Shown here: piece after piece, positions 1 to 64,000 of the stretch
Layout of the letters: every line of letters begins with the position of its first letter
How positions within the stretch are numbered: the stretch's first letter is position 1
Source of the DNA: Pecten maximus
Lineage: Eukaryota
DNA length: 64,000 bases
Direction: 5' to 3'
Assembly: GCF_902652985.1 (NCBI RefSeq)
Contig: NC_047023.1
Location: 23,622,001 to 23,686,000 of the forward strand
Translations under genes and position numbers: made by a program
Notes under the pieces: model-generated
The model's input: the letters and a program-made list of their open reading frames with translations, nothing else
Database searches by the model: none
What the model was told of the DNA's origin: nothing

Positions 1-1233
1 GAAAATGGGCCGCGGTTGGGAATCCTTCACAAACTTTATTCCCCCACGTGGAGACAATTATAGGGACGCTAATTCAGAGAAACTACTAATGCAAGTTAAA
101 TTGTCTAACTATTAAAGAATCAGAAATTGTGTCAGGACACTTCACCCATTAAGATATATTTAAACATATATAATTTCATTTATTAATTGAATTAAAAAAA
201 AAAAAATGAGACATATGATTCGACCTTGATTTTGAAAAATTTCTGGCATGAAGTTGTATATTATAATTTAGATTTGATAAGGTTAGTATTCATTTATTTC
301 TTGACCTTTCCGATTAAAATTTCGCGTTTAATTCTATTGCATTTCTTACATTGTCGGGTATGTGTAAACTCAGTCCGCCCGTATAAATGGACGAATTTAA
401 TACCCAGGACTCCACTGAGTTAAATCTAGAGAAAATTAAACATTGATATACCGGTAAGTTAAGTTACATTTGTATCCAAATTAGAGCGATTTATGGCATG
501 AATTACCACAGGTAAAAGTATCCATCATATTTAATTACAGGTGATAAACTGATATCAGTCGAGTTACCGAGGTAAAGGAGATTAGGATACAAAAGACGTA
601 ATTGGTTCATTACGTAAACTAATGTGAAAGTTTAGGTGCTTTATTGTTCGGTAAAAATAAAAATCCAATAGAGGTACAGGTGTAACAATAGCTACCTGTT
701 CACATGTACCTATCAAAACCTTATATCAGCGTTTTCTCACCCAATCAACTGTTTCTCGTTGGACAGGTACCGTTACAATAGGTTATTGTTGTTTTTGATG
801 GACTTGATCGTCGGTCTATAGAAACACATACCAATCATACTAGTGTAAACAACTAACCTAATTTTAACGGCCCGCCTCCTCGTGCTCGCGAGCTGGTTTT
901 GACAGGTCGTGTTAAAATCACAAACCAAATTTTTAAACTTACCTGAAGTCGGTATTCCGGGTGGCGCCGAGACTCTGTGGATAGCCCAGTGTTTTCACAC
1001 GCGAGGAAATGTTGATTACCATGACAGTAGTTGACTGACCAATATGACACCTTCAGTAATATGTCACCTACCTGGCAGAATTAACTCGCCATTAGAGTTG
1101 TTTAAGATGATTGGATATTTCTTTGGGTGTGTATAAAAAGTCATGGTTAACGGCCTGAATTAGCATTCTGAGATTTGTCTCTCAAAGTTCACTACATCGA
1201 AATTATACCTTACTTACAACTCTTTGCTTGACC

Positions 1234-4200
1234 ATGGAGAAGTCGGATTCTAAAGCACTTCTTGTCCAGAATGACGAACTGGATATCTTGACCACAGAAA
1301 ATCTAGACAACGACGGTAAGTCAAACTAATATAATCATAACTCTTGGAATGTTGAACCATATATGTGCTATAAATTACATTTTTAGGAACAAATGCAACA
1401 AAATTAGGTCTAAATTTCTGGCATTTACTAGATTTATCAAACCAATAGTATACATACCTAGTACTATCATCTTATTTTAACTTTGGCACGGTTTGTAGTT
1501 TGGGAAGGTTATATTTTGTCATTATTGTTGATATAGATGATAATTCTATAATGTATATCGTAAAAATCCAATAACATTCAAATGTTCAACAATTATTTAA
1601 AAATATACAAGTCAAAATGCTATGATAAAGATGTGTCTGTATTACACCCAGGCATTAAAGATCAACGACTCCCGTCCTCTACCCGACAATATTTACTTTT
1701 AATTTAATATATAAACATCATCTGCCGTGGGCGCTTCTCCAAAAGATTAAAATTCTTTTGACAGACATATTTTTACATACACTTTTGAGGTTTGTCTGTC
1801 TGGTTAAATTTCTTTCTTTTTTAAATACATGTTATATGAGGAAAGGGATTCGTATGTGTCTCTTCGTGCCACTGTATTAGGTAATTGTACTTGTAAAGGG
1901 CCTCAGTCACTAATCGACTCCAAGGTCACGGAGAAGTCAAGAAACTTGATAAACCATTTATAGAGATAAGATACAACTTCAAACCACGTTAGCGACATTT
2001 GGATCATCTTGTCAGCCGGTTCAGAGGTATACAGGGATTTAAATAAGCGGCAATACCGGTAAACTTATTTGTAAAAGAAAGAACGGTCATATTTGTTCTA
2101 TACGTATCCCCACATTTTTAACAGCTACTTTTAGGAACACGGGCCTCTTTCCCGAGGCCTATTGATTCGTCTACATCGTGTAGGTTGTTATATAAACATG
2201 TGTGATACATAGGGGGAAAAGAGCAATAGAATGGCAAAATTTGACAGACAATTTCGTAGAGAAAATACGGTATTTTTTTGTATTTTTTTTTTTTTTTTTG
2301 CTTAAATACATCTTTTCGAAAACGAACCAATAATTCAGTTAGCTTTAAAATGAGTATAATGATATGATGTTTATCTCGACTACAAGGGTCTCAGTGTTAA
2401 GTAGCTAGGGAACAAACCCTGAAAAAATACATTAAAATCTGAATAAATGGCTACTTGACGGGAGACCGCTTCAATAGATTTAATTTTCATAAAACACTTT
2501 TTATATAAACTTCATTTGACAGTCTGGGTGGTTGTTCGTGGTTTACCTACAGCAGAAAATTGATTTACACGGTCAATAAACATAATACTTTATAACTTTT
2601 AAATGCTAAATATTCGACCGGTAGCCATTCGTATGTAAAATATTTTGATATACAAAATGAAATTGTTATATCAGCTTTAAATTTCAAAGTTATATAGTTG
2701 TATATAATCATAATACAAAAAGTGACATTTCTTAAAACATATTTAAAGATTGAATGATAATACTTGAAATTCAAATTTAAAAAAAAGGGGGGGGGGGGGG
2801 AGAATTTTTTATTGATTTTACAACAAAATGTATTCATAAATTTAAAAATAACAGAAGATAATGCATTTTTCGTATAGTTTTAAAATATTGTATGTTATAA
2901 AATTAAGCTGACCAGTCATTTTAGCTGTGGTTAGTGTGTTCTTGTATAGAACAAGTGCCCGCTGTATTTAAACTATAAGATGTACTGGGGATAAAGAATG
3001 ACATTCACTGTTGTATCTTCTGTGATCACGACAGAGATAAATGTTCCGTGTTCCAATAGGAAATGATAAATCTATGATTCGTGTGTTAACATATCTTATT
3101 TCACCTGACGCATTGTGGTAACGCCATCATCTAATTACAACAATATACATCTGTGAATGGTAGCCTAAATTATTCGGGGAGCAATGTCGATACTTAATGA
3201 TAACACAAGATATCATATATATTTATATAATATTTTATATCATTTTATGAAATATTTTTTTTAGAATAACTTATAACTAAAACTTTATGATAAATATCGC
3301 ATGACTTTTATAAGATAGTTCACATAATACTGGATCGAAATTGCTCCCTTGATAAATGACATTCAGGCATGCCATAAAGCGTTACGCAAATTACAACTAT
3401 CACACTAGATTAAAAATAAATGTGACATGAATTACAATATACTGATCATTCTAAAAACTTATTTACAGACATCGGATTCTCGTCCGGGTATGAATCGAAC
3501 CCAGAGTCTTCACCGGAAGTAGGTGATTCAAGCTACCAAGAACCAGACTACAGAGTTAGGGATTCTGTGAATTACAATAGTACCAGCGCCCTCTGTGATC
3601 GTCTCAAATACATCCTGTCCATGCCAGAACTATGTGACGTCACATTCCTCGTTGGACCAACCAAAGTTCCGGTTTACGGCGTGAAAGCGATTCTTGGAAC
3701 TCGCAGCAGGTAAGCGAACTGCAAATTATTTAAATAAATTAACACCTGATTGGTTCAATTTGGTAATTATCCAGGGATATCGAACACCTTGCAACGAACA
3801 AAGTTTCGTCTTCGAATCATAAAATCTTATCGTCTTTATTTTGATAACTAAGTAGGAACATTTTGATAAAATCCTGTTCTGTATCAAAACATTTTCTTAT
3901 TTATATCATTTTCGTTACCAGGGTTATGTACCAGTTGATCCTACAGAAACAGAAAGAGGAAGAAGAAAATCGGTCGAAAAAATCCCGGAAATCCCGATTC
4001 AGTTCTCGTCTCGTCATTGACGTGAAGAAATACGAGCCAGAGGATTTTCGAAAAATTGTCCAGTTCATCCATTGTGGAACAGTTGACGTCACTGTCAAAA
4101 ATGTCACAGGTAAATACTGATACTAAAGTTTGTGACAGAAACGCGACGTAGTAATTTGTCTTCTGATGCAATTATTTGGAATTTGAAAACTTCTTGTAAA

Positions 4201-4776
4201 TTCCAAGAAATAAATTGGTATTATAGCATTCGTAAATTACATTGAGAATGTCTGAGTGTGTATACAGACTAATTTTATGTCTATATTTTGTGATGCAGGT
4301 TTACTTTGTGGAGCAAGTCAGTTTAAACTCATGGATCTTAAAGTGGCGTGCTGGGATTTCATCAAACGCTGTTTAAAGTCTGAAAACGGATCTGTTGCTG
4401 CCATCAGGAAAGGCGCTCAGCAGTATAACCATCACAAGACAGCTGGGAAACTCTTGTCTAAGGTTAGTTGGAGTTTACTATACATGTATTTGATTTAGTG
4501 TATTGCGCGTGCCACCAATATTTCGCGATTTTTTATTGCATTTTCTGAAGCCCTTCTAGAAATACCAATGGAATTGGTAACATTTATCAATATCATTTCA
4601 ATAGATTATTATATTATCATTGATATCATAATTCATCACTTCAATGTTTACTTCGGTTACAGATTTCCAATCACCTAGAACAAGACACCACATCACCTAC
4701 AATGTCTTCTCCCGTGGAATCCTCGCCAAGTTCATCGCCACAATCTCCGTCCCCCAAGCTGACGACAACAGTATGA
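1234..4776 (+). CDS. BTB/POZ-domain protein, serine-enriched protein (gprs)-like short paralogue, about 262 aa, 5 coding exons
   Basis: Exons 1234-1315, 3469-3709, 3922-4109, 4299-4462 and 4663-4776 all have GT-AG introns and compatible phases (789 nt total). The translation contains LKYILSMPELCDVTFLVGPTKVPVYGVKAILGTRSRVMYQLI...YEPEDFRKIVQFIHCGTV...GLLCGASQF..DLKVACWDF, which matches the BTB domain of the serine-enriched protein family. It ends in an S/P-rich tail ...KLTTTV*. Confidence 0.85.
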
Positions 4777-5055
4777 TGTGACAGATGATATTATTCTGTA
4801 TTTACTCCAAGTGCTGATAACTAAATTAAAGATTACGAATTTATTTTGATGGCGACTTCCGGTTTAGTGTTGACGGTTAACCGTGCTATGGGACCCGTCA
4901 CAGAGTGTTTACTCAAAGGGTACTCGAACAGAAAGAAAACAAAATCCGTTACCTAAAAAGGTGCGTGTCTGTAGTAAATTGAGCTGGTTAATATGAGCTG
5001 TCGTGTAGGGAGAAAACAAATTATATGGACTGACAGTGAGAAATATTTGTTCCTT

Positions 5056-5160
5056 GGACCGGAAGTGAGATATATTGGTGCGTGGACCGAAAGTGAGAAA
5101 ATGTGTGTTGTGTGTACCGGAAGTGAGAAAATGTGTGTTGTGTGTACCGGAAGTGAGAGA
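5056..5160. repeat. about 30-bp tandem repeat (x3.5) carrying CCGGAAGT (ETS-like) motifs, downstream of the BTB gene stop
   Basis: ccggaagtgagaaaatgtgtgttgtgtgta-type units at about 5059, 5087, 5117 and 5147. Confidence 0.75.
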
Positions 5161-6515
5161 AGATGATGTGCCGTATGTGTATCGTGGTACAGCTTGTATG
5201 ATATATGTGTATATCTTTATGTATTATTTGGTGCTATGTTTTGTGCTTGTAAATTATTAATACGACATTTGTATATATAAAACATTGAATCACATGTTGG
5301 TGTTCTTGTTGTTTGAAAGTATTTACGCTAGTGCTTTGGTAATTGCTCATGTATAGTATTCTAAAAACTACATTAGATACTCATGGATTTACTTTTGATA
5401 TTCATTGATATCAGAATCAAACATTCAAGCAATACTTGTGACCTTAAAAAATTGTGAATGATCTTGACATTTGGCATTCTTGGATGCTTTTAACATTATT
5501 CATTCAGACATTTCTGAATTTAGATCACTATGGACTACTTTTAATATTCATTGGTATCAGAATCAAATATTCAAGCAATATTTGTGACCCCAATAGATGT
5601 CGTTGGCCGAGGAAATTCGTTTATGGTTTTTAGGTTAAGACGTAGAAGATCTCATTTTAAAGAATTGCGAAGAAAGGATGGACTTTATAAAGTTCATTTA
5701 GGCAGAACTAAGAAAAATAAAAACTTAGATATCAAACATTTCTCTGGCTTCCAATTTACTTGTAATTCTGTGTGGACCAACTAAAGTAAAGTATAGGTAT
5801 GAACCTCCCACACAACTTAGCTTGTAATTATCCGGTAAGAATTAATGAAGAGAGGGGAAATGAGAAACCATAAAGCGAAAGGTGTTTTCGGGGTAAATGA
5901 CTCGGTTTTTATAGCCGTAGGATTTTTCGACTGGAGCCATCGTCCCTATCACGGAACCTAACTTTGACCACCCAATAACGATCATGTAGTGGAATACAAC
6001 AAGATACTTTTTCTTGACGAATTTCATACAAGGCTTTTAAAAGAACATCTGTATCATTTCTAGCGAACACGAAAGTAGTGTGGAGGAACAAATAATTCCG
6101 AGCACGACAAATCTTTATAAAGTCTAAGACAGAAAGGTATACATATTATATCGGGTTAGTTATCAAATACGGGAATACGTACAGCCATAGAGACTACTGT
6201 CCCTAACTCGGATGGACCAAAACGGTGTCACATGTCAATTAAAATGATTAAGATTAATTGTTAAAGTAAAAGATGAGTAAGCTCTAAATGATAACCAGTC
6301 ACAGAATAGTTTCAGAGTTTCAGACGTATCTTTCTGATTTTCCATCATGAACGACTTTAAATGAATTAAGTACTTTATTTTCGGTGATTATATGATAATA
6401 TTCTCTCGGTTAATAGCATTCCTCTGGTCCACATTGAGTAAACATTCTGATTTATTAGGTACATAATAACACAAACGAAACCCGCCTGAGGGAGCGAATG
6501 GGGATAAACGTTATT

Positions 6516-6525
6516 ATGACGTCAT
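6516..6525. promoter_or_regulatory. perfect CRE palindrome (ATGACGTCAT) about 50 bp upstream of the predicted ATG of the uncharacterised gene
   Basis: TGACGTCA at 6517-6524. Function is inferred from position only. Confidence 0.35.
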
Positions 6526-6569
6526 TGTCACCACACCGTCATCACTCTCGCATGCTCTCGTGAACAATT

Positions 6570-9500
6570 ATGCCTAGTTACGGCCTCGCGACTACCAAGT
6601 ACAATGAATGTTCGCTCGACTCCAAGATGGAAATGATCTATGTTCCTGACGTGGACACACTGTGTCGACTTACCGACGAGTACGTATTGTGTTAAAGCCA
6701 TACCTTAAACGTCCTGTATAGTCAGTTTTAATCTGATTGACCTTCGTTTTGTAGTTAGTCATGTTTTACTCTCCTTGACCTTCGTTTTGTAGTTGGTCAT
6801 ATTTTACTCTCCTTGACCTTCGTTTTGTAACACGCTGTACTTGTACATAATAATTCTATACATAATTCTATTCTTGAACATGACATTTCCAGCACCACAT
6901 TGAAGCGGTTTGATTTGGGAGTTTGACATTTCATTGAAATTTTCGGTATGGTTAATAGCTATAAGAGAAAACAATACACAACAGTTTATGTGTATCGATT
7001 CCGGTGTTTTCAGTACAAAACGCGATGAAAATATATTATCTGGGCTTTGAAAACTTCTGCAACCATCGATTTCAACTAAAATATTTCCATTCTACCCCAG
7101 ATTTGATGGATACATGTCTGATTGCGGGGAACTAACCCAGTACATAGAAAACCTTACACACAACGAAAAATTAACTCTGGTCATACAGGACATGCCGGTT
7201 CCCATATACATCCTCAAGGAACTCGCCTACAAGCAAGACGCCATTGTCGACTTTGGTAAGTAGATACAGTAATAGGTGTACATGTGATATATTTAAAAAT
7301 GCGGAATAAATTGATTTATATTATTGATCGATAAATAATCCTCAAATGATACCGTAAACAAATCATTTACCGACAGACTTACCATCAAAAAGCGGTAACA
7401 ACCTTATGGTGACATAATGTAACCTATAGGTAAATAGTAGCCGCAATATACCGAGCGGCTAGAGAGATCGTAGTAAGCCAGAGGACCTGTGTTCGATCCC
7501 TAGCGGAAGCCGTGGTTTAAATCTGGTTAATCATGCGCTCTGTCACGGTAATCCGAATCGTCGTTATATATATCTTTATTCGGTGTATAGATGAATGTGT
7601 GTAAACCAGTATAACATCGATATACAGGTTTCTGTCCTTTCTCTACCACAGGTGGCGCGGAGACCAAGAAGTTCATCTCGCTGGTGGCCGATGTCGCATG
7701 CCTATACGGAATGTGGCCACGTGCTGATGTGAGCCACCCGACATCCAGACAGGCCCCTATCAAAACGTAACTTGCTAATCCGATCTTGTTATCACAGGAG
7801 ATTTTTTTTCTGAAATCGCCAAAATTCCATATTTACTATGATATTGCCACTATTCCAGATTAACTATGATATTGCCACTATTCCAGATTTACTATGACAT
7901 TGCCACTATTCCAGATTAACTATGCTATTGCCACTATTCCAGATTTACTATGATATTGCCACTATACCAGATTTGTTATGATATTGCCACTATACCAGAT
8001 TTGTTATGATATTGCCACTATACCAGATTTGTTATGATATTGCCACTATACCAGAGATACTGTGATATTGCCACTATTCCGGATTTGCTATGACATTGCC
8101 ACCTTTTAAAAACGTTTTTTTCTTGAAACACGATGCATACTGATCAATTACTTAATTAATTTTCCAATGTAGTTTTAACGACGATAAAGTAGAAGGATTA
8201 AGAAGGTCAACGGTTGAACTCATCAAGGTCATCGGCAGCCATAAAAGGGCCATAGCAGACCTACGACAGCAACAACGGGTTGGTCTTATTTTAATTCAAA
8301 CATATTTTATTACAAAAGGAATGGGCATATTGCTACCTACAATAGCCACTTTCAGTAATGTTTTACATAATGAATATAAACACTTCTTTCAATAAAAACA
8401 AGTACTGATTGTAGTGGGGACCATTACAGATGTCCCCCAAACTCCCCCACAGTTGTATCATTATGTTCATCATCCCTCACAGCCCATGTATATATACATT
8501 TTTAAATTAAACCATAGCAATTGAGGTTTTACTATGTTGTTCGCCGTATCTCATAACTCCTGTGTTCTAATTTTCACTATAATCTGACAGTTTCTAGATT
8601 TCGACTAATCAGAGGCACCCGTTGTTACAATAAACTTAACTATATAGTCTGTGGAACATGGTTTAAAACATTCCAAATGACATTCATATATTACATTGTA
8701 TATCAATACAGAATTAAAACATTATAAATAATTCTTCTATGTAGGATCGAACATGGCAAATTACTATTAGAACACCAAATGCATGATGAAACATCACAAG
8801 TATAAGTATATTTCATTGTCCTCTCAGATTTGTTGGGACTTGAGTTCAAAATCAGCGTACAAGCACAGCCTTGTAGAGGCCTTCGAGAAGAAGTATGCTG
8901 TCGAACTGGGTGGCGGTAACGCGCCACAGAAGCTGAGAGGAAAGCTACAGCAGCTGTCTGACGAAATGTGGGATGCGCAGGATGACGTCACCAGGAACCA
9001 AATAATGTACTGCGAGATGTTGGAAAAGGAGACCAACATTAAAGTCAGCATGTTCCAGGTAACGGCCCAGTCTCTCCTAGAGTGTATTGTGTAGTCACTG
9101 TAAAGTCAGCATGCTCCAGGTAACGGCCCAGTCTCTCCTAGAGTGTATTGTGTAGTCACTGTAAAGTCAGCAGGCTCCAGGTAACGGCCCAGTCTCTCCT
9201 AGAGTGTATTGTGTAGTCACTGTAAAGTCAACATGCTCCAGGTAACGGCCCAGTCTCTCCCAGGGTGTATTGTGTAGTCACTGTAAAGTCAGCAGGCTCC
9301 AGGTAACGGCCCAGTCTATCCCAGGGTGTATTGTGTAGTCACTGTAAAGTCAACATGCTCCAGGTAACGGCCCAGTCTCTCCTAGAGTGTATTGTGTAGT
9401 CACTGTAAAGTCAGCAGGCTCCAGGTAACGGCCCAGTCTCTCCTAGAGTGTATTGTGTAGTCACTGTAAAGTCAACATGTTCCAGGTAACGGCCCAGTCT

Positions 9501-12500
9501 CTCCTAGAGTGTATTGTGTAGTCACTGTAAAGTCAGCAGGCTCCAGGTAACGGCCCAGTCTATCCCAGGGTGTATTGTGTAGTCACTGTAAAGTGAACAT
9601 GCTCCAGGTAACGGCCCAGTCTCTCCTAGAGTGTATTGTGTAGTCACTGTAAAGTCAGCATGCTCCAGGTAACGGCCCAGTCTCTCCTAGAGTGTATTGT
9701 GTAGTCACTGTAAAGTCAACATGCTCCAGGTAACGGCCCAGTCTCTCCTAGAGTGTATTGTGTAGTCACTGTAAAGTCAGCATGTTCCAGGTAACGGCCC
9801 AGTCTCTCCCAGGGTGTATTGTGTAGTCACTGTAAAGTCAGCATGCTCCAGGTAACGGCCCAGTCTCTCCTAGAGTGTATTGTGTAGTCACTGTAAAGTC
9901 AACATGTTCCAGGTAACGGCCCAGTCTCTCCTAGAGTGTATTGTGTAGTCACTGTAAAGTCAACATGCTCCAGGTAACGGCCCAGTCTCTCCTAGAGTGT
10001 ATTGTGTAGTCACTGTAAAGTCAGCAGGCTCCAGGTAACGGCCCAGTCTCTCCTAGAGTGTATTGTGTAGTCACTGTAAAGTCAACATGTTCCAGGTAAC
10101 GGCCCAGTCTCTCCTAGAGTGTATTGTGTAGTCAGTGTAAAGTCAACATGTTCCAGGTAACGGCCCAGTCTCTCCTAGAGTGTATTGTGTAGTCACTGTA
10201 AAGTCAGCATGCTCCAGGTAACGGCCCAGTCTCTCCTAGGGTGTATTGTGTAGCAACCTGCATATGGACCTTTTTTTTGCGGTTTCTCCTGAATATTTAA
10301 CAAAATGTCAGAAATCTTACTCGACGAGGTCACAGGGGCGTGTCACAGACCAAGCCCATCTGTATACGTGTTTCTGTATTATAAGGCGGCCTATGCAATT
10401 AAAATATATGGCATGTCATAACCATGCTTCTAAGACATATTAATTAGATAGATTTTAATGACATATCTTTGAGTAATCACCGTTAGTCAGGGATTAGTGA
10501 ATAGAAAGTTATTTTCGATACAGTACTTGTTATATTGGAACCTCGAGAGAAATCGGTTATTTTACAACTCATGTTCCGGACTCATATACTCAAAACATAT
10601 TAAAATCAATTTGATATGTATTCCTGTTTCGATAATCCGATAATATTGTTTTTGTCTTTTAGATATCGGATCGTATCCGGAATTGCATACAGTACATGCT
10701 AGTAAGACGGATGGCAGATTGTATTGGCAAGGCATACACATTTTTACAGTCTGTACATGTATATAGATTTCAAAATGCTCAGTAAGTATATATCAGCCCC
10801 CCTCCCCTCTCAGTCCCTTTTGACAAACTACATGTATTTCATTATCGAGATATTAGTTAGCGCGCATGTTCGAATTTGTACATGTTTATGTATTTCGAAT
10901 TAATACAAGATATTCATATGGCATTGTATCTCCAACAGCGTGTTCAACAATAGACATCTTCCCGTAATACATACCATGTGTAGGATGAGGACAGGTGCCG
11001 TCGCGGACGAATTGATTCAACAAGCATCCAAGACTTATACCTTCCCAAATACAAAGGTAAGTTACAGGGGCGCCAAGTCAACTTAAAACTTCTGTAAGCA
11101 GTCATCCATAAAATTTGTTTTGCGACGACATAGAAATGAATATAAACGAGTTGTCTTTCTATCTTAAATATGTCTCAAAAGCGGAAGGTCAAATGTCAAG
11201 GTCACAATGTCAGTTAATTAAGTTGATGAATGCTAAAAGTCCGTTTGTTATATATATTTACAATTAAATTGGATAACGGCGATTGACAATTAATTATTTA
11301 AGTAATTAGTAATGATTTAACCTAATTTAGATAAAATATCAATGTGCAACATATGTAATGATGTCAAACGTACAACCTAGGCAAGGTCAGTGGACAAGAT
11401 TAAAAGTCAAGGTCGAACCTCACCGAGATAGAGTGCAATGTTATTATCAAACATAAAATAATCTGAAATGGAGGAATTGAGTTTCACAAGCTTGATGTTT
11501 TTTTGGAGAGTAAAGTTCTGGTTTAAGTAGTATTGTGTAATATTCCAAACATCTCAGTGACGTGTTTACTGTTCTAGGAGTACCCTGTTTACATGAGAGA
11601 AACACCAAAACTTCCTGCAGTTCACATTGATGAAAAAATTGGGAGGGGTTGTACTCATCCGAACTCTAAAACAGGTAGGTTAAATACGTTAACATCGAAC
11701 TGGTATGCTGACTGATTTGGCATGGCGCACTGTCACATTGGCGCCCAACGCAATAGGTCGACCATGCGCCATACAAAGAGCGACAATGCGCCCATGTGAA
11801 AAATGTACCCCGCCAAAGCGCCATATTTATCATCAATTGTTGCATGTTTGTCGCATGGCGCACTGACACTCTTGATTGTAACAGTGTGACCTGGCCAAAA
11901 TCATCCACCATATGATTGGACTCTTTGCGAAATAGCAAACTATGGGAAAATAATGCTAATAACACTAATCAGTGTGTGGCTGAGTCAGTCCAGGGTCAGG
12001 GTTCATAGAACACGACTCTAAAACAAATATCTTGTAGTGTAGGTGTGTTTTCTGAGATTATTCATTGGTTCTGTTCTTAAGAACAAACAAATTTCCTTTT
12101 CATTTTACATAGTTGTCGGAACCCTTCGTTTATCTGGCAATCTGAATGGCTACCACCTGAAGATATCCGGGCGAACTGATGCCTCCTCTGTAATTCCAGG
12201 ATTCTTCCACTTAAATAAAGGTAAAGAAATGAAAATATTAACGTCCGATTCTCAACATGCACATGGTAGTTCTCTATACATGAAGTAATTTACGTCTGAA
12301 TCCCATCTTTCTTTATTTTCTTGATTCCCCAAACGCTGCCATTACACAAAAATGTACGTATCACCGCTCTACTTAACTATCATGCTGTAAGTCTAGAACG
12401 CGACCACTAAAAGAACGTAATGGTAAATTAAGTATCAATCGATGTTTAATGTTGATTGTTGTTCTATTAGCATTAATTTTGAATCGAGTAACAATTTTGT

Positions 12501-12731
12501 CCCGGTTCAGTGCGATGCATAGTAAGTTATATTTTGCCTTTTTTTCCAGACCTGCATGTAAAGTGTAAACTGGGGATGTTCAATGGAGACGTGGGGTTCG
12601 GCTGGACCCGGAAGTCCAGTTACAGCCCGACAAAGACATGGGGATTTTTTATCCGACCACCATCTTTAACGGACTTTACGGATCGTTCCTCGCATCAGGC
12701 TGCGAATCCGGTAGCACTCGGAAACACATAA
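6570..12731 (+). CDS. uncharacterised protein, about 446 aa, 10 coding exons (helical/coiled-coil middle, possible SH3-like C-terminus)
   Basis: Exons 6570-6679, 7101-7255, 7652-7766, 8173-8278, 8828-9058, 10663-10781, 10939-11056, 11578-11674, 12113-12220 and 12550-12731 are all GT-AG and join into one open frame of 1341 nt (MPSYGLATTKY...ALGNT*). No family was recognised with certainty, and the start codon is the least certain part. Confidence 0.75.
6737..6828. repeat. 38-bp tandem repeat x2.4 (intronic)
   Basis: tgaccttcgttttgtagtt(a/g)gtcat(g/a)ttttactctcct repeated. Confidence 0.7.
7831..8102. repeat. 28-bp minisatellite, about 10 copies (intronic)
   Basis: Unit atttactatgatattgccactattccag with period 28. 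Confidence 0.9.
9040..10252 (+). repeat. 61-bp minisatellite, about 20 copies, built from the exon 5 / intron 5 donor junction of the uncharacterised gene
   Basis: Unit aaagtcagcatg(t/c)tccag|gtaacggcccagtctctcctagagtgtattgtgtagtcactgt. The first copy contains the real donor (GT at 9059) and the next GT is at 9120. Confidence 0.95.
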
Positions 12732-13320
12732 CTGTGGAATACATTAAAGACATAACCAATCAATCATTGTTGCAATAATACGTATGTATTAATATATATA
12801 GGTATATATGTGTGCATGGAAATTCTAAGAAAGGAGGCTTAATTAGATATTTCATAATAATTAATGAAAAGCATGTACTAGTATGTAAATTAACATTTAA
12901 ATGGATATACCAGTTGACATTGATGTTATTTACGATTAAGAACAAATAAATTCCTTTGAAATTTCATTAAATCACTGATGTTTTAATTTACTTTTAATTA
13001 CTTCTTGCATACAACTTTAGAGCACATGTTTTTGTGTTCCCCTAGTGACGTTGTAACGATCTGTATTCGTATCCCGAAAGAGTTTGTGTATTTTTAAATA
13101 TGGAAAAGACAACAACAACAAAACAGAAAAACAAACAGAATTTTTTTTAGATGAATGACTTTCATAGTAGTAGCTTTTGTCCTTCACAGGGCGATAGCTT
13201 CCGGTTTATTTCGATTGACAATATACGTGACGTCATAATTACATGTCATCACAATACAACATGACTGTGACGTCACAATGTACACCAGACAAGTGAAAAC
13301 ACGAGTTACTGTGGCCTGTA

Positions 13321-13508
13321 TAGACTGGCCACCAGACCCTAAGTTTTTTTGCTAATGAATTGCCAAGCTAAATTCTAATACCAGATTATCTGCCCCTAGT
13401 TTGAAACTTTGGATCTAGAATCTAGAATCAGACATATCCTAGGGATCAAAATCATAAAGCTCAATTTTATTTATAATTTTGATATTCTAGAGACAGGGGG
13501 CCAGTCTA
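13321..13508. mobile_element. 188-bp MITE, TAG...CTA termini, 9-bp TSD (AcademH- or Mutator-like non-autonomous element)
   Basis: TIR tagactggcc...ggccagtcta. TSD tggcctgta at 13312-13320 and 13509-13517. The superfamily is inferred. Confidence 0.75.
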
Positions 13509-13526
13509 TGGCCTGTAGAGACATTG

Positions 13527-13965
13527 TTTTTCTCTTACCCTGAACAGGGATATCCGCAGTTTTACCGGGTTGAGATTTTCTTATCTCACCCTAGGGAAAA
13601 GACAGGCTACACGTGCTCTTCTCACGTTCTCAACAAATTGTATTTCGTCACGTCAACGATACCATGACGTCACGGCAACAATACAATGACGTCACGTCGA
13701 CAATTCAATCACACCAGGTCAACATTTCCTTGCATTGATGTAACGTCAATATTAGATATATAACTTAGAGGGTAAACAGGGTAAGAGAAAAACATTCACA
13801 TCATTCACCCCCATGGAAGTGAGACAGGGGGATCTCAACCCTCGGGGTAAGATAATTAAGCTGCCAAACACTCGGCAAGCCTCGTAGGCCTCGTGTTTGG
13901 CAACTTAAGAATCTTCCCCTTGGGTTGAGATTTCCCTGTCTCACCCCCACGTGGATGAAATATTG
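13527..13965. mobile_element. non-autonomous element with internal inverted repeat and long terminal hairpin (Crypton-like architecture)
   Basis: ttttctcttaccctg (about 13527-13542) is inverted with cagggtaagagaaaa (13777-13792). An imperfect palindrome follows at about 13800-13959, centred on ctcggcaagcctcg. Confidence 0.6.
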
Positions 13966-16153
13966 TATTAGTCACACTATTGTAATCATAGTCGCTATAA
14001 ATGACAGAGCTCTTATTGCCGCTAGCTCTCTTGATTGCTTATATATATCTAGACTATGTCTTTTTCTCTGACGTAGATTCTGAATTTGGTAGATTGGAGA
14101 ATCTCTCTAGATAGATTGAACAGCCATTTTGATGTTGGAATGTCGCCGTGACCATATGTGTCGGGATTATGGCAAACTATAGATGGCAAAACAGTTCTTA
14201 AATCACACACATATAGTTACGTGAAATGATTTGATCTTACACACACTATAGATATATTTGTAATTGTAAATAAAGTCAACGATTGAGTGTAAATTCTGAG
14301 ATTAATAAATCATATGACATAGCCACGAGTGTAAAATTATATTCATTATATCATTATCTTTAATGATAATATCAGCAAAAAACTTGCAATTTTCGTTTCT
14401 ATATAAGACAGTCGAAATCCGGCTAGGATGAGACGTTTCCGTCTACCCAGATACTATAATGCGACGTCACATGATGTATTATGACGTCACAATAGTGTTA
14501 TTACGCATGTGTCTTACGGCATTTATGACATGGCCGTATGACATGGCAGAACGGGCCAGTTATGTGATAAATGTGATATTCACTTTTCTTTATAAAATAT
14601 CTTATATATCAATATTGCTTCATGGCTAAATGACAATTTGGCTTGCCATAGTCAACCGTAATTAAGATATCATTCAATTACTTAATTGCATTAGACTATT
14701 TTGGAATAAGGACATAAAGAACAGTGTCATTTTTTGTATTTTATTTTTAGCTTCGGTTAGCTTTATACTGTAAGAAAAGATGCAAAATTATTGGAACAGA
14801 TAGTTATCCCGCCAATGCACCTTCATCGTTTAGGACTTGCAGAGCTAAATAATTTACTATATGTTATTACTAGTGACTTCGCTCGTTTGAAGTTCAAATG
14901 ATAAGAAATTTATATCAAATTAAACTTTGAAGTTTTTTCTATCGGATTAATGTTATTATTGTATAGGTTAATTGGCATATCAGAGCACACGGGTACTCGA
15001 AAGACAGTAAACCAGTGCACTGTGGAACCCCCACCTGGGGAATTCCCGCCCTTTTATACCTCGAATCCTACGTACGTCATTCTATTTTCAGTAGAAGTGT
15101 ATTTTTTTATTTTACAAATCTCAAGACCCTACTCTTTATTCTCGTGTATGTAGAAAGTACCCATTTCATATGTTATTTACTCAGGAAAAACAGCTACAGA
15201 CCTATCAAACACAGTTTCCTCATGTACTTGGTTCAGGGGAAAACACCAAATGATTGGCTGATTTAGTTGTGCGAGTCCATTACCGGGTCCTTCCGTAGTT
15301 TCCAGTTGTATTGTTTCTTAATTTCTTTTTTGTTGTTGTTGTTGCTGTTGTTGCTGCTTTTTATTCAAAAGAAAAGGACATCAAATACAATATCTTTTGT
15401 TAAAAAAAAAAGAGTTTTATGTGAATAGATGACAATGAAATCACAATTTACGGAATGAAACGGGGACTAATTTTCCAGCGCGCGAAACGATCATTTTCAT
15501 ACTGTATTCATAGTGTTTTTAAGGTCATTTTTTTTCACTTGGCATGTTCATATAAAGAATCAACACTCAGAATATAAATACATATATGTACATTTTACCG
15601 TTTTGTGTTGCTTTAATCTATGTATGCTTTTACTTTGTTGTTACTTTGTTTGAAATGACATTTTTGTTGTCGTAATAATATATATAGCTCCACTGAGCTA
15701 TAAGTGTTTGCATTATTGTGCCATAGACGACACTAAATAAAGATGTTTGAATCTTCTACGAATTCACGTTAGGTTTAGCATCAAATTCAGATATTAAAAC
15801 ACGCTGATGGTCATTAAGCTGATATATAATCTATTAATCGCCTGTTAGATCCGGTACGCAGTGTAATACACAACATATATATATATACTTACCACGACAT
15901 GTACGTCCCTGTCTTAGGTGGTTCGCATGGAGATCCTTCTGATATCTGATCATAAACATAATAAAGCTGAATGATTGATTGATTTACCCAGTGAACTATA
16001 TATATAATTATATGTAGTAAAGTACGTCCATGATTTAACCAATTCCGTTGATAATTTAGTAGTGTGCAACCTTAAAATACATATAATGTAGTTATCTCCC
16101 TTGTAAAGAGCTCTCATTCATTAAACGTCCGAAAACGCTTTTCAATAAACAAC

Positions 16154-19100
16154 ATGGGAAAGGAAAAGAAAAAGAAGAAAGAAAGACATCGTGATCGACA
16201 TGCACACGGTTCTGGTAAACGGAAGAGGTACTATTTTGTTCCGTGTAACATTACGAGTTAATCTATTGTAATGTCGGGTTATCATATGACTTTCAGCACT
16301 ACGTTCTGTTTTAGTCTAGTCGACTGACGGTAGGCTACTAAAATATATTAACGCACTTGAGATTTTCTATCGATGGACGATTGAATCAGACACTTAAGCT
16401 AATATATATGCTGACTTACATGTCATAATGTCGGCATTTAAGGGCTAATGCACGTCCGGTCCATCTTGGAATTTTGACATGTCAATATTAATGAAAAATA
16501 GCGAATATAAGCAACAATAGTATTTCTACGAATTCGCTAACCTAGTGTGCAGGCTACTGTTTTGGAAAGATATAGAGCAATGGAGGGTATTATCGTCAGG
16601 TTAAGTATGACTGCTTCATTACCAGTGAATACTGTTCATAAAAATAAAATAACTGTTGTAGGTTAAGTTTAGGCTAGTGTTGTGTTTACCTGAGTCTGAC
16701 TTGTTGAGCGTTTATCACTTATACGAGGGAACATACTTTATTTGTATTTCCGGCCGAACAGAGGCCAGTTATCGTCAGGTGGAGGCAGTTATCGACGTCA
16801 CCGTCAATATTTTCATGCGTTTTGAAATGTTTCTTGTTATAAACACAAAAAATATGTCTACGTTTAAAGAACATGCATTGATCAACAAAAAAATGCATTT
16901 AAACCGTTGCATCCGTGCAAATATCATTGTCGGAAATGTTTTGGGTTTCTGCATGTGCTGCCCGAGCTTTCAAGCACTTTGCAACAGTGAACATTACATT
17001 CAGCATTGATGTTACGTCTGATAATACAATATTACGATATCAATAAATATCAGATGAAACTTGGAAGACACAGATCAAATACTGATCTTTTAAAATTAAA
17101 TCTTAAATTTAGAACAAACAATTGGGTCTTCTTAAAGACTAGGTTATTTATTTTGATTATGCAAAACTGACAATAACTGCCTCCAGTGTACCAAATTGTG
17201 GCAATTATCATCAGGCCGATTTACGGCATCGAAGAAGCCCGGATGTACATACAACGCGGGTCAACTTAGCAGACGCGGCGGAACTTCACATATATCAAAA
17301 ACATTCCAATGTTTGCTTTCGCGATTTGGATATTGAAAGGAGAAAGATGATGCACTTACCTTATTAAGTGACGTAAGAACATCAGAAAATTATGACGTGA
17401 AGATTATTAAAATATCTAAACTTAAATATTATCTGTTTGGAAACTTTGTCTGAATGAAAATAAGGCCAGAAACGTTCTAAAAAATTACTGTATTTGTTCA
17501 ATGAAAACTACAGCAATTTGACTTCAACATTTAATGAAATATTCAAAACTTTTGTAAAAACTGATGATAACTACAGCCTGACGATAATACCCTCCATTGC
17601 TCTACATGAAAAGCATCATTTAGGGCGAAAAAAGGGAAAAATAATTTTAAAAATCCAAGTTGTTACCATTAGTTAAAGTTAAAAAATGCACAAACATGAC
17701 TTTTTCAAAGGCACAATTCCTGAAAATAACATGAGCATCATATGTAACTTTACAGGAATGCACATACAATTACTCCTATTTCACAAAATATTCTAGTAAA
17801 TTTTGGTGGTATCTTATATAATTATCCAAAATACAAAAATGTAGTGTAAAAATAGATTTGGTGCTGGTGACCACTTCAAGTGTAAACTATAGGACCTGGA
17901 TTGTGGATTTCTTAAGGGTCAAATCAAAACCTTTGTGAAGGAGGGAGTAGTGTAAAAGTAGAAAGTATAAGGTCCCCTTACTAGCTCAGGCTAGTGGGAA
18001 TATTTCCCTTTAGCCAGTGTATCCATGCCATTTTTAATTTTCAGAAATATTAAAAATGACAGGGATACTGAAAAATGTGAAATACTTGGACAAGTTTAAT
18101 GGGAAAATCTATGGCAAATGGAATTTGACACCTCTATATGTACTACATGTACTTTCCTTATCATCTATCAAAGAAAAAGAACACCAATATTCACACATAC
18201 ACTCCTCATAACCAACAACTTGTAAACATCTCTCACAGCAAATACTAGAATTAACACTGTACATGAAAACTTAGACTGAGGGGAACGCATAAATTCAACC
18301 ACAGCAAAAGCAAATAGGACACTAGGTTTCTCTGACATAATATGAAGTCATTGTACATACTCGTCATACTGTTACACCACATTGGTATGACCACAGTTAG
18401 AGAAGCATCACCTGCATGAGATCCACACAAACAAGCACACAAAGACCAGCTTGAAACAATCCAACGCAAATCAGCTCGCTACATCTTCAACAATTACACA
18501 AACAGATCTCCAGGCACTTTTAACAACATGTTAAAGTCATTGCACTTGGATTCTCTAGAAAACAGACACACAATAGCTCGTCTAACACTCTTGTACAAAA
18601 TAAAACCCTCCCATGTGTCTATTCCCACAGAACATATTTTAACACAATCTGACAGAAGAACACAAGGATCACATAAATTTGAACAAATACAAACACGTAC
18701 AGACCTCTTTAAATACATGTACTTTCCACCAGCATCATTGACTAGAATTATCTCTGAACTGACATAGCCGCTACCAACACTCTATCTTCTTTCCAAAGCA
18801 GACTAGTTAAACATGTTCGCCAGCCTCTATAGTTAAGAAAAGTCTATCCTCTTCTTTTTAAATTGTACCAGCTGACTATTTTATATATAAGAAAAAATTC
18901 CCCCAAAAATATAAACTTTTCTGCAAATGTGCCCAGGAGAGATGTTATACAGACTTTCCTAAGAGTCTATTCCTTAAACGGAAGAAGAAGCCTAGTGGTA
19001 CTGATGTTTGCCTTGCTAATGAAGGGTCGCTTGTTTGAGCCCCAGTGTGGGTATTCTTCGAATTCATTACTCCTTCCTTTATATTACAATAGTAGTTTAG

Positions 19101-22100
19101 GTGATTATGCTTTGTGTGAACTACCTAGCCTGTCACATGTACATTGTGTAATGTGTGTGCTGAAAGACAGTACTACCTGTCATTAGCTTTAGGTAGCTAC
19201 CGTAGGTACATAAGTGCACATGTTAGAGGTAGTTCTCACAAATATCACAAAGCATGGTCACCTCAAATACTATACTGAGTTTAGTGAAGCCATATATACC
19301 CCTTATCATGTAATTTTTATTTTGTGTGTTGCAGGAGGGATGATTCAGACTCGTCAGATGAAGATTCACCATCAGATTCATCTGATGATTCTAGGTCACG
19401 ATCCAGGTCACCCAGATACAGGGAAAGGTCGAGGTCACCACGGCACCAGAGACGGTCAAGGTCACCAAAATATCGCAGTAGGAAATACTCTTCAGATTCT
19501 GATTCCTCGTCTGATAAACGCTCATCATCGTCAAAGTCAAAGAAAAAATATGAAAAAAAATCTTCAAAGAGTTCAAAGAAAAAGGAGAGAGATGCAGCAG
19601 AAATAGAGGAGGAAAAGAGGTATTCTCAAGAATCTATCAAATAGCTCCACAGTATAAATTTGTCACATCTTTATGAAAACTTGAATACTGTATAAAATAC
19701 AGGATATTAACCTGATATTATTCAACTAGGAATTGGTCAACAAAATATTAACAATTTACATTTAGTAGTAAATTTTCTTTAGTGTCTTATCTATCACAGT
19801 TGTTAACTAGATGTATAAGAATAAAAATACTATAGTTGTTCCAAAATTATTTGCGACTCTATGACCATAGTCAAAGATGTCAGATCATATGGGAAAAGTT
19901 GGGAAAAGCCATATCTTCATGAATCACCTAGTAGAGGTGAAACAGTACACTTTCAGCACGGTTCGGTACATATTGCTGTTATAGTGTTGACCGTTCAGTT
20001 TATTTTAAGATATATAAACCAAAATACAAATAGATGAATAGCTGATGTGGAATATATGTAAAACTAATTCGGCAAGTAGCTGCTGTTGCATCCTTTATCG
20101 GAAACCAAAATGTTTCTATACAGAAGATTGATAGTAAGCTGGGGAATCTCTTAGCACTAGTGCCATTTTCCCTGTAAAAAACATCTCTTAAATGTAAGGC
20201 CTCTTCTGATTGGGACTCATCAGATTTCCTTGACCAATCAAAAATCAGCTTTTACATAATATCGTCGGTCAACCTACCGCCGGCGCATAGTGAAATAGGC
20301 ACCCATATAAAAATGTACCACTCGCATTGCATACCATTATTTGCCGTTGCTATACTGTCTACCTAACCAAAAGAAAAGTATTGCAGTTCAGTTACACCGC
20401 GGTAAACTGTTTCACCCCTATCACCTAGTCTGTAAGTCCCCGGCTATCAAAACTATTGAGCAAATAAAAAATGTTACTAAATCTACAATGCAAGTACCTC
20501 ATTGAGTCTTTTTTCTACTTGAAACTCTAGGTCATAGTTTATGATATAATAGATATGGTTTTCAAGGTTCTAGAAACCATAAAAGAAAAAAATATACTGG
20601 CTTTATGTTACTGACTTTTCTTGTTGTAGACAACAGAAGGAATTGATAAAGGCTCTAGAAACTCCAGAGGAGAAACGAGCTCGGAGACTGGGTAAAAAAG
20701 AGGCTAAGGAGAGAAGACGGAAGGAAAAAATGGGCTGGGACAAAGATTACCTGGTAAAATAAATGTCCTGTGTGGTCAGTTTGTACAGTAGACTCATCAT
20801 TGATCTCTGTCCTGTGTGGTCAGTTTGTACAGTAGACTCACCATTGATCTCTGTCCTGTGTGGTCACCTTGTCAGTTTGTACAGTAGACTCATCATTGAT
20901 CTCTGTCCTGTGTGGTCAGTTTGTACAGTAGACTCACCATTGATCTCTGTCCTGTGTGGTCAGTTTGTATACTGTAAACGTACTTATTTTAGCGGTAATC
21001 ATATTTTAGCGCTTTTCGCGCTAGCATTAGTGCGCGAATTTATGTGCAGCGCTAATATATGTGCAGTGCTAAATTTTGTATCTAGTAAGTGTGCATACAT
21101 TACGTGAAATAACTAGCTATGTTTTGCTAGTAATCCAATACGATCTATCTCCCGTGGTGTGAACCAGTTATTTGACATCAAACACAACGTACAATGCTTA
21201 TCAATCGATGTTTATTTTATTCACAAAAACACAAAATGATAAATACAACACTACGCAAACACTGTCTCTGTTAACAGTTCATATGGCAGTAATTAGGGTA
21301 TAAGCCGCAAGGCTATAGGGCCTACAGTTCAGTCACGGATTTTATGAATAGCTCCCAGTATGCCGCTTTTGTCCCAACCACGCATGACTGCATCTTTCTT
21401 CACCGACTGAAAGGACGAAACCATCCAACCAGCATGGAGGGGTTTCAGGGTGGTAAGCTTGAGATCCACATTTACTGAATCGATCGGTCCACCAGTCTTG
21501 AGCAAACCATCCACACTGTCCGCGTACCAGTTTTGAAAACACGTTTTTACAGATCTTTTAAAGTCATTGTTTCCGGAAACGTCTAACGGTTGTAATTCCC
21601 CCGTACAAGATGCAGGGACATACCGAATACACGTTTTCTTTTTTGAGAACTTGGTGGAGTTTTAGTAATCTCATTGTTGGCTAATACAATATTTTCTGCA
21701 TCGGCCTGACAGTTTGCTAACCGTGGATCGGGTAACATCGACGACAGAGGTGGCGAATCCACAGCGGATATTAACCAACGTTTCAGCATGATAGATAGTT
21801 ATAAACTGACCAAACACACCAATACAACTAGTATACAATGTATCTATAGATTTATTCAGTAAAAACAACTCACAATTAAACTGTAGTCAGTGCGACCTGC
21901 CAGGCCCTATCGCTGACAATGTACAAATCTATTTTTAGTAACAGGGTGTTTTCCCAAAGTACAGTCGATTCCAGAAAAGCGTAGATGCGCTAATTCATGA
22001 TTGCGCGAATATGTCGCTGGTGGTGGTTTGCGCAAAAATATGAGTGCGCTAATATAAGTACGTTTACAGTAGTAGACTCACCATTGATCTCTGCCCTGTG

Positions 22101-25100
22101 TGGTCAGATTGTACAGTAGACTCACCATTGACCCCTGTCCTGTGTGGTCAGTTTGTACAGTAGACTCACCATTGATCTCTGTCCTGTGTGGTCACCTTGT
22201 CAGTTTGTACAGTAGACTCACCATTGATCTGTGTCCTGTGTGGTCAGTTTGTACAGTAGACTCACCATTGATCTCTATCCTGTGTGGTCACCTTGTCAGT
22301 TTGTACATTAGACTCATCATTGACCCCTGTCCTGTGTGGTCACCTTGTCAGTTTGTACAGTAGACTCACCATTGATCCCTGTCCTGTGTGGTCACCTTGT
22401 CAGTTTGTACATTAGACTCATCATTGATCTCACTATGGTTGCCTTATTGTTACTGATTTCTGTATACTTCAGGGTTACACCAATGCTGACAATCCATTTG
22501 GAGACGAACACTTACTTGATACATTCACTTGGGGAAAGAAATTGGAAAAGGAAGGAAAGAAAAATCTGACAAAGGATGAAATTCAGCACCTTCACAAACA
22601 GAAAATGGAGGAGAGTAGAGTATGTAGAATTTTAGAATTGAAATTTAACAGATTTTTGGATAATAACAGGTGCTTTCTTAATATATATGTATAATGAACT
22701 TTTCTGTAATTACAGTAGTGGTTGTCTTCATAAGTAATGCTTCTCTTATAATTACAGAATGCTTTATTGGTACATACATGTATTGACATTTTCTCAAGTC
22801 AGTGCACACTCAAACTGTTACTGATCAATCAAAGAAAAAAATGATATTTACAAACGATTAACGTAAGAATACAAGTAACTGTGCATTGTCTGTAACAATT
22901 CTGTGTAATCCTCTATCCCCTGGATACATATAGTAGGGAAATCACTTTCGAAAAGTTTATTTCTTCCTTACTTCTGGAAAACAAGCAATAAACATTACAT
23001 TATTTTTATTTCATTTCAGCGTGAACTCGAAAAGGTGAAGAAAAGAAGACTGGAAAGGGAAAAAGAAGATGAAGAAAGGGAAAAAGAGAGAGTAAGTTTT
23101 TAATATCGATAAAGATCAACTGGTTTTATGTCAAAGAGTTATCTACCTTGATAAGCTTTAAAGGTTTAGGAATACCTTCTGATAGTGATTATGAAAAACT
23201 GATGTAGAGTCAATCCTTTTTGTGAATACGCCAGAAGCAGAAACATTTTGGTAACTTATATATCTAATTAGGGTCTAATAGACTGAGGGAAAGAGATCTT
23301 GTCTAAAATAAAGAGGGGCTGAAAATCTTACTATGAAAACATAACGTTTCATGACCTCATGTAAACATCTGATATAGGTACAATATCTTCGTTTTTATGT
23401 GATAGACATTCATTTTCCATTCAAATTTCAATTTAATACTTGAATTTGTGAAGAATTTTGCAGATTAATGCCAATATGTGAGGCTCCCATGCTCTGGTTG
23501 ATACACTTTGAATTATTGAATATACATTGCTGTTTTTCTTCAAATTATCTTGGGAATTTGATGTGTGTATTTCTTGTTGTTTTTAGGAGATGATGCAGAG
23601 AGAAAAGGAAGTGGAATACTTCAGAGAATGGGAGAAACAGGAAGACAATGTATGTATTCATCCCTTACAAAATAATGTGGCTGGTCTTCACTCTCGCACT
23701 CTTCAAATTATCATTAGTATATAATTTTTCAAACTTTTCTTGAGATTTTTGTTGTAGAAACAATAACTGTTTGTTGTAATTTGAAGTGACATGCTTGATA
23801 AAATTAAAATTTTACTTCACATGATGTTTATATATCCTGAAGACTAACAAACAACAATTAATAGTTAAATTGTTTCTTTTCTAGTTTCACTTGAACCAAG
23901 CAAAGATGAGATCCAAGATCAGGATTCAGGATGGACGAGGTATGTTTTAAATACTTTTTTGGATAGACACAAAGATAGAGTAGACATCTATTGAAACAAC
24001 ACATCAATATTTCTTGTTATGTACAATGGAGTTTTTATGTTTGATTTTATATTTGCATTTAATAAGGATCTCTTATGAAATCACTAGTTAGGCTAAACTG
24101 ATTGAGTTTTTAGTTATCATTCTGGTTAAATACTTGACATAAGGTTTTGATTTTTAATATCATGATTAAATGTTTAAAATCTGAACTACCTTATACTTGA
24201 CAGCCAAACCCATTGACTTGCTGGCCAAGTATATCAATGCAGAAGATGATGATCTGGCAATTGAAATGCACGAGCCTTATACCTACCTCTATGTAAGTAT
24301 ACTTCCTCAGACTGTACATATCTACCTTGTCTATAGCCTAACGTTAGCTTTACCTTGTTATTGATACAGGGCCTGATTAACCTTGACCTTGCTATCTATA
24401 CAGAGCCTGACTAACCTTGACCTTGCTATCTATACAGGGCCTGATTAACCTTGACCTAGCTATTTATACAGGGCCTGACTAACCGTGACCTTGCTATCTA
24501 TACAGGGCCTGATTAACCTTGACCTAGCTATTTATACAGGACCTGACTAACCTTGACCTTGCTATCTATACAGGACCTGACTAACCGTGACCTAGCTATC
24601 TATGCAGGGCCTGACTAACCTTGACCTTGCTATCTATACAGGGCCTGACTAACCTTGACATTGCTATCTGTACAGGGACTGACTTACCTTGACCTTGCTA
24701 TCTGTACAGGGCCTGACTAACCTTGACCTTGCTATCAATACTGGACCTGACTAACATTGACCTTGCTATCTATACAGGGCACGAATAACCTTGACTTTGT
24801 TATTTATTTAGGGCCTAACAATCCCTGACCTTGATGATCTCCTGGAGGACATCAAGGTATACCTGGAGTTGGAGGAAGGGAAGAATGCTGACTACTGGCG
24901 TGACATCATCACAGTCACAAAAGATGAACTCAGTAAACTGAAGAAACTTGATACAAGTCAGAGAGGTGATTATTTCCAAAATCTGTTTAATCCAACAAAA
25001 TGTTTAATTCTTTGGGGTTCACACATTAAATTATCATTATATTCAGGAGCCAGTATCATTGCAGATGTTCAAATCAAATTTTGAAATATTTGTTTGTAAA

Positions 25101-28100
25101 TACATGAAGCATTTGAATACAATACCGTAATAATCAAAGAATATTTTTTCCTGTTTTTTTTTCTATACTTTGTAGTACATGTATATATATATTTTTCATA
25201 AAAATAGAATTTGAAGTGTCATGCTAGTTAACCTTTGACTTTACATTGTAAAATACCAATTGGAAATTCCAACTTGAATGATAAGTTATTAATATGACCG
25301 AATTACCAGGGGGGATATTCGGTTTTAATCAATCTAATAATCGTTTATGAGAGGTGTTCTGATAATTAATAATGATGTTGGTTGGCATCACTTCCTCTGG
25401 TTGATGTGAAGCATTACAAGAGATAATGTGTGATTTGGTACTAAATTAGTATAATTTTTTCCGGACAGAATTTCATGACAGACGTGAGGGCATCAATGAA
25501 TCGGTCAATGTAGAAGTGGCTGGTATCTTCAAAGGCAAGACAACTAATCAGCTGGTAGCTCTAGAGGTTCAGATGAAAAACAAACTGAAGGGAGGCGAGG
25601 GTGTAGACGTAGGTCTGTATACCCACATTCTTTATTACAAGATGTATAATACAATTGTAACATCTATAGTAATGCTATTGATGTGAAGTACAACATCGTC
25701 CAGTTAGTAAACATACTGAGCTTATCAGTATCGTCAAAACGTCATGTCAGATGATCTACTAGACATACCATTATCGTCACAACGTCATGTCAGATGATCT
25801 ACTGGATATACCAGTATCGTCACAACATCATGTCAGATGACCTACTGGACATATCAGTATCGTCACGTCATTTCAGATGATCTACTGGACATACCAGTAT
25901 CGTCATGAAGTCATGTCAGATGATCTACTGGAGTGACATACCAGTATCGTCATGAAGTCATGTCAGATGATCTACTGGAGTGACATACCAGTATCGTCAT
26001 GAAGTCATGTCAGATGACCTACTGGACATACTAGTATCGTCATGAAGTCATGTCAGATGATCTACTGGACATACCAGTATCGTCATGAAGTCATGTCAGA
26101 TGATCTACTGGACATACCAGTATCGTCACAACGTCATGTCAGATGATCTACTGGACATACCAGTATCGTCATGAAGTCATGTCAGATGACCTACTGGACA
26201 TACTAGTATCGTCACAACATCATGTCAGATGACCTACTGGACATATCAGTATCGTCATGAAGTCATGTTAGATGATCTACTGGATATACCAGTATCATCA
26301 TGAAGTCATGTCAGATGACCTGGATATACCAGTATCGTCATGAAGTCATGTCAGATGACCTACTGGACATACCAGTATCGTCATGAAGTCATGTCAGATG
26401 ACCTATTGCTATCAAGCTTTGTTCTTTGTTGTGCATGATGCAAGATATTTTTCCTTCAAATGCTAATCCTCCTAAATGCTCCACAGAGGAGAGTGGTAGG
26501 GCTATAATTCCCTAAATACCCAGTAAATGAATTTAGAATAGATCAGCCACAGAATTTCAGCCTGTGTTTTTGATTTTAAACAAATCTGAGAGCAGACAAT
26601 AATTTCTACTACTGCGACTTTGATTTGTAAATTACTGTCTGATTTCAAACAAATTTGGTATATAGTTGAATAATTACAGTAAAACGTAACTTCATTTCAA
26701 GACAGTTGTATACAGGGTAAATCATACTTAATGTTTTTATTTAAGGTTACTGGGAATCCCTGCTTCAGCAACTTAAAGCTCACATAGCGAGAACGAGGCT
26801 GCGGGAGCGTCACCAGGATGTTCTGAGACAGAAGCTCTTCAAGCTCAAACAGGAGGTACATGCTGACAGAGTAACAAACAAAAGCAAGAGAGTTTGACAT
26901 ACTATATTACATATTGATCCATATGAATTTCACACTATCGCTGTAGAATTACTATACATTTTTTATATGTGGTAATTTGTACTGGTGTGGAAATTTCTAT
27001 TTAGATTTACTTACTTGAAATAGGTCTCGGTATTAAATAATTACTCTTTCCATGTCTGTAACACTCTGGTTGGACTTTGCATTCAGGTTTTTTTCTAAGA
27101 TACAAATGTATTTATTTTAGAATAATGATACATTGTTGTATTTTGATCTAAATATTGATATAAATACCAATAACAAGTATTTCAAATTTCGGACATGATT
27201 TGAACTTCAGTTAGACTCTGTTCATTCCATCAGGGAAGCAGGGATGTACGTTTCACTCATGTTTAAATTAGAATATCAGTGTATACCATGGGTACATACC
27301 AGTATGACAAAATCTCTTAAATGCTAGTTTACATATGTCACTTGATTTTTTGTTAAAATTTCCTTTGTAGCAAGGAATAGAATCCCAACCCCTATTTCCT
27401 TCTGCCACTGGTACGGAGAGTTCTGCATCAAGGGAAAGCACTCCGCGTCCTGAGACTACAATGGCACCACCTGAAGTGAAAGTAAAACAGGAAGAGATAC
27501 AAGAGGAGTCTGAAGCTGGCCCTAGTGGGGAGGCAGCAGATGAAGATGAGGAGGATGAGGGGGAGAAGTATGTGTAATGAGGGGATGGCAACTGGGATTC
27601 GATAATAATTCATGGAATAGCTACATCTCTTTGTCTTTTATGTCAAAACATACCATTCATAGGAATGTCTTCTAGTTCTGTGACTTTTGTAAATTAATTA
27701 AAGATATCGGGTAACTACAGCCGAGATATAATTCTAGATCTAGATCTTACCAAAGATCTGATACTTCATGTTCAATGTGGTCTATGGGTGTAATTAGTTA
27801 AAAACATCAGAACATGGAACCATTGAACTCTATTTGTGGAGGCATACACTGGTGTTAATGTTTAACTGGGTGATAAGTTCGGCTTAGATTCTTTTTCTTC
27901 TGCACTATAAAAATGGTAAAATTCCAAGATGATCAAAAGGTCACTACATGGGTTCACTAATAACAACAAATGAAATACAAAATAATGATGTTTTTTTTAT
28001 TACATTCCTGATGTTCCTCTTGTATTACAGTAAGATTATATTGCTTGTTGACAGTGAGGATGATGAGGCTGTTATCACTGAGGAGGACTTGGAAGAGCAG

Positions 28101-31100
28101 GCTTATGTAGATTACGAGGCAGGGAAGTACTCGCCTAAACTCCTACGATTTAATGATCTGGAGATTGATACAGTTGTGTATGATCCTACTGACGACATGA
28201 AGAAACTGGAATTGGCCAGACAGCAAGTCAGAACACTGGGTCAAGTTAGGGTAGGTTCCTGTACTCATACTCCCAACACAGATCACAGGATCAAGTTAGG
28301 ATAGGTTCCAGTTCTCATACTCCAACACAGATCACAGGGTCAATTTAGGGTAGGTTCCTGTTCTCATACTCCAACACATGTCACAGGGTCAAGTTAGGGT
28401 AGGTTCCTGTACTCATACTCCAACACAGATCACAGGGTCAAGTTAGGGTAGGTTCCTGTTCTCATACTCCAACACAGATCACAGGGTCAAGTTAGGGTAG
28501 GTTCCTGTTGTCATACTCCAACACAGATCACTGGGTCAAGTTAGGGTAGGTTCCTGTTCTCATACTCCAACACAGAACACTGGGTCAAGTTAGGGTAGGT
28601 TCCTGTTCTCATACTCCAACACAGATCACAGGGTCAAGTTAGGGTAGGTTCCTGTACATATACTCCAACACAGATCACAGGGTCAAGTTAGGGTAGGTTC
28701 CTGTTCTCATACTCCAACACAGATCACAGGGTCAAGTTAGGGTAGGTTCCTGTTGTCATACTCCAACACAGATCACAGGGTCAAGTTAGGGTAGGTTCCT
28801 GTTCTCGTACTCCAACACAGATCACAGGGTCAAGTTAGGGTGGGTTCCTGTTGTCATACTCCAACACAGATCACTGGGTCAAGTTAGGGTAGGTTCCTGT
28901 TGTCGTACTCCAACACAGATCACTGGGTCAAGTTAGGGTAGGTTCCTGTTCTCGTACTCCAACACAGATCACAGGGTCAAGTTAGGATAGGTTCCTGTAC
29001 TCATACTCCAACACAGATCACAGGGTCAAGTTAGGGTAGGTTCCTGTTCTCGTACTTCAATACAGATTACAGGGTCAAGTTAGGGTAGGTTCCTGTTCTC
29101 ATACTCCAACACAGATCACAGGGTCAAGTTAGGGTAGGTTCCTGTACTCATACTCCAACACAGATCACAGGGTCAAGTTAGGGTAGGTTCCTGTTCTCAT
29201 ACTAAAACACAGAACACAGGGTCAAGTTAGGGTAGGTTCCTGTTCTCATACTAAAACACAGAACACAGGGTCAAGATAGGGTAGGTTCCTGTTCTCATAC
29301 TAAAACACAGAACACAGGGTCAAGTTAGGGTAGGTTCCTGTTCTCATACTAAAACACAGAACACAGGGTCAAGTTAGGGTAGGTTCCTGTTCTCATACTA
29401 AAACACAGAACACAGGGTCAAGATAGGGTAGGTTCCTGTTCTCATACTAAAACACAGAACACAGGGTCAAGTTAGGGTAGGTTCCTGTTCTCGTACTCCA
29501 ACACAGACCACAGGGTCAAGTTAGGGTAGGTTCCTGTTCTCGTACTCCAACACATGTCACAGGGTCAAGTTAGGGTAGGTTCCTGTACTCATACTCCAAC
29601 ACAGATCACAGGGTCAAGTTAGGGTAGGTTCCTGTACTCATACTCCAACACAGATCACAGGGTCAAGTTAGGATAGGTTCCTGTACTCATACTCCAACAC
29701 ATGTCACAGGGTCAAGTTAGGATAGGTTCCTGTTCTCATACTCCAACACATGTCACAGGGTCAAGGTTAGAGTAGGTTCCTGTTCTTGTACTCAAACATG
29801 GGTCAAGTTAGGGTAGGTTACTTTCCCATAAGACCATTCAAGGAAGTATACGAAAGCGGTTTTTATAGAAAAATATAAGGCATGACGCCAAAACAGATTG
29901 CTTTTTTTGGCGATATATAGAGATGGCCTTTATGGCAGGTTAAATCGTTCACTTGGGTAACTTATAGTTAGAGTAGTGATTATTTAGACAGTACAATACA
30001 GTGTAATAGTTTAAAATATAATAGTTTACAGTATTATAATAGTTTACAGTGTAATAGTTTACAGTGTACTAGTTACAGTGTAATAGTTTACAGTGTAATA
30101 GTTTACAGTGTAATAGTTTACAGTGTAATAGTTTACAGTGTAATAGTTAAGTGTAATAGTTTACAGTGTAATAGTTTACAGTGTAATAGTTTACAGTGTA
30201 ATAGTTAAGTGTAATAGTTTACAGTGTAATAGTTTACAGTGTAATAGTTTACAGTGTAATAGTTAACAGTGTAATAGTTTACAGTGTAATAGTTTACAGT
30301 GTAATAGTTAACAGTGTAATAGTTTACAGTGTAATAGTTTACAGTGTAGTAGTTAGAGTGTAATAGTTTAAAATATAATTGTTTACAGTATAATAGTTTA
30401 CAGTGTAATAGTTAACAGTGTAATAGTGGTGTAATAGTTTACAGTGTAATAGTTTAGTGTAATAGTTACAGTGTAATAGTTTATAGTGTTATAGTTAACA
30501 GTGTAATAGTTCAGTGTAATAGTGGTGTAATAGTTTACAGTGTAATCGTGGTGTAATAGTTTACAGTGTAATAGTTCAGTGTAATAGTTTACAGTGTAAT
30601 AGTTTACAGTGTTATAGTTAACAGTGTAATAGTTCAGTGTAATAGTGGTGTAATAGTTTACAGTGTAATAGTTTAGTGTAATAGTTACAGTGTAATAGTT
30701 TATAGTGTAATTATAGTTTTTAGTGTAATTACAGTTTACAGTGTAATCGTGGTGTAATAGTTTACAGTGTAATAGTTAACAGTGTAATAGTTAACAGTGT
30801 AATAGTTTACAGTGTAATAGTTTACAGTGTTATAGTTAACAGTGTAATAGTTCAGTGTAATAGTTTACAGTGTAATAGTTCAGTGTAATAGTTTACAGTG
30901 TATTAGTTTGTGTTAATCTATGTTGTGTACCTCAAGTTATAAACATATGGTATAACCGTGCTAACTGACCTACAAAATTTACCTATGAATCCCACTATTT
31001 CATGACTTTTGGGTCATAAGAATCACCTGCATTCTGATATGAACCGTAATCACCTGCATCTGTACTTGAAAATCTTATTTGAGGACTAAATGTCTTTAAC

Positions 31101-34100
31101 AAAGGCTGACTTCCAACCTATGAGAATAGCGGGTTTTATTACATTTTTACCAGTGAAATATCAAAAATTATTCATTCTATAAAAGTGATATTTTTCACTA
31201 GTGAAAAATATCACTTTTGCTGATTTGACAAATCAAATTAATGATTAGAAAATACTAAAATAATTGACCAATCAGAAAGCCCGACATATATGTCAGCACC
31301 TGGACAGGGGGAACTACTTTTTTTGTTTACATTAGGCCTAGTTAGCATACGGGGTAGGTTTTTCGTTGATAAAAAATGTAATAAACAGAATATCTAACAG
31401 TGTCTTCAGTAATACCAAATATATTTCACTCGTGAGGCTAATTTTTTGATATTTTTCACTCGTGCTGCGCACTCGTGAAAAATATCAAAATATTAGCCCC
31501 ACTCGTGAAATATATTTGGTATTACTGAAGACACTGTTAGATATCCTCTATACATTTGCAGCCAAAATTTTGTTCGTTATTTCATTTCAAATATTTTATC
31601 AAATTATAATTCATACAGAATAACACAGGGTAATAAGGTCTGTTAATCTATGTGACTTACCTCTGATTATAAACTTGTCTCATAAATAAGGTTTAATAAG
31701 AATTCAGTATCAGGCTATACCTATACAAACCCTCTCCCTATTTAGTGTGTTATACTAAACTGTAATATTGAAATTTCCATAAGACATCTCCCCCACTCAG
31801 TGAAGTGGCATGAAATCATTGTACATATTATTGTATTCATCAGTTTTGTTACCATATTAAGGTGATACTTTTTCACTACAGTCATTATCATGTATTTCAG
31901 TTGGATGGAGAGACGGAGTTTGAAAAGAAAGCTAGGGAGGGGATGAATGATGAGGAGGCTCAGTTCAGTGTGGAGGTGGCCCTTGACCAGCAGGCCTTCC
32001 TTTGGTCAGACAAGTACAGGCCTCGTAAACCTCGCTTCTTCAACAGAGTTCATACGGTAAGTTAGACATCAACTTCCACTCTTGATGGTGTATCTAGGAT
32101 CAGCTAGCTATATATATAGCTGGGACTGTACTGATGTGAAATTAAGAATATCGGCAGACAACAATTTCCAAAATTTGATATTAAAACTTAAACATTGGTT
32201 ATAATATAAGATCACCATATTGGAGTATCACTACATGTACTTCATATTTGTACATCAAAAGTTATTAAGCATTGATCGAAATGTTTGGTAGTTTTCATGT
32301 ACATTGTATTTTGAAATATGCTCAATGTTTTTTTCTCAAAATGTGAACAAAATAACAACCATTCACAAGATTTACTGTCAGAGCAAGTTTTAATGACATT
32401 TTGTGCACCATCAAGTATAAGTTCCATATCTATTGATTTATTTTCTAGGGCTTTGAATGGAACAAATACAACCAGACTCATTACGACATTGACAACCCGC
32501 CTCCAAAGATTGTTCAAGGTTACAAGTTCAATGTAAGTGTTACCATGTTAATAAAAACAGTAGTCATCTTACATATCTGTGCTTTTTATAACGGAAGTTA
32601 TATCCAGTAGATTAAGGACCCTGATGGTTGTTAATATAGTAAACTTATTTAATACATGTGTATTAAGGCAGTGTATCAATGATAAAATGCAGCATTCAAA
32701 TTTTGCCATATCTCACTATTAAATGTACATGTATTTTTCCTCCATAGTATGACATTTCTATACTAACCGCTTTTGTTTTGTCTGTTGTAGATTTTCTACC
32801 CTGATCTGATAGATAAGACCGAGACTCCCCAGTACACTCTGGTAAGTAGACATAAACCTAGACTTCTGTGTGATTTCTGGTCAGTATCCTCTAAACCTAG
32901 ACTTCTATGTGATTTCTGGTCAGTATCCTCTAAACCTAGACTTGTATGTGATTTCTGGTCAGTATCCTCTAAACCTAGACTTCTGTGTGATTTCTGGTCA
33001 GCATCCTCTAAACCTAGACTTGTATGTGATTTCTGGTCAGTATCCTCTAAACCTAGACTTGTATGTGATTTCTGGTCAGTATCCTCTAAACCTAGACTTC
33101 TGTGTGATTTCTGGTCAGCATCCTCTAAACCTAGACTTGTATGTGATTTCTGGTCAGCATCCTCTAAACCTAGACTTGTATGTGATTTCTGGTAAGTAGA
33201 CATAAACCTAGACTTGTATGTGATTTCTGGTCAGCATCCTCTAAACCAAGACTTGTATGTGATTTCTTGTCAGCATCCTCTAAACCTAGACTTGTATGTA
33301 ATTTCTGGTCAGCATCCTCTAAACCTAGACTTCTGTGTGATTTCTGGTCAGCATCCTCTAAACCTAGACTTCTATGTGATTTCTTGTCTGACAGTATCCT
33401 CTAAACCTAGACTTGTATGTGATTTCTGGTCAGTATCCTCTAAACCTAGACTTGTATGTGATTTCTGGTCAGTATCCTCTAAACCTAGACTTCTATGTGA
33501 TTTCTGGTCAGTATCCTCTCTTGACTCTATCTCCACTACCCTATCTATAGGTTTCATCGCCCCATTTACTGGTTAGTTGGTAATATTTGCAGTCATTAAG
33601 ATGTTGCAAACATTAGTGATTATGCTACCTTTCATGTTGGCTTTGTTCACTGTTGCTGGTATGTTTCACTTTTGTTACTTGTTACAGACACCTATCGAAG
33701 GAGATAAAGACTTTGCTACACTCAAATTTCATGCTGGTCCCCCTTATGAGGTAAGTTATTTTTCATCATTGACAAATTTTTTTTTGGGGGGGGGGGGTTG
33801 TGTTTCTGGGAGGGAGAATTGTCTGTCATATCAGTACATAGTATATACATTATATTTTCCTCAATGACACAGCTAGGGTACCTCTACTGAATCTGATGTA
33901 GATTTTATACTTCAGTAGCTTTACACATATAAGGGTAAGAAGAAATGTTTCATCTTTATCTGGGTGACTACAATGTTAGCTGCCTAGGGTTAAACTAGGC
34001 GTTTCTCTACTGAATTAATGTTGTGAATGTGGACGGGGACTCCTGCTATACTCTTCTGTAAAATGATGAAAGGGTCTCACCCCTTCTTGTATTGGGTCGG

Positions 34101-34732
34101 GAGTTGTTTTCTTCATACCTTGGTAGCGGTAAGTGCTAATAATGGTAATGAATGAACAAAGGAATTGGAATGTTATCCACACAATATGTGTTAGTCAGTC
34201 ATCTGTTTGTGGTGGTTAAACCACTTTTGGTGTTGCACCATCGGTTGATACATGGAAACTGAATTATGGTTAGAGAAAACAATAATATAGTCCATGTATA
34301 TCATAAAGTTGTTTAAGCATCCCAATCAATTAACCTGATTTGTACTGTCTGAATTGGACAGATGCATTATTCCTTAAAATATTTTTGATTTTTTTTTTCT
34401 CTTCAGAAAATGTCAGATTTAGATTACACAATGTTTTCTCAAAAAACTTTAACTGTGGAAGATAAACAAATGTTTCTTTTCTTTTTGTGATATTTGGCGG
34501 CCACAATTAGATTTAATTATGTGATTTGAAATATAATCAGAATTATTGATGGAAATCAGTATTGATATAAAGTGTGTGTAAATATGTTTACATTTCTTTC
34601 TTTCAGGATATTGCCTTCAAAATTGTAAACAGAGAATGGGAATATTCCTACAAACATGGATTTCGGTGCCAGTTTCAAAACAACATCTTCCAACTGTGGT
34701 TCCATTTTAAGCGTTACAGATACAGGAGATGA
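16154..34732 (+). CDS. CACTIN: Cactin (spliceosome-associated splicing factor), about 729 aa, 18 coding exons
   Basis: Exons 16154-16227, 19335-19619, 20630-20753, 22473-22619, 23020-23091, 23587-23649, 23885-23939, 24204-24292, 24812-24965, 25469-25612, 26746-26855, 27371-27567, 28055-28250, 31901-32056, 32449-32532, 32791-32841, 33688-33750 and 34607-34732 (2190 nt, in frame). It has an RS-rich N-terminus and the motifs ETPEEKRARRL, GYTNADNPFGD, RIQDGRAKPIDLLAKYI, WSDKYRPRKPRFFNRVHTGFEWNKYNQTHYD, FHAGPPYEDIAFKIVNREW and QLWFHFKRYRYRR*. Confidence 0.96.
16575..17602. mobile_element. about 1.03-kb non-autonomous TIR element (GAG...CTC termini, Sola2-like) in cactin intron 1
   Basis: Perfect inverted repeat tagagcaatggagggtattatcgtcagg (16573-16600) / cctgacgataataccctccattgctcta (17577-17604). 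Flanks are TATA/TACA, a possible 4-bp TSD. Internal copies of ttatc(g/a)tcagg are present. Confidence 0.7.
18250..18990 (+). mobile_element. 5'-truncated, decayed CR1/L2-clade LINE 3' end
   Basis: The frame-shifted translation DPHKQ..LETIQRKSARYIFNNYTNRSPGTFNNMLKSLHLDSLENRHTIARLTLLYKI resembles the RT-downstream region of CR1-like ORF2. It ends in a (gaa)n tail at about 18980-18990. Confidence 0.7.
19932..20420. mobile_element. 489-bp hAT-type MITE in cactin intron 2
   Basis: TIR tagaggtgaaacagt...actgtttcaccccta. Perfect 8-bp TSD tcacctag at 19924-19931 and 20421-20428. Confidence 0.85.
20764..22431. repeat. 44/53-bp minisatellite in cactin intron 3, split by a pogo insertion
   Basis: Unit gtcctgtgtggtca(ccttgtca)gtttgtacagtagactcaccattgatctct at 20764-20969 and 22072-22431. 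Confidence 0.9.
20972..22069 (-). mobile_element. internally deleted pogo/Tigger (Tc1-mariner superfamily) DNA transposon
   Basis: 23-bp TIRs ctgtaaacgtacttattttagcg / cgctaatataagtacgtttacag flanked by TA (20970-71, 22070-71). The minus strand encodes a transposase N-terminal stub (ATG 21789) fused out of frame to a DDE_1 C-terminus, YVPASCTGELQPLDVSGNNDFK...DLKLTTLKPLHAGWMV...GWDKSGI* (stop 21329). Confidence 0.9.
24350..24811 (+). repeat. 34-bp minisatellite, about 13 copies, resembling the acceptor junction of cactin exon 9
   Basis: Unit ggcctgactaaccttgaccttgctatctatacag, compared with the real junction aataaccttgactttgttatttatttag|ggcctaacaatccctgaccttgatg (exon starts 24812). Confidence 0.9.
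25724..26405. repeat. 43-bp minisatellite, about 16 copies (cactin intron 10)
   Basis: Unit ccagtatcgtcatgaagtcatgtcagatgatctactggacata. Confidence 0.92.
28229..29820 (+). repeat. 49-bp minisatellite, about 32 copies, built from the cactin exon 13 donor junction
   Basis: Unit cagatcacagggtcaagttagg|gtaggttcctgttctcatactccaaca. The first copy includes the real donor (GT at 28251). Confidence 0.95.
29995..30908. repeat. 15-bp satellite (agtgtaatagtttac)n with shorter variants
   Basis: About 60 degenerate copies of cagtgtaatagttta. Confidence 0.92.
31134..31548. mobile_element. non-autonomous element with internal IR plus about 155-bp terminal palindrome (Crypton-like architecture)
   Basis: ttattacattttt (31136-31148) is inverted with aaaaatgtaataa (31372-31384). 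A near-perfect hairpin spans 31390-31544, centred on gctgcgc. Confidence 0.65.
32838..33519 (+). repeat. 39-bp minisatellite, about 17 copies, starting at the cactin exon 16 donor
   Basis: Unit tctg|gtcagtatcctctaaacctagacttgtatgtgatt. The real donor tctg|gtaagtagacataaacctagac (32838) recurs exactly at about 33188. Confidence 0.92.
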
Positions 34733-35762
34733 GGACACATATTTCTGATCTAGGAAATAAATTTATAAATATAACATGGAGTCAGGACAGAGAATATCTA
34801 CAGTTGTTGTACACTACTCAGTACACTCTACTTAACATAAACAAAGCCACACTTTCAGCGTGTGTTTCGATCAATAATCTCAAAGGTAATCTTTGAACAA
34901 CAGTGGAAGGAAGAGGTGAGAAACAGTGGTGTACAAATACAGGGAAGTAATAGTCACAGCATTTCTACTGTATATATATACTGAGTAAACTCTGTGATTT
35001 ATCTCTGTATGACAGAGTATGTAATGAGAAAATTATGTTTGATGTGTGTAGAAGCTGTTAAGTATGTAAATTTAGTTGGAGTTGTTACACCAACTGTATA
35101 GGTACATAGTGTACGTGTGGACCTAACTCCAGCTAGCGGAAGCTGTTAAGTATGTGGATTGAGTGGAAGTTGTTAGTGTGTACATGTGGAACTAGTGGAA
35201 GTTGTTTGTGTGTACATGTGGAACTAGTGGAAGTTGTTAATGTGTACATGTACGCGTGGATCTTGCGGAAGTTGTTAAGGGTGTGGATCTAGCAGAATCT
35301 GTATGGTGTAGAAGAATGTGGTAATGTTTCAATATTTTGCAAAAATGAGATATTAATTAATGAAAAAATGTGAAAAATGATAATGTCAAGGTACGATTGA
35401 ATCATATTGTAATGCTGTTTTATGATATGCATTACAAGAGAAAATAAAAAAAAGGCAACTCTATCTTTGGTTAAGCTCATTCTTACAATACATTGAAATG
35501 CAGAAAAATAGCTCTTAAAGAATTTGTGTCCTTTTGAGATGTCTTTATTATGTATCAGTTTCATATCTTTTATCTCAATTAAGTCACCAAAGTTCATAAA
35601 ACATTCAGTATTGTAAACCATATAGTTACAGAACTCACAGTTCATCATATAATACGTCTTGAAATTTTGTTTATATTTTGTAAAGTATTGCCATGTCTGC
35701 ATGCAAATGCCAGAGAATATTGTTTTATGATAAAGCCATCTTGGCTATTTCTTTCTTTCATA

Positions 35763-38700
35763 TTACTGTTCATACAGTGCCTCACACTGGGTTAGGAGTC
35801 GAACCAGAGGGCCCGGGTGGTACATTAGGAGGCCGCCTTCACACAAACTCTCCATCTTGAGCCTCAGTCGTATGAGTGTTGCCATGGTTTCATCAAGACA
35901 TCTGTTAACCTGCAGTTTATTGTCACAGATTTCGATGGCTTCGATATACTCTGACTGTATTGTTATCTCACTCACTGGTTTTCTGCACTGAAAATCCTCA
36001 CCAGACAAACTTGATTCTATATCCATGGTCTCCATCTTGGAAACAATTTGAGAATTGTCTGCTTCCGATTGATATTGAGATACATGATCAGATTGATATT
36101 GAGAAACATGATCAGAAAAGCCATGATCAGATTGATATTGAGATACATCCTCCTCATCCTCATCACTGCTGTACTGTCCCAACAGGGTAAGGCCCTCTGA
36201 CTTTGTCCCTGCCACACTTACTTCTGTTCCAGATTTGGTGTACTCTGGCTTACTACCAGATTCACTGCATGCTGACAGCATTTTGTCTGCAATAAATCCT
36301 TGACGGTGTTCTTCACCAGAAACACATTCCGTTTCACTCTCACATTTTGTTATAGATTCTTTGGGAGCTGGGTTATCTTGTATGGATCTAGCATTCAACT
36401 TTTCCTCCAATCCTTTTGTCTTTCTTTCATCACAGTTTTGTTTGGTTTGTTTATATGATACTCCTGAAGACTTTTGGACATCAGTCTGTACATTTTCCGT
36501 CAAGTTTTCGCCTTGATTCTCTGTGAAATGATGTCCTGAATCAGACTTCCTGTGTATTTGTTCCAAGAAATCTGTCTCCCTGTCACAAAGAGAGTCCAGG
36601 GTTTCTAGAAAAATGTCCCATTCATTGACTACACATTTCAAGTAGCGTGTAAGATACAGAAGAGCACAGGTTTCGGGAGAGGTCAAAAGGTCAACCAGTA
36701 CACTGTGGTCGAAACCGGTCATTTGTAACAGCATGTAAAATTGTCTGTGTGGGTTTATCATTATCACAAGTTTCTCCAGATATGGTCCGAGTGTATCCAG
36801 CCTAAATACAAAATCATCATATTGTCATCTCATTACAGTATAAGGTACAGAATAACATACAAATATTAACCTATGTCAATTGGTTCCATAAAAAATATTG
36901 AAAATTATGGGGCACATTTTCAAAAAATTTCAAATATAAAATCATCACATCAATACAAGACAAGGAACAAAGTTTTCAAAAGTTAGAAAAGGTGATACAT
37001 CATTAAGTTATAATTAATCTTGACTGAAAACCTCTTCCTGGTAATTACAGTGATGTAATTGATTTGGACCAAAAACTTTATTAATTACAGTGGTGTAATT
37101 GATTTGGACTGAAAACTTTATTTACAACATCATACCTGTTTCTGGTAATACAGATAGGTGATTATTTTGGACTGAATACTGATATACATAAGATATACAT
37201 ATAATTACCTCTTCCTGGTGATAGTGTAGATGTCCAACACTTCCAGTAAAGCTTCCATCAGTGTGTCATCCTGGTCACCAAACACAGATGTCATCCAGTC
37301 AAATGGTTGACTCCTGTGGTCATTACTGTGTACAGTTACAGTGGCATGGTCATTCAGTTGGAGAAGACATGTAGACAGATTTAACAAGGCTGGGTTCACT
37401 TCTGCATAGAAATGAAAGTCAGAAATATTGAAACTTTTGTATTGGAAAAAGAAGGGAAAATACACAGGGTTAAAACATTACAGTTTTTATCAAAGTTTTT
37501 ATTAATCTGAAGGTTTCTGATGTTTTATTGACCTTTTAAAAATCTTATATGGGCTGACAAAAGGCTAACCAATGCCCTATATCAGATTTGTAAAAGGCCG
37601 ATTAAACATCAGAAACCTTTGGATTAGGATTTTATTTGAATTGAAATTTCATTGGAGTTAAGACTCCAGAGCCAAAAACTAAACTGTACGACATGTTCTT
37701 TTAAACACATTTTAATAGAAATAGTCTAACATACATCTTATTGCATAAAAATGAATATATATGGTCCAATTTTTTTACCCTGATTTCACTTCCATCGTAG
37801 AATTTGTAGTGATAATACCATCATTGTTTGGATATTGTTGCCAATGGTGGTTTTAAGTTGTCCAGATACTGTAGTTTTAGTTTATATTTAGTACATGTAC
37901 TTGTGAAGGGGTAATATGGGACAAGGGTTGATATTAAAGGAAATGTCATAATGGGTTGATATTAAAGGAAATGTCATACAGTACCTGAATTTTGAATAAA
38001 ACGAACAATGGTAGCGGCCACAGACAATAGTAAAGCTGCCAACTGTCGTAGAGAAGATACATTTCCAAACTCCGTGTTGATCTGTGATTTACAGGCCCCT
38101 GTGATAAGTTTGCCTCCAAACCCAGAAGCAGAGTTATCATGTAGATATGATATTCCTCTATCAAGGGCCCATTGAAGAATTGCTGTTCCTAGTTGTAAAT
38201 AGATAGGTTCAACAGATGTCTTCAAACACAGACTTTGTCCGTAGCAGTAAAATGTTTTAAACAGATGGATCACTTGTCTAGAATAGACATGTTTCTCTGT
38301 TACATTGATCTCATTAAGAGTCTGTAGAAGAATATCATATTTCATAATCCAACACAAATCCAACTGAAGGTCATGACATTTCTTTGCTGACTTTCTCCAC
38401 AAAATAATGAATGCTGTCAGTAAAATAGATTCATCCTCTTGAAATGGAAATGTGAGCACATTTTCTACAAGCCATAGAAATCTCTGTTTTATCACATCCA
38501 GAACAGAGACTGCGAACTCTCGTTGAAGGAGGTCAGAAATAATCTCCAATACTGTGGTTTTGTTGGATGTACCAATGTCTTTACTCCCAAGGCAGTCTAA
38601 TATTCCATGGAGGCATTCTGTGATTTCTGTCTATTTTAAAAGCAGAAGGATATGTGAATTTCAACAAACAAGCAGGTGGCTTAAAATTACTTTGGTATTT

Positions 38701-40875
38701 TGGTTATAAATTTAATTCAAATCTGCAACATATATGAAAATAACTCAATATTAAATATCTTTCTTATTAATAAAAAAATATTGAGATTCATTGAAAATTA
38801 ACCAAAATGTATGATCAATGTACATGTATTTAACTGCCCCTATTTACTCTACTTCTATCGATTACTTAATTTAATGCAATCACAAAACCCTGGAAATAAA
38901 TCTACACCAAACAGCAATGTTTGAGTGACATTCAACATACTTTTGGAGCATGAGATAGTGTGCGTATTCTGTAAACATAAGTCTATGAGATTATCATGCT
39001 TATATGATACTATTTAGGTAAGTAAGATCCAAATACCTTACAACTTTGATGGTCCAACAGCACAACCAATGCTTTGCGAGCAGCATACAGCACAAAAGGG
39101 TCAGCATCCGTCTGTATAAGGTCAACCTAGGAAGGGAAGATTTATACAAAGCTAGAAAACATTTAATCTCTAGGCATGTGGAAATTAACATTCCAGAGAG
39201 GGTAACTGGTCAAAGTAAAAAGACTACTTTGAACCTTGAAACTTTAGAATCTGAGTACAAGTGAAAAAAATAGTATCAGAACCTAGAGACAAGGCAGAAG
39301 ACCTGGGAACCAGTATACCTATGTTATTCAGAACCTAGAGACCAACAGACTTGAGTCTGGAGACCAGCACACCTGGGGATTGGAGCCTGGAGACCAGCAG
39401 ACCTGGGGATTGTGGAGCCTGGAGACCAACAGACCTAGTGATTTGAGTCTGGAGACCAGCACACCTGGGGATTGGAGTCTGGAGACCAACAGACCTGGGG
39501 ATTGGAGTCTGGAGACCAGTAGACCTGGGGATTGGAGACTGGAGACCAGCAGACCTGGAGATTGGAGTCTGGAGACCAGCAGACCTGGGAATTGGAGTCT
39601 GGAGACCAGCAGACCTGGGGATTGGAGTCTGGAGACCAGTAGACCTGGGGATTGGAGACTGGAGACCAGCAGACCTGGGGATTGGAGTCTGGAGACCAGT
39701 AGACCTGGGGATTGGAGACTGGAGACCAGCACACCTGGGGATTGGAGTCTGGAGACCAGCAGACCTGGGGATTTGAGTCTCGAGACCAGCTGACCTGGGA
39801 ATTGGAGTCTGGAGACCAGCAGACCTGGGGATTTGAGTCTTGAGACCAGCTGACCTGTGGATTCCATGGAGTCTGGAGACCAGCAGACCTGGGGATTGGA
39901 GCCTGGAGACCAACAGACCTGGTGATTGAAGTCTGGAGACCAGTAGACCTGGGGATTGGAGCCTGGAGACCAACAGACCTGGTGATTGGAGTCTGGAGAC
40001 CAGCACTCCTGTAGATTGGAGCCTGGAGACCAGCAGACCTGGGGATTTGAGTCTGGAGACCAGCAGACCTGGGGATTTGAGTCTGGAGACCAGCAGACCT
40101 GGGGATTTGAGTCTGGAGACCAGCAGACCTGGGGGTTGGAGTCTGGAGACCAGCAGACCTGGGGAATGGAGTCTGGAGACCAGTAGACCTGGGGATTGGA
40201 GACTGGAGACCAGCACACCTGGGAATTGGAGTCTGGAGACCAGCAGACCTGGGGATTGGAGTCTGGAGACCAGCAGACCTGGTGATTGGAGTCTGGAGAC
40301 CAGCAGACCTGGAGATTGGAGTCTGGAGACCAGTAGACGATGATTGCAAATTTGCTTTATTCATTTTCCTGGAACCCTCTACCAGGGTGCTGCCCTGGAC
40401 CCGCTAGTAGACCCTCCCCCAAAAAAACTGCTCGCGCCTATGGTGCTCGCATTATCACTACTCCTCCCCCCTTTCGAAAATCTTGGATCCACACCTGTAA
40501 AGAGACCAGCAGACATGGGGATCAGAACCTAGAGACTAGTAGACATGAAGATTGGAGACCAGCAGACCTGGGCATGAAAAATCTATCAATATACATAATA
40601 ATTAAATATGTTAATTATAATTACTGTCATAAGCTTAAGCAAATCATACTGAATTACAATATATTTACCACCAAATATAACAGCGTTGCAGAACTTTCTG
40701 ACGTATTCTCTAAATTAGAAGGTTCTTTACTCCGGAACCATTTATAACAAGTTGTCAGGCACTCGAGTTTGAAACTTGTCCGAGCTTCTTTGGTCTCGTC
40801 CGCATTTTTAACAGATATACTGGACAGACATTTACACAAATCTGTGACATCATTTAGTGTCGAATGTTTCAACAT
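35763..40875 (-). CDS. LINS1: protein Lines homolog (LINS1), about 724 aa, 5 coding exons
   Basis: Minus-strand exons 40875-40669, 39126-39037, 38630-37985, 37401-37209 and 36801-35763 join in frame (2175 nt). Lines_N motifs FGDQDDTLMEALL and NPHRQFYMLLQMTGFDHSVLVDLLTSPETCALLYLTRYLK and the Lines_C motif TMATLIRLRLKMESLCEGGLLMYHPGPLVRLLTQCEALYEQ* are present. The start codon is less certain. Confidence 0.9.
37504..37625. repeat. about 120-bp imperfect palindrome (hairpin element remnant) in a lines intron
   Basis: aaggtttctgatgttttattgaccttttaaaaatc pairs with gatttgtaaaaggccgattaaacatcagaaacctt. Confidence 0.65.
39328..40338. repeat. 30-bp GC-rich minisatellite, about 33 copies, in lines intron 1
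   Basis: Unit ggagaccagcagacctggggattggagtct, with degenerate copies at about 39277-39310 and 40500-40572. Confidence 0.95.
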
Positions 40876-41257
40876 GTCACGTGAAATTATCTGTCGCACA
40901 CCAACACAATAATATCTGCACTAACAGCACGTGTTGCTTTAACTTCTGTCAACAAACGTTAACTGTACCGGAAGCTTCTCCTCTGTCGGAGGTAAGAAAG
41001 TCCTGTTCATACTTTTGGTTTGACCGAAGTCTTTATTCCACGTGTGATCTGCACATTATAGCATACAGGTAAATAACAAGTTAAAATATGCTTGCATGTA
41101 AATTCGAATTATGTAGATCGTTTTATTCATATGGCAGAATGTTATGGTGTGGTGTAGACCTGACGCAGGGTTGAAATCTTAGTAAAAGTTGTGCAATCTC
41201 CAAATATCAGAATTCGTCTTTCTGCTGTCTTCGTTGCACTTGCAGGATTTGTCGAAG
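40876..41257. promoter_or_regulatory. putative bidirectional promoter between lines (-) and TRMT1 (+)
   Basis: The genes are head-to-head. A candidate non-coding TRMT1 first exon ends at gaag|gtaatc (41257/41258) with an acceptor at ttttccag|g (42008/42009). An ETS-like accggaag lies at about 40967. Confidence 0.5.
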
Positions 41258-42097
41258 GTAATCAAAAGTTCCTGTGATTGTTATCTACTTAATGACGGGA
41301 AATATGACGATTTGAATGTTGTTGAGACATTGAGATGTATTTTGTTTAAAATACAAGATTAACCTGACTATCAAAAAGATTTGTGTATTTAGTAAATGGT
41401 TAAGACTTTCATATTCTGTTTTAAATTTGATGGCATCTGAAATTTTTTATATATTGCTTGATTTTTATAGAAGATATTGTCATTTGTTTTAAATTACTAT
41501 ACAACTACAAAAGGATAATATAGTGAATGGATGAGAGGTACTCGGTATGCTTTGTACATTTTACAGCTGTTTTACTGTAGAAATAAGTACTTGAATTTTC
41601 CAATAGGAATATAAATCTGTTCTCTTCAGCCTTGCATAAGATATATGTATATTAACTGAATCAAAGAAGAACAATGCCTATGCCAGCGGAGTGACAAAAC
41701 ATTTTATGAGGCCACGATGGCCCACATTTTCTACCATACTTCATTTGTTTTTCTTTAGATTCCCCAAATCTCTACCATGACTAATACTGTACAAGACTGT
41801 TCTTCAGGGCATATGTTGGGGACTGGAAACAAAAATTGAAACTATCAATGATAGTCGCAGAAACTTTGCAAACAGGTTTTCAACATATTTCAGGGATATT
41901 TATAACCCTGCTGTTTTACTATTTTCCAGGTTGTGAACTTTGCATACAAGCTTTCATCATATATTTTAAAGATACACATATTAACTCCCCTGTTTTATTC
42001 TTTTCCAGGTTGAACCAGAACTGATACTGTCGTAATCAGGGGCCTTTGCCTTAAAGAAACTTTCATTCCTTCAATTTTAAACAAGTTAAGTTCCAGG

Positions 42098-45000
42098 ATG
42101 AGTTCCAGGACTGAAGATGAGGTGTCTGAGTACAATATCGTAAAAGAAGGCAAGGCAGACATACTCCAGCCTAAATCTGTGTTCTACAATCCTGTTCAGG
42201 AGTTCAACAGAGATCTCACTGTAGCTGTTATATCAAACTTTGCACAAATACATCGAAAGGAGAAAAATGAAAATACAAGGAAGAATAAAGAGCAAGAGAA
42301 ATCAAAAAAAGATAAAAAAGCATCAGATTCAAGTGAGGATATTGAATTAAATGATGTTAAGGAATTACAGGAGAAGATATGTGATGATGATGTAGATGCA
42401 GGAAAGAAGTGTGAAGATGGAATATCAATTTTGGAAGGTCTAGCAGCATCTGGACTTCGGTCTATCAGGTTTGGGTTGGAGATTCCAGGTGTTCAGCGGA
42501 TTGTGACAAATGATTTTGATAAAACTGCTGTAGAAATAATACAAAAGAACATTGAGAGGAATAAACTTGATCACCTTGTGACCTCCAGCTTTGGAGATGC
42601 TTCTATGGTAATGTACATGAGTAAAGGAACAGATGCCGCTTTTGATGTGATCGACCTTGACCCTTATGGCGGTGCATCCCAGTTTCTGGATGCAGCAGTG
42701 CAGTCTGTTGGTGAGGGAGGTTTACTTTGTGTGACATGTACAGACATGGCCCTTCTGTGTGGTAACACACCAGAAAGTTGTCGGGCTAGGTACGGAACCA
42801 TGTCCTACAGGTCAGCATACTGTAAGGAAATGGCACTCCGTATCCTCCTGCAATCTCTTGAGACTACTGCCAATAGGTACTCACGATACATCGTTCCCAT
42901 GATATCAATTAGTGCTGACTTCTACATCCGAGTTTTTGTGAGAGTTTTCACAGGTGCAGCAAAGGTTAAACTCTCATCTCTGAAGCTGGCAAATGTTTAC
43001 CACTGTTCAGGATGTGGAGCTTTTACCATTCAGAAACTGGCAAGAAAAATACCCACAAAAGGTGATAACTTCAAAATGGCTGCAGCACATGGACCTCCTG
43101 TCACAGATATATGTGAACATTGTCAACACAAACATTATGTTGTTGGTCCAGTGTGGGCGGACAGACTTCATGACACTGATTTTGTTAAAAGGGTCATCAA
43201 GTATGTTCAGGTGAAACAAGCTGACTTTCAGACTCATAAGAGAATAATCGGCATGCTTAGCCTCGTCAGTGAAGAACTCAGAGACTGTCCTATGTACTAT
43301 GTAATTGATGATGTCTGCCAGCAGGTCCACCTCTCATCCTTTAACCAGGAAACATTCATGTAAGGTCATTGAGTGCTTGTTTTACTGTTTTCTGTGATAT
43401 CTTTTCCAAAACCTGTTGCACATAATATTTTAACAACATATTTTTCAAAATCACTACAGAAACCAATTCACAATTGAATACCCATTGCTCCTGGCATCCT
43501 CTCGAAATACTAGTTATTGTGTTTGATCTTAATAATCTAAAGGACATGTAGTTTATGTTAATTTGAATATCTCAGGTAGCTTAAACAAATCTCCCAGTGT
43601 TACATGTAGAAAAGATCAATTGTTTAGACATCAGCAAGTTTCTGAGTTATTAGGTCTGGACAGTGTCCATTGTTATCATGCTGCAAACGCTGTGTACATC
43701 CATTTGGTGTATTTGGGAATATACAATTTGTTATATAGGGGAAATAACATAATTCCAAGGAGAATGTGATTTAAAGGTTTTCCAGTTATTTTCCAAATTG
43801 TAAGCACACATAATCCAGACATGTAAATCACAATTGATAAATTTGATGATTTGGTATTTGTCAAATGTGGTTGAAAAAAATATACAAACAAAGTTGTCAT
43901 GCCTAAATACTACAGATTATTGGCAAAATAACTAGTCATTTGGTGAATTTTTACTAGCTTGAAGGGAAATTTTCTAGGTCAGGGAAAAACAATTTTTAAT
44001 GGGGAAATTAACCTACAATCATTGAAGAAATGGGGCTAGATTGATCCCTGAAATGGTGCATATTCCTGGACATGTGATGGTTATTATAATTTTCCTGATT
44101 TTTACTTCTCTAGGTCTGCTCTGTTGAATGCTGGCTTTGAGGTATCCATGTCTCATGCTGAACAGAATTCTATCAAGACAAATGCATCTAACAGGGACAT
44201 CTGGGTAAGATTTTCTACAGGGTTGTGGTGAATTATGTATGATTCATCAGATGATCCGATATAACCAATACATGGACAAATCTTCAGATTTTGTATTAGA
44301 TAAAGAATAAAGAAGGTATGAAACAGTATTCTTGAGCTATACTCAGGACCAATGGTTTGAAGTTATGAAGCAGTTTGCCTGCTGACAGTAAAGGAACCGT
44401 GTGAGTTTCTTTCATAGCTGTTCTGCTCCATTTTGATCACTTGCAGTTTTAGGATGTTTTTGAGTTAAGGAACCATGTGAGTTTCTTTCATAGCTGTTCT
44501 GCTCCATTTTGATCACTTGCAGTTTCAGGATGTTTTTGAGTTAAGGAACCATGTGAGTTTCTGTCATAGCTGTTCTGCTCCATGTTGATCACTTACAGTT
44601 TCAGGATGTTTTTGAGTTAATTAATAAGGAACCATGTGAGTTTCTGTCATTGCTATTCTTTCCATGTTGATCACTTGCCATTTCAGGATATTGTTCGATC
44701 ATGGGAGAAAACACATCCTGTAACCGAGAAGCGCCGTGTTCCAGGATCTGTCACGGCCATTATACTGTCAAAGGAGCCAATCCTCAAGGTTTCGTTTGAT
44801 CTCCATCCTGGAGCCAAACAAGAATCAAAGAAACGGGGGTTGTCACGATACCCACAGAATCCTGAAAAGTTTTGGGGGCCAAAGCCAAGGGCTAAAAAAT
44901 CTGACGTTGATGCTGTTGAATCTATGGTAGACAAGAGGATAAAACTTCAGGGAAAGAGGAAGAAGAATCAGGAAGTAAGTAATAGTCAATTATTTATCAC

Positions 45001-46065
45001 AAATTCATTGGTATCTCCCTAAAAATCAAATGTCATCAGATGTGTAAAGGATTACTAAATGTTCATTAATTATCTAACATTTTAATTAATTGGTTTCTAT
45101 ATATAGAACTGTAGCACTGATGTAGTCTGTAGATTTTATGATTTGTTAGATTTTTTACAAGTTGTAATGTTTAAATTTTGTGTACATTTTCACAGCATTT
45201 GCTGATATTAACATTGATACCAAATTCCCGGTGTAATGTTAAATCATTTAAAGATATTTAATATTGTGTCACAATGTTACTCCAACATTTGTGATATGTT
45301 TGTGAATTAGAGAATTAGTAAACGGCCAAAACAAAGTTAGGTAAGAATACTGGAACCAGAGTGCCTATAGATGTCTCCTTCTGTAGACTGAAGCTTGTCT
45401 GGAGTGATACCTTCCTACTCTCTCAACCAATTTCATTAATATTGGTACACATGATCATTGATAGTTAATGAAGGTTTTATTTTTTAAGTTTATTTCTTTA
45501 ATATGTGGATGATTTTTTCTAGGATTCATGTCTATTAATGATATTTTTACAAATTATTTTATGTAGTTGCTGGGGTATTATGGAAAAAGCTTACATTTCT
45601 TGTTGCATAAAGCTGTAAGGTTTCATACTTAGTTGTGTAGCTTGATGAATGGATGGGGCCACAATAACTTCGTTGGTTGGAACACCAGCCACGTAATCTC
45701 AGGTGACAATCTTTGGTGTGTGGTTCGATGCTCCCTGCCCATGGTGTTTTGTGATTCTTGGGAAGCCGATAAACGGGTCGGGCCAATCTGTGCTATTGTG
45801 GTTGTGTCCTTTGGCAAGACACTTTGCCCAAAATACTCCTATATGATGTTCAGTGAGGTAGTCACCAAATACTACAAAGAGATCCTGCCTATTTTATCTT
45901 ACCAGAAAGCATTAAACTTTCAATCCATATACACTGGCATCATAAATATTTACTGTCAAGATAAGGTTTCCATCTAGAGTTATAGAGGAGATTTCTTTTA
46001 TTTTTCAGACTGATAATGGTGGTGATGGAGACGCAAAAAGGAAACAAGAAACACAGGCCTCGTAA
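42098..46065 (+). CDS. TRMT1: tRNA (guanine(26)-N2)-dimethyltransferase TRM1, about 565 aa, 4 coding exons
   Basis: Exons 42098-43359, 44114-44204, 44687-44974 and 46009-46065 (1698 nt). Motifs VFYNPVQEFNRDL, ILEGLAASGLRSIRF, FDVIDLDPYG, GGLLCVTCTDMA, SADFYIRVFVRV, SALLNAGFEVSMSHA and YPQNPEKFWGPKPRA. Confidence 0.95.
44390..44695 (+). repeat. 76-bp tandem repeat x4 built from the TRMT1 exon 3 acceptor junction
   Basis: Copies end gatcacttgcagttt(t/c)ag|gatgttttt (AG at 44451-52, 44527-28, 44603-04). The real acceptor is gatcacttgccatttcag|gatattgtt (44686/44687). Confidence 0.88.
45656..45830 (+). mobile_element. decayed tRNA-derived SINE with CORE-like domain
   Basis: tRNA-like head with B-box-like ggttcgatgc (45722) followed by tgtgtcctttggcaagacactttgccc. 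A related copy lies in the opposite orientation at about 62300-62395. Confidence 0.55.
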
Positions 46066-46105
46066 ATGGATCTTAACAAAGGATGACAGATGTGAGATAG
46101 ATGAT

Positions 46106-47065
46106 ACAATGACTGCTCCCTAACTCTATTTACAATGTACTGATACTAGGACTGTTGTGGAGCTTGTTACAATGACTGCTCCCTTAATCTATTTACAATG
46201 AACTGATACTAGGACTGGTGTGGAGCTTGTTACAATGACAGCTCCCTAAATCTATTTACAATGAACTGATACAAGGACTGGTGTGGAGCGTGTTACAATG
46301 ACAGCTCCCTAAATCTATTTACAATGTACTGATACTAGGACTGGTGTGGAGCTTGTTGCAATGACAGCTCCCTAAATATATTTACAGTGTACTGATACTA
46401 GGACTGGTGTGGAGCTTGTTACAATGACAGCTCCCTAAATCTATTTACATTGTACTGATACTAGGACTGGTGTGGAGCTTGTTACAATGACAGCTCCCTA
46501 AATCTATTTATAGTGTACTGATACTAGGACTGGTGTGGAGCTTGTTACAATGACAGCTCCCTAAATCTATTTACATTGTACTGATACTAGGACTGGTGTG
46601 GAGGTTGTTACAATGACAGCCTCCTAAATCTATTTATAGTGTACTGATACTAGGACTGGTGTGGAGCTTGTTACAATGACAGCTCCCTAAATCTATTTAC
46701 AGTGTACTGATACTAGGACTGGTGTGGAGCTTGTTACAATGACCGCTCCCTAAATCTATTTACAATGAACTGATACTAGGACTGGTGTGGAGCTTGTTAC
46801 AATGACAGCTCCCTAAATCTATTTACAGTGTACTAATACTAGGACTGATGTGGAGCTTGTTACAATGACAGCTCCCTAAATCTATTTACAGTGTACTGAT
46901 ACTAGGACTGGTGTGGAGCTTGTTACAATGACAGCTCCCTAAATCTATTTACAGTGTACTGATACTAGGACTGGTGTGGAGCTTGTTACAATGACAGCTC
47001 CCTAAATCTATTTACAGTGTACTGATACTAGGACTGGTGTGGAACTTGTTACAGTAACTGCTCCT
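46106..47065. repeat. 63-bp minisatellite, about 15 copies, just downstream of the TRMT1 stop
   Basis: Unit acaatgacagctccctaaatctatttacagtgtactgatactaggactggtgtggagcttgtt with period 63. Confidence 0.95.
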
Positions 47066-47439
47066 AGTGGTGTTCCGTTTTATCTTATTAAACGATGACG
47101 AGTCATTTTACCACTTACTATGAATAATTGATCATTATTTTCTGTGATCTATCATGACTATAACATGGAAACTTTCAGAAGTTGTTGAGATTGATAATGC
47201 ACTTGAAAATTGATTAAATGAACAAAAAAATATTGATCAATTTCTATCAAAATGTATCAAAGCAAAATTTTAAGACAGCTTAATACCATAAAACTATCCA
47301 CCATGTTTTCCTCATTTTGGTGAATGTCGCTATTTCCTGTTTTCTTCATGTTTTATCAATAATCAATCATCAATAATCAATCATCAATAATATGGAAATT
47401 GTGATGAAATCATGACTTTATCAGAGATTCTAACATTAA

Positions 47440-49795
47440 TGGCTCCTCTAAACAGATGACCAAGTGTGACTGGTGAGGGGTTTGTTACAGTGACAGCTCC
47501 CCTAGACAGATAATCACCATGTGTGACTGGTGAGAGGTTTGTTACGGTGACAGCTCCCCTAGACAGATCATCACCATATGTGACTGGTGAGGGGTTTGTT
47601 ATAGTGACAGCTCCCCTAGACAGATCATCACCATGTGTGACTGGTGAGGGGTTTGTTACAGTGACAGCTCCCCTAGACAGATCATCACCATATGTGACTG
47701 GTGAGGGGTTTGTTACGGTGACAGCTCCCCTAGACAGATGACCAAGTGTGACTGGTGAGGGGTTTGTTACGGTGACAGCTCCCCTACACAGACCATCACC
47801 ATATGTGACTTGTGAGGGGTTTGTTACGGTGACAGCTCCCCTAGACAGATCATCACCATGTGTGACTGGTGAGGGGTTTGTTACAGTGACAGCTCCCCTA
47901 GACAGATCATCACCATGTGTGACTGGTGAGGGGTTTGTTACAGTGACAGATCCCCTAGACAGATCATCACCATGTGTGACTGGTGAGGGGTTTGTTACAG
48001 TGACAGCTCCCCTAGACAGATCATCACCATGTGTGACTGGTGAGGGGTTTGTTACGGTGACAGCTCCCCTAGACAGATCATCACCATGTGTGACTGGTGA
48101 GGGGTTTGTTACGGTGACAGCTCCCCTAGACAGACCATCACCATGTGTGACTGGTGAGGGGTTTGTTACAGTGACAGCTCCCCTAGACAGATCATCACCA
48201 TGTGTGACTGGTGAGGGGTTTGTTACAGTGACAGATCCCCTAGACAGATCATCACCAAGTGTGACTAGTGTGGGGTTTGTTACAGTGACAGCTCCCCTAG
48301 ACAGATCATCACCATGTGTGACTGGTGAGGGGTTTGTTACAGTGACAGCTCCCCTAGACAGATCATCACCATGTGTGACTGGTGAGGGGTTTGTTACAGT
48401 GACAGCTCCCCTAGACAGATCATCACCATATGTGACTGGTGAGGGGTTTGTTACGGTGACAGCTCCCCTAGACAGATCATCACCATATGTGACTGGTGAG
48501 GGGTTTGTTACAGTGACAGCTCCCCTAGACAGATCATCACCATGTGTGACTGGTGAGGGGTTTGTTACGGTGACAGCTCCCCTAGACAGATCATCACCAA
48601 GTGTGACTGGTGAGGGGTTTGTTACAGTGACAGCTCCCCTAGACAGACCATCACCAAGTGTGACTGGTGAGGGGTTTGTTACAGTGACAGCTCCCCTAGA
48701 CAGATCATCACCATGTGTGACTGGTGAGGGGTTTGTTACGGTGACAGATCCCCTAGAAAGATCATCACCATGTGTGACTGGTGAGGGGTTTGTTACAGTG
48801 ACAGCTCCCCTAGACAGATCATCACCATGTGTGACTGGTGAGGGGTTTGTTACAGTGACAGCTCCCCTAGACAGACCATCACCATGTGTGACTGGTGAGG
48901 GGTTTGTTACAGTGACAGCTCCCCTAGACAGACCATCACCAAGTGTGACTGGTGAGGGGTTTGTTACGGTGACAGCTCCCCTAGACAGATCATCACCATG
49001 TGTGACTGGTGAGGGGTTTGTTACAGTGACAGCTCCCCTAGACAGATCATCACCATGTGTGACTGGTGAGGGGTTTGTTACAGTGACAGCTCCCCTAGAC
49101 AGATCATCACCATGTGTGACTGGTGAGGGGTTTGTTACAGTGACAGCTCCCCTAGACAGATGACCATGTGTGACTGGTGAGGGGTTTGTTACAGTAACAG
49201 CTCCCCTAGACAGATCATCACCATGTGTGACTGGTGAGGTGTTTGTTATAGTGACAGCTCCCCTAGACAGACCATCACCATGTGTGACTGGTGAGGGGTT
49301 TGTTACAGTGACAGATCCCCTAGACAGACCATCACCATGTGTGACTGGTGAGGGGTTTGTTACAGTAACAGCTCCCCTAGACAGATCATCACCATATGTG
49401 ACTGGTGAGGGGTTTGTTACAGTGACAGCTCCCCTAGACAGACCATCACCAAGTGTGACTGGTGAGGTGTTTGTTATAGTGACAGCTCCCCTAGACAGAT
49501 CATCACCATGTGTGACTGGTGAGGTGTTTGTTATAGTGACAGCTCCCCTAGACAGATCATCACCATGTGTGACTGGTGAGGTGTTTGTTATAGTGACAGC
49601 TACTCTAGATCTTAACTTTGACTGGTGAGGGGTTTATAAGTCTCCCCTAGACAGATCATCACCATGTGTGACTGGTGAGGGTGACTGGTGAGGGGTTTGT
49701 TACAGTAACAGCTCCCCTAGACAGATCATCACCATATGTGACTGGTGAGGGGTTTATAAGTCTCCCCTAGACATACCTGCATCACAAATTGTGAC
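47440..49795. repeat. 57-bp minisatellite, about 40 copies (with 54-bp variants)
   Basis: Unit gtgtgactggtgaggggtttgttacagtgacagctcccctagacagatcatcaccat, which yields the repetitive TGEGFVTVTAPLDRSSPCV ORFs. Confidence 0.95.
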
Positions 49796-50971
49796 TGAGG
49801 GATTCATTATAATGATGACTCTCTGTACAGATGCTTCAGACCAATAAGATTGTGAAAAGTTTGTGAAAAGATTGTAAGAAGAAATATATTTTTTGACCAG
49901 TTTGGTGTTTACTAAAGTAAATTCAGTACAATACAGTAGGGTGATGCAGACTCATTGTGCATCTTATTTTCATTTAGTGTGTGGTGATAGCAATATTTCT
50001 TTAATATTTTAGATTTTGTTTTCATTTTGATTTGAATAAAGTATATAATATGCACCCTATCTTTCAGAGGTTGTTATTTTGAATAAACCCTTTATTATTA
50101 TCAATAATAAACATTAGGGTAAGTGAGCTAACATGTTGTGGTGAAGCATTGTTTGTTGCCATTTTCTCTTTTTATTGACATTCTGTCATTGAAATCATTG
50201 CATGCTATACAAATAAAAGCAAATGTGAATCTTGTATTTTTCTCACCTAGTCAAAAGTTATAAACTGTACTTTAGCAAGACACTCAAAGTCCAAAGATAA
50301 CCCAAAGTTCTAAAAGAATTACATTTTTGAAAATAAAATTTCGACCTGAAGTATGAAAATAATTGCCTCCAACGACTATCAATATGTGTATGTGCATACA
50401 TGTTCACGAACACAACTGAAAATGACGGACACCTTATCCCCGTGGTAGTGATTAGGTATACGTAATGGGTCACTGAAAATGGAATTGGCAAGAAAATGAG
50501 GACACAACAAGACAGCGAGCATCATAAATAGTCGTACAAATATCGGCAGTCAGATGGAAGGATGGAAGAGCACTCTCTTCCAGGAGGCCATGACAGTCAA
50601 GTCGAATGAGATTATTCGATAGCCTGACAGATTGGTAATGAAGTTGTGCTCAAGTTAACACTTCACTTGCTACCGTGCTGACGATTAAACCACAGACATT
50701 AAAACTAAATATTACCTCATCAGACCATAATAGATGATTTATCAGTAAGTTGTACATTTGTCATATCTTGCTACTTAATCTGTAGCAATTTCTCCAATAT
50801 ATAATCATGCCACACATTTCGTTTACATGGCATATGTTTGTGTGACTATGCAAGTTCATTTTTGTGTGTGGGAAAAGGACCCATTATTTGAGTTTATTGT
50901 CACAACAAAAACGCTGCACATATCACTTGCTTGCCATTGTATTGCAGTGTATCGTAGAGTACCGCATCGTC

Positions 50972-51726
50972 TGACCTACCAGATAGTATTTTCAAGGTCA
51001 TATGGTTTGAACGTGTAAAAATCATTTACCACGGTCCGAAATCCAATATGGCCGCCATGACGTCATACGTAAAAAGTTTTAGATTGCCACAACTAAAGAA
51101 GTTTTAATTATACAGAGGTCATGTAATTGTATTATTTGTAGATACTGTCTAGGGCTAACTTTTTCCAACAAAACGTTTTAGGTCAGAGGTCAAATAAAAA
51201 AGTGCTCTAAGGGGTCAAATAAGTCTATTTTTAGAAAATCTTCATTTTTCAATCTTTTTCCATAAAAAATTATTAGTATAATGCAGCATGTTATTCTGAT
51301 GATTTTGATGTCTTTAGTGTTTCGGTAACATTTGCCATTAACGCGGTACGCCATTTTGAATTAATCTGGCATCTGAGATATAACGTTTCAACAAAGGAGT
51401 TGGACGAGGGGAGGTAACTCGTACAATGTGCTGTACGAGTTATCTCCCCTCGTCCAACTTCTTTGTTGAAAACGTTATATCTCAGGATGCCAGATTAATT
51501 CAAAATAAAGTGGATGACCTATCAAGTGTTCTAAAATAGTGTTTTACGTTTGTAAAAACCAAGCCTTTAGGTCATTTATGCTAAGTAGGTGAAAAGCCTT
51601 TCAAATTCTTATTGTTAGCCAACAATTTCTAGTTTTAATTAGATTTTTGTTCAAATGAACATTATTGACCTACCAGCTAGTACTTTCAAGGTCATATGGT
51701 TTGAAAGTGAAAACATCATTTACCAC
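50972..51726. repeat. repeat element with about 60-bp direct repeats at the ends and a central about 150-bp palindrome
   Basis: tgacctaccag.tagta.tttcaaggtcatatggtttgaa...catttaccac at 50972-51031 and 51667-51726. Near-perfect hairpin at 51353-51506. Confidence 0.6.
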
Positions 51727-54160
51727 TTGTGATTGTTAGTCAGTAGCATGCTTGCATGGAGCGCTATCAAATTTGCTCAGATCAATGACCTTGAAGTTTG
51801 TATCATCTTATTATTTTTAAACAACTTATTTACTACATTAGACACTTGGTCAGTGTCATTTATTTCAATTAATTTAATTGTCCTAAATCCCAGTACTCAT
51901 AACTTTATGGGATATGAGCAAGATGTTGCGTCTGGTGCGAGTTCAAAATTACCTTTCCAGGAAGTGAGCCTCAATTATTTGTGCTTCATGCCAGCAGGAA
52001 TTTTGTTAGTATCGGGGGCACTTGGCGTAAATATAATTATCTTCTATGTACTTATAATGTATTTCTAAACAGTTTATATATAAAATTGTAGTATAGTTTC
52101 ACCCATCCTCATAATTTTGAATCATTTCCATTAAAATCAAGCTTTCCTACATAAACCTTAGTAAATTTAAGCACCACTCCAGGGAGAAACATAAAACATA
52201 GAGGCCATGATTTTTTTTTGATAAATCACCTTCAGCCCTTTCCATCCATGTAGAGTATTTAATTCTACTAAATCTGGGCCTTAAAGAAAAAATCCAGTCG
52301 ATTTGACCCAAACATGTAATCGATCTGATGATCATTTTGTCCGCTTTACCTATATTTCTCTTTGTTTTCTCTTCACTTTCATTCTTTAACCGATCATTTG
52401 ATTACTATGACCTTGAACTTTGATGGACAAGGTCAACTATTTGCACAATTATTGCAGCCAGCAACTCGTGCTCAACATGCGATGATTATCAAGTGTATAT
52501 GTGTCATACTAATGAAAGAAAATATTTGAATTGAAATTTTTGGATAATTTTGAATTTTGGCTGGAAAACAAAAGTGCCATATCTGCGTCATTTTTGATGA
52601 TTTGACCTTGAAATGTTGCAAACACCTTCATCGGGGCAGGCTCTTTAAAATGTGACCCAAATAATTTACTGTGACCTTGAATGAAGGCCGTCATGGTCAA
52701 CAAAAAGCATAACATTTGTAGCCAGCAATACATGCTATCGATATGTCACACATCAAGCTTTCATGTGTATAGTTAAAGGAGCAGAAACCTTTTTATCTGC
52801 AATTATGGATGATTTTTGAATTTTTGGCGGGAAAAACTTTTTTTTTCAAAGTGCCATACTAGTAACTAAAATTCTCTGTTATTGTTTATCTGACGATCAT
52901 ACAACTTACATATTCTGTTTCATATGCGATATTATTGACCTACTTTTGACCCTATAGCAAGGCCTTGGCCTTGACACATTCTCTAATAACATGTCATTGA
53001 CCAAATTCTAACCGATTTCCAATGAAAACTTAACAAAGTATGCTACAATATGTTGAGTTCCTTTATAAACTATAGTAAAAGTGTTACTCAAGGTTCATGG
53101 AATTTACAATTTTGATAAAGAACCTTCCATCCATGAATAGTATATCATTCTGCCATATATCTGGGTTTTAAGAAGATTTTTGAAGGTCAATTTGACTCAT
53201 TTTAGCCACACCTCTCAGGGGTAGGGACCATATACACCGTGGAGAAGGTTAACGGACTTATATATATACTTTACAATTTCGGCAGACATTTAGCTAAGGA
53301 AGGTTTCAGGAAAATTTCATCAAAAAAAGTTGAGGAATTTTTTTAGAAGTTGAAATGTGAAATGTGGAAATGTTAACTAAGCCTAACGACGGACGACGAC
53401 TTACGAAGCCGTATTGAAAAAGGTCATTAAAGCACTTCTGTTCTTTAAAAAGTGGGACGAAATGGTTGGGGAGGGAGCCTGATCCTTACCACACATAATC
53501 CAAATCGATTGCGTGTGAAACCCCCTAACAGTTATGCCGTACATTACTGTACAGTAGGCTACTACTAACAGTAGACTGCAGTTTGGCGCCCTAAAACATT
53601 TGACCACTGGGTTCGACATATCCTATTTTTGACATTAAGCCTAATGAAACATATGTATGTATAACTCGCCCGACTACGATGGCCGATAGCGGCCGTACAT
53701 ATAATACACCTAGTTATACATAAATATGTACTAAATGACAAGTTTCATTAGGTACATTTAAAACTTTCAAAAATAAAATATGTACAGAATGAAAAATGTA
53801 CAGAATGAATTATGTACAAATAATACTTTCAAAAAGAAAATATGTACAAAATTGATTATGTACATAAAACAATCCTGAAAGAATGCATGGAATGCTCCGG
53901 AGTATGGTCGGCCATCGTAGATAACACGATTTAAGCGCTGGTTTCTCAACTGAGTGTTGTCTTACACTTATAAAAGTTGAAAATCCACTGGAAGTAAGTT
54001 GATATGGGATTTGACGAAGCATACAATTCCAATGAAAAAAATATCAAGCGATCAACACAGCTTGTCATTTGTTGCTACATTGAGTGAAATGTAGCAATGT
54101 CCATCCGCAAGAAGAGTGACGCGATTAAATAAACAGATGTGTTTCGATATCACCATTTTT

Positions 54161-54563
54161 TTACATTCTATTTAATTGTAAAACAATAGAGTTTTTTACA
54201 AGGGTTTCATCTCGTATAAGTTTATCTTGCATTAAATAATGTAACAACCCAAATGGAATACACGATTGTATGGCAAATTCACACCAGGTCTTTTCAACTT
54301 CCAACTGGTTAACAAAGCTCAAAGCTTCATTGAAATGTAAATCCACAATATCGTCATCAGATAATATCACACAAGCATATCCTAGCTGATTAGCTTGACC
54401 ATCTTTACGTCCTAGACATATGAAAAGCGCAGTTATCTTAGCTTTAATGATATACGCATAGGAAAGGCGCAACACATTTTTAAATATTCTCCAATAAGCT
54501 TTTTCTTCAATACGTTCGATAAAATACTCCTGTTGTTTTTTCTTTAATCAACTCTGTATCCAT
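54161..54563 (-). pseudogene. decayed intronless small ORF with a degenerate Cx2C...Q..H.C-like motif (Polinton/virus accessory-gene-like)
   Basis: MDTELIKEK/QQEYFIERIEEKAYWRIFKNVLRLSYAYIIKAKITALFICLGRKDGQANQLGYACVILSDDDIVDLHFNEAL..., with one frameshift near the start. The family resemblance is from memory and is unverified. Confidence 0.4.
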
Positions 54564-54809
54564 TATGAATATACTTCAGCACCAATGTGTTCGTTGAATA
54601 CGAATAACGATATAATATAGTCTGTGTAGATTGAGTTGTCTTCTGTCCAAAGTTTTCCAAAAATTTAAGAGATGTCCACCTCTTTTGAAAGACTGCTATA
54701 CCTTTCCTCTATCAATGATTGAATGTCTCATGCATGAACGTTGTAGTGTTAACATTTTGTGGAAGTGTAGCGTCTATCTAAATTATAAAAATCTACACCT
54801 CTCGTTTAA

Positions 54810-55217
54810 TCAACACAAAGATAGTTTTTCGACCATTTTTCTCCATTGCGATGATATCTAGATAGTCCCATGATTTAAGAATCACTCCACACATAAAACA
54901 CTGAACTTGGTCACTAATTCCATTGTTAAAAAACCGTCACGTCCAAGGTCATATGGAGTATGTCGTATATGACGTGACCATTCTTTAAAAGTGTTCAAAC
55001 GGCTGACAACTTGAAGCATAGAGGGATGTTTAGGAGTGAAAGTTTTTTTAACAAGTCTCCAGATATAGGCACAGTCTACTTACCTTCTCTGATTGACAGA
55101 CGTAGTTGACTTTTAACTTTCTTTATGATGACTTGTTCTGTAATATCCAACCGACAGACAATTTGACTTGTGTAAAATCTCTTTACTTGTTACGAAATCT
55201 ATTTGAGCTTGAGCCAT
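54810..55217 (-). pseudogene. inhibitor-of-apoptosis BIR-domain gene remnant
   Basis: The minus-strand translation across two frameshifts reads PKHPSMLQVVSRLNTFKEWSRHIRHTPYDLGRDGF/NNGISDQVQCFMCGVILKSWDYLDIIAME/KWSKNYL. This matches the BIR consensus RL.TF..W...P..LA..GF.Y.G..D.V.CF.C...L..W...D....EH.KW...C. The His and the last Cys ligand are lost. Confidence 0.8.
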
Positions 55218-55880
55218 AATATTTAATTTTTTGATAGGTGTCCTTATTTTATAGCGTACTAAAAGTGATCCTGATTTCGTATCAGCATGAGGTCATTTAA
55301 ATATAGAACTGGTGAAATACATAGGTAGACTACAAAGCTTTAAGGTCAGGATTTCTCAAATCCTCACAAGATCCTCATAAAATCCTCAGATCCTCACTAG
55401 GATCCTCATGGATCGTTATCGATCCTCACTTAATCCTCAGATTCTCATTGATCCTCGCTTCTATTTTACATCAACTTTTATACATAATTCATTTTGTACA
55501 TTTTTCATTCTGTACATATTTTCTTTTTGAAAGTATTATTTGTACATAATTCATTCTGTACATTTTTTCATTCTGTACATATTTTCTTTTTAAAAGTATT
55601 ATTTGTACATAATTCATTCTGTACATAATTCATTCTGTACATTTTTCATTCTGTACATATTTTCTTTTTGAAAGTTTTAAATGTACCTAATGAAACTTGT
55701 CATTTAGCACATATGTATGTATAATTAGGTGTATTATATGTACGGCCGCTATCGGCCATCGTACCCGACCCATATATGTCATGTCAGAAACTTGTGGGTA
55801 TCAGTTGCGTTTCGTAATAAATACAAATATTCCGGTCTATATATTTTGCGGAATACCGATAGTAAACTTCCGCTTCCACG

Positions 55881-56063
55881 ATGGCAGAGATTCACAACAC
55901 TGTCAAACAACTAATCAATGATAATGGGAAAGATGAGTTTCTCACGGCATCAGAGATTCTCCTTAAGTTTGCCGATAACATCATCAACCATCCAAATGAT
56001 CCAAAGTATAGAAAAATACGACTTGCGAACCCTACAATCGAAAACAAATTATTGCCAGTGTGA
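55881..56063 (+). pseudogene. truncated duplicate of NGLY1 exon 1 (60-aa partial PUB domain, no splice donor)
   Basis: It appears identical to 57714-57894 for 181 nt, then runs into the duplication junction and stops (CCA GTG TGA). Confidence 0.85.
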
Positions 56064-57713
56064 AAATTTAAGCACCACTCCAGGGAGAAACATAAAACAT
56101 AGAGGCCATGATTTTTTTGATAAATCACCTTCAGCCCTTTCCATCCATGAAGAGTATTTAATTCTACTAAATCTGGGCCTTAAAGAAAAAATCCAGTCGA
56201 TTTGACCCAAAACATATGTAATAGATCTGATGATCATTTTTCCGCTTTACCTATATTTCTCTTTGTTTTCTTTTCACTTTCGTTCTTTAACCGATCATTT
56301 GATTACTATGACCTTGAACTTTGATGGACAAGGTCAACTATCTGCACAATTATTGCAGCCAGCAACTCGTGCTCAACATGCGATGATTATCAAGTGTATA
56401 TGTGTCATACTAATGAAAGAAAACATTTGAATTGCAATTTTTGGACAATTTTGTATTTTGGCTGAAAAAGTGCCATATCTGCGTCATTTTTGATGATTTG
56501 ACCTTGAAATGTTGCAAACACCTTCATCGGGGCAGGCTCTTTAAAATGTGACCCAAATAATTTACTGTGACCTTGAATGAAGGCCAACGTCAAGGTCAAC
56601 AAAAAGCATAACATTTGTAGCCAGCAATACATGCTATCGATATGTCACACATCAAGCTTTCATGTGTATAGTTAAAGGAGCAGAAACCTTTTTATCTGCA
56701 ATTTTGGATGATTTTTGAATTTTTGGCGGGAAAAACTTTTTTTCCCAAAAGTGCCATACTAGTAACTAAAATTCTCTAATTGTTTATCTGACGATCATAC
56801 AACTTCCATATTCTGTTTCATATGCGATATTATTGACCTACTTTTGACCCTATAGCAAGGCCTTGGCCTTGACACATTCTCTAATAACATGTCATTGAAA
56901 ATGGTTAGCCCTGGCCAAATTCTAACCGATTTCCAATGAAAACTTAAAGTATGCTACAATATGTTGAGTTCCTTTATAAACTATAGTAAAAGTGTTACTC
57001 AAGGGTCATGAAATTTACAATTTTGATAAAGAACCTTCCATCCATGAATAGTATATCATTCTGCCATATATCTGGGTCTTGAGAAGATTTTTGATGGTCA
57101 ATTTGACTCATTTTAGCCACACCTCTCAGGGGTAGGGACCATATATACACAGTGGAGAAGGTTAACGGACTTATATAATATTATATACTTTACAATTTCG
57201 ACAGACATTTAGCTAAGGAAGGTTTCAGGAAAATTTCATCAAAAAAAGTTGAGGAATTTTTTTACAAGTTGAAATGTGAAATGTGGAAATGTTAACTAAG
57301 CCTAACGACGGACGACGACTTACGAAGCCGTATTGAAAAAAAGGTCATTAAAGCACTTCTGTTCTTTAAAAAGTGGGACGAAATGGTTGGGGAGGGAGCC
57401 TGATCCTGACCACATAATCCAAATTGATTGCGTGTGAAACCCCGTAACAGTACTAGTTATGCCGTACATTACTGTACAGTAGGCTACTACTAACAGTAGA
57501 ATGCAGTTTGGCGCCCTAAAACATGTGACCACTGGGTTCGACATATCCTATTTTTGACATTAAGCCTAATGAAACATATGTATGTATAACTCGCCCGACC
57601 CATATATAGTGTCATGTCAGATACTTGTGGGTATCAGTTGCGTTTCGTAATAAATACAAATATTCCGGTCTATATATTTTGCGGAATACCGATAGTAAAC
57701 TTCCGCTTCCACG

Positions 57714-60700
57714 ATGGCAGAGATTCACAACACTGTCAAACAACTAATCAATGATAATGGGAAAGATGAGTTTCTCACGGCATCAGAGATTCTCCTTAAG
57801 TTTGCCGATAACATCATCAACCATCCAAATGATCCAAAGTATAGAAAAATACGACTTGCGAACCCTACAATCGAAAACAAATTATTGCCAGTGTCTGGTG
57901 CATTGGAATGTTTGTTTGAGATGGGATTTATAGAGGTACTGTAACTTCAAATGGTCTCAAGTTATTTCCCCCTAAACATGTTCCATAGGCCAAGTACATG
58001 TGGCAACTGTACATGTGTTCGACATGTCCTATTTGACGTATATATTAATGAAACGTGCATGTATCTCAAAGCGGGTTGTTTTTACTTTGCCGGTCGCCAG
58101 AAGTTTCTGGGGACCGGCAAAGTAAAAATGCTACCTCAAAGCACTACATGACTTCTGAAAACTCACCCGACCCACAGGGACAATATAACTGGGACATGTA
58201 TGATGTTGGGAGGGGTCCTCCTAAATACACTGTACATAAATAGACCTGAATCAGGTTATGAATGGGTTTTGAAGGTTTTTATCGCTTATAATGATTATGC
58301 AAGAGAAGTGATGTCATTACATAACTTCAACTTCATTCTGCAGGTTCTCCTTGTTCTTGTAGCGGGACTGGACTGGGTCGATCATCGGTGACCAGGTAGC
58401 TCAATTGGTAGAGCATCCGGCTAGTGATCGTAGGTCCCGGGTTCGAACCCTGTTCTGGCCGCTACATTTTCTCCTCTCCTGTTGCAAAATTGGCGCCCAA
58501 CTAAAAAAATACCCACAGTGGTGGTATAAGAGTGTCTTGTGTCTTTGAGGGCGAAAAAATGAAGGTGTGTAGGGGGATTGGACTGGGTCAATCATCGGTG
58601 ACAAGGTAGCTCAATTGGTAGAGCATCTGTTCGGAGGTCCCGGGTTCGAATCCCGATCTGGCATTTTTAACTCGCAGACATACGCATGGAACTTCAAACT
58701 ATGACATTATATAAAAGCAGTATATTCATTGAATCGGAGCTGAAACACATCAATTTGCATTAACCAAAACTGAACCAAGAATGACATTCACTACATTAGT
58801 CGGCGACAAGACATGTTTAACTGCATTACATATTTTCCCCAATTTTTGTAATATGTCTATACTGTGTGTCAAAGTAACATTTTTATGTGTAGATGCTCTA
58901 ACCATTTGAGCTATGTGGCCATTAGCGTCCAGTTCTGCTAAAGTTGGATTGTGTTTGAAAAAAAAAAACAGAAAAAAAGAAAAACAAAAGTTCACAATGT
59001 ATAACATGTGAGTAAAACAAATATGCCCCTACAAATAAACAACTACTGTGCGAGTGACTTTTGAAAGTGGTTGTAAGACAGTATTAGAAAACTATGCAGA
59101 CAATTTCCTCGACTGTAGATAATGTCTGCTGTACGACGTTTATGTACCTGTGTACAATGTCCACTACACGTCGGTAATTAAGTGATGCCCATTGTGTCTG
59201 TGGACAATTTCCTGATTGTCTTTGAACAATATCCTTTTTCCAAAAACAAAGACTCCAAGTTTGAAATGATTACTCTCTACTGCCATTAGTATATGATAAG
59301 GTATAGGGTGGCTATAAAAATTCAAAAATAGATACAGATGTATCTGCTAATTTATAAATATTCCATTATGTCATTACCAGGTAATAAGAAAATTTAAAAC
59401 TAAGTTTAATTACTTAGCACTAAATCTTTCATAATTTAAAAAGATGCATGTGTGTTTACAGGATGGTGAGTTTCTGACATTTCCTACCAACATTCCTCCA
59501 ACTCTCACTCTGATACAAGTAAGGAATGAACTGCACACTGCTATACAGCTTGTCAGGTCTTCGACTGGAGGACCGTCAACAGGGCAGGCAACACCAAGGA
59601 TCCAACAGCCATCAGTCACTCCTCCAGCAAGACAGGTTGTCCAAAGGTCACCCCAAGCTATGCAGGTACAGCTGACACAGTTTTACTTTATATAGCTACA
59701 AATGTTAAGGTGTTTAACCCCCTGTTCGATGATTGTCCTATTGGTGGGTTATTCATGATCACCCTATTGTCCATCTGTAAGCCACAATCCTTGTTATCAC
59801 TATTTCTTAAGAAGTCTTCAAGAGCAATTCTCAAAATGTGAACGCTGTCCTTGGAATCTAGTTGTGCCTGTTCAATTTAAGTTTGATCGGGAAAACAAAA
59901 TGGTCTATAGGCAGCCATCTTGAATTTTGAAAGTTGAAGTTTGTTATCGCAATTAGTTGAGAAGTAATTTAAGGTTCCCCTCAGTCTCTGGTTATGCACA
60001 TTCAATTTTGAGACTGATTGGGGAAACGAAATGGCCGACAAACAGCTATTTTGGATTTTGTTTGAAGTTTGTTATCACTATTCTTGAGAGGAACTGGAAG
60101 GACTTTTCTCAAACTACATGAGGCCATATATATTGAGAAATGTCCTTCCATTTCCACTCAAGAATAGTGATAACAAACTTGCTTAAAGTTATTTCTCTCA
60201 AATTTCTTAATTATTCTTTCTCTGATTAAATAATCATGTAGGTTCCATATGCTTTTATGATGAAGGGGGAAAGTTGACAAAAGATCAAGCAGTAATTCAT
60301 TGTCATTGTAATTTGTACTGGTACATACATTGTGGGGTCCTTTCTGACATGTGGATAGTATGGTATATTTGTAGAAATGTTTATATACATGTAAATACAA
60401 AATGTATGTTTATATTTCAGCAAGCAGAAAGGCAATTTTTCAGAAAGATTGAATCAAATTTGGTACATGTGCTGAGCTATGAAAAGAGAGATTTGCAGAT
60501 TAAGGCGAGGTCGCTTATTCCAATGGAAGAGTTAAACAAAAAGGCAAGAAACAGTTTCAGTGCTTTACAGGCAGCTGATAAAGATACCTCTGCTGTGGGG
60601 GTTCAGGACTGCTTTCTCTTGTCTCTTCTGGCCTGGTTTAAGAATTCTTTCTTCAAGTGGGTGGATGCTCCCGAGTGTGATATTTGCAAGGGTACGACAC

Positions 60701-62701
60701 GCAGCATAGGAATGGCAGAATCAAGTCAAGAAGACTTGAATTGGGGAGCGTCACGTGTAGAGAACTACAGGTGTGACAGGTGTAATAAATCTGTGCGCTT
60801 TCCTCGCTACAATGACCCAGGTAGACTTTTAGATACTAGACGGGGTCGGTGTGGGGAGTGGGCGAACTGTTTCACGCTCTGTTGCAGGGCTGTGGGTTTT
60901 GAAGCCAGGTATGTTCTAGACTGGACTGATCATGTGTGGACAGAAGTGTACTCAACCAGTCAAAAAAGGTGGCTGCACTGTGATCCGTGTGAAAATGCCT
61001 GTGATAAACCACTTCTGTATGAATGTGGGTGGGGAAAGAAACTGACCTATGTGTTAGCGTTCTCAAAGGATGAGGTTCAAGATGTCAGCTGGAGGTACAG
61101 CTCTAATTTCAAGGAAATGATGAGTCGCAGACAGGAAGTGCGGGAAAACTGGTTAGGTCAGGTTTGCTTCCGCCTATGGAATGAAAAAAACAAAGTAGTT
61201 TCAGAAGAAAGACGTAAGGAAATGGAGAAAAGATGTATAGTGGAAGTCGTGGAATTCATTACCCAGAAGAAAAAAGATGAAAATGATCTATCAGGACGAA
61301 CCACTGGGTCACTAGCTTGGAGATTAGCTCGTGGGGAAACGGGAAGCTCACCACAGGCTAGCAATGTTCCATTTGTCTTTACACCAGCAGACAGTGAAAA
61401 ACAGAATAAATTATTACATGTCAGGTAGGTAAAATCATAGACAGTGAAAACAATAAATTATTACATTCAGGTAGGTACAACCATAGAGACTTAAAATCAA
61501 TAATTTTTTACATGTCTGGTAAGTATAAAACCATAGTTTATAGGTTTTTGGCATATTAAGTTCAAACAGTACATGTGTATGCATGGTTATAGAATGATAG
61601 GGATAAACTTTGTCAGGGTGTGGTTGAGTCTAGAGAAGTAAAAAGTGCAACAATTTATTATCCCCAATTACCAGGTAATTAAAAACATAGAGTCAATTTG
61701 TGATGACAAACAACAAATGATACCCACATTATAACAGTATCATCATTCAAAAAATTGATAAAAATGAGACAAATATCAAAGAAAAAGAAAAATACAAATT
61801 TTCATGGAGATGCCTGAAAAAGTACAAAGAGTAAAAGACCAGGTGCTCTGACAGGAAGGAAATCTTCTGCTTTATCAGTGAAACATATCGTACAGGTCTA
61901 CAGGTCTAGTTCAAATCCTGTCTGCAGGTAGCAGATTATAATTAACAGGTAAAAGCTGGTGATGGCTATTGCCCCTATAGCTAATTATCTATTGCAGGAG
62001 TATTCATCATATGGAGGGTGTGTTTGTATATTTTAGAATTTTGGTGGTCATCCATCCAGGTTAAAGGTCATACTTGACCTCATACTTTTAAAGAAACCAC
62101 ACAGGATATCTCTTGAACTGCTGAACAGATTTAATATAAGATCATTTGATTAACACCAAATACCTTAATTACAACATCTAGTTAAACTACACTTGATTTA
62201 GCTTTGGTGGTCATTGGTCAATATTAATTGTCAAAGCCTCCGATCTTCCATCTTGCAAATAAACTGGCCATTGTATATTGTTAAGTTGTTGAGCAATAGA
62301 GGTAAAGTGTCATGTCCATGGACACAGCCACAACACCACACACGGTCTGTTTCTCAGTTTCACGAGAAACACAAACTGCCATGGGTAGGGAGGGCAAAGG
62401 AGTGAACGGTAACATGCGAAATGGAAAGACTTGTATGTAGGCAATGAATTATTTTATATGTTGATTGCATCACGTCTAGGTAATTATTAACTAAGGATGA
62501 TATATTTTGATAGGTATAATTGTGCTAAAGATGAGTATACTCGAGTCACCAATGGGAATGAGAAAACATCTGGATTTGTCTCCTGCTTGTCCAAGTGCAC
62601 TAACATGTTCCGCAAGGAAGAACACGACTGGAAAATGGTTTACCTTGCTCGAAATAAGGAACTGCCCATTGCTGCCCTGTCTTGGAAGTTTGATTTTAAA
62701 G
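57714..62701 (+). CDS. NGLY1: peptide:N-glycanase (PNGase), 5' part; the gene continues beyond the window
   Basis: Exons 57714-57935 (PUB domain: LLKFADNIINHPNDPKYRKIRLAN), 59462-59665, 60421-61424 (transglutaminase-like core: zinc pairs CDIC and CDRC, RFPRYN, GRCGEWANCF, DHVWTEVY, WLHCDPCEN) and 62514-62701 (PAW domain start: FRKEEHDWKMVYLAR). Phases are consistent and no stop is reached. Confidence 0.95.
58358..58665 (+). mobile_element. TRIM-like miniature LTR retroelement whose LTRs contain a tRNA-derived segment
   Basis: LTR1 58358-58486 (TGT...GCA) has A-box tagctcaattggtagagc and B-box ggttcgaaccc. PBS tggcgcccaac at 58491-58501, then a short internal region with a purine-rich tract. 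LTR2 starts TGT at 58568 with the same tRNA-like segment and is 3'-truncated. Confidence 0.75.
61390..61537 (+). repeat. three degenerate about 48-bp copies of the NGLY1 exon 3 donor junction
   Basis: gacagtgaaaaacagaataaattattacatgtcag|gtaggtaaaatcata, then gacagtgaaaacaataaattattacattcag|gtaggtacaaccata, then ...tttttacatgtctg|gtaagtataaaaccata. Confidence 0.75.
62300..62395 (-). mobile_element. SINE fragment, same family as 45656-45830
   Basis: Its reverse complement cctccctacccatggcagtttgtg...tgtgtccatggacatgacactttacc aligns to ctccctgcccatggtgttttgtg...tgtgtcctttggcaagacactttgccc. Confidence 0.5.
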
Positions 62702-63252
62702 GTATAATTTGTCTGTCATGCAATGTTCATAAACTTTAATCAACAAATATTGATGAAAGTTGCTTTGAATGACTAGTTAAAGGTCCTGACCAAATATAGT
62801 ACAATGTATTTCTATATTTTTAAGTGAAAGTAAGATTCACAATGGTAGCCGTGACCCTCATGTTCAAAATCAATTTTGACATTATAAGCCAAATATTATA
62901 AACTTCATAATAGATAATAGGACTTAATACATGAATAAGTCAAGTCTGTATATAAAGGACACCCAAGAGAAAAGGCAAAAGTGTCCTTTATATATAGAGA
63001 TGTGTCCTTAAAAGACCTTAATAGAAGATAACTTTGTTCAGTAAGTTATGTCCTTCATTATAAATGAAGAACCAAGTGAGAATCAAGTTTTGTTGCAGTA
63101 CATTACATATCATATACACAAAATCTAAAGTTTTGTTCGGATATTTAAAAGTAACAGTTTCAAAATGATTCCTCACAATATCAAACTATAGGTTTAGCTA
63201 ATTCAGAAGTATACTAAATGTAAAAGAAAGTAAAGGTAATATCAATAGAGGT

Positions 63253-63527
63253 AATTCTTACTAAATTGTTTACTACGTACTGAGAGAATTCTCACTAAAT
63301 TGTTTACTACGTACTGAGAGAATTCTTACTAAATTGTTTACTACGTACTGAGAGAATTCTCACTAAATTGTTTACTACGTACTGAGAGAATTCTCACTAA
63401 ATTGTTTACTACGTACTGAGAGAATTCTTACTAAATTGTTTACTACGTACTGAGAGAATTCTCACTAAATTGTTTACTACATACTGAGAGAATTCTTACT
63501 AAATTGTTTACTACGTACTGAGAGAAC
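63253..63527. repeat. 34-bp minisatellite, about 8 copies (NGLY1 intron 4)
   Basis: Unit gagaattct(c/t)actaaattgtttactacgtactga. Confidence 0.92.
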
Positions 63528-64000
63528 AGGCAAATTAAAAAAAAAAAAATTTATGTTTGAAATATTTAATTTTCTCTTACCTCTGATAATTTTAGTTCCT
63601 AACAACGTTTAAGATATATTTTCTGAAGTCCGTGTACATTTAGTGGTTTTATTCTTATATTACGATGCATTGGGGAAAAAACAGCTACATAAGTCTGGAT
63701 TTACTGTTTTCTGGTTCAGCCATTTACTATAGCTATATACTGTACACAAAGAAAAGTTCTGCTGAAAACTATGCGCTTGTCAGATATTATTAATTTTTAC
63801 AAATTCTGGACAAAAAATAATTGTCCACCATCTGCTTTAGATAGGTGTCCACTACATATACTGTATACATGATATTTATACATGTACAGAGATTTTTATT
63901 GAGAACTCCTTGTACTGTCCGTTATGGACAGGTGTCTGCTATATAAGGGTTTCAGCTATGAGAGGTTTCGTGTATACTCACAGTATTACATTGTTACTAT

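Follow-up and report, generated by a model that had tools for sequence, protein, structure and literature searches.

The window, the whole stretch of 64,000 nucleotides of the Pecten maximus genome considered here, contains a transposon of 2,089 bp (53675-55763) with inverted ends of the type TA..TA. The 6-mer flanking the element is identical at both sides and occurs a single time, between matching flanks, at an empty site. This confirms the boundaries that an earlier note on this DNA had drawn from a 6-bp target-site duplication and the empty site. A 12-bp terminus is present at both outer ends (53675 and 55763). A third terminus, ending at 53919, makes the left 245 bp a segment with a terminus on either side; the first ~193 bp of this arm make up the long inverted repeat, in which there are short tandem units rich in AT. 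Along 144 nt the two arms are 97% complementary, and no longer inverted repeat was found in the window. As the note had described, the right arm is inverted and truncated on its inner side, where ~50 bp are missing, and the duplication is found at the outermost ends only. Equally in line with the note, no transposase ORF was found inside the element, whose longest internal ORF measures 128 amino acids. The genes for pPolB, integrase and capsid are absent from it. The 24-bp end occurs 30 times genome-wide in comparison to 0 occurrences for the control.

Table 1 Features of the element and its surroundings, with positions counted from the first letter of the window.
Feature	Position	Strand	Remarks
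Left target-site duplication	53669..53674	+	6 bp
Left arm	53675..53919	+	245 bp between two 12-bp termini
Inner terminus	53908..53919	-	abuts Polinton BIR2-derived DNA
BIR2 remnant, N-terminal part	53952..54104	-	broken, cut off near inner terminus; 75-79% nucleotide identity to Polinton BIR2
Polinton accessory ORF remnant, CxxC-like motif	54128..54646	-	open stretch of 128 amino acids at 54161-54547
Polinton accessory orf2 remnant	54572..54799	-	3 stops
BIR1 remnant	54841..55052	-	two frames, split near 54930; similarity ends before last zinc ligands
Polinton accessory orf1 remnant	55019..55217	-	broken
Short tandem array	55355..55476	+	
Right arm	55477..55763	-	inverted copy of left arm, tandem units expanded, without inner terminus
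Right target-site duplication	55764..55769	+	6 bp
Truncated copy of PUB-domain first exon	55881..56061	+	117 bp downstream of element
Empty target site	57594..57599	+	second flank copy, upstream of untruncated PUB exon

In the 918 Mb genome, with 19 chromosome-sized contigs among those matched, the cargo between the arms gave at least 53 matches (40 of 44 candidates scored), which lie at ~25 places and some of which are assembly duplicates. We catalogued 14 copies with both outer ends. An exact 6-bp duplication flanks nine of them and none is present at the other five; two of the nine share their flanks and represent one insertion. Near-complete cargo was found in six of the duplication-bearing copies including the one in the window, and the other five each have a 6-bp duplication of their own. 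The element has transposed as a unit. The dispersed copies with different duplications that the note had suggested looking for do exist, and the cargo is not confined to this site without relatives flanked by terminal inverted repeats. Identity to the window copy ranges from 98.3% down to ~80% among full-length copies, and therefore the family has been transposing for a long time, with recent movement as well. All 14 two-ended copies have the inner terminus (with up to 3 mismatches), and the same junction adjoins it in 11 of the 14; the right arm is incomplete in every copy examined. In two other copies the internal tandem array has been enlarged to a length of about 1-3 kb, and the copy at C2:42.35M is itself palindromic. 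Two facing ends 18.4 kb apart on C7 were considered as one element and ruled out, as they show no duplication and enclose an unrelated interior.

The ~1.5-kb cargo had been described as including a frameshifted BIR domain, and this holds. The Pfam BIR model scores above cut-off on the minus-strand frame 54793-54936 (E=3.8e-6, 27.8 bits), with the two halves of the domain (BIR1) in different frames; the N-terminal half, in another frame, gives no BIR match in Pfam by itself. Beyond the first reading, the cargo holds a second BIR remnant (BIR2, 53952-54104) and three further ORF remnants. In 12 of the 12 copies examined BIR1 is split between frames, stop-bearing or truncated, and none has it unbroken with all zinc ligands. 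The longest open BIR1 frame was found in the C3 copy (Pfam E=8.8e-11), yet it lacks the last zinc ligands as well.

Weaker matches to the cargo occur without these termini nearby. Among the neighbours of such matches at C2:43.76-43.77M are an rve integrase (E=3.4e-8) and a Pox_A32 ATPase (E=2.9e-5); at the same locus, DNA_pol_B_2 falls just below cut-off (E=1.6e-5) and Peptidase_C5 is weak (E=0.059). Two further ORFs of this locus, which have no Pfam match, carry motifs by which we label them as putative major and minor capsid proteins. Using the natural ORFs of the locus as markers, 18 Polinton regions were mapped. In Polinton remnants the accessory block adjoins genes for integrase, putative capsid proteins, protease, ATPase and polymerase, and one subfamily shows the order orf1, BIR1, orf2, CxxC, BIR2, orfX, integrase, capsids, protease, ATPase, polymerase. 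The arrangement orf1-BIR1-orf2-CxxC-BIR2 recurs at C11:10.44M and, as far as detected, at C13:38k and C17:15.01M. With this block the five ORFs of the cargo are collinear at 33-65% amino-acid identity; a small Polinton ORF between CxxC and BIR2 was not detected in the cargo. The cargo is not a host IAP; it derives from, and is collinear with, the accessory block at the left end of Polintons/Mavericks resident in this genome. At the nucleotide level, cargo and Polinton remnants are only 57-79% identical by segment, and thus the direct donor Polinton is not among the remnants found.

The earlier note had viewed the element as carrying an IAP gene remnant and had proposed that such elements may mobilise anti-apoptotic genes, which can be read as capture of a host IAP gene and as a route by which functional anti-apoptotic genes of bivalves might be expanded. 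A BIR domain that passes the Pfam cut-off and moves in multiple copies would suit such a scenario, as would the enrichment of DNA transposons near clam IAPs that is described in the available text of PMC7831173. However, the four neighbouring ORFs in the cargo are of Polinton origin and keep the gene order of Polintons, and BIR1 is unbroken in none of the 12 copies. Moreover, when the four cargo BIR fragments were compared with 21 Polinton loci and 18 host-type loci, 19, 17, 19 and 20 of the Polinton loci outscored the best host-type locus. The placement in a tree proposed by the note (55 rows and 80 columns, with 33 short or redundant rows left out) succeeded for the cargo BIR2, which is nested among Polinton BIR2 with support 96/83, and failed for BIR1, which falls into a polytomy that also contains four host rows. 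Capture of a host IAP appears largely refuted by these comparisons and we regard it as very improbable; neither the captured host gene nor the route to IAP expansion was borne out. Because the cargo is a Polinton block with two broken BIR remnants, the element likely spreads dead viral-type genes and not host anti-apoptotic ones.

For the CxxC ORF, pN/pS pooled over 12 pairs of the window copy with another copy amounts to 0.6 and not 1, a value from which the 98%-identical copy is excluded and in which the pairs are non-independent and transition bias is uncorrected. On account of this value, the ORF may be under slight constraint. Polinton pairs are for the most part saturated or nearly saturated at synonymous sites, with dN ~0.3; two less divergent pairs gave 0.15/0.28 and 0.09/0.39. 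The pattern would fit relaxed selection following capture, without proving neutrality. A homologue search returned 38 relatives of the CxxC ORF; it matches no Pfam family, the leads from the Atlas all stay below 0.9, and no relative was present in viral contigs. For orf1, a PC4-like identity was considered but found no support in Pfam. The cargo is uncovered in one run presumed to be RNA.

As far as the available text of PMC10045372 goes, complete IS3EU families are defined by TA..TA ends and usually 6-bp duplications, and the same marks are given in that of PMC12730594. Variants of the end with a length of 13 bp occur 152 and 327 times in the genome versus 5 and 4 times for the controls. The terminus of the element has 479 exact genome matches, which mostly belong to sibling families, and sibling families have 6-bp duplications as well. 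The transposase family PF24764 gave at least 124 genome matches (150 of 256 candidates scored), and in the frames read the motif agrees with IS3EU sequences in the part of the PMC10045372 supplement that was compared. The ends of transposase-bearing elements start with TA and are identical to the 12-bp end of the element at 5, 6, 7 and 9 of 12 positions in four families; one putative transposase-bearing end reaches 10 of 12, the best among the PF24764 loci examined. The autonomous IS3EU with matching ends that the note had proposed to search for was not encountered; none of the PF24764 loci examined has an end identical to that of the element. By blastn the arm matches nothing in 72 stretches around PF24764 hits, and neither 31 10-kb stretches beside unpaired ends nor 20 paired ends contain an autonomous partner. 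Based on the TA ends, the 6-bp duplications, the sibling ends and the PF24764 elements with similar ends, the assignment to IS3EU is likely, in support of the superfamily named in the note. The element would accordingly be classed as a non-autonomous IS3EU-type transposon that is likely mobilised in trans by an IS3EU transposase.

The 12-bp end and a 6-bp duplication are also found in at least seven sibling families of non-autonomous elements. One of them was seen nested in another, two lie side by side, and two share an internal segment, possibly a coding remnant. In the sibling families compared by tblastx with the Polinton regions mapped, no Polinton ORFs were found. A young IS3EU family of ~10 kb (e.g., C1:57.159-57.169M) has more than 10 copies at ~99.6% identity, TA ends, a 6-bp duplication and an open transposase frame of 452 amino acids, and was probably active recently. 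As mobiliser of the element this family was rejected, its ends matching at just 5 of 12 positions.

AG..CT termini are a feature of Polintons, which also generate 6-bp duplications. An internally deleted Polinton, of which the cargo would be the normal interior, might account for the duplication, the long inverted repeats and the Polinton genes inside, and deleted palindromic Polintons do occur in this genome. The Polinton ends found here start with AG, however, and those of the element with TA. Beside the genes of the 18 Polinton regions the terminus of the element is found in none, with one distant match at 1 mismatch, and its many exact matches lead mostly to sibling families which, where compared, are without Polinton genes. 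A deleted Polinton is for these reasons a highly unlikely origin.

The best explanation, to which we assign a probability of roughly 85%, is a dispersed non-autonomous family with TA..TA ends and 6-bp duplications whose interior is a decayed Polinton left-end gene block, and in which the BIR remnants are likely dead passengers. Within this explanation, an origin by nesting has about an even chance. In a first step, an inserting Polinton would have truncated one such element within its arm, after which a second element of 245 bp would have landed in the BIR2 gene of the Polinton. A transposase would then have used the two outer ends, lifting out the Polinton left end between them, and the resulting unit would have amplified and subsequently decayed. 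Homology to Polinton BIR2 ends no more than about 30 bp short of the inner terminus. A precedent for nesting is found at C5:10309847-10315183, where an element of a sibling family harbours a palindromic insert of 3.4 kb that resembles a Polinton, has ends of the AG type and is flanked by a 6-bp duplication of its own. An ORF of this insert is presumably the N-terminus of a Polinton polymerase, although it has no Pfam match.

Alternatively, the family may have arisen as Pack-TIRs ordinarily do, through template switching or gap filling that brought the cargo into a single element, in which case the inner terminus would be a duplicated or nested end and the element never a composite. Among 12 inner-end matches in the genome (10 in this family and 2 unrelated) there is no solo 245-bp mini-element, and none of the copies examined has a complete right arm, both as expected for this route; gap-filling and FoSTeST account for animal Pack-TIRs in the available text of PMC8277862. 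It is less easily reconciled with the clean inner end, which with its own ~50-bp subterminal sequence lies directly at Polinton BIR2 DNA in 11 of 14 copies, or with the nested Polinton-like insert of the sibling element at C5:10.31M. We hold template switching to be possible, though with some reserve, and weigh nesting with use of the outer ends against it at about even odds. The same results bear on the note's description of a composite of two IS3EU-like MITEs with a complete 245-bp mini-element as the left arm. Two termini do bound the 245 bp, the duplication is outermost only and the unit moves, but the modules are neither complete, with the right arm truncated, nor found as independently mobile, with 0 solo copies among the 12 inner-end matches, although solo modules may have existed in the past; a composite origin is plausible. 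The tandem array next to the right arm might possibly represent the terminal repeat of the donor Polinton, but the resemblance is weak: when the junction of array and arm was compared with the Polinton terminus in three copies, 296, 37 and 1667 of 2000 shuffles were equally good, the third slice being probably mis-cut.

Genome-wide, 137 Pfam BIR matches were obtained, at least 36 of which lie within Polinton-type loci by coordinate matching; among the best 28, 21 lie within the 30 Polinton-BIR loci. The best 30 matches to a Polinton BIR all have an adjoining Polinton ORF, and 22 of the 30 are stop-free in the match. At host-type BIR loci a Polinton ORF neighbour was found in 0 of 18 cases, in stretches shorter than those at the Polinton loci. 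Homologue searches with two Polinton BIR proteins returned one match each. Many BIRs at Polinton loci are intronless open single-BIR ORFs of ~100-130 amino acids, and one subfamily has two BIR genes. A large number of the intronless BIR genes in this genome are thus provided by Polintons.

For the hard clam, the available text of PMC7831173 describes 42 intronless single-BIR genes in clade 1; the intronless clam IAPs are dispersed, mostly untranscribed and ascribed to retroposition. The same reading of dispersed intronless IAPs is adopted in the accessible parts of PMC8917759 and PMC13159474, and the words "Polinton" and "Maverick" are absent from the main text of all three papers. IAP homologues in adintoviruses are already recorded in the available text of PMC8502044; no mention of BIR, IAP or apoptosis was found in PMC10748475 and PMC11131425. 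We tentatively suggest that an IS3EU composite assembled itself round a Polinton end and amplified a two-IAP module, and that Polintons, and not retroposition, could be the source of the dispersed, intronless and mostly silent single-BIR IAPs of bivalves. For the intronless IAPs of the hard clam and other species, a Polinton source would, by analogy, be an alternative to retroposition. Should the same apply to clams and oysters, the "IAP expansion" would in part consist of viral gene content and the host counts would be inflated.

The element shares TA..TA termini, 6-bp duplications and long inverted repeats with IS3EU/GingerRoot elements as presented in the available text of PMC10045372, and fungal TET+ IS3EU elements also carry passenger genes from other transposon lineages (PMC12730594, available text). 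Unlike IS3EU/GingerRoot, it is non-autonomous, has broken Polinton passengers and an extra internal terminus, and no exact autonomous partner was found. Foreign DNA between TIR arms, multiple copies, varied duplications and a distant parent are common to it and to Pack-TIRs and Pack-MULEs (PMC8277862, available text), whereas here the parent is a virus-like mobile element instead of a host gene and five ORFs are present as one block. From Polintons/Mavericks (adintoviruses; PMC8502044, available text), the source of the cargo, the element differs by being without polymerase, integrase, capsid gene and AG termini. Composite transposons, i.e., bacterial Tn elements and, in the available text of PMC6431247, a Drosophila foldback TE, also show an outer-only duplication and an interior that moves as a unit, and Teratorn is likewise a TIR transposon joined with viral DNA. 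In contrast to these, one arm is truncated here, neither arm occurs alone, there is no transposase and the viral portion amounts to a dead fragment of 1.5 kb. The element is a multicopy Pack-TIR of IS3EU type with dead Polinton genes. Searches of the literature outside subscription papers and Repbase entries returned no account of Polinton genes captured by an IS3EU element. In this family, one mobile element has clearly packaged and spread the gene block of another, virus-like element, and the parental order can still be read.

Polintons themselves also occur in rearranged forms. At C11:36.635-36.646M, an 11-kb Polinton derivative with a 6-bp duplication has the left end at both sides, as an inverted repeat of 3.2 kb with 98% identity, and similar fold-back forms were seen at C17:11.45M and C13:27.26-27.28M.

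In the window, the element lies 117 bp upstream of the ATG of an exon with a PUB domain (Pfam), part of a gene that we take to be NGLY1. The segment 52163-57894 holds the promoter and the first exon of this gene twice in tandem, and identity of the two flank copies amounts to 98.0% and 99.7%. Contigs of three individuals bridge the empty site in all three cases, and the tandem-duplicate junction (56061|56064) was seen in none of them; loose contig ends at the duplicate junction continue into single-copy sequence. Contigs of one run hint at the occupied site, as they span its right junction, but the 27 letters that they have within the element are below threshold. Because the junction was unseen in the three individuals, the duplicate may be an allelic misassembly that includes the other haplotype. 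A misassembly of two alleles is likely, and the contigs inform on presence only. The insertion upstream of the PUB-domain gene is apparently polymorphic; apart from this, the element is probably of little functional weight. Elsewhere in the window, three pairs of short inverted repeats (16570-17607, 20970-22071 and 13804-13959) may be further small elements, and long minisatellite arrays with periods of 30-63 bp (9040-10253, 28229-29798, 39353-40338 and 46105-49681) are probably intronic.
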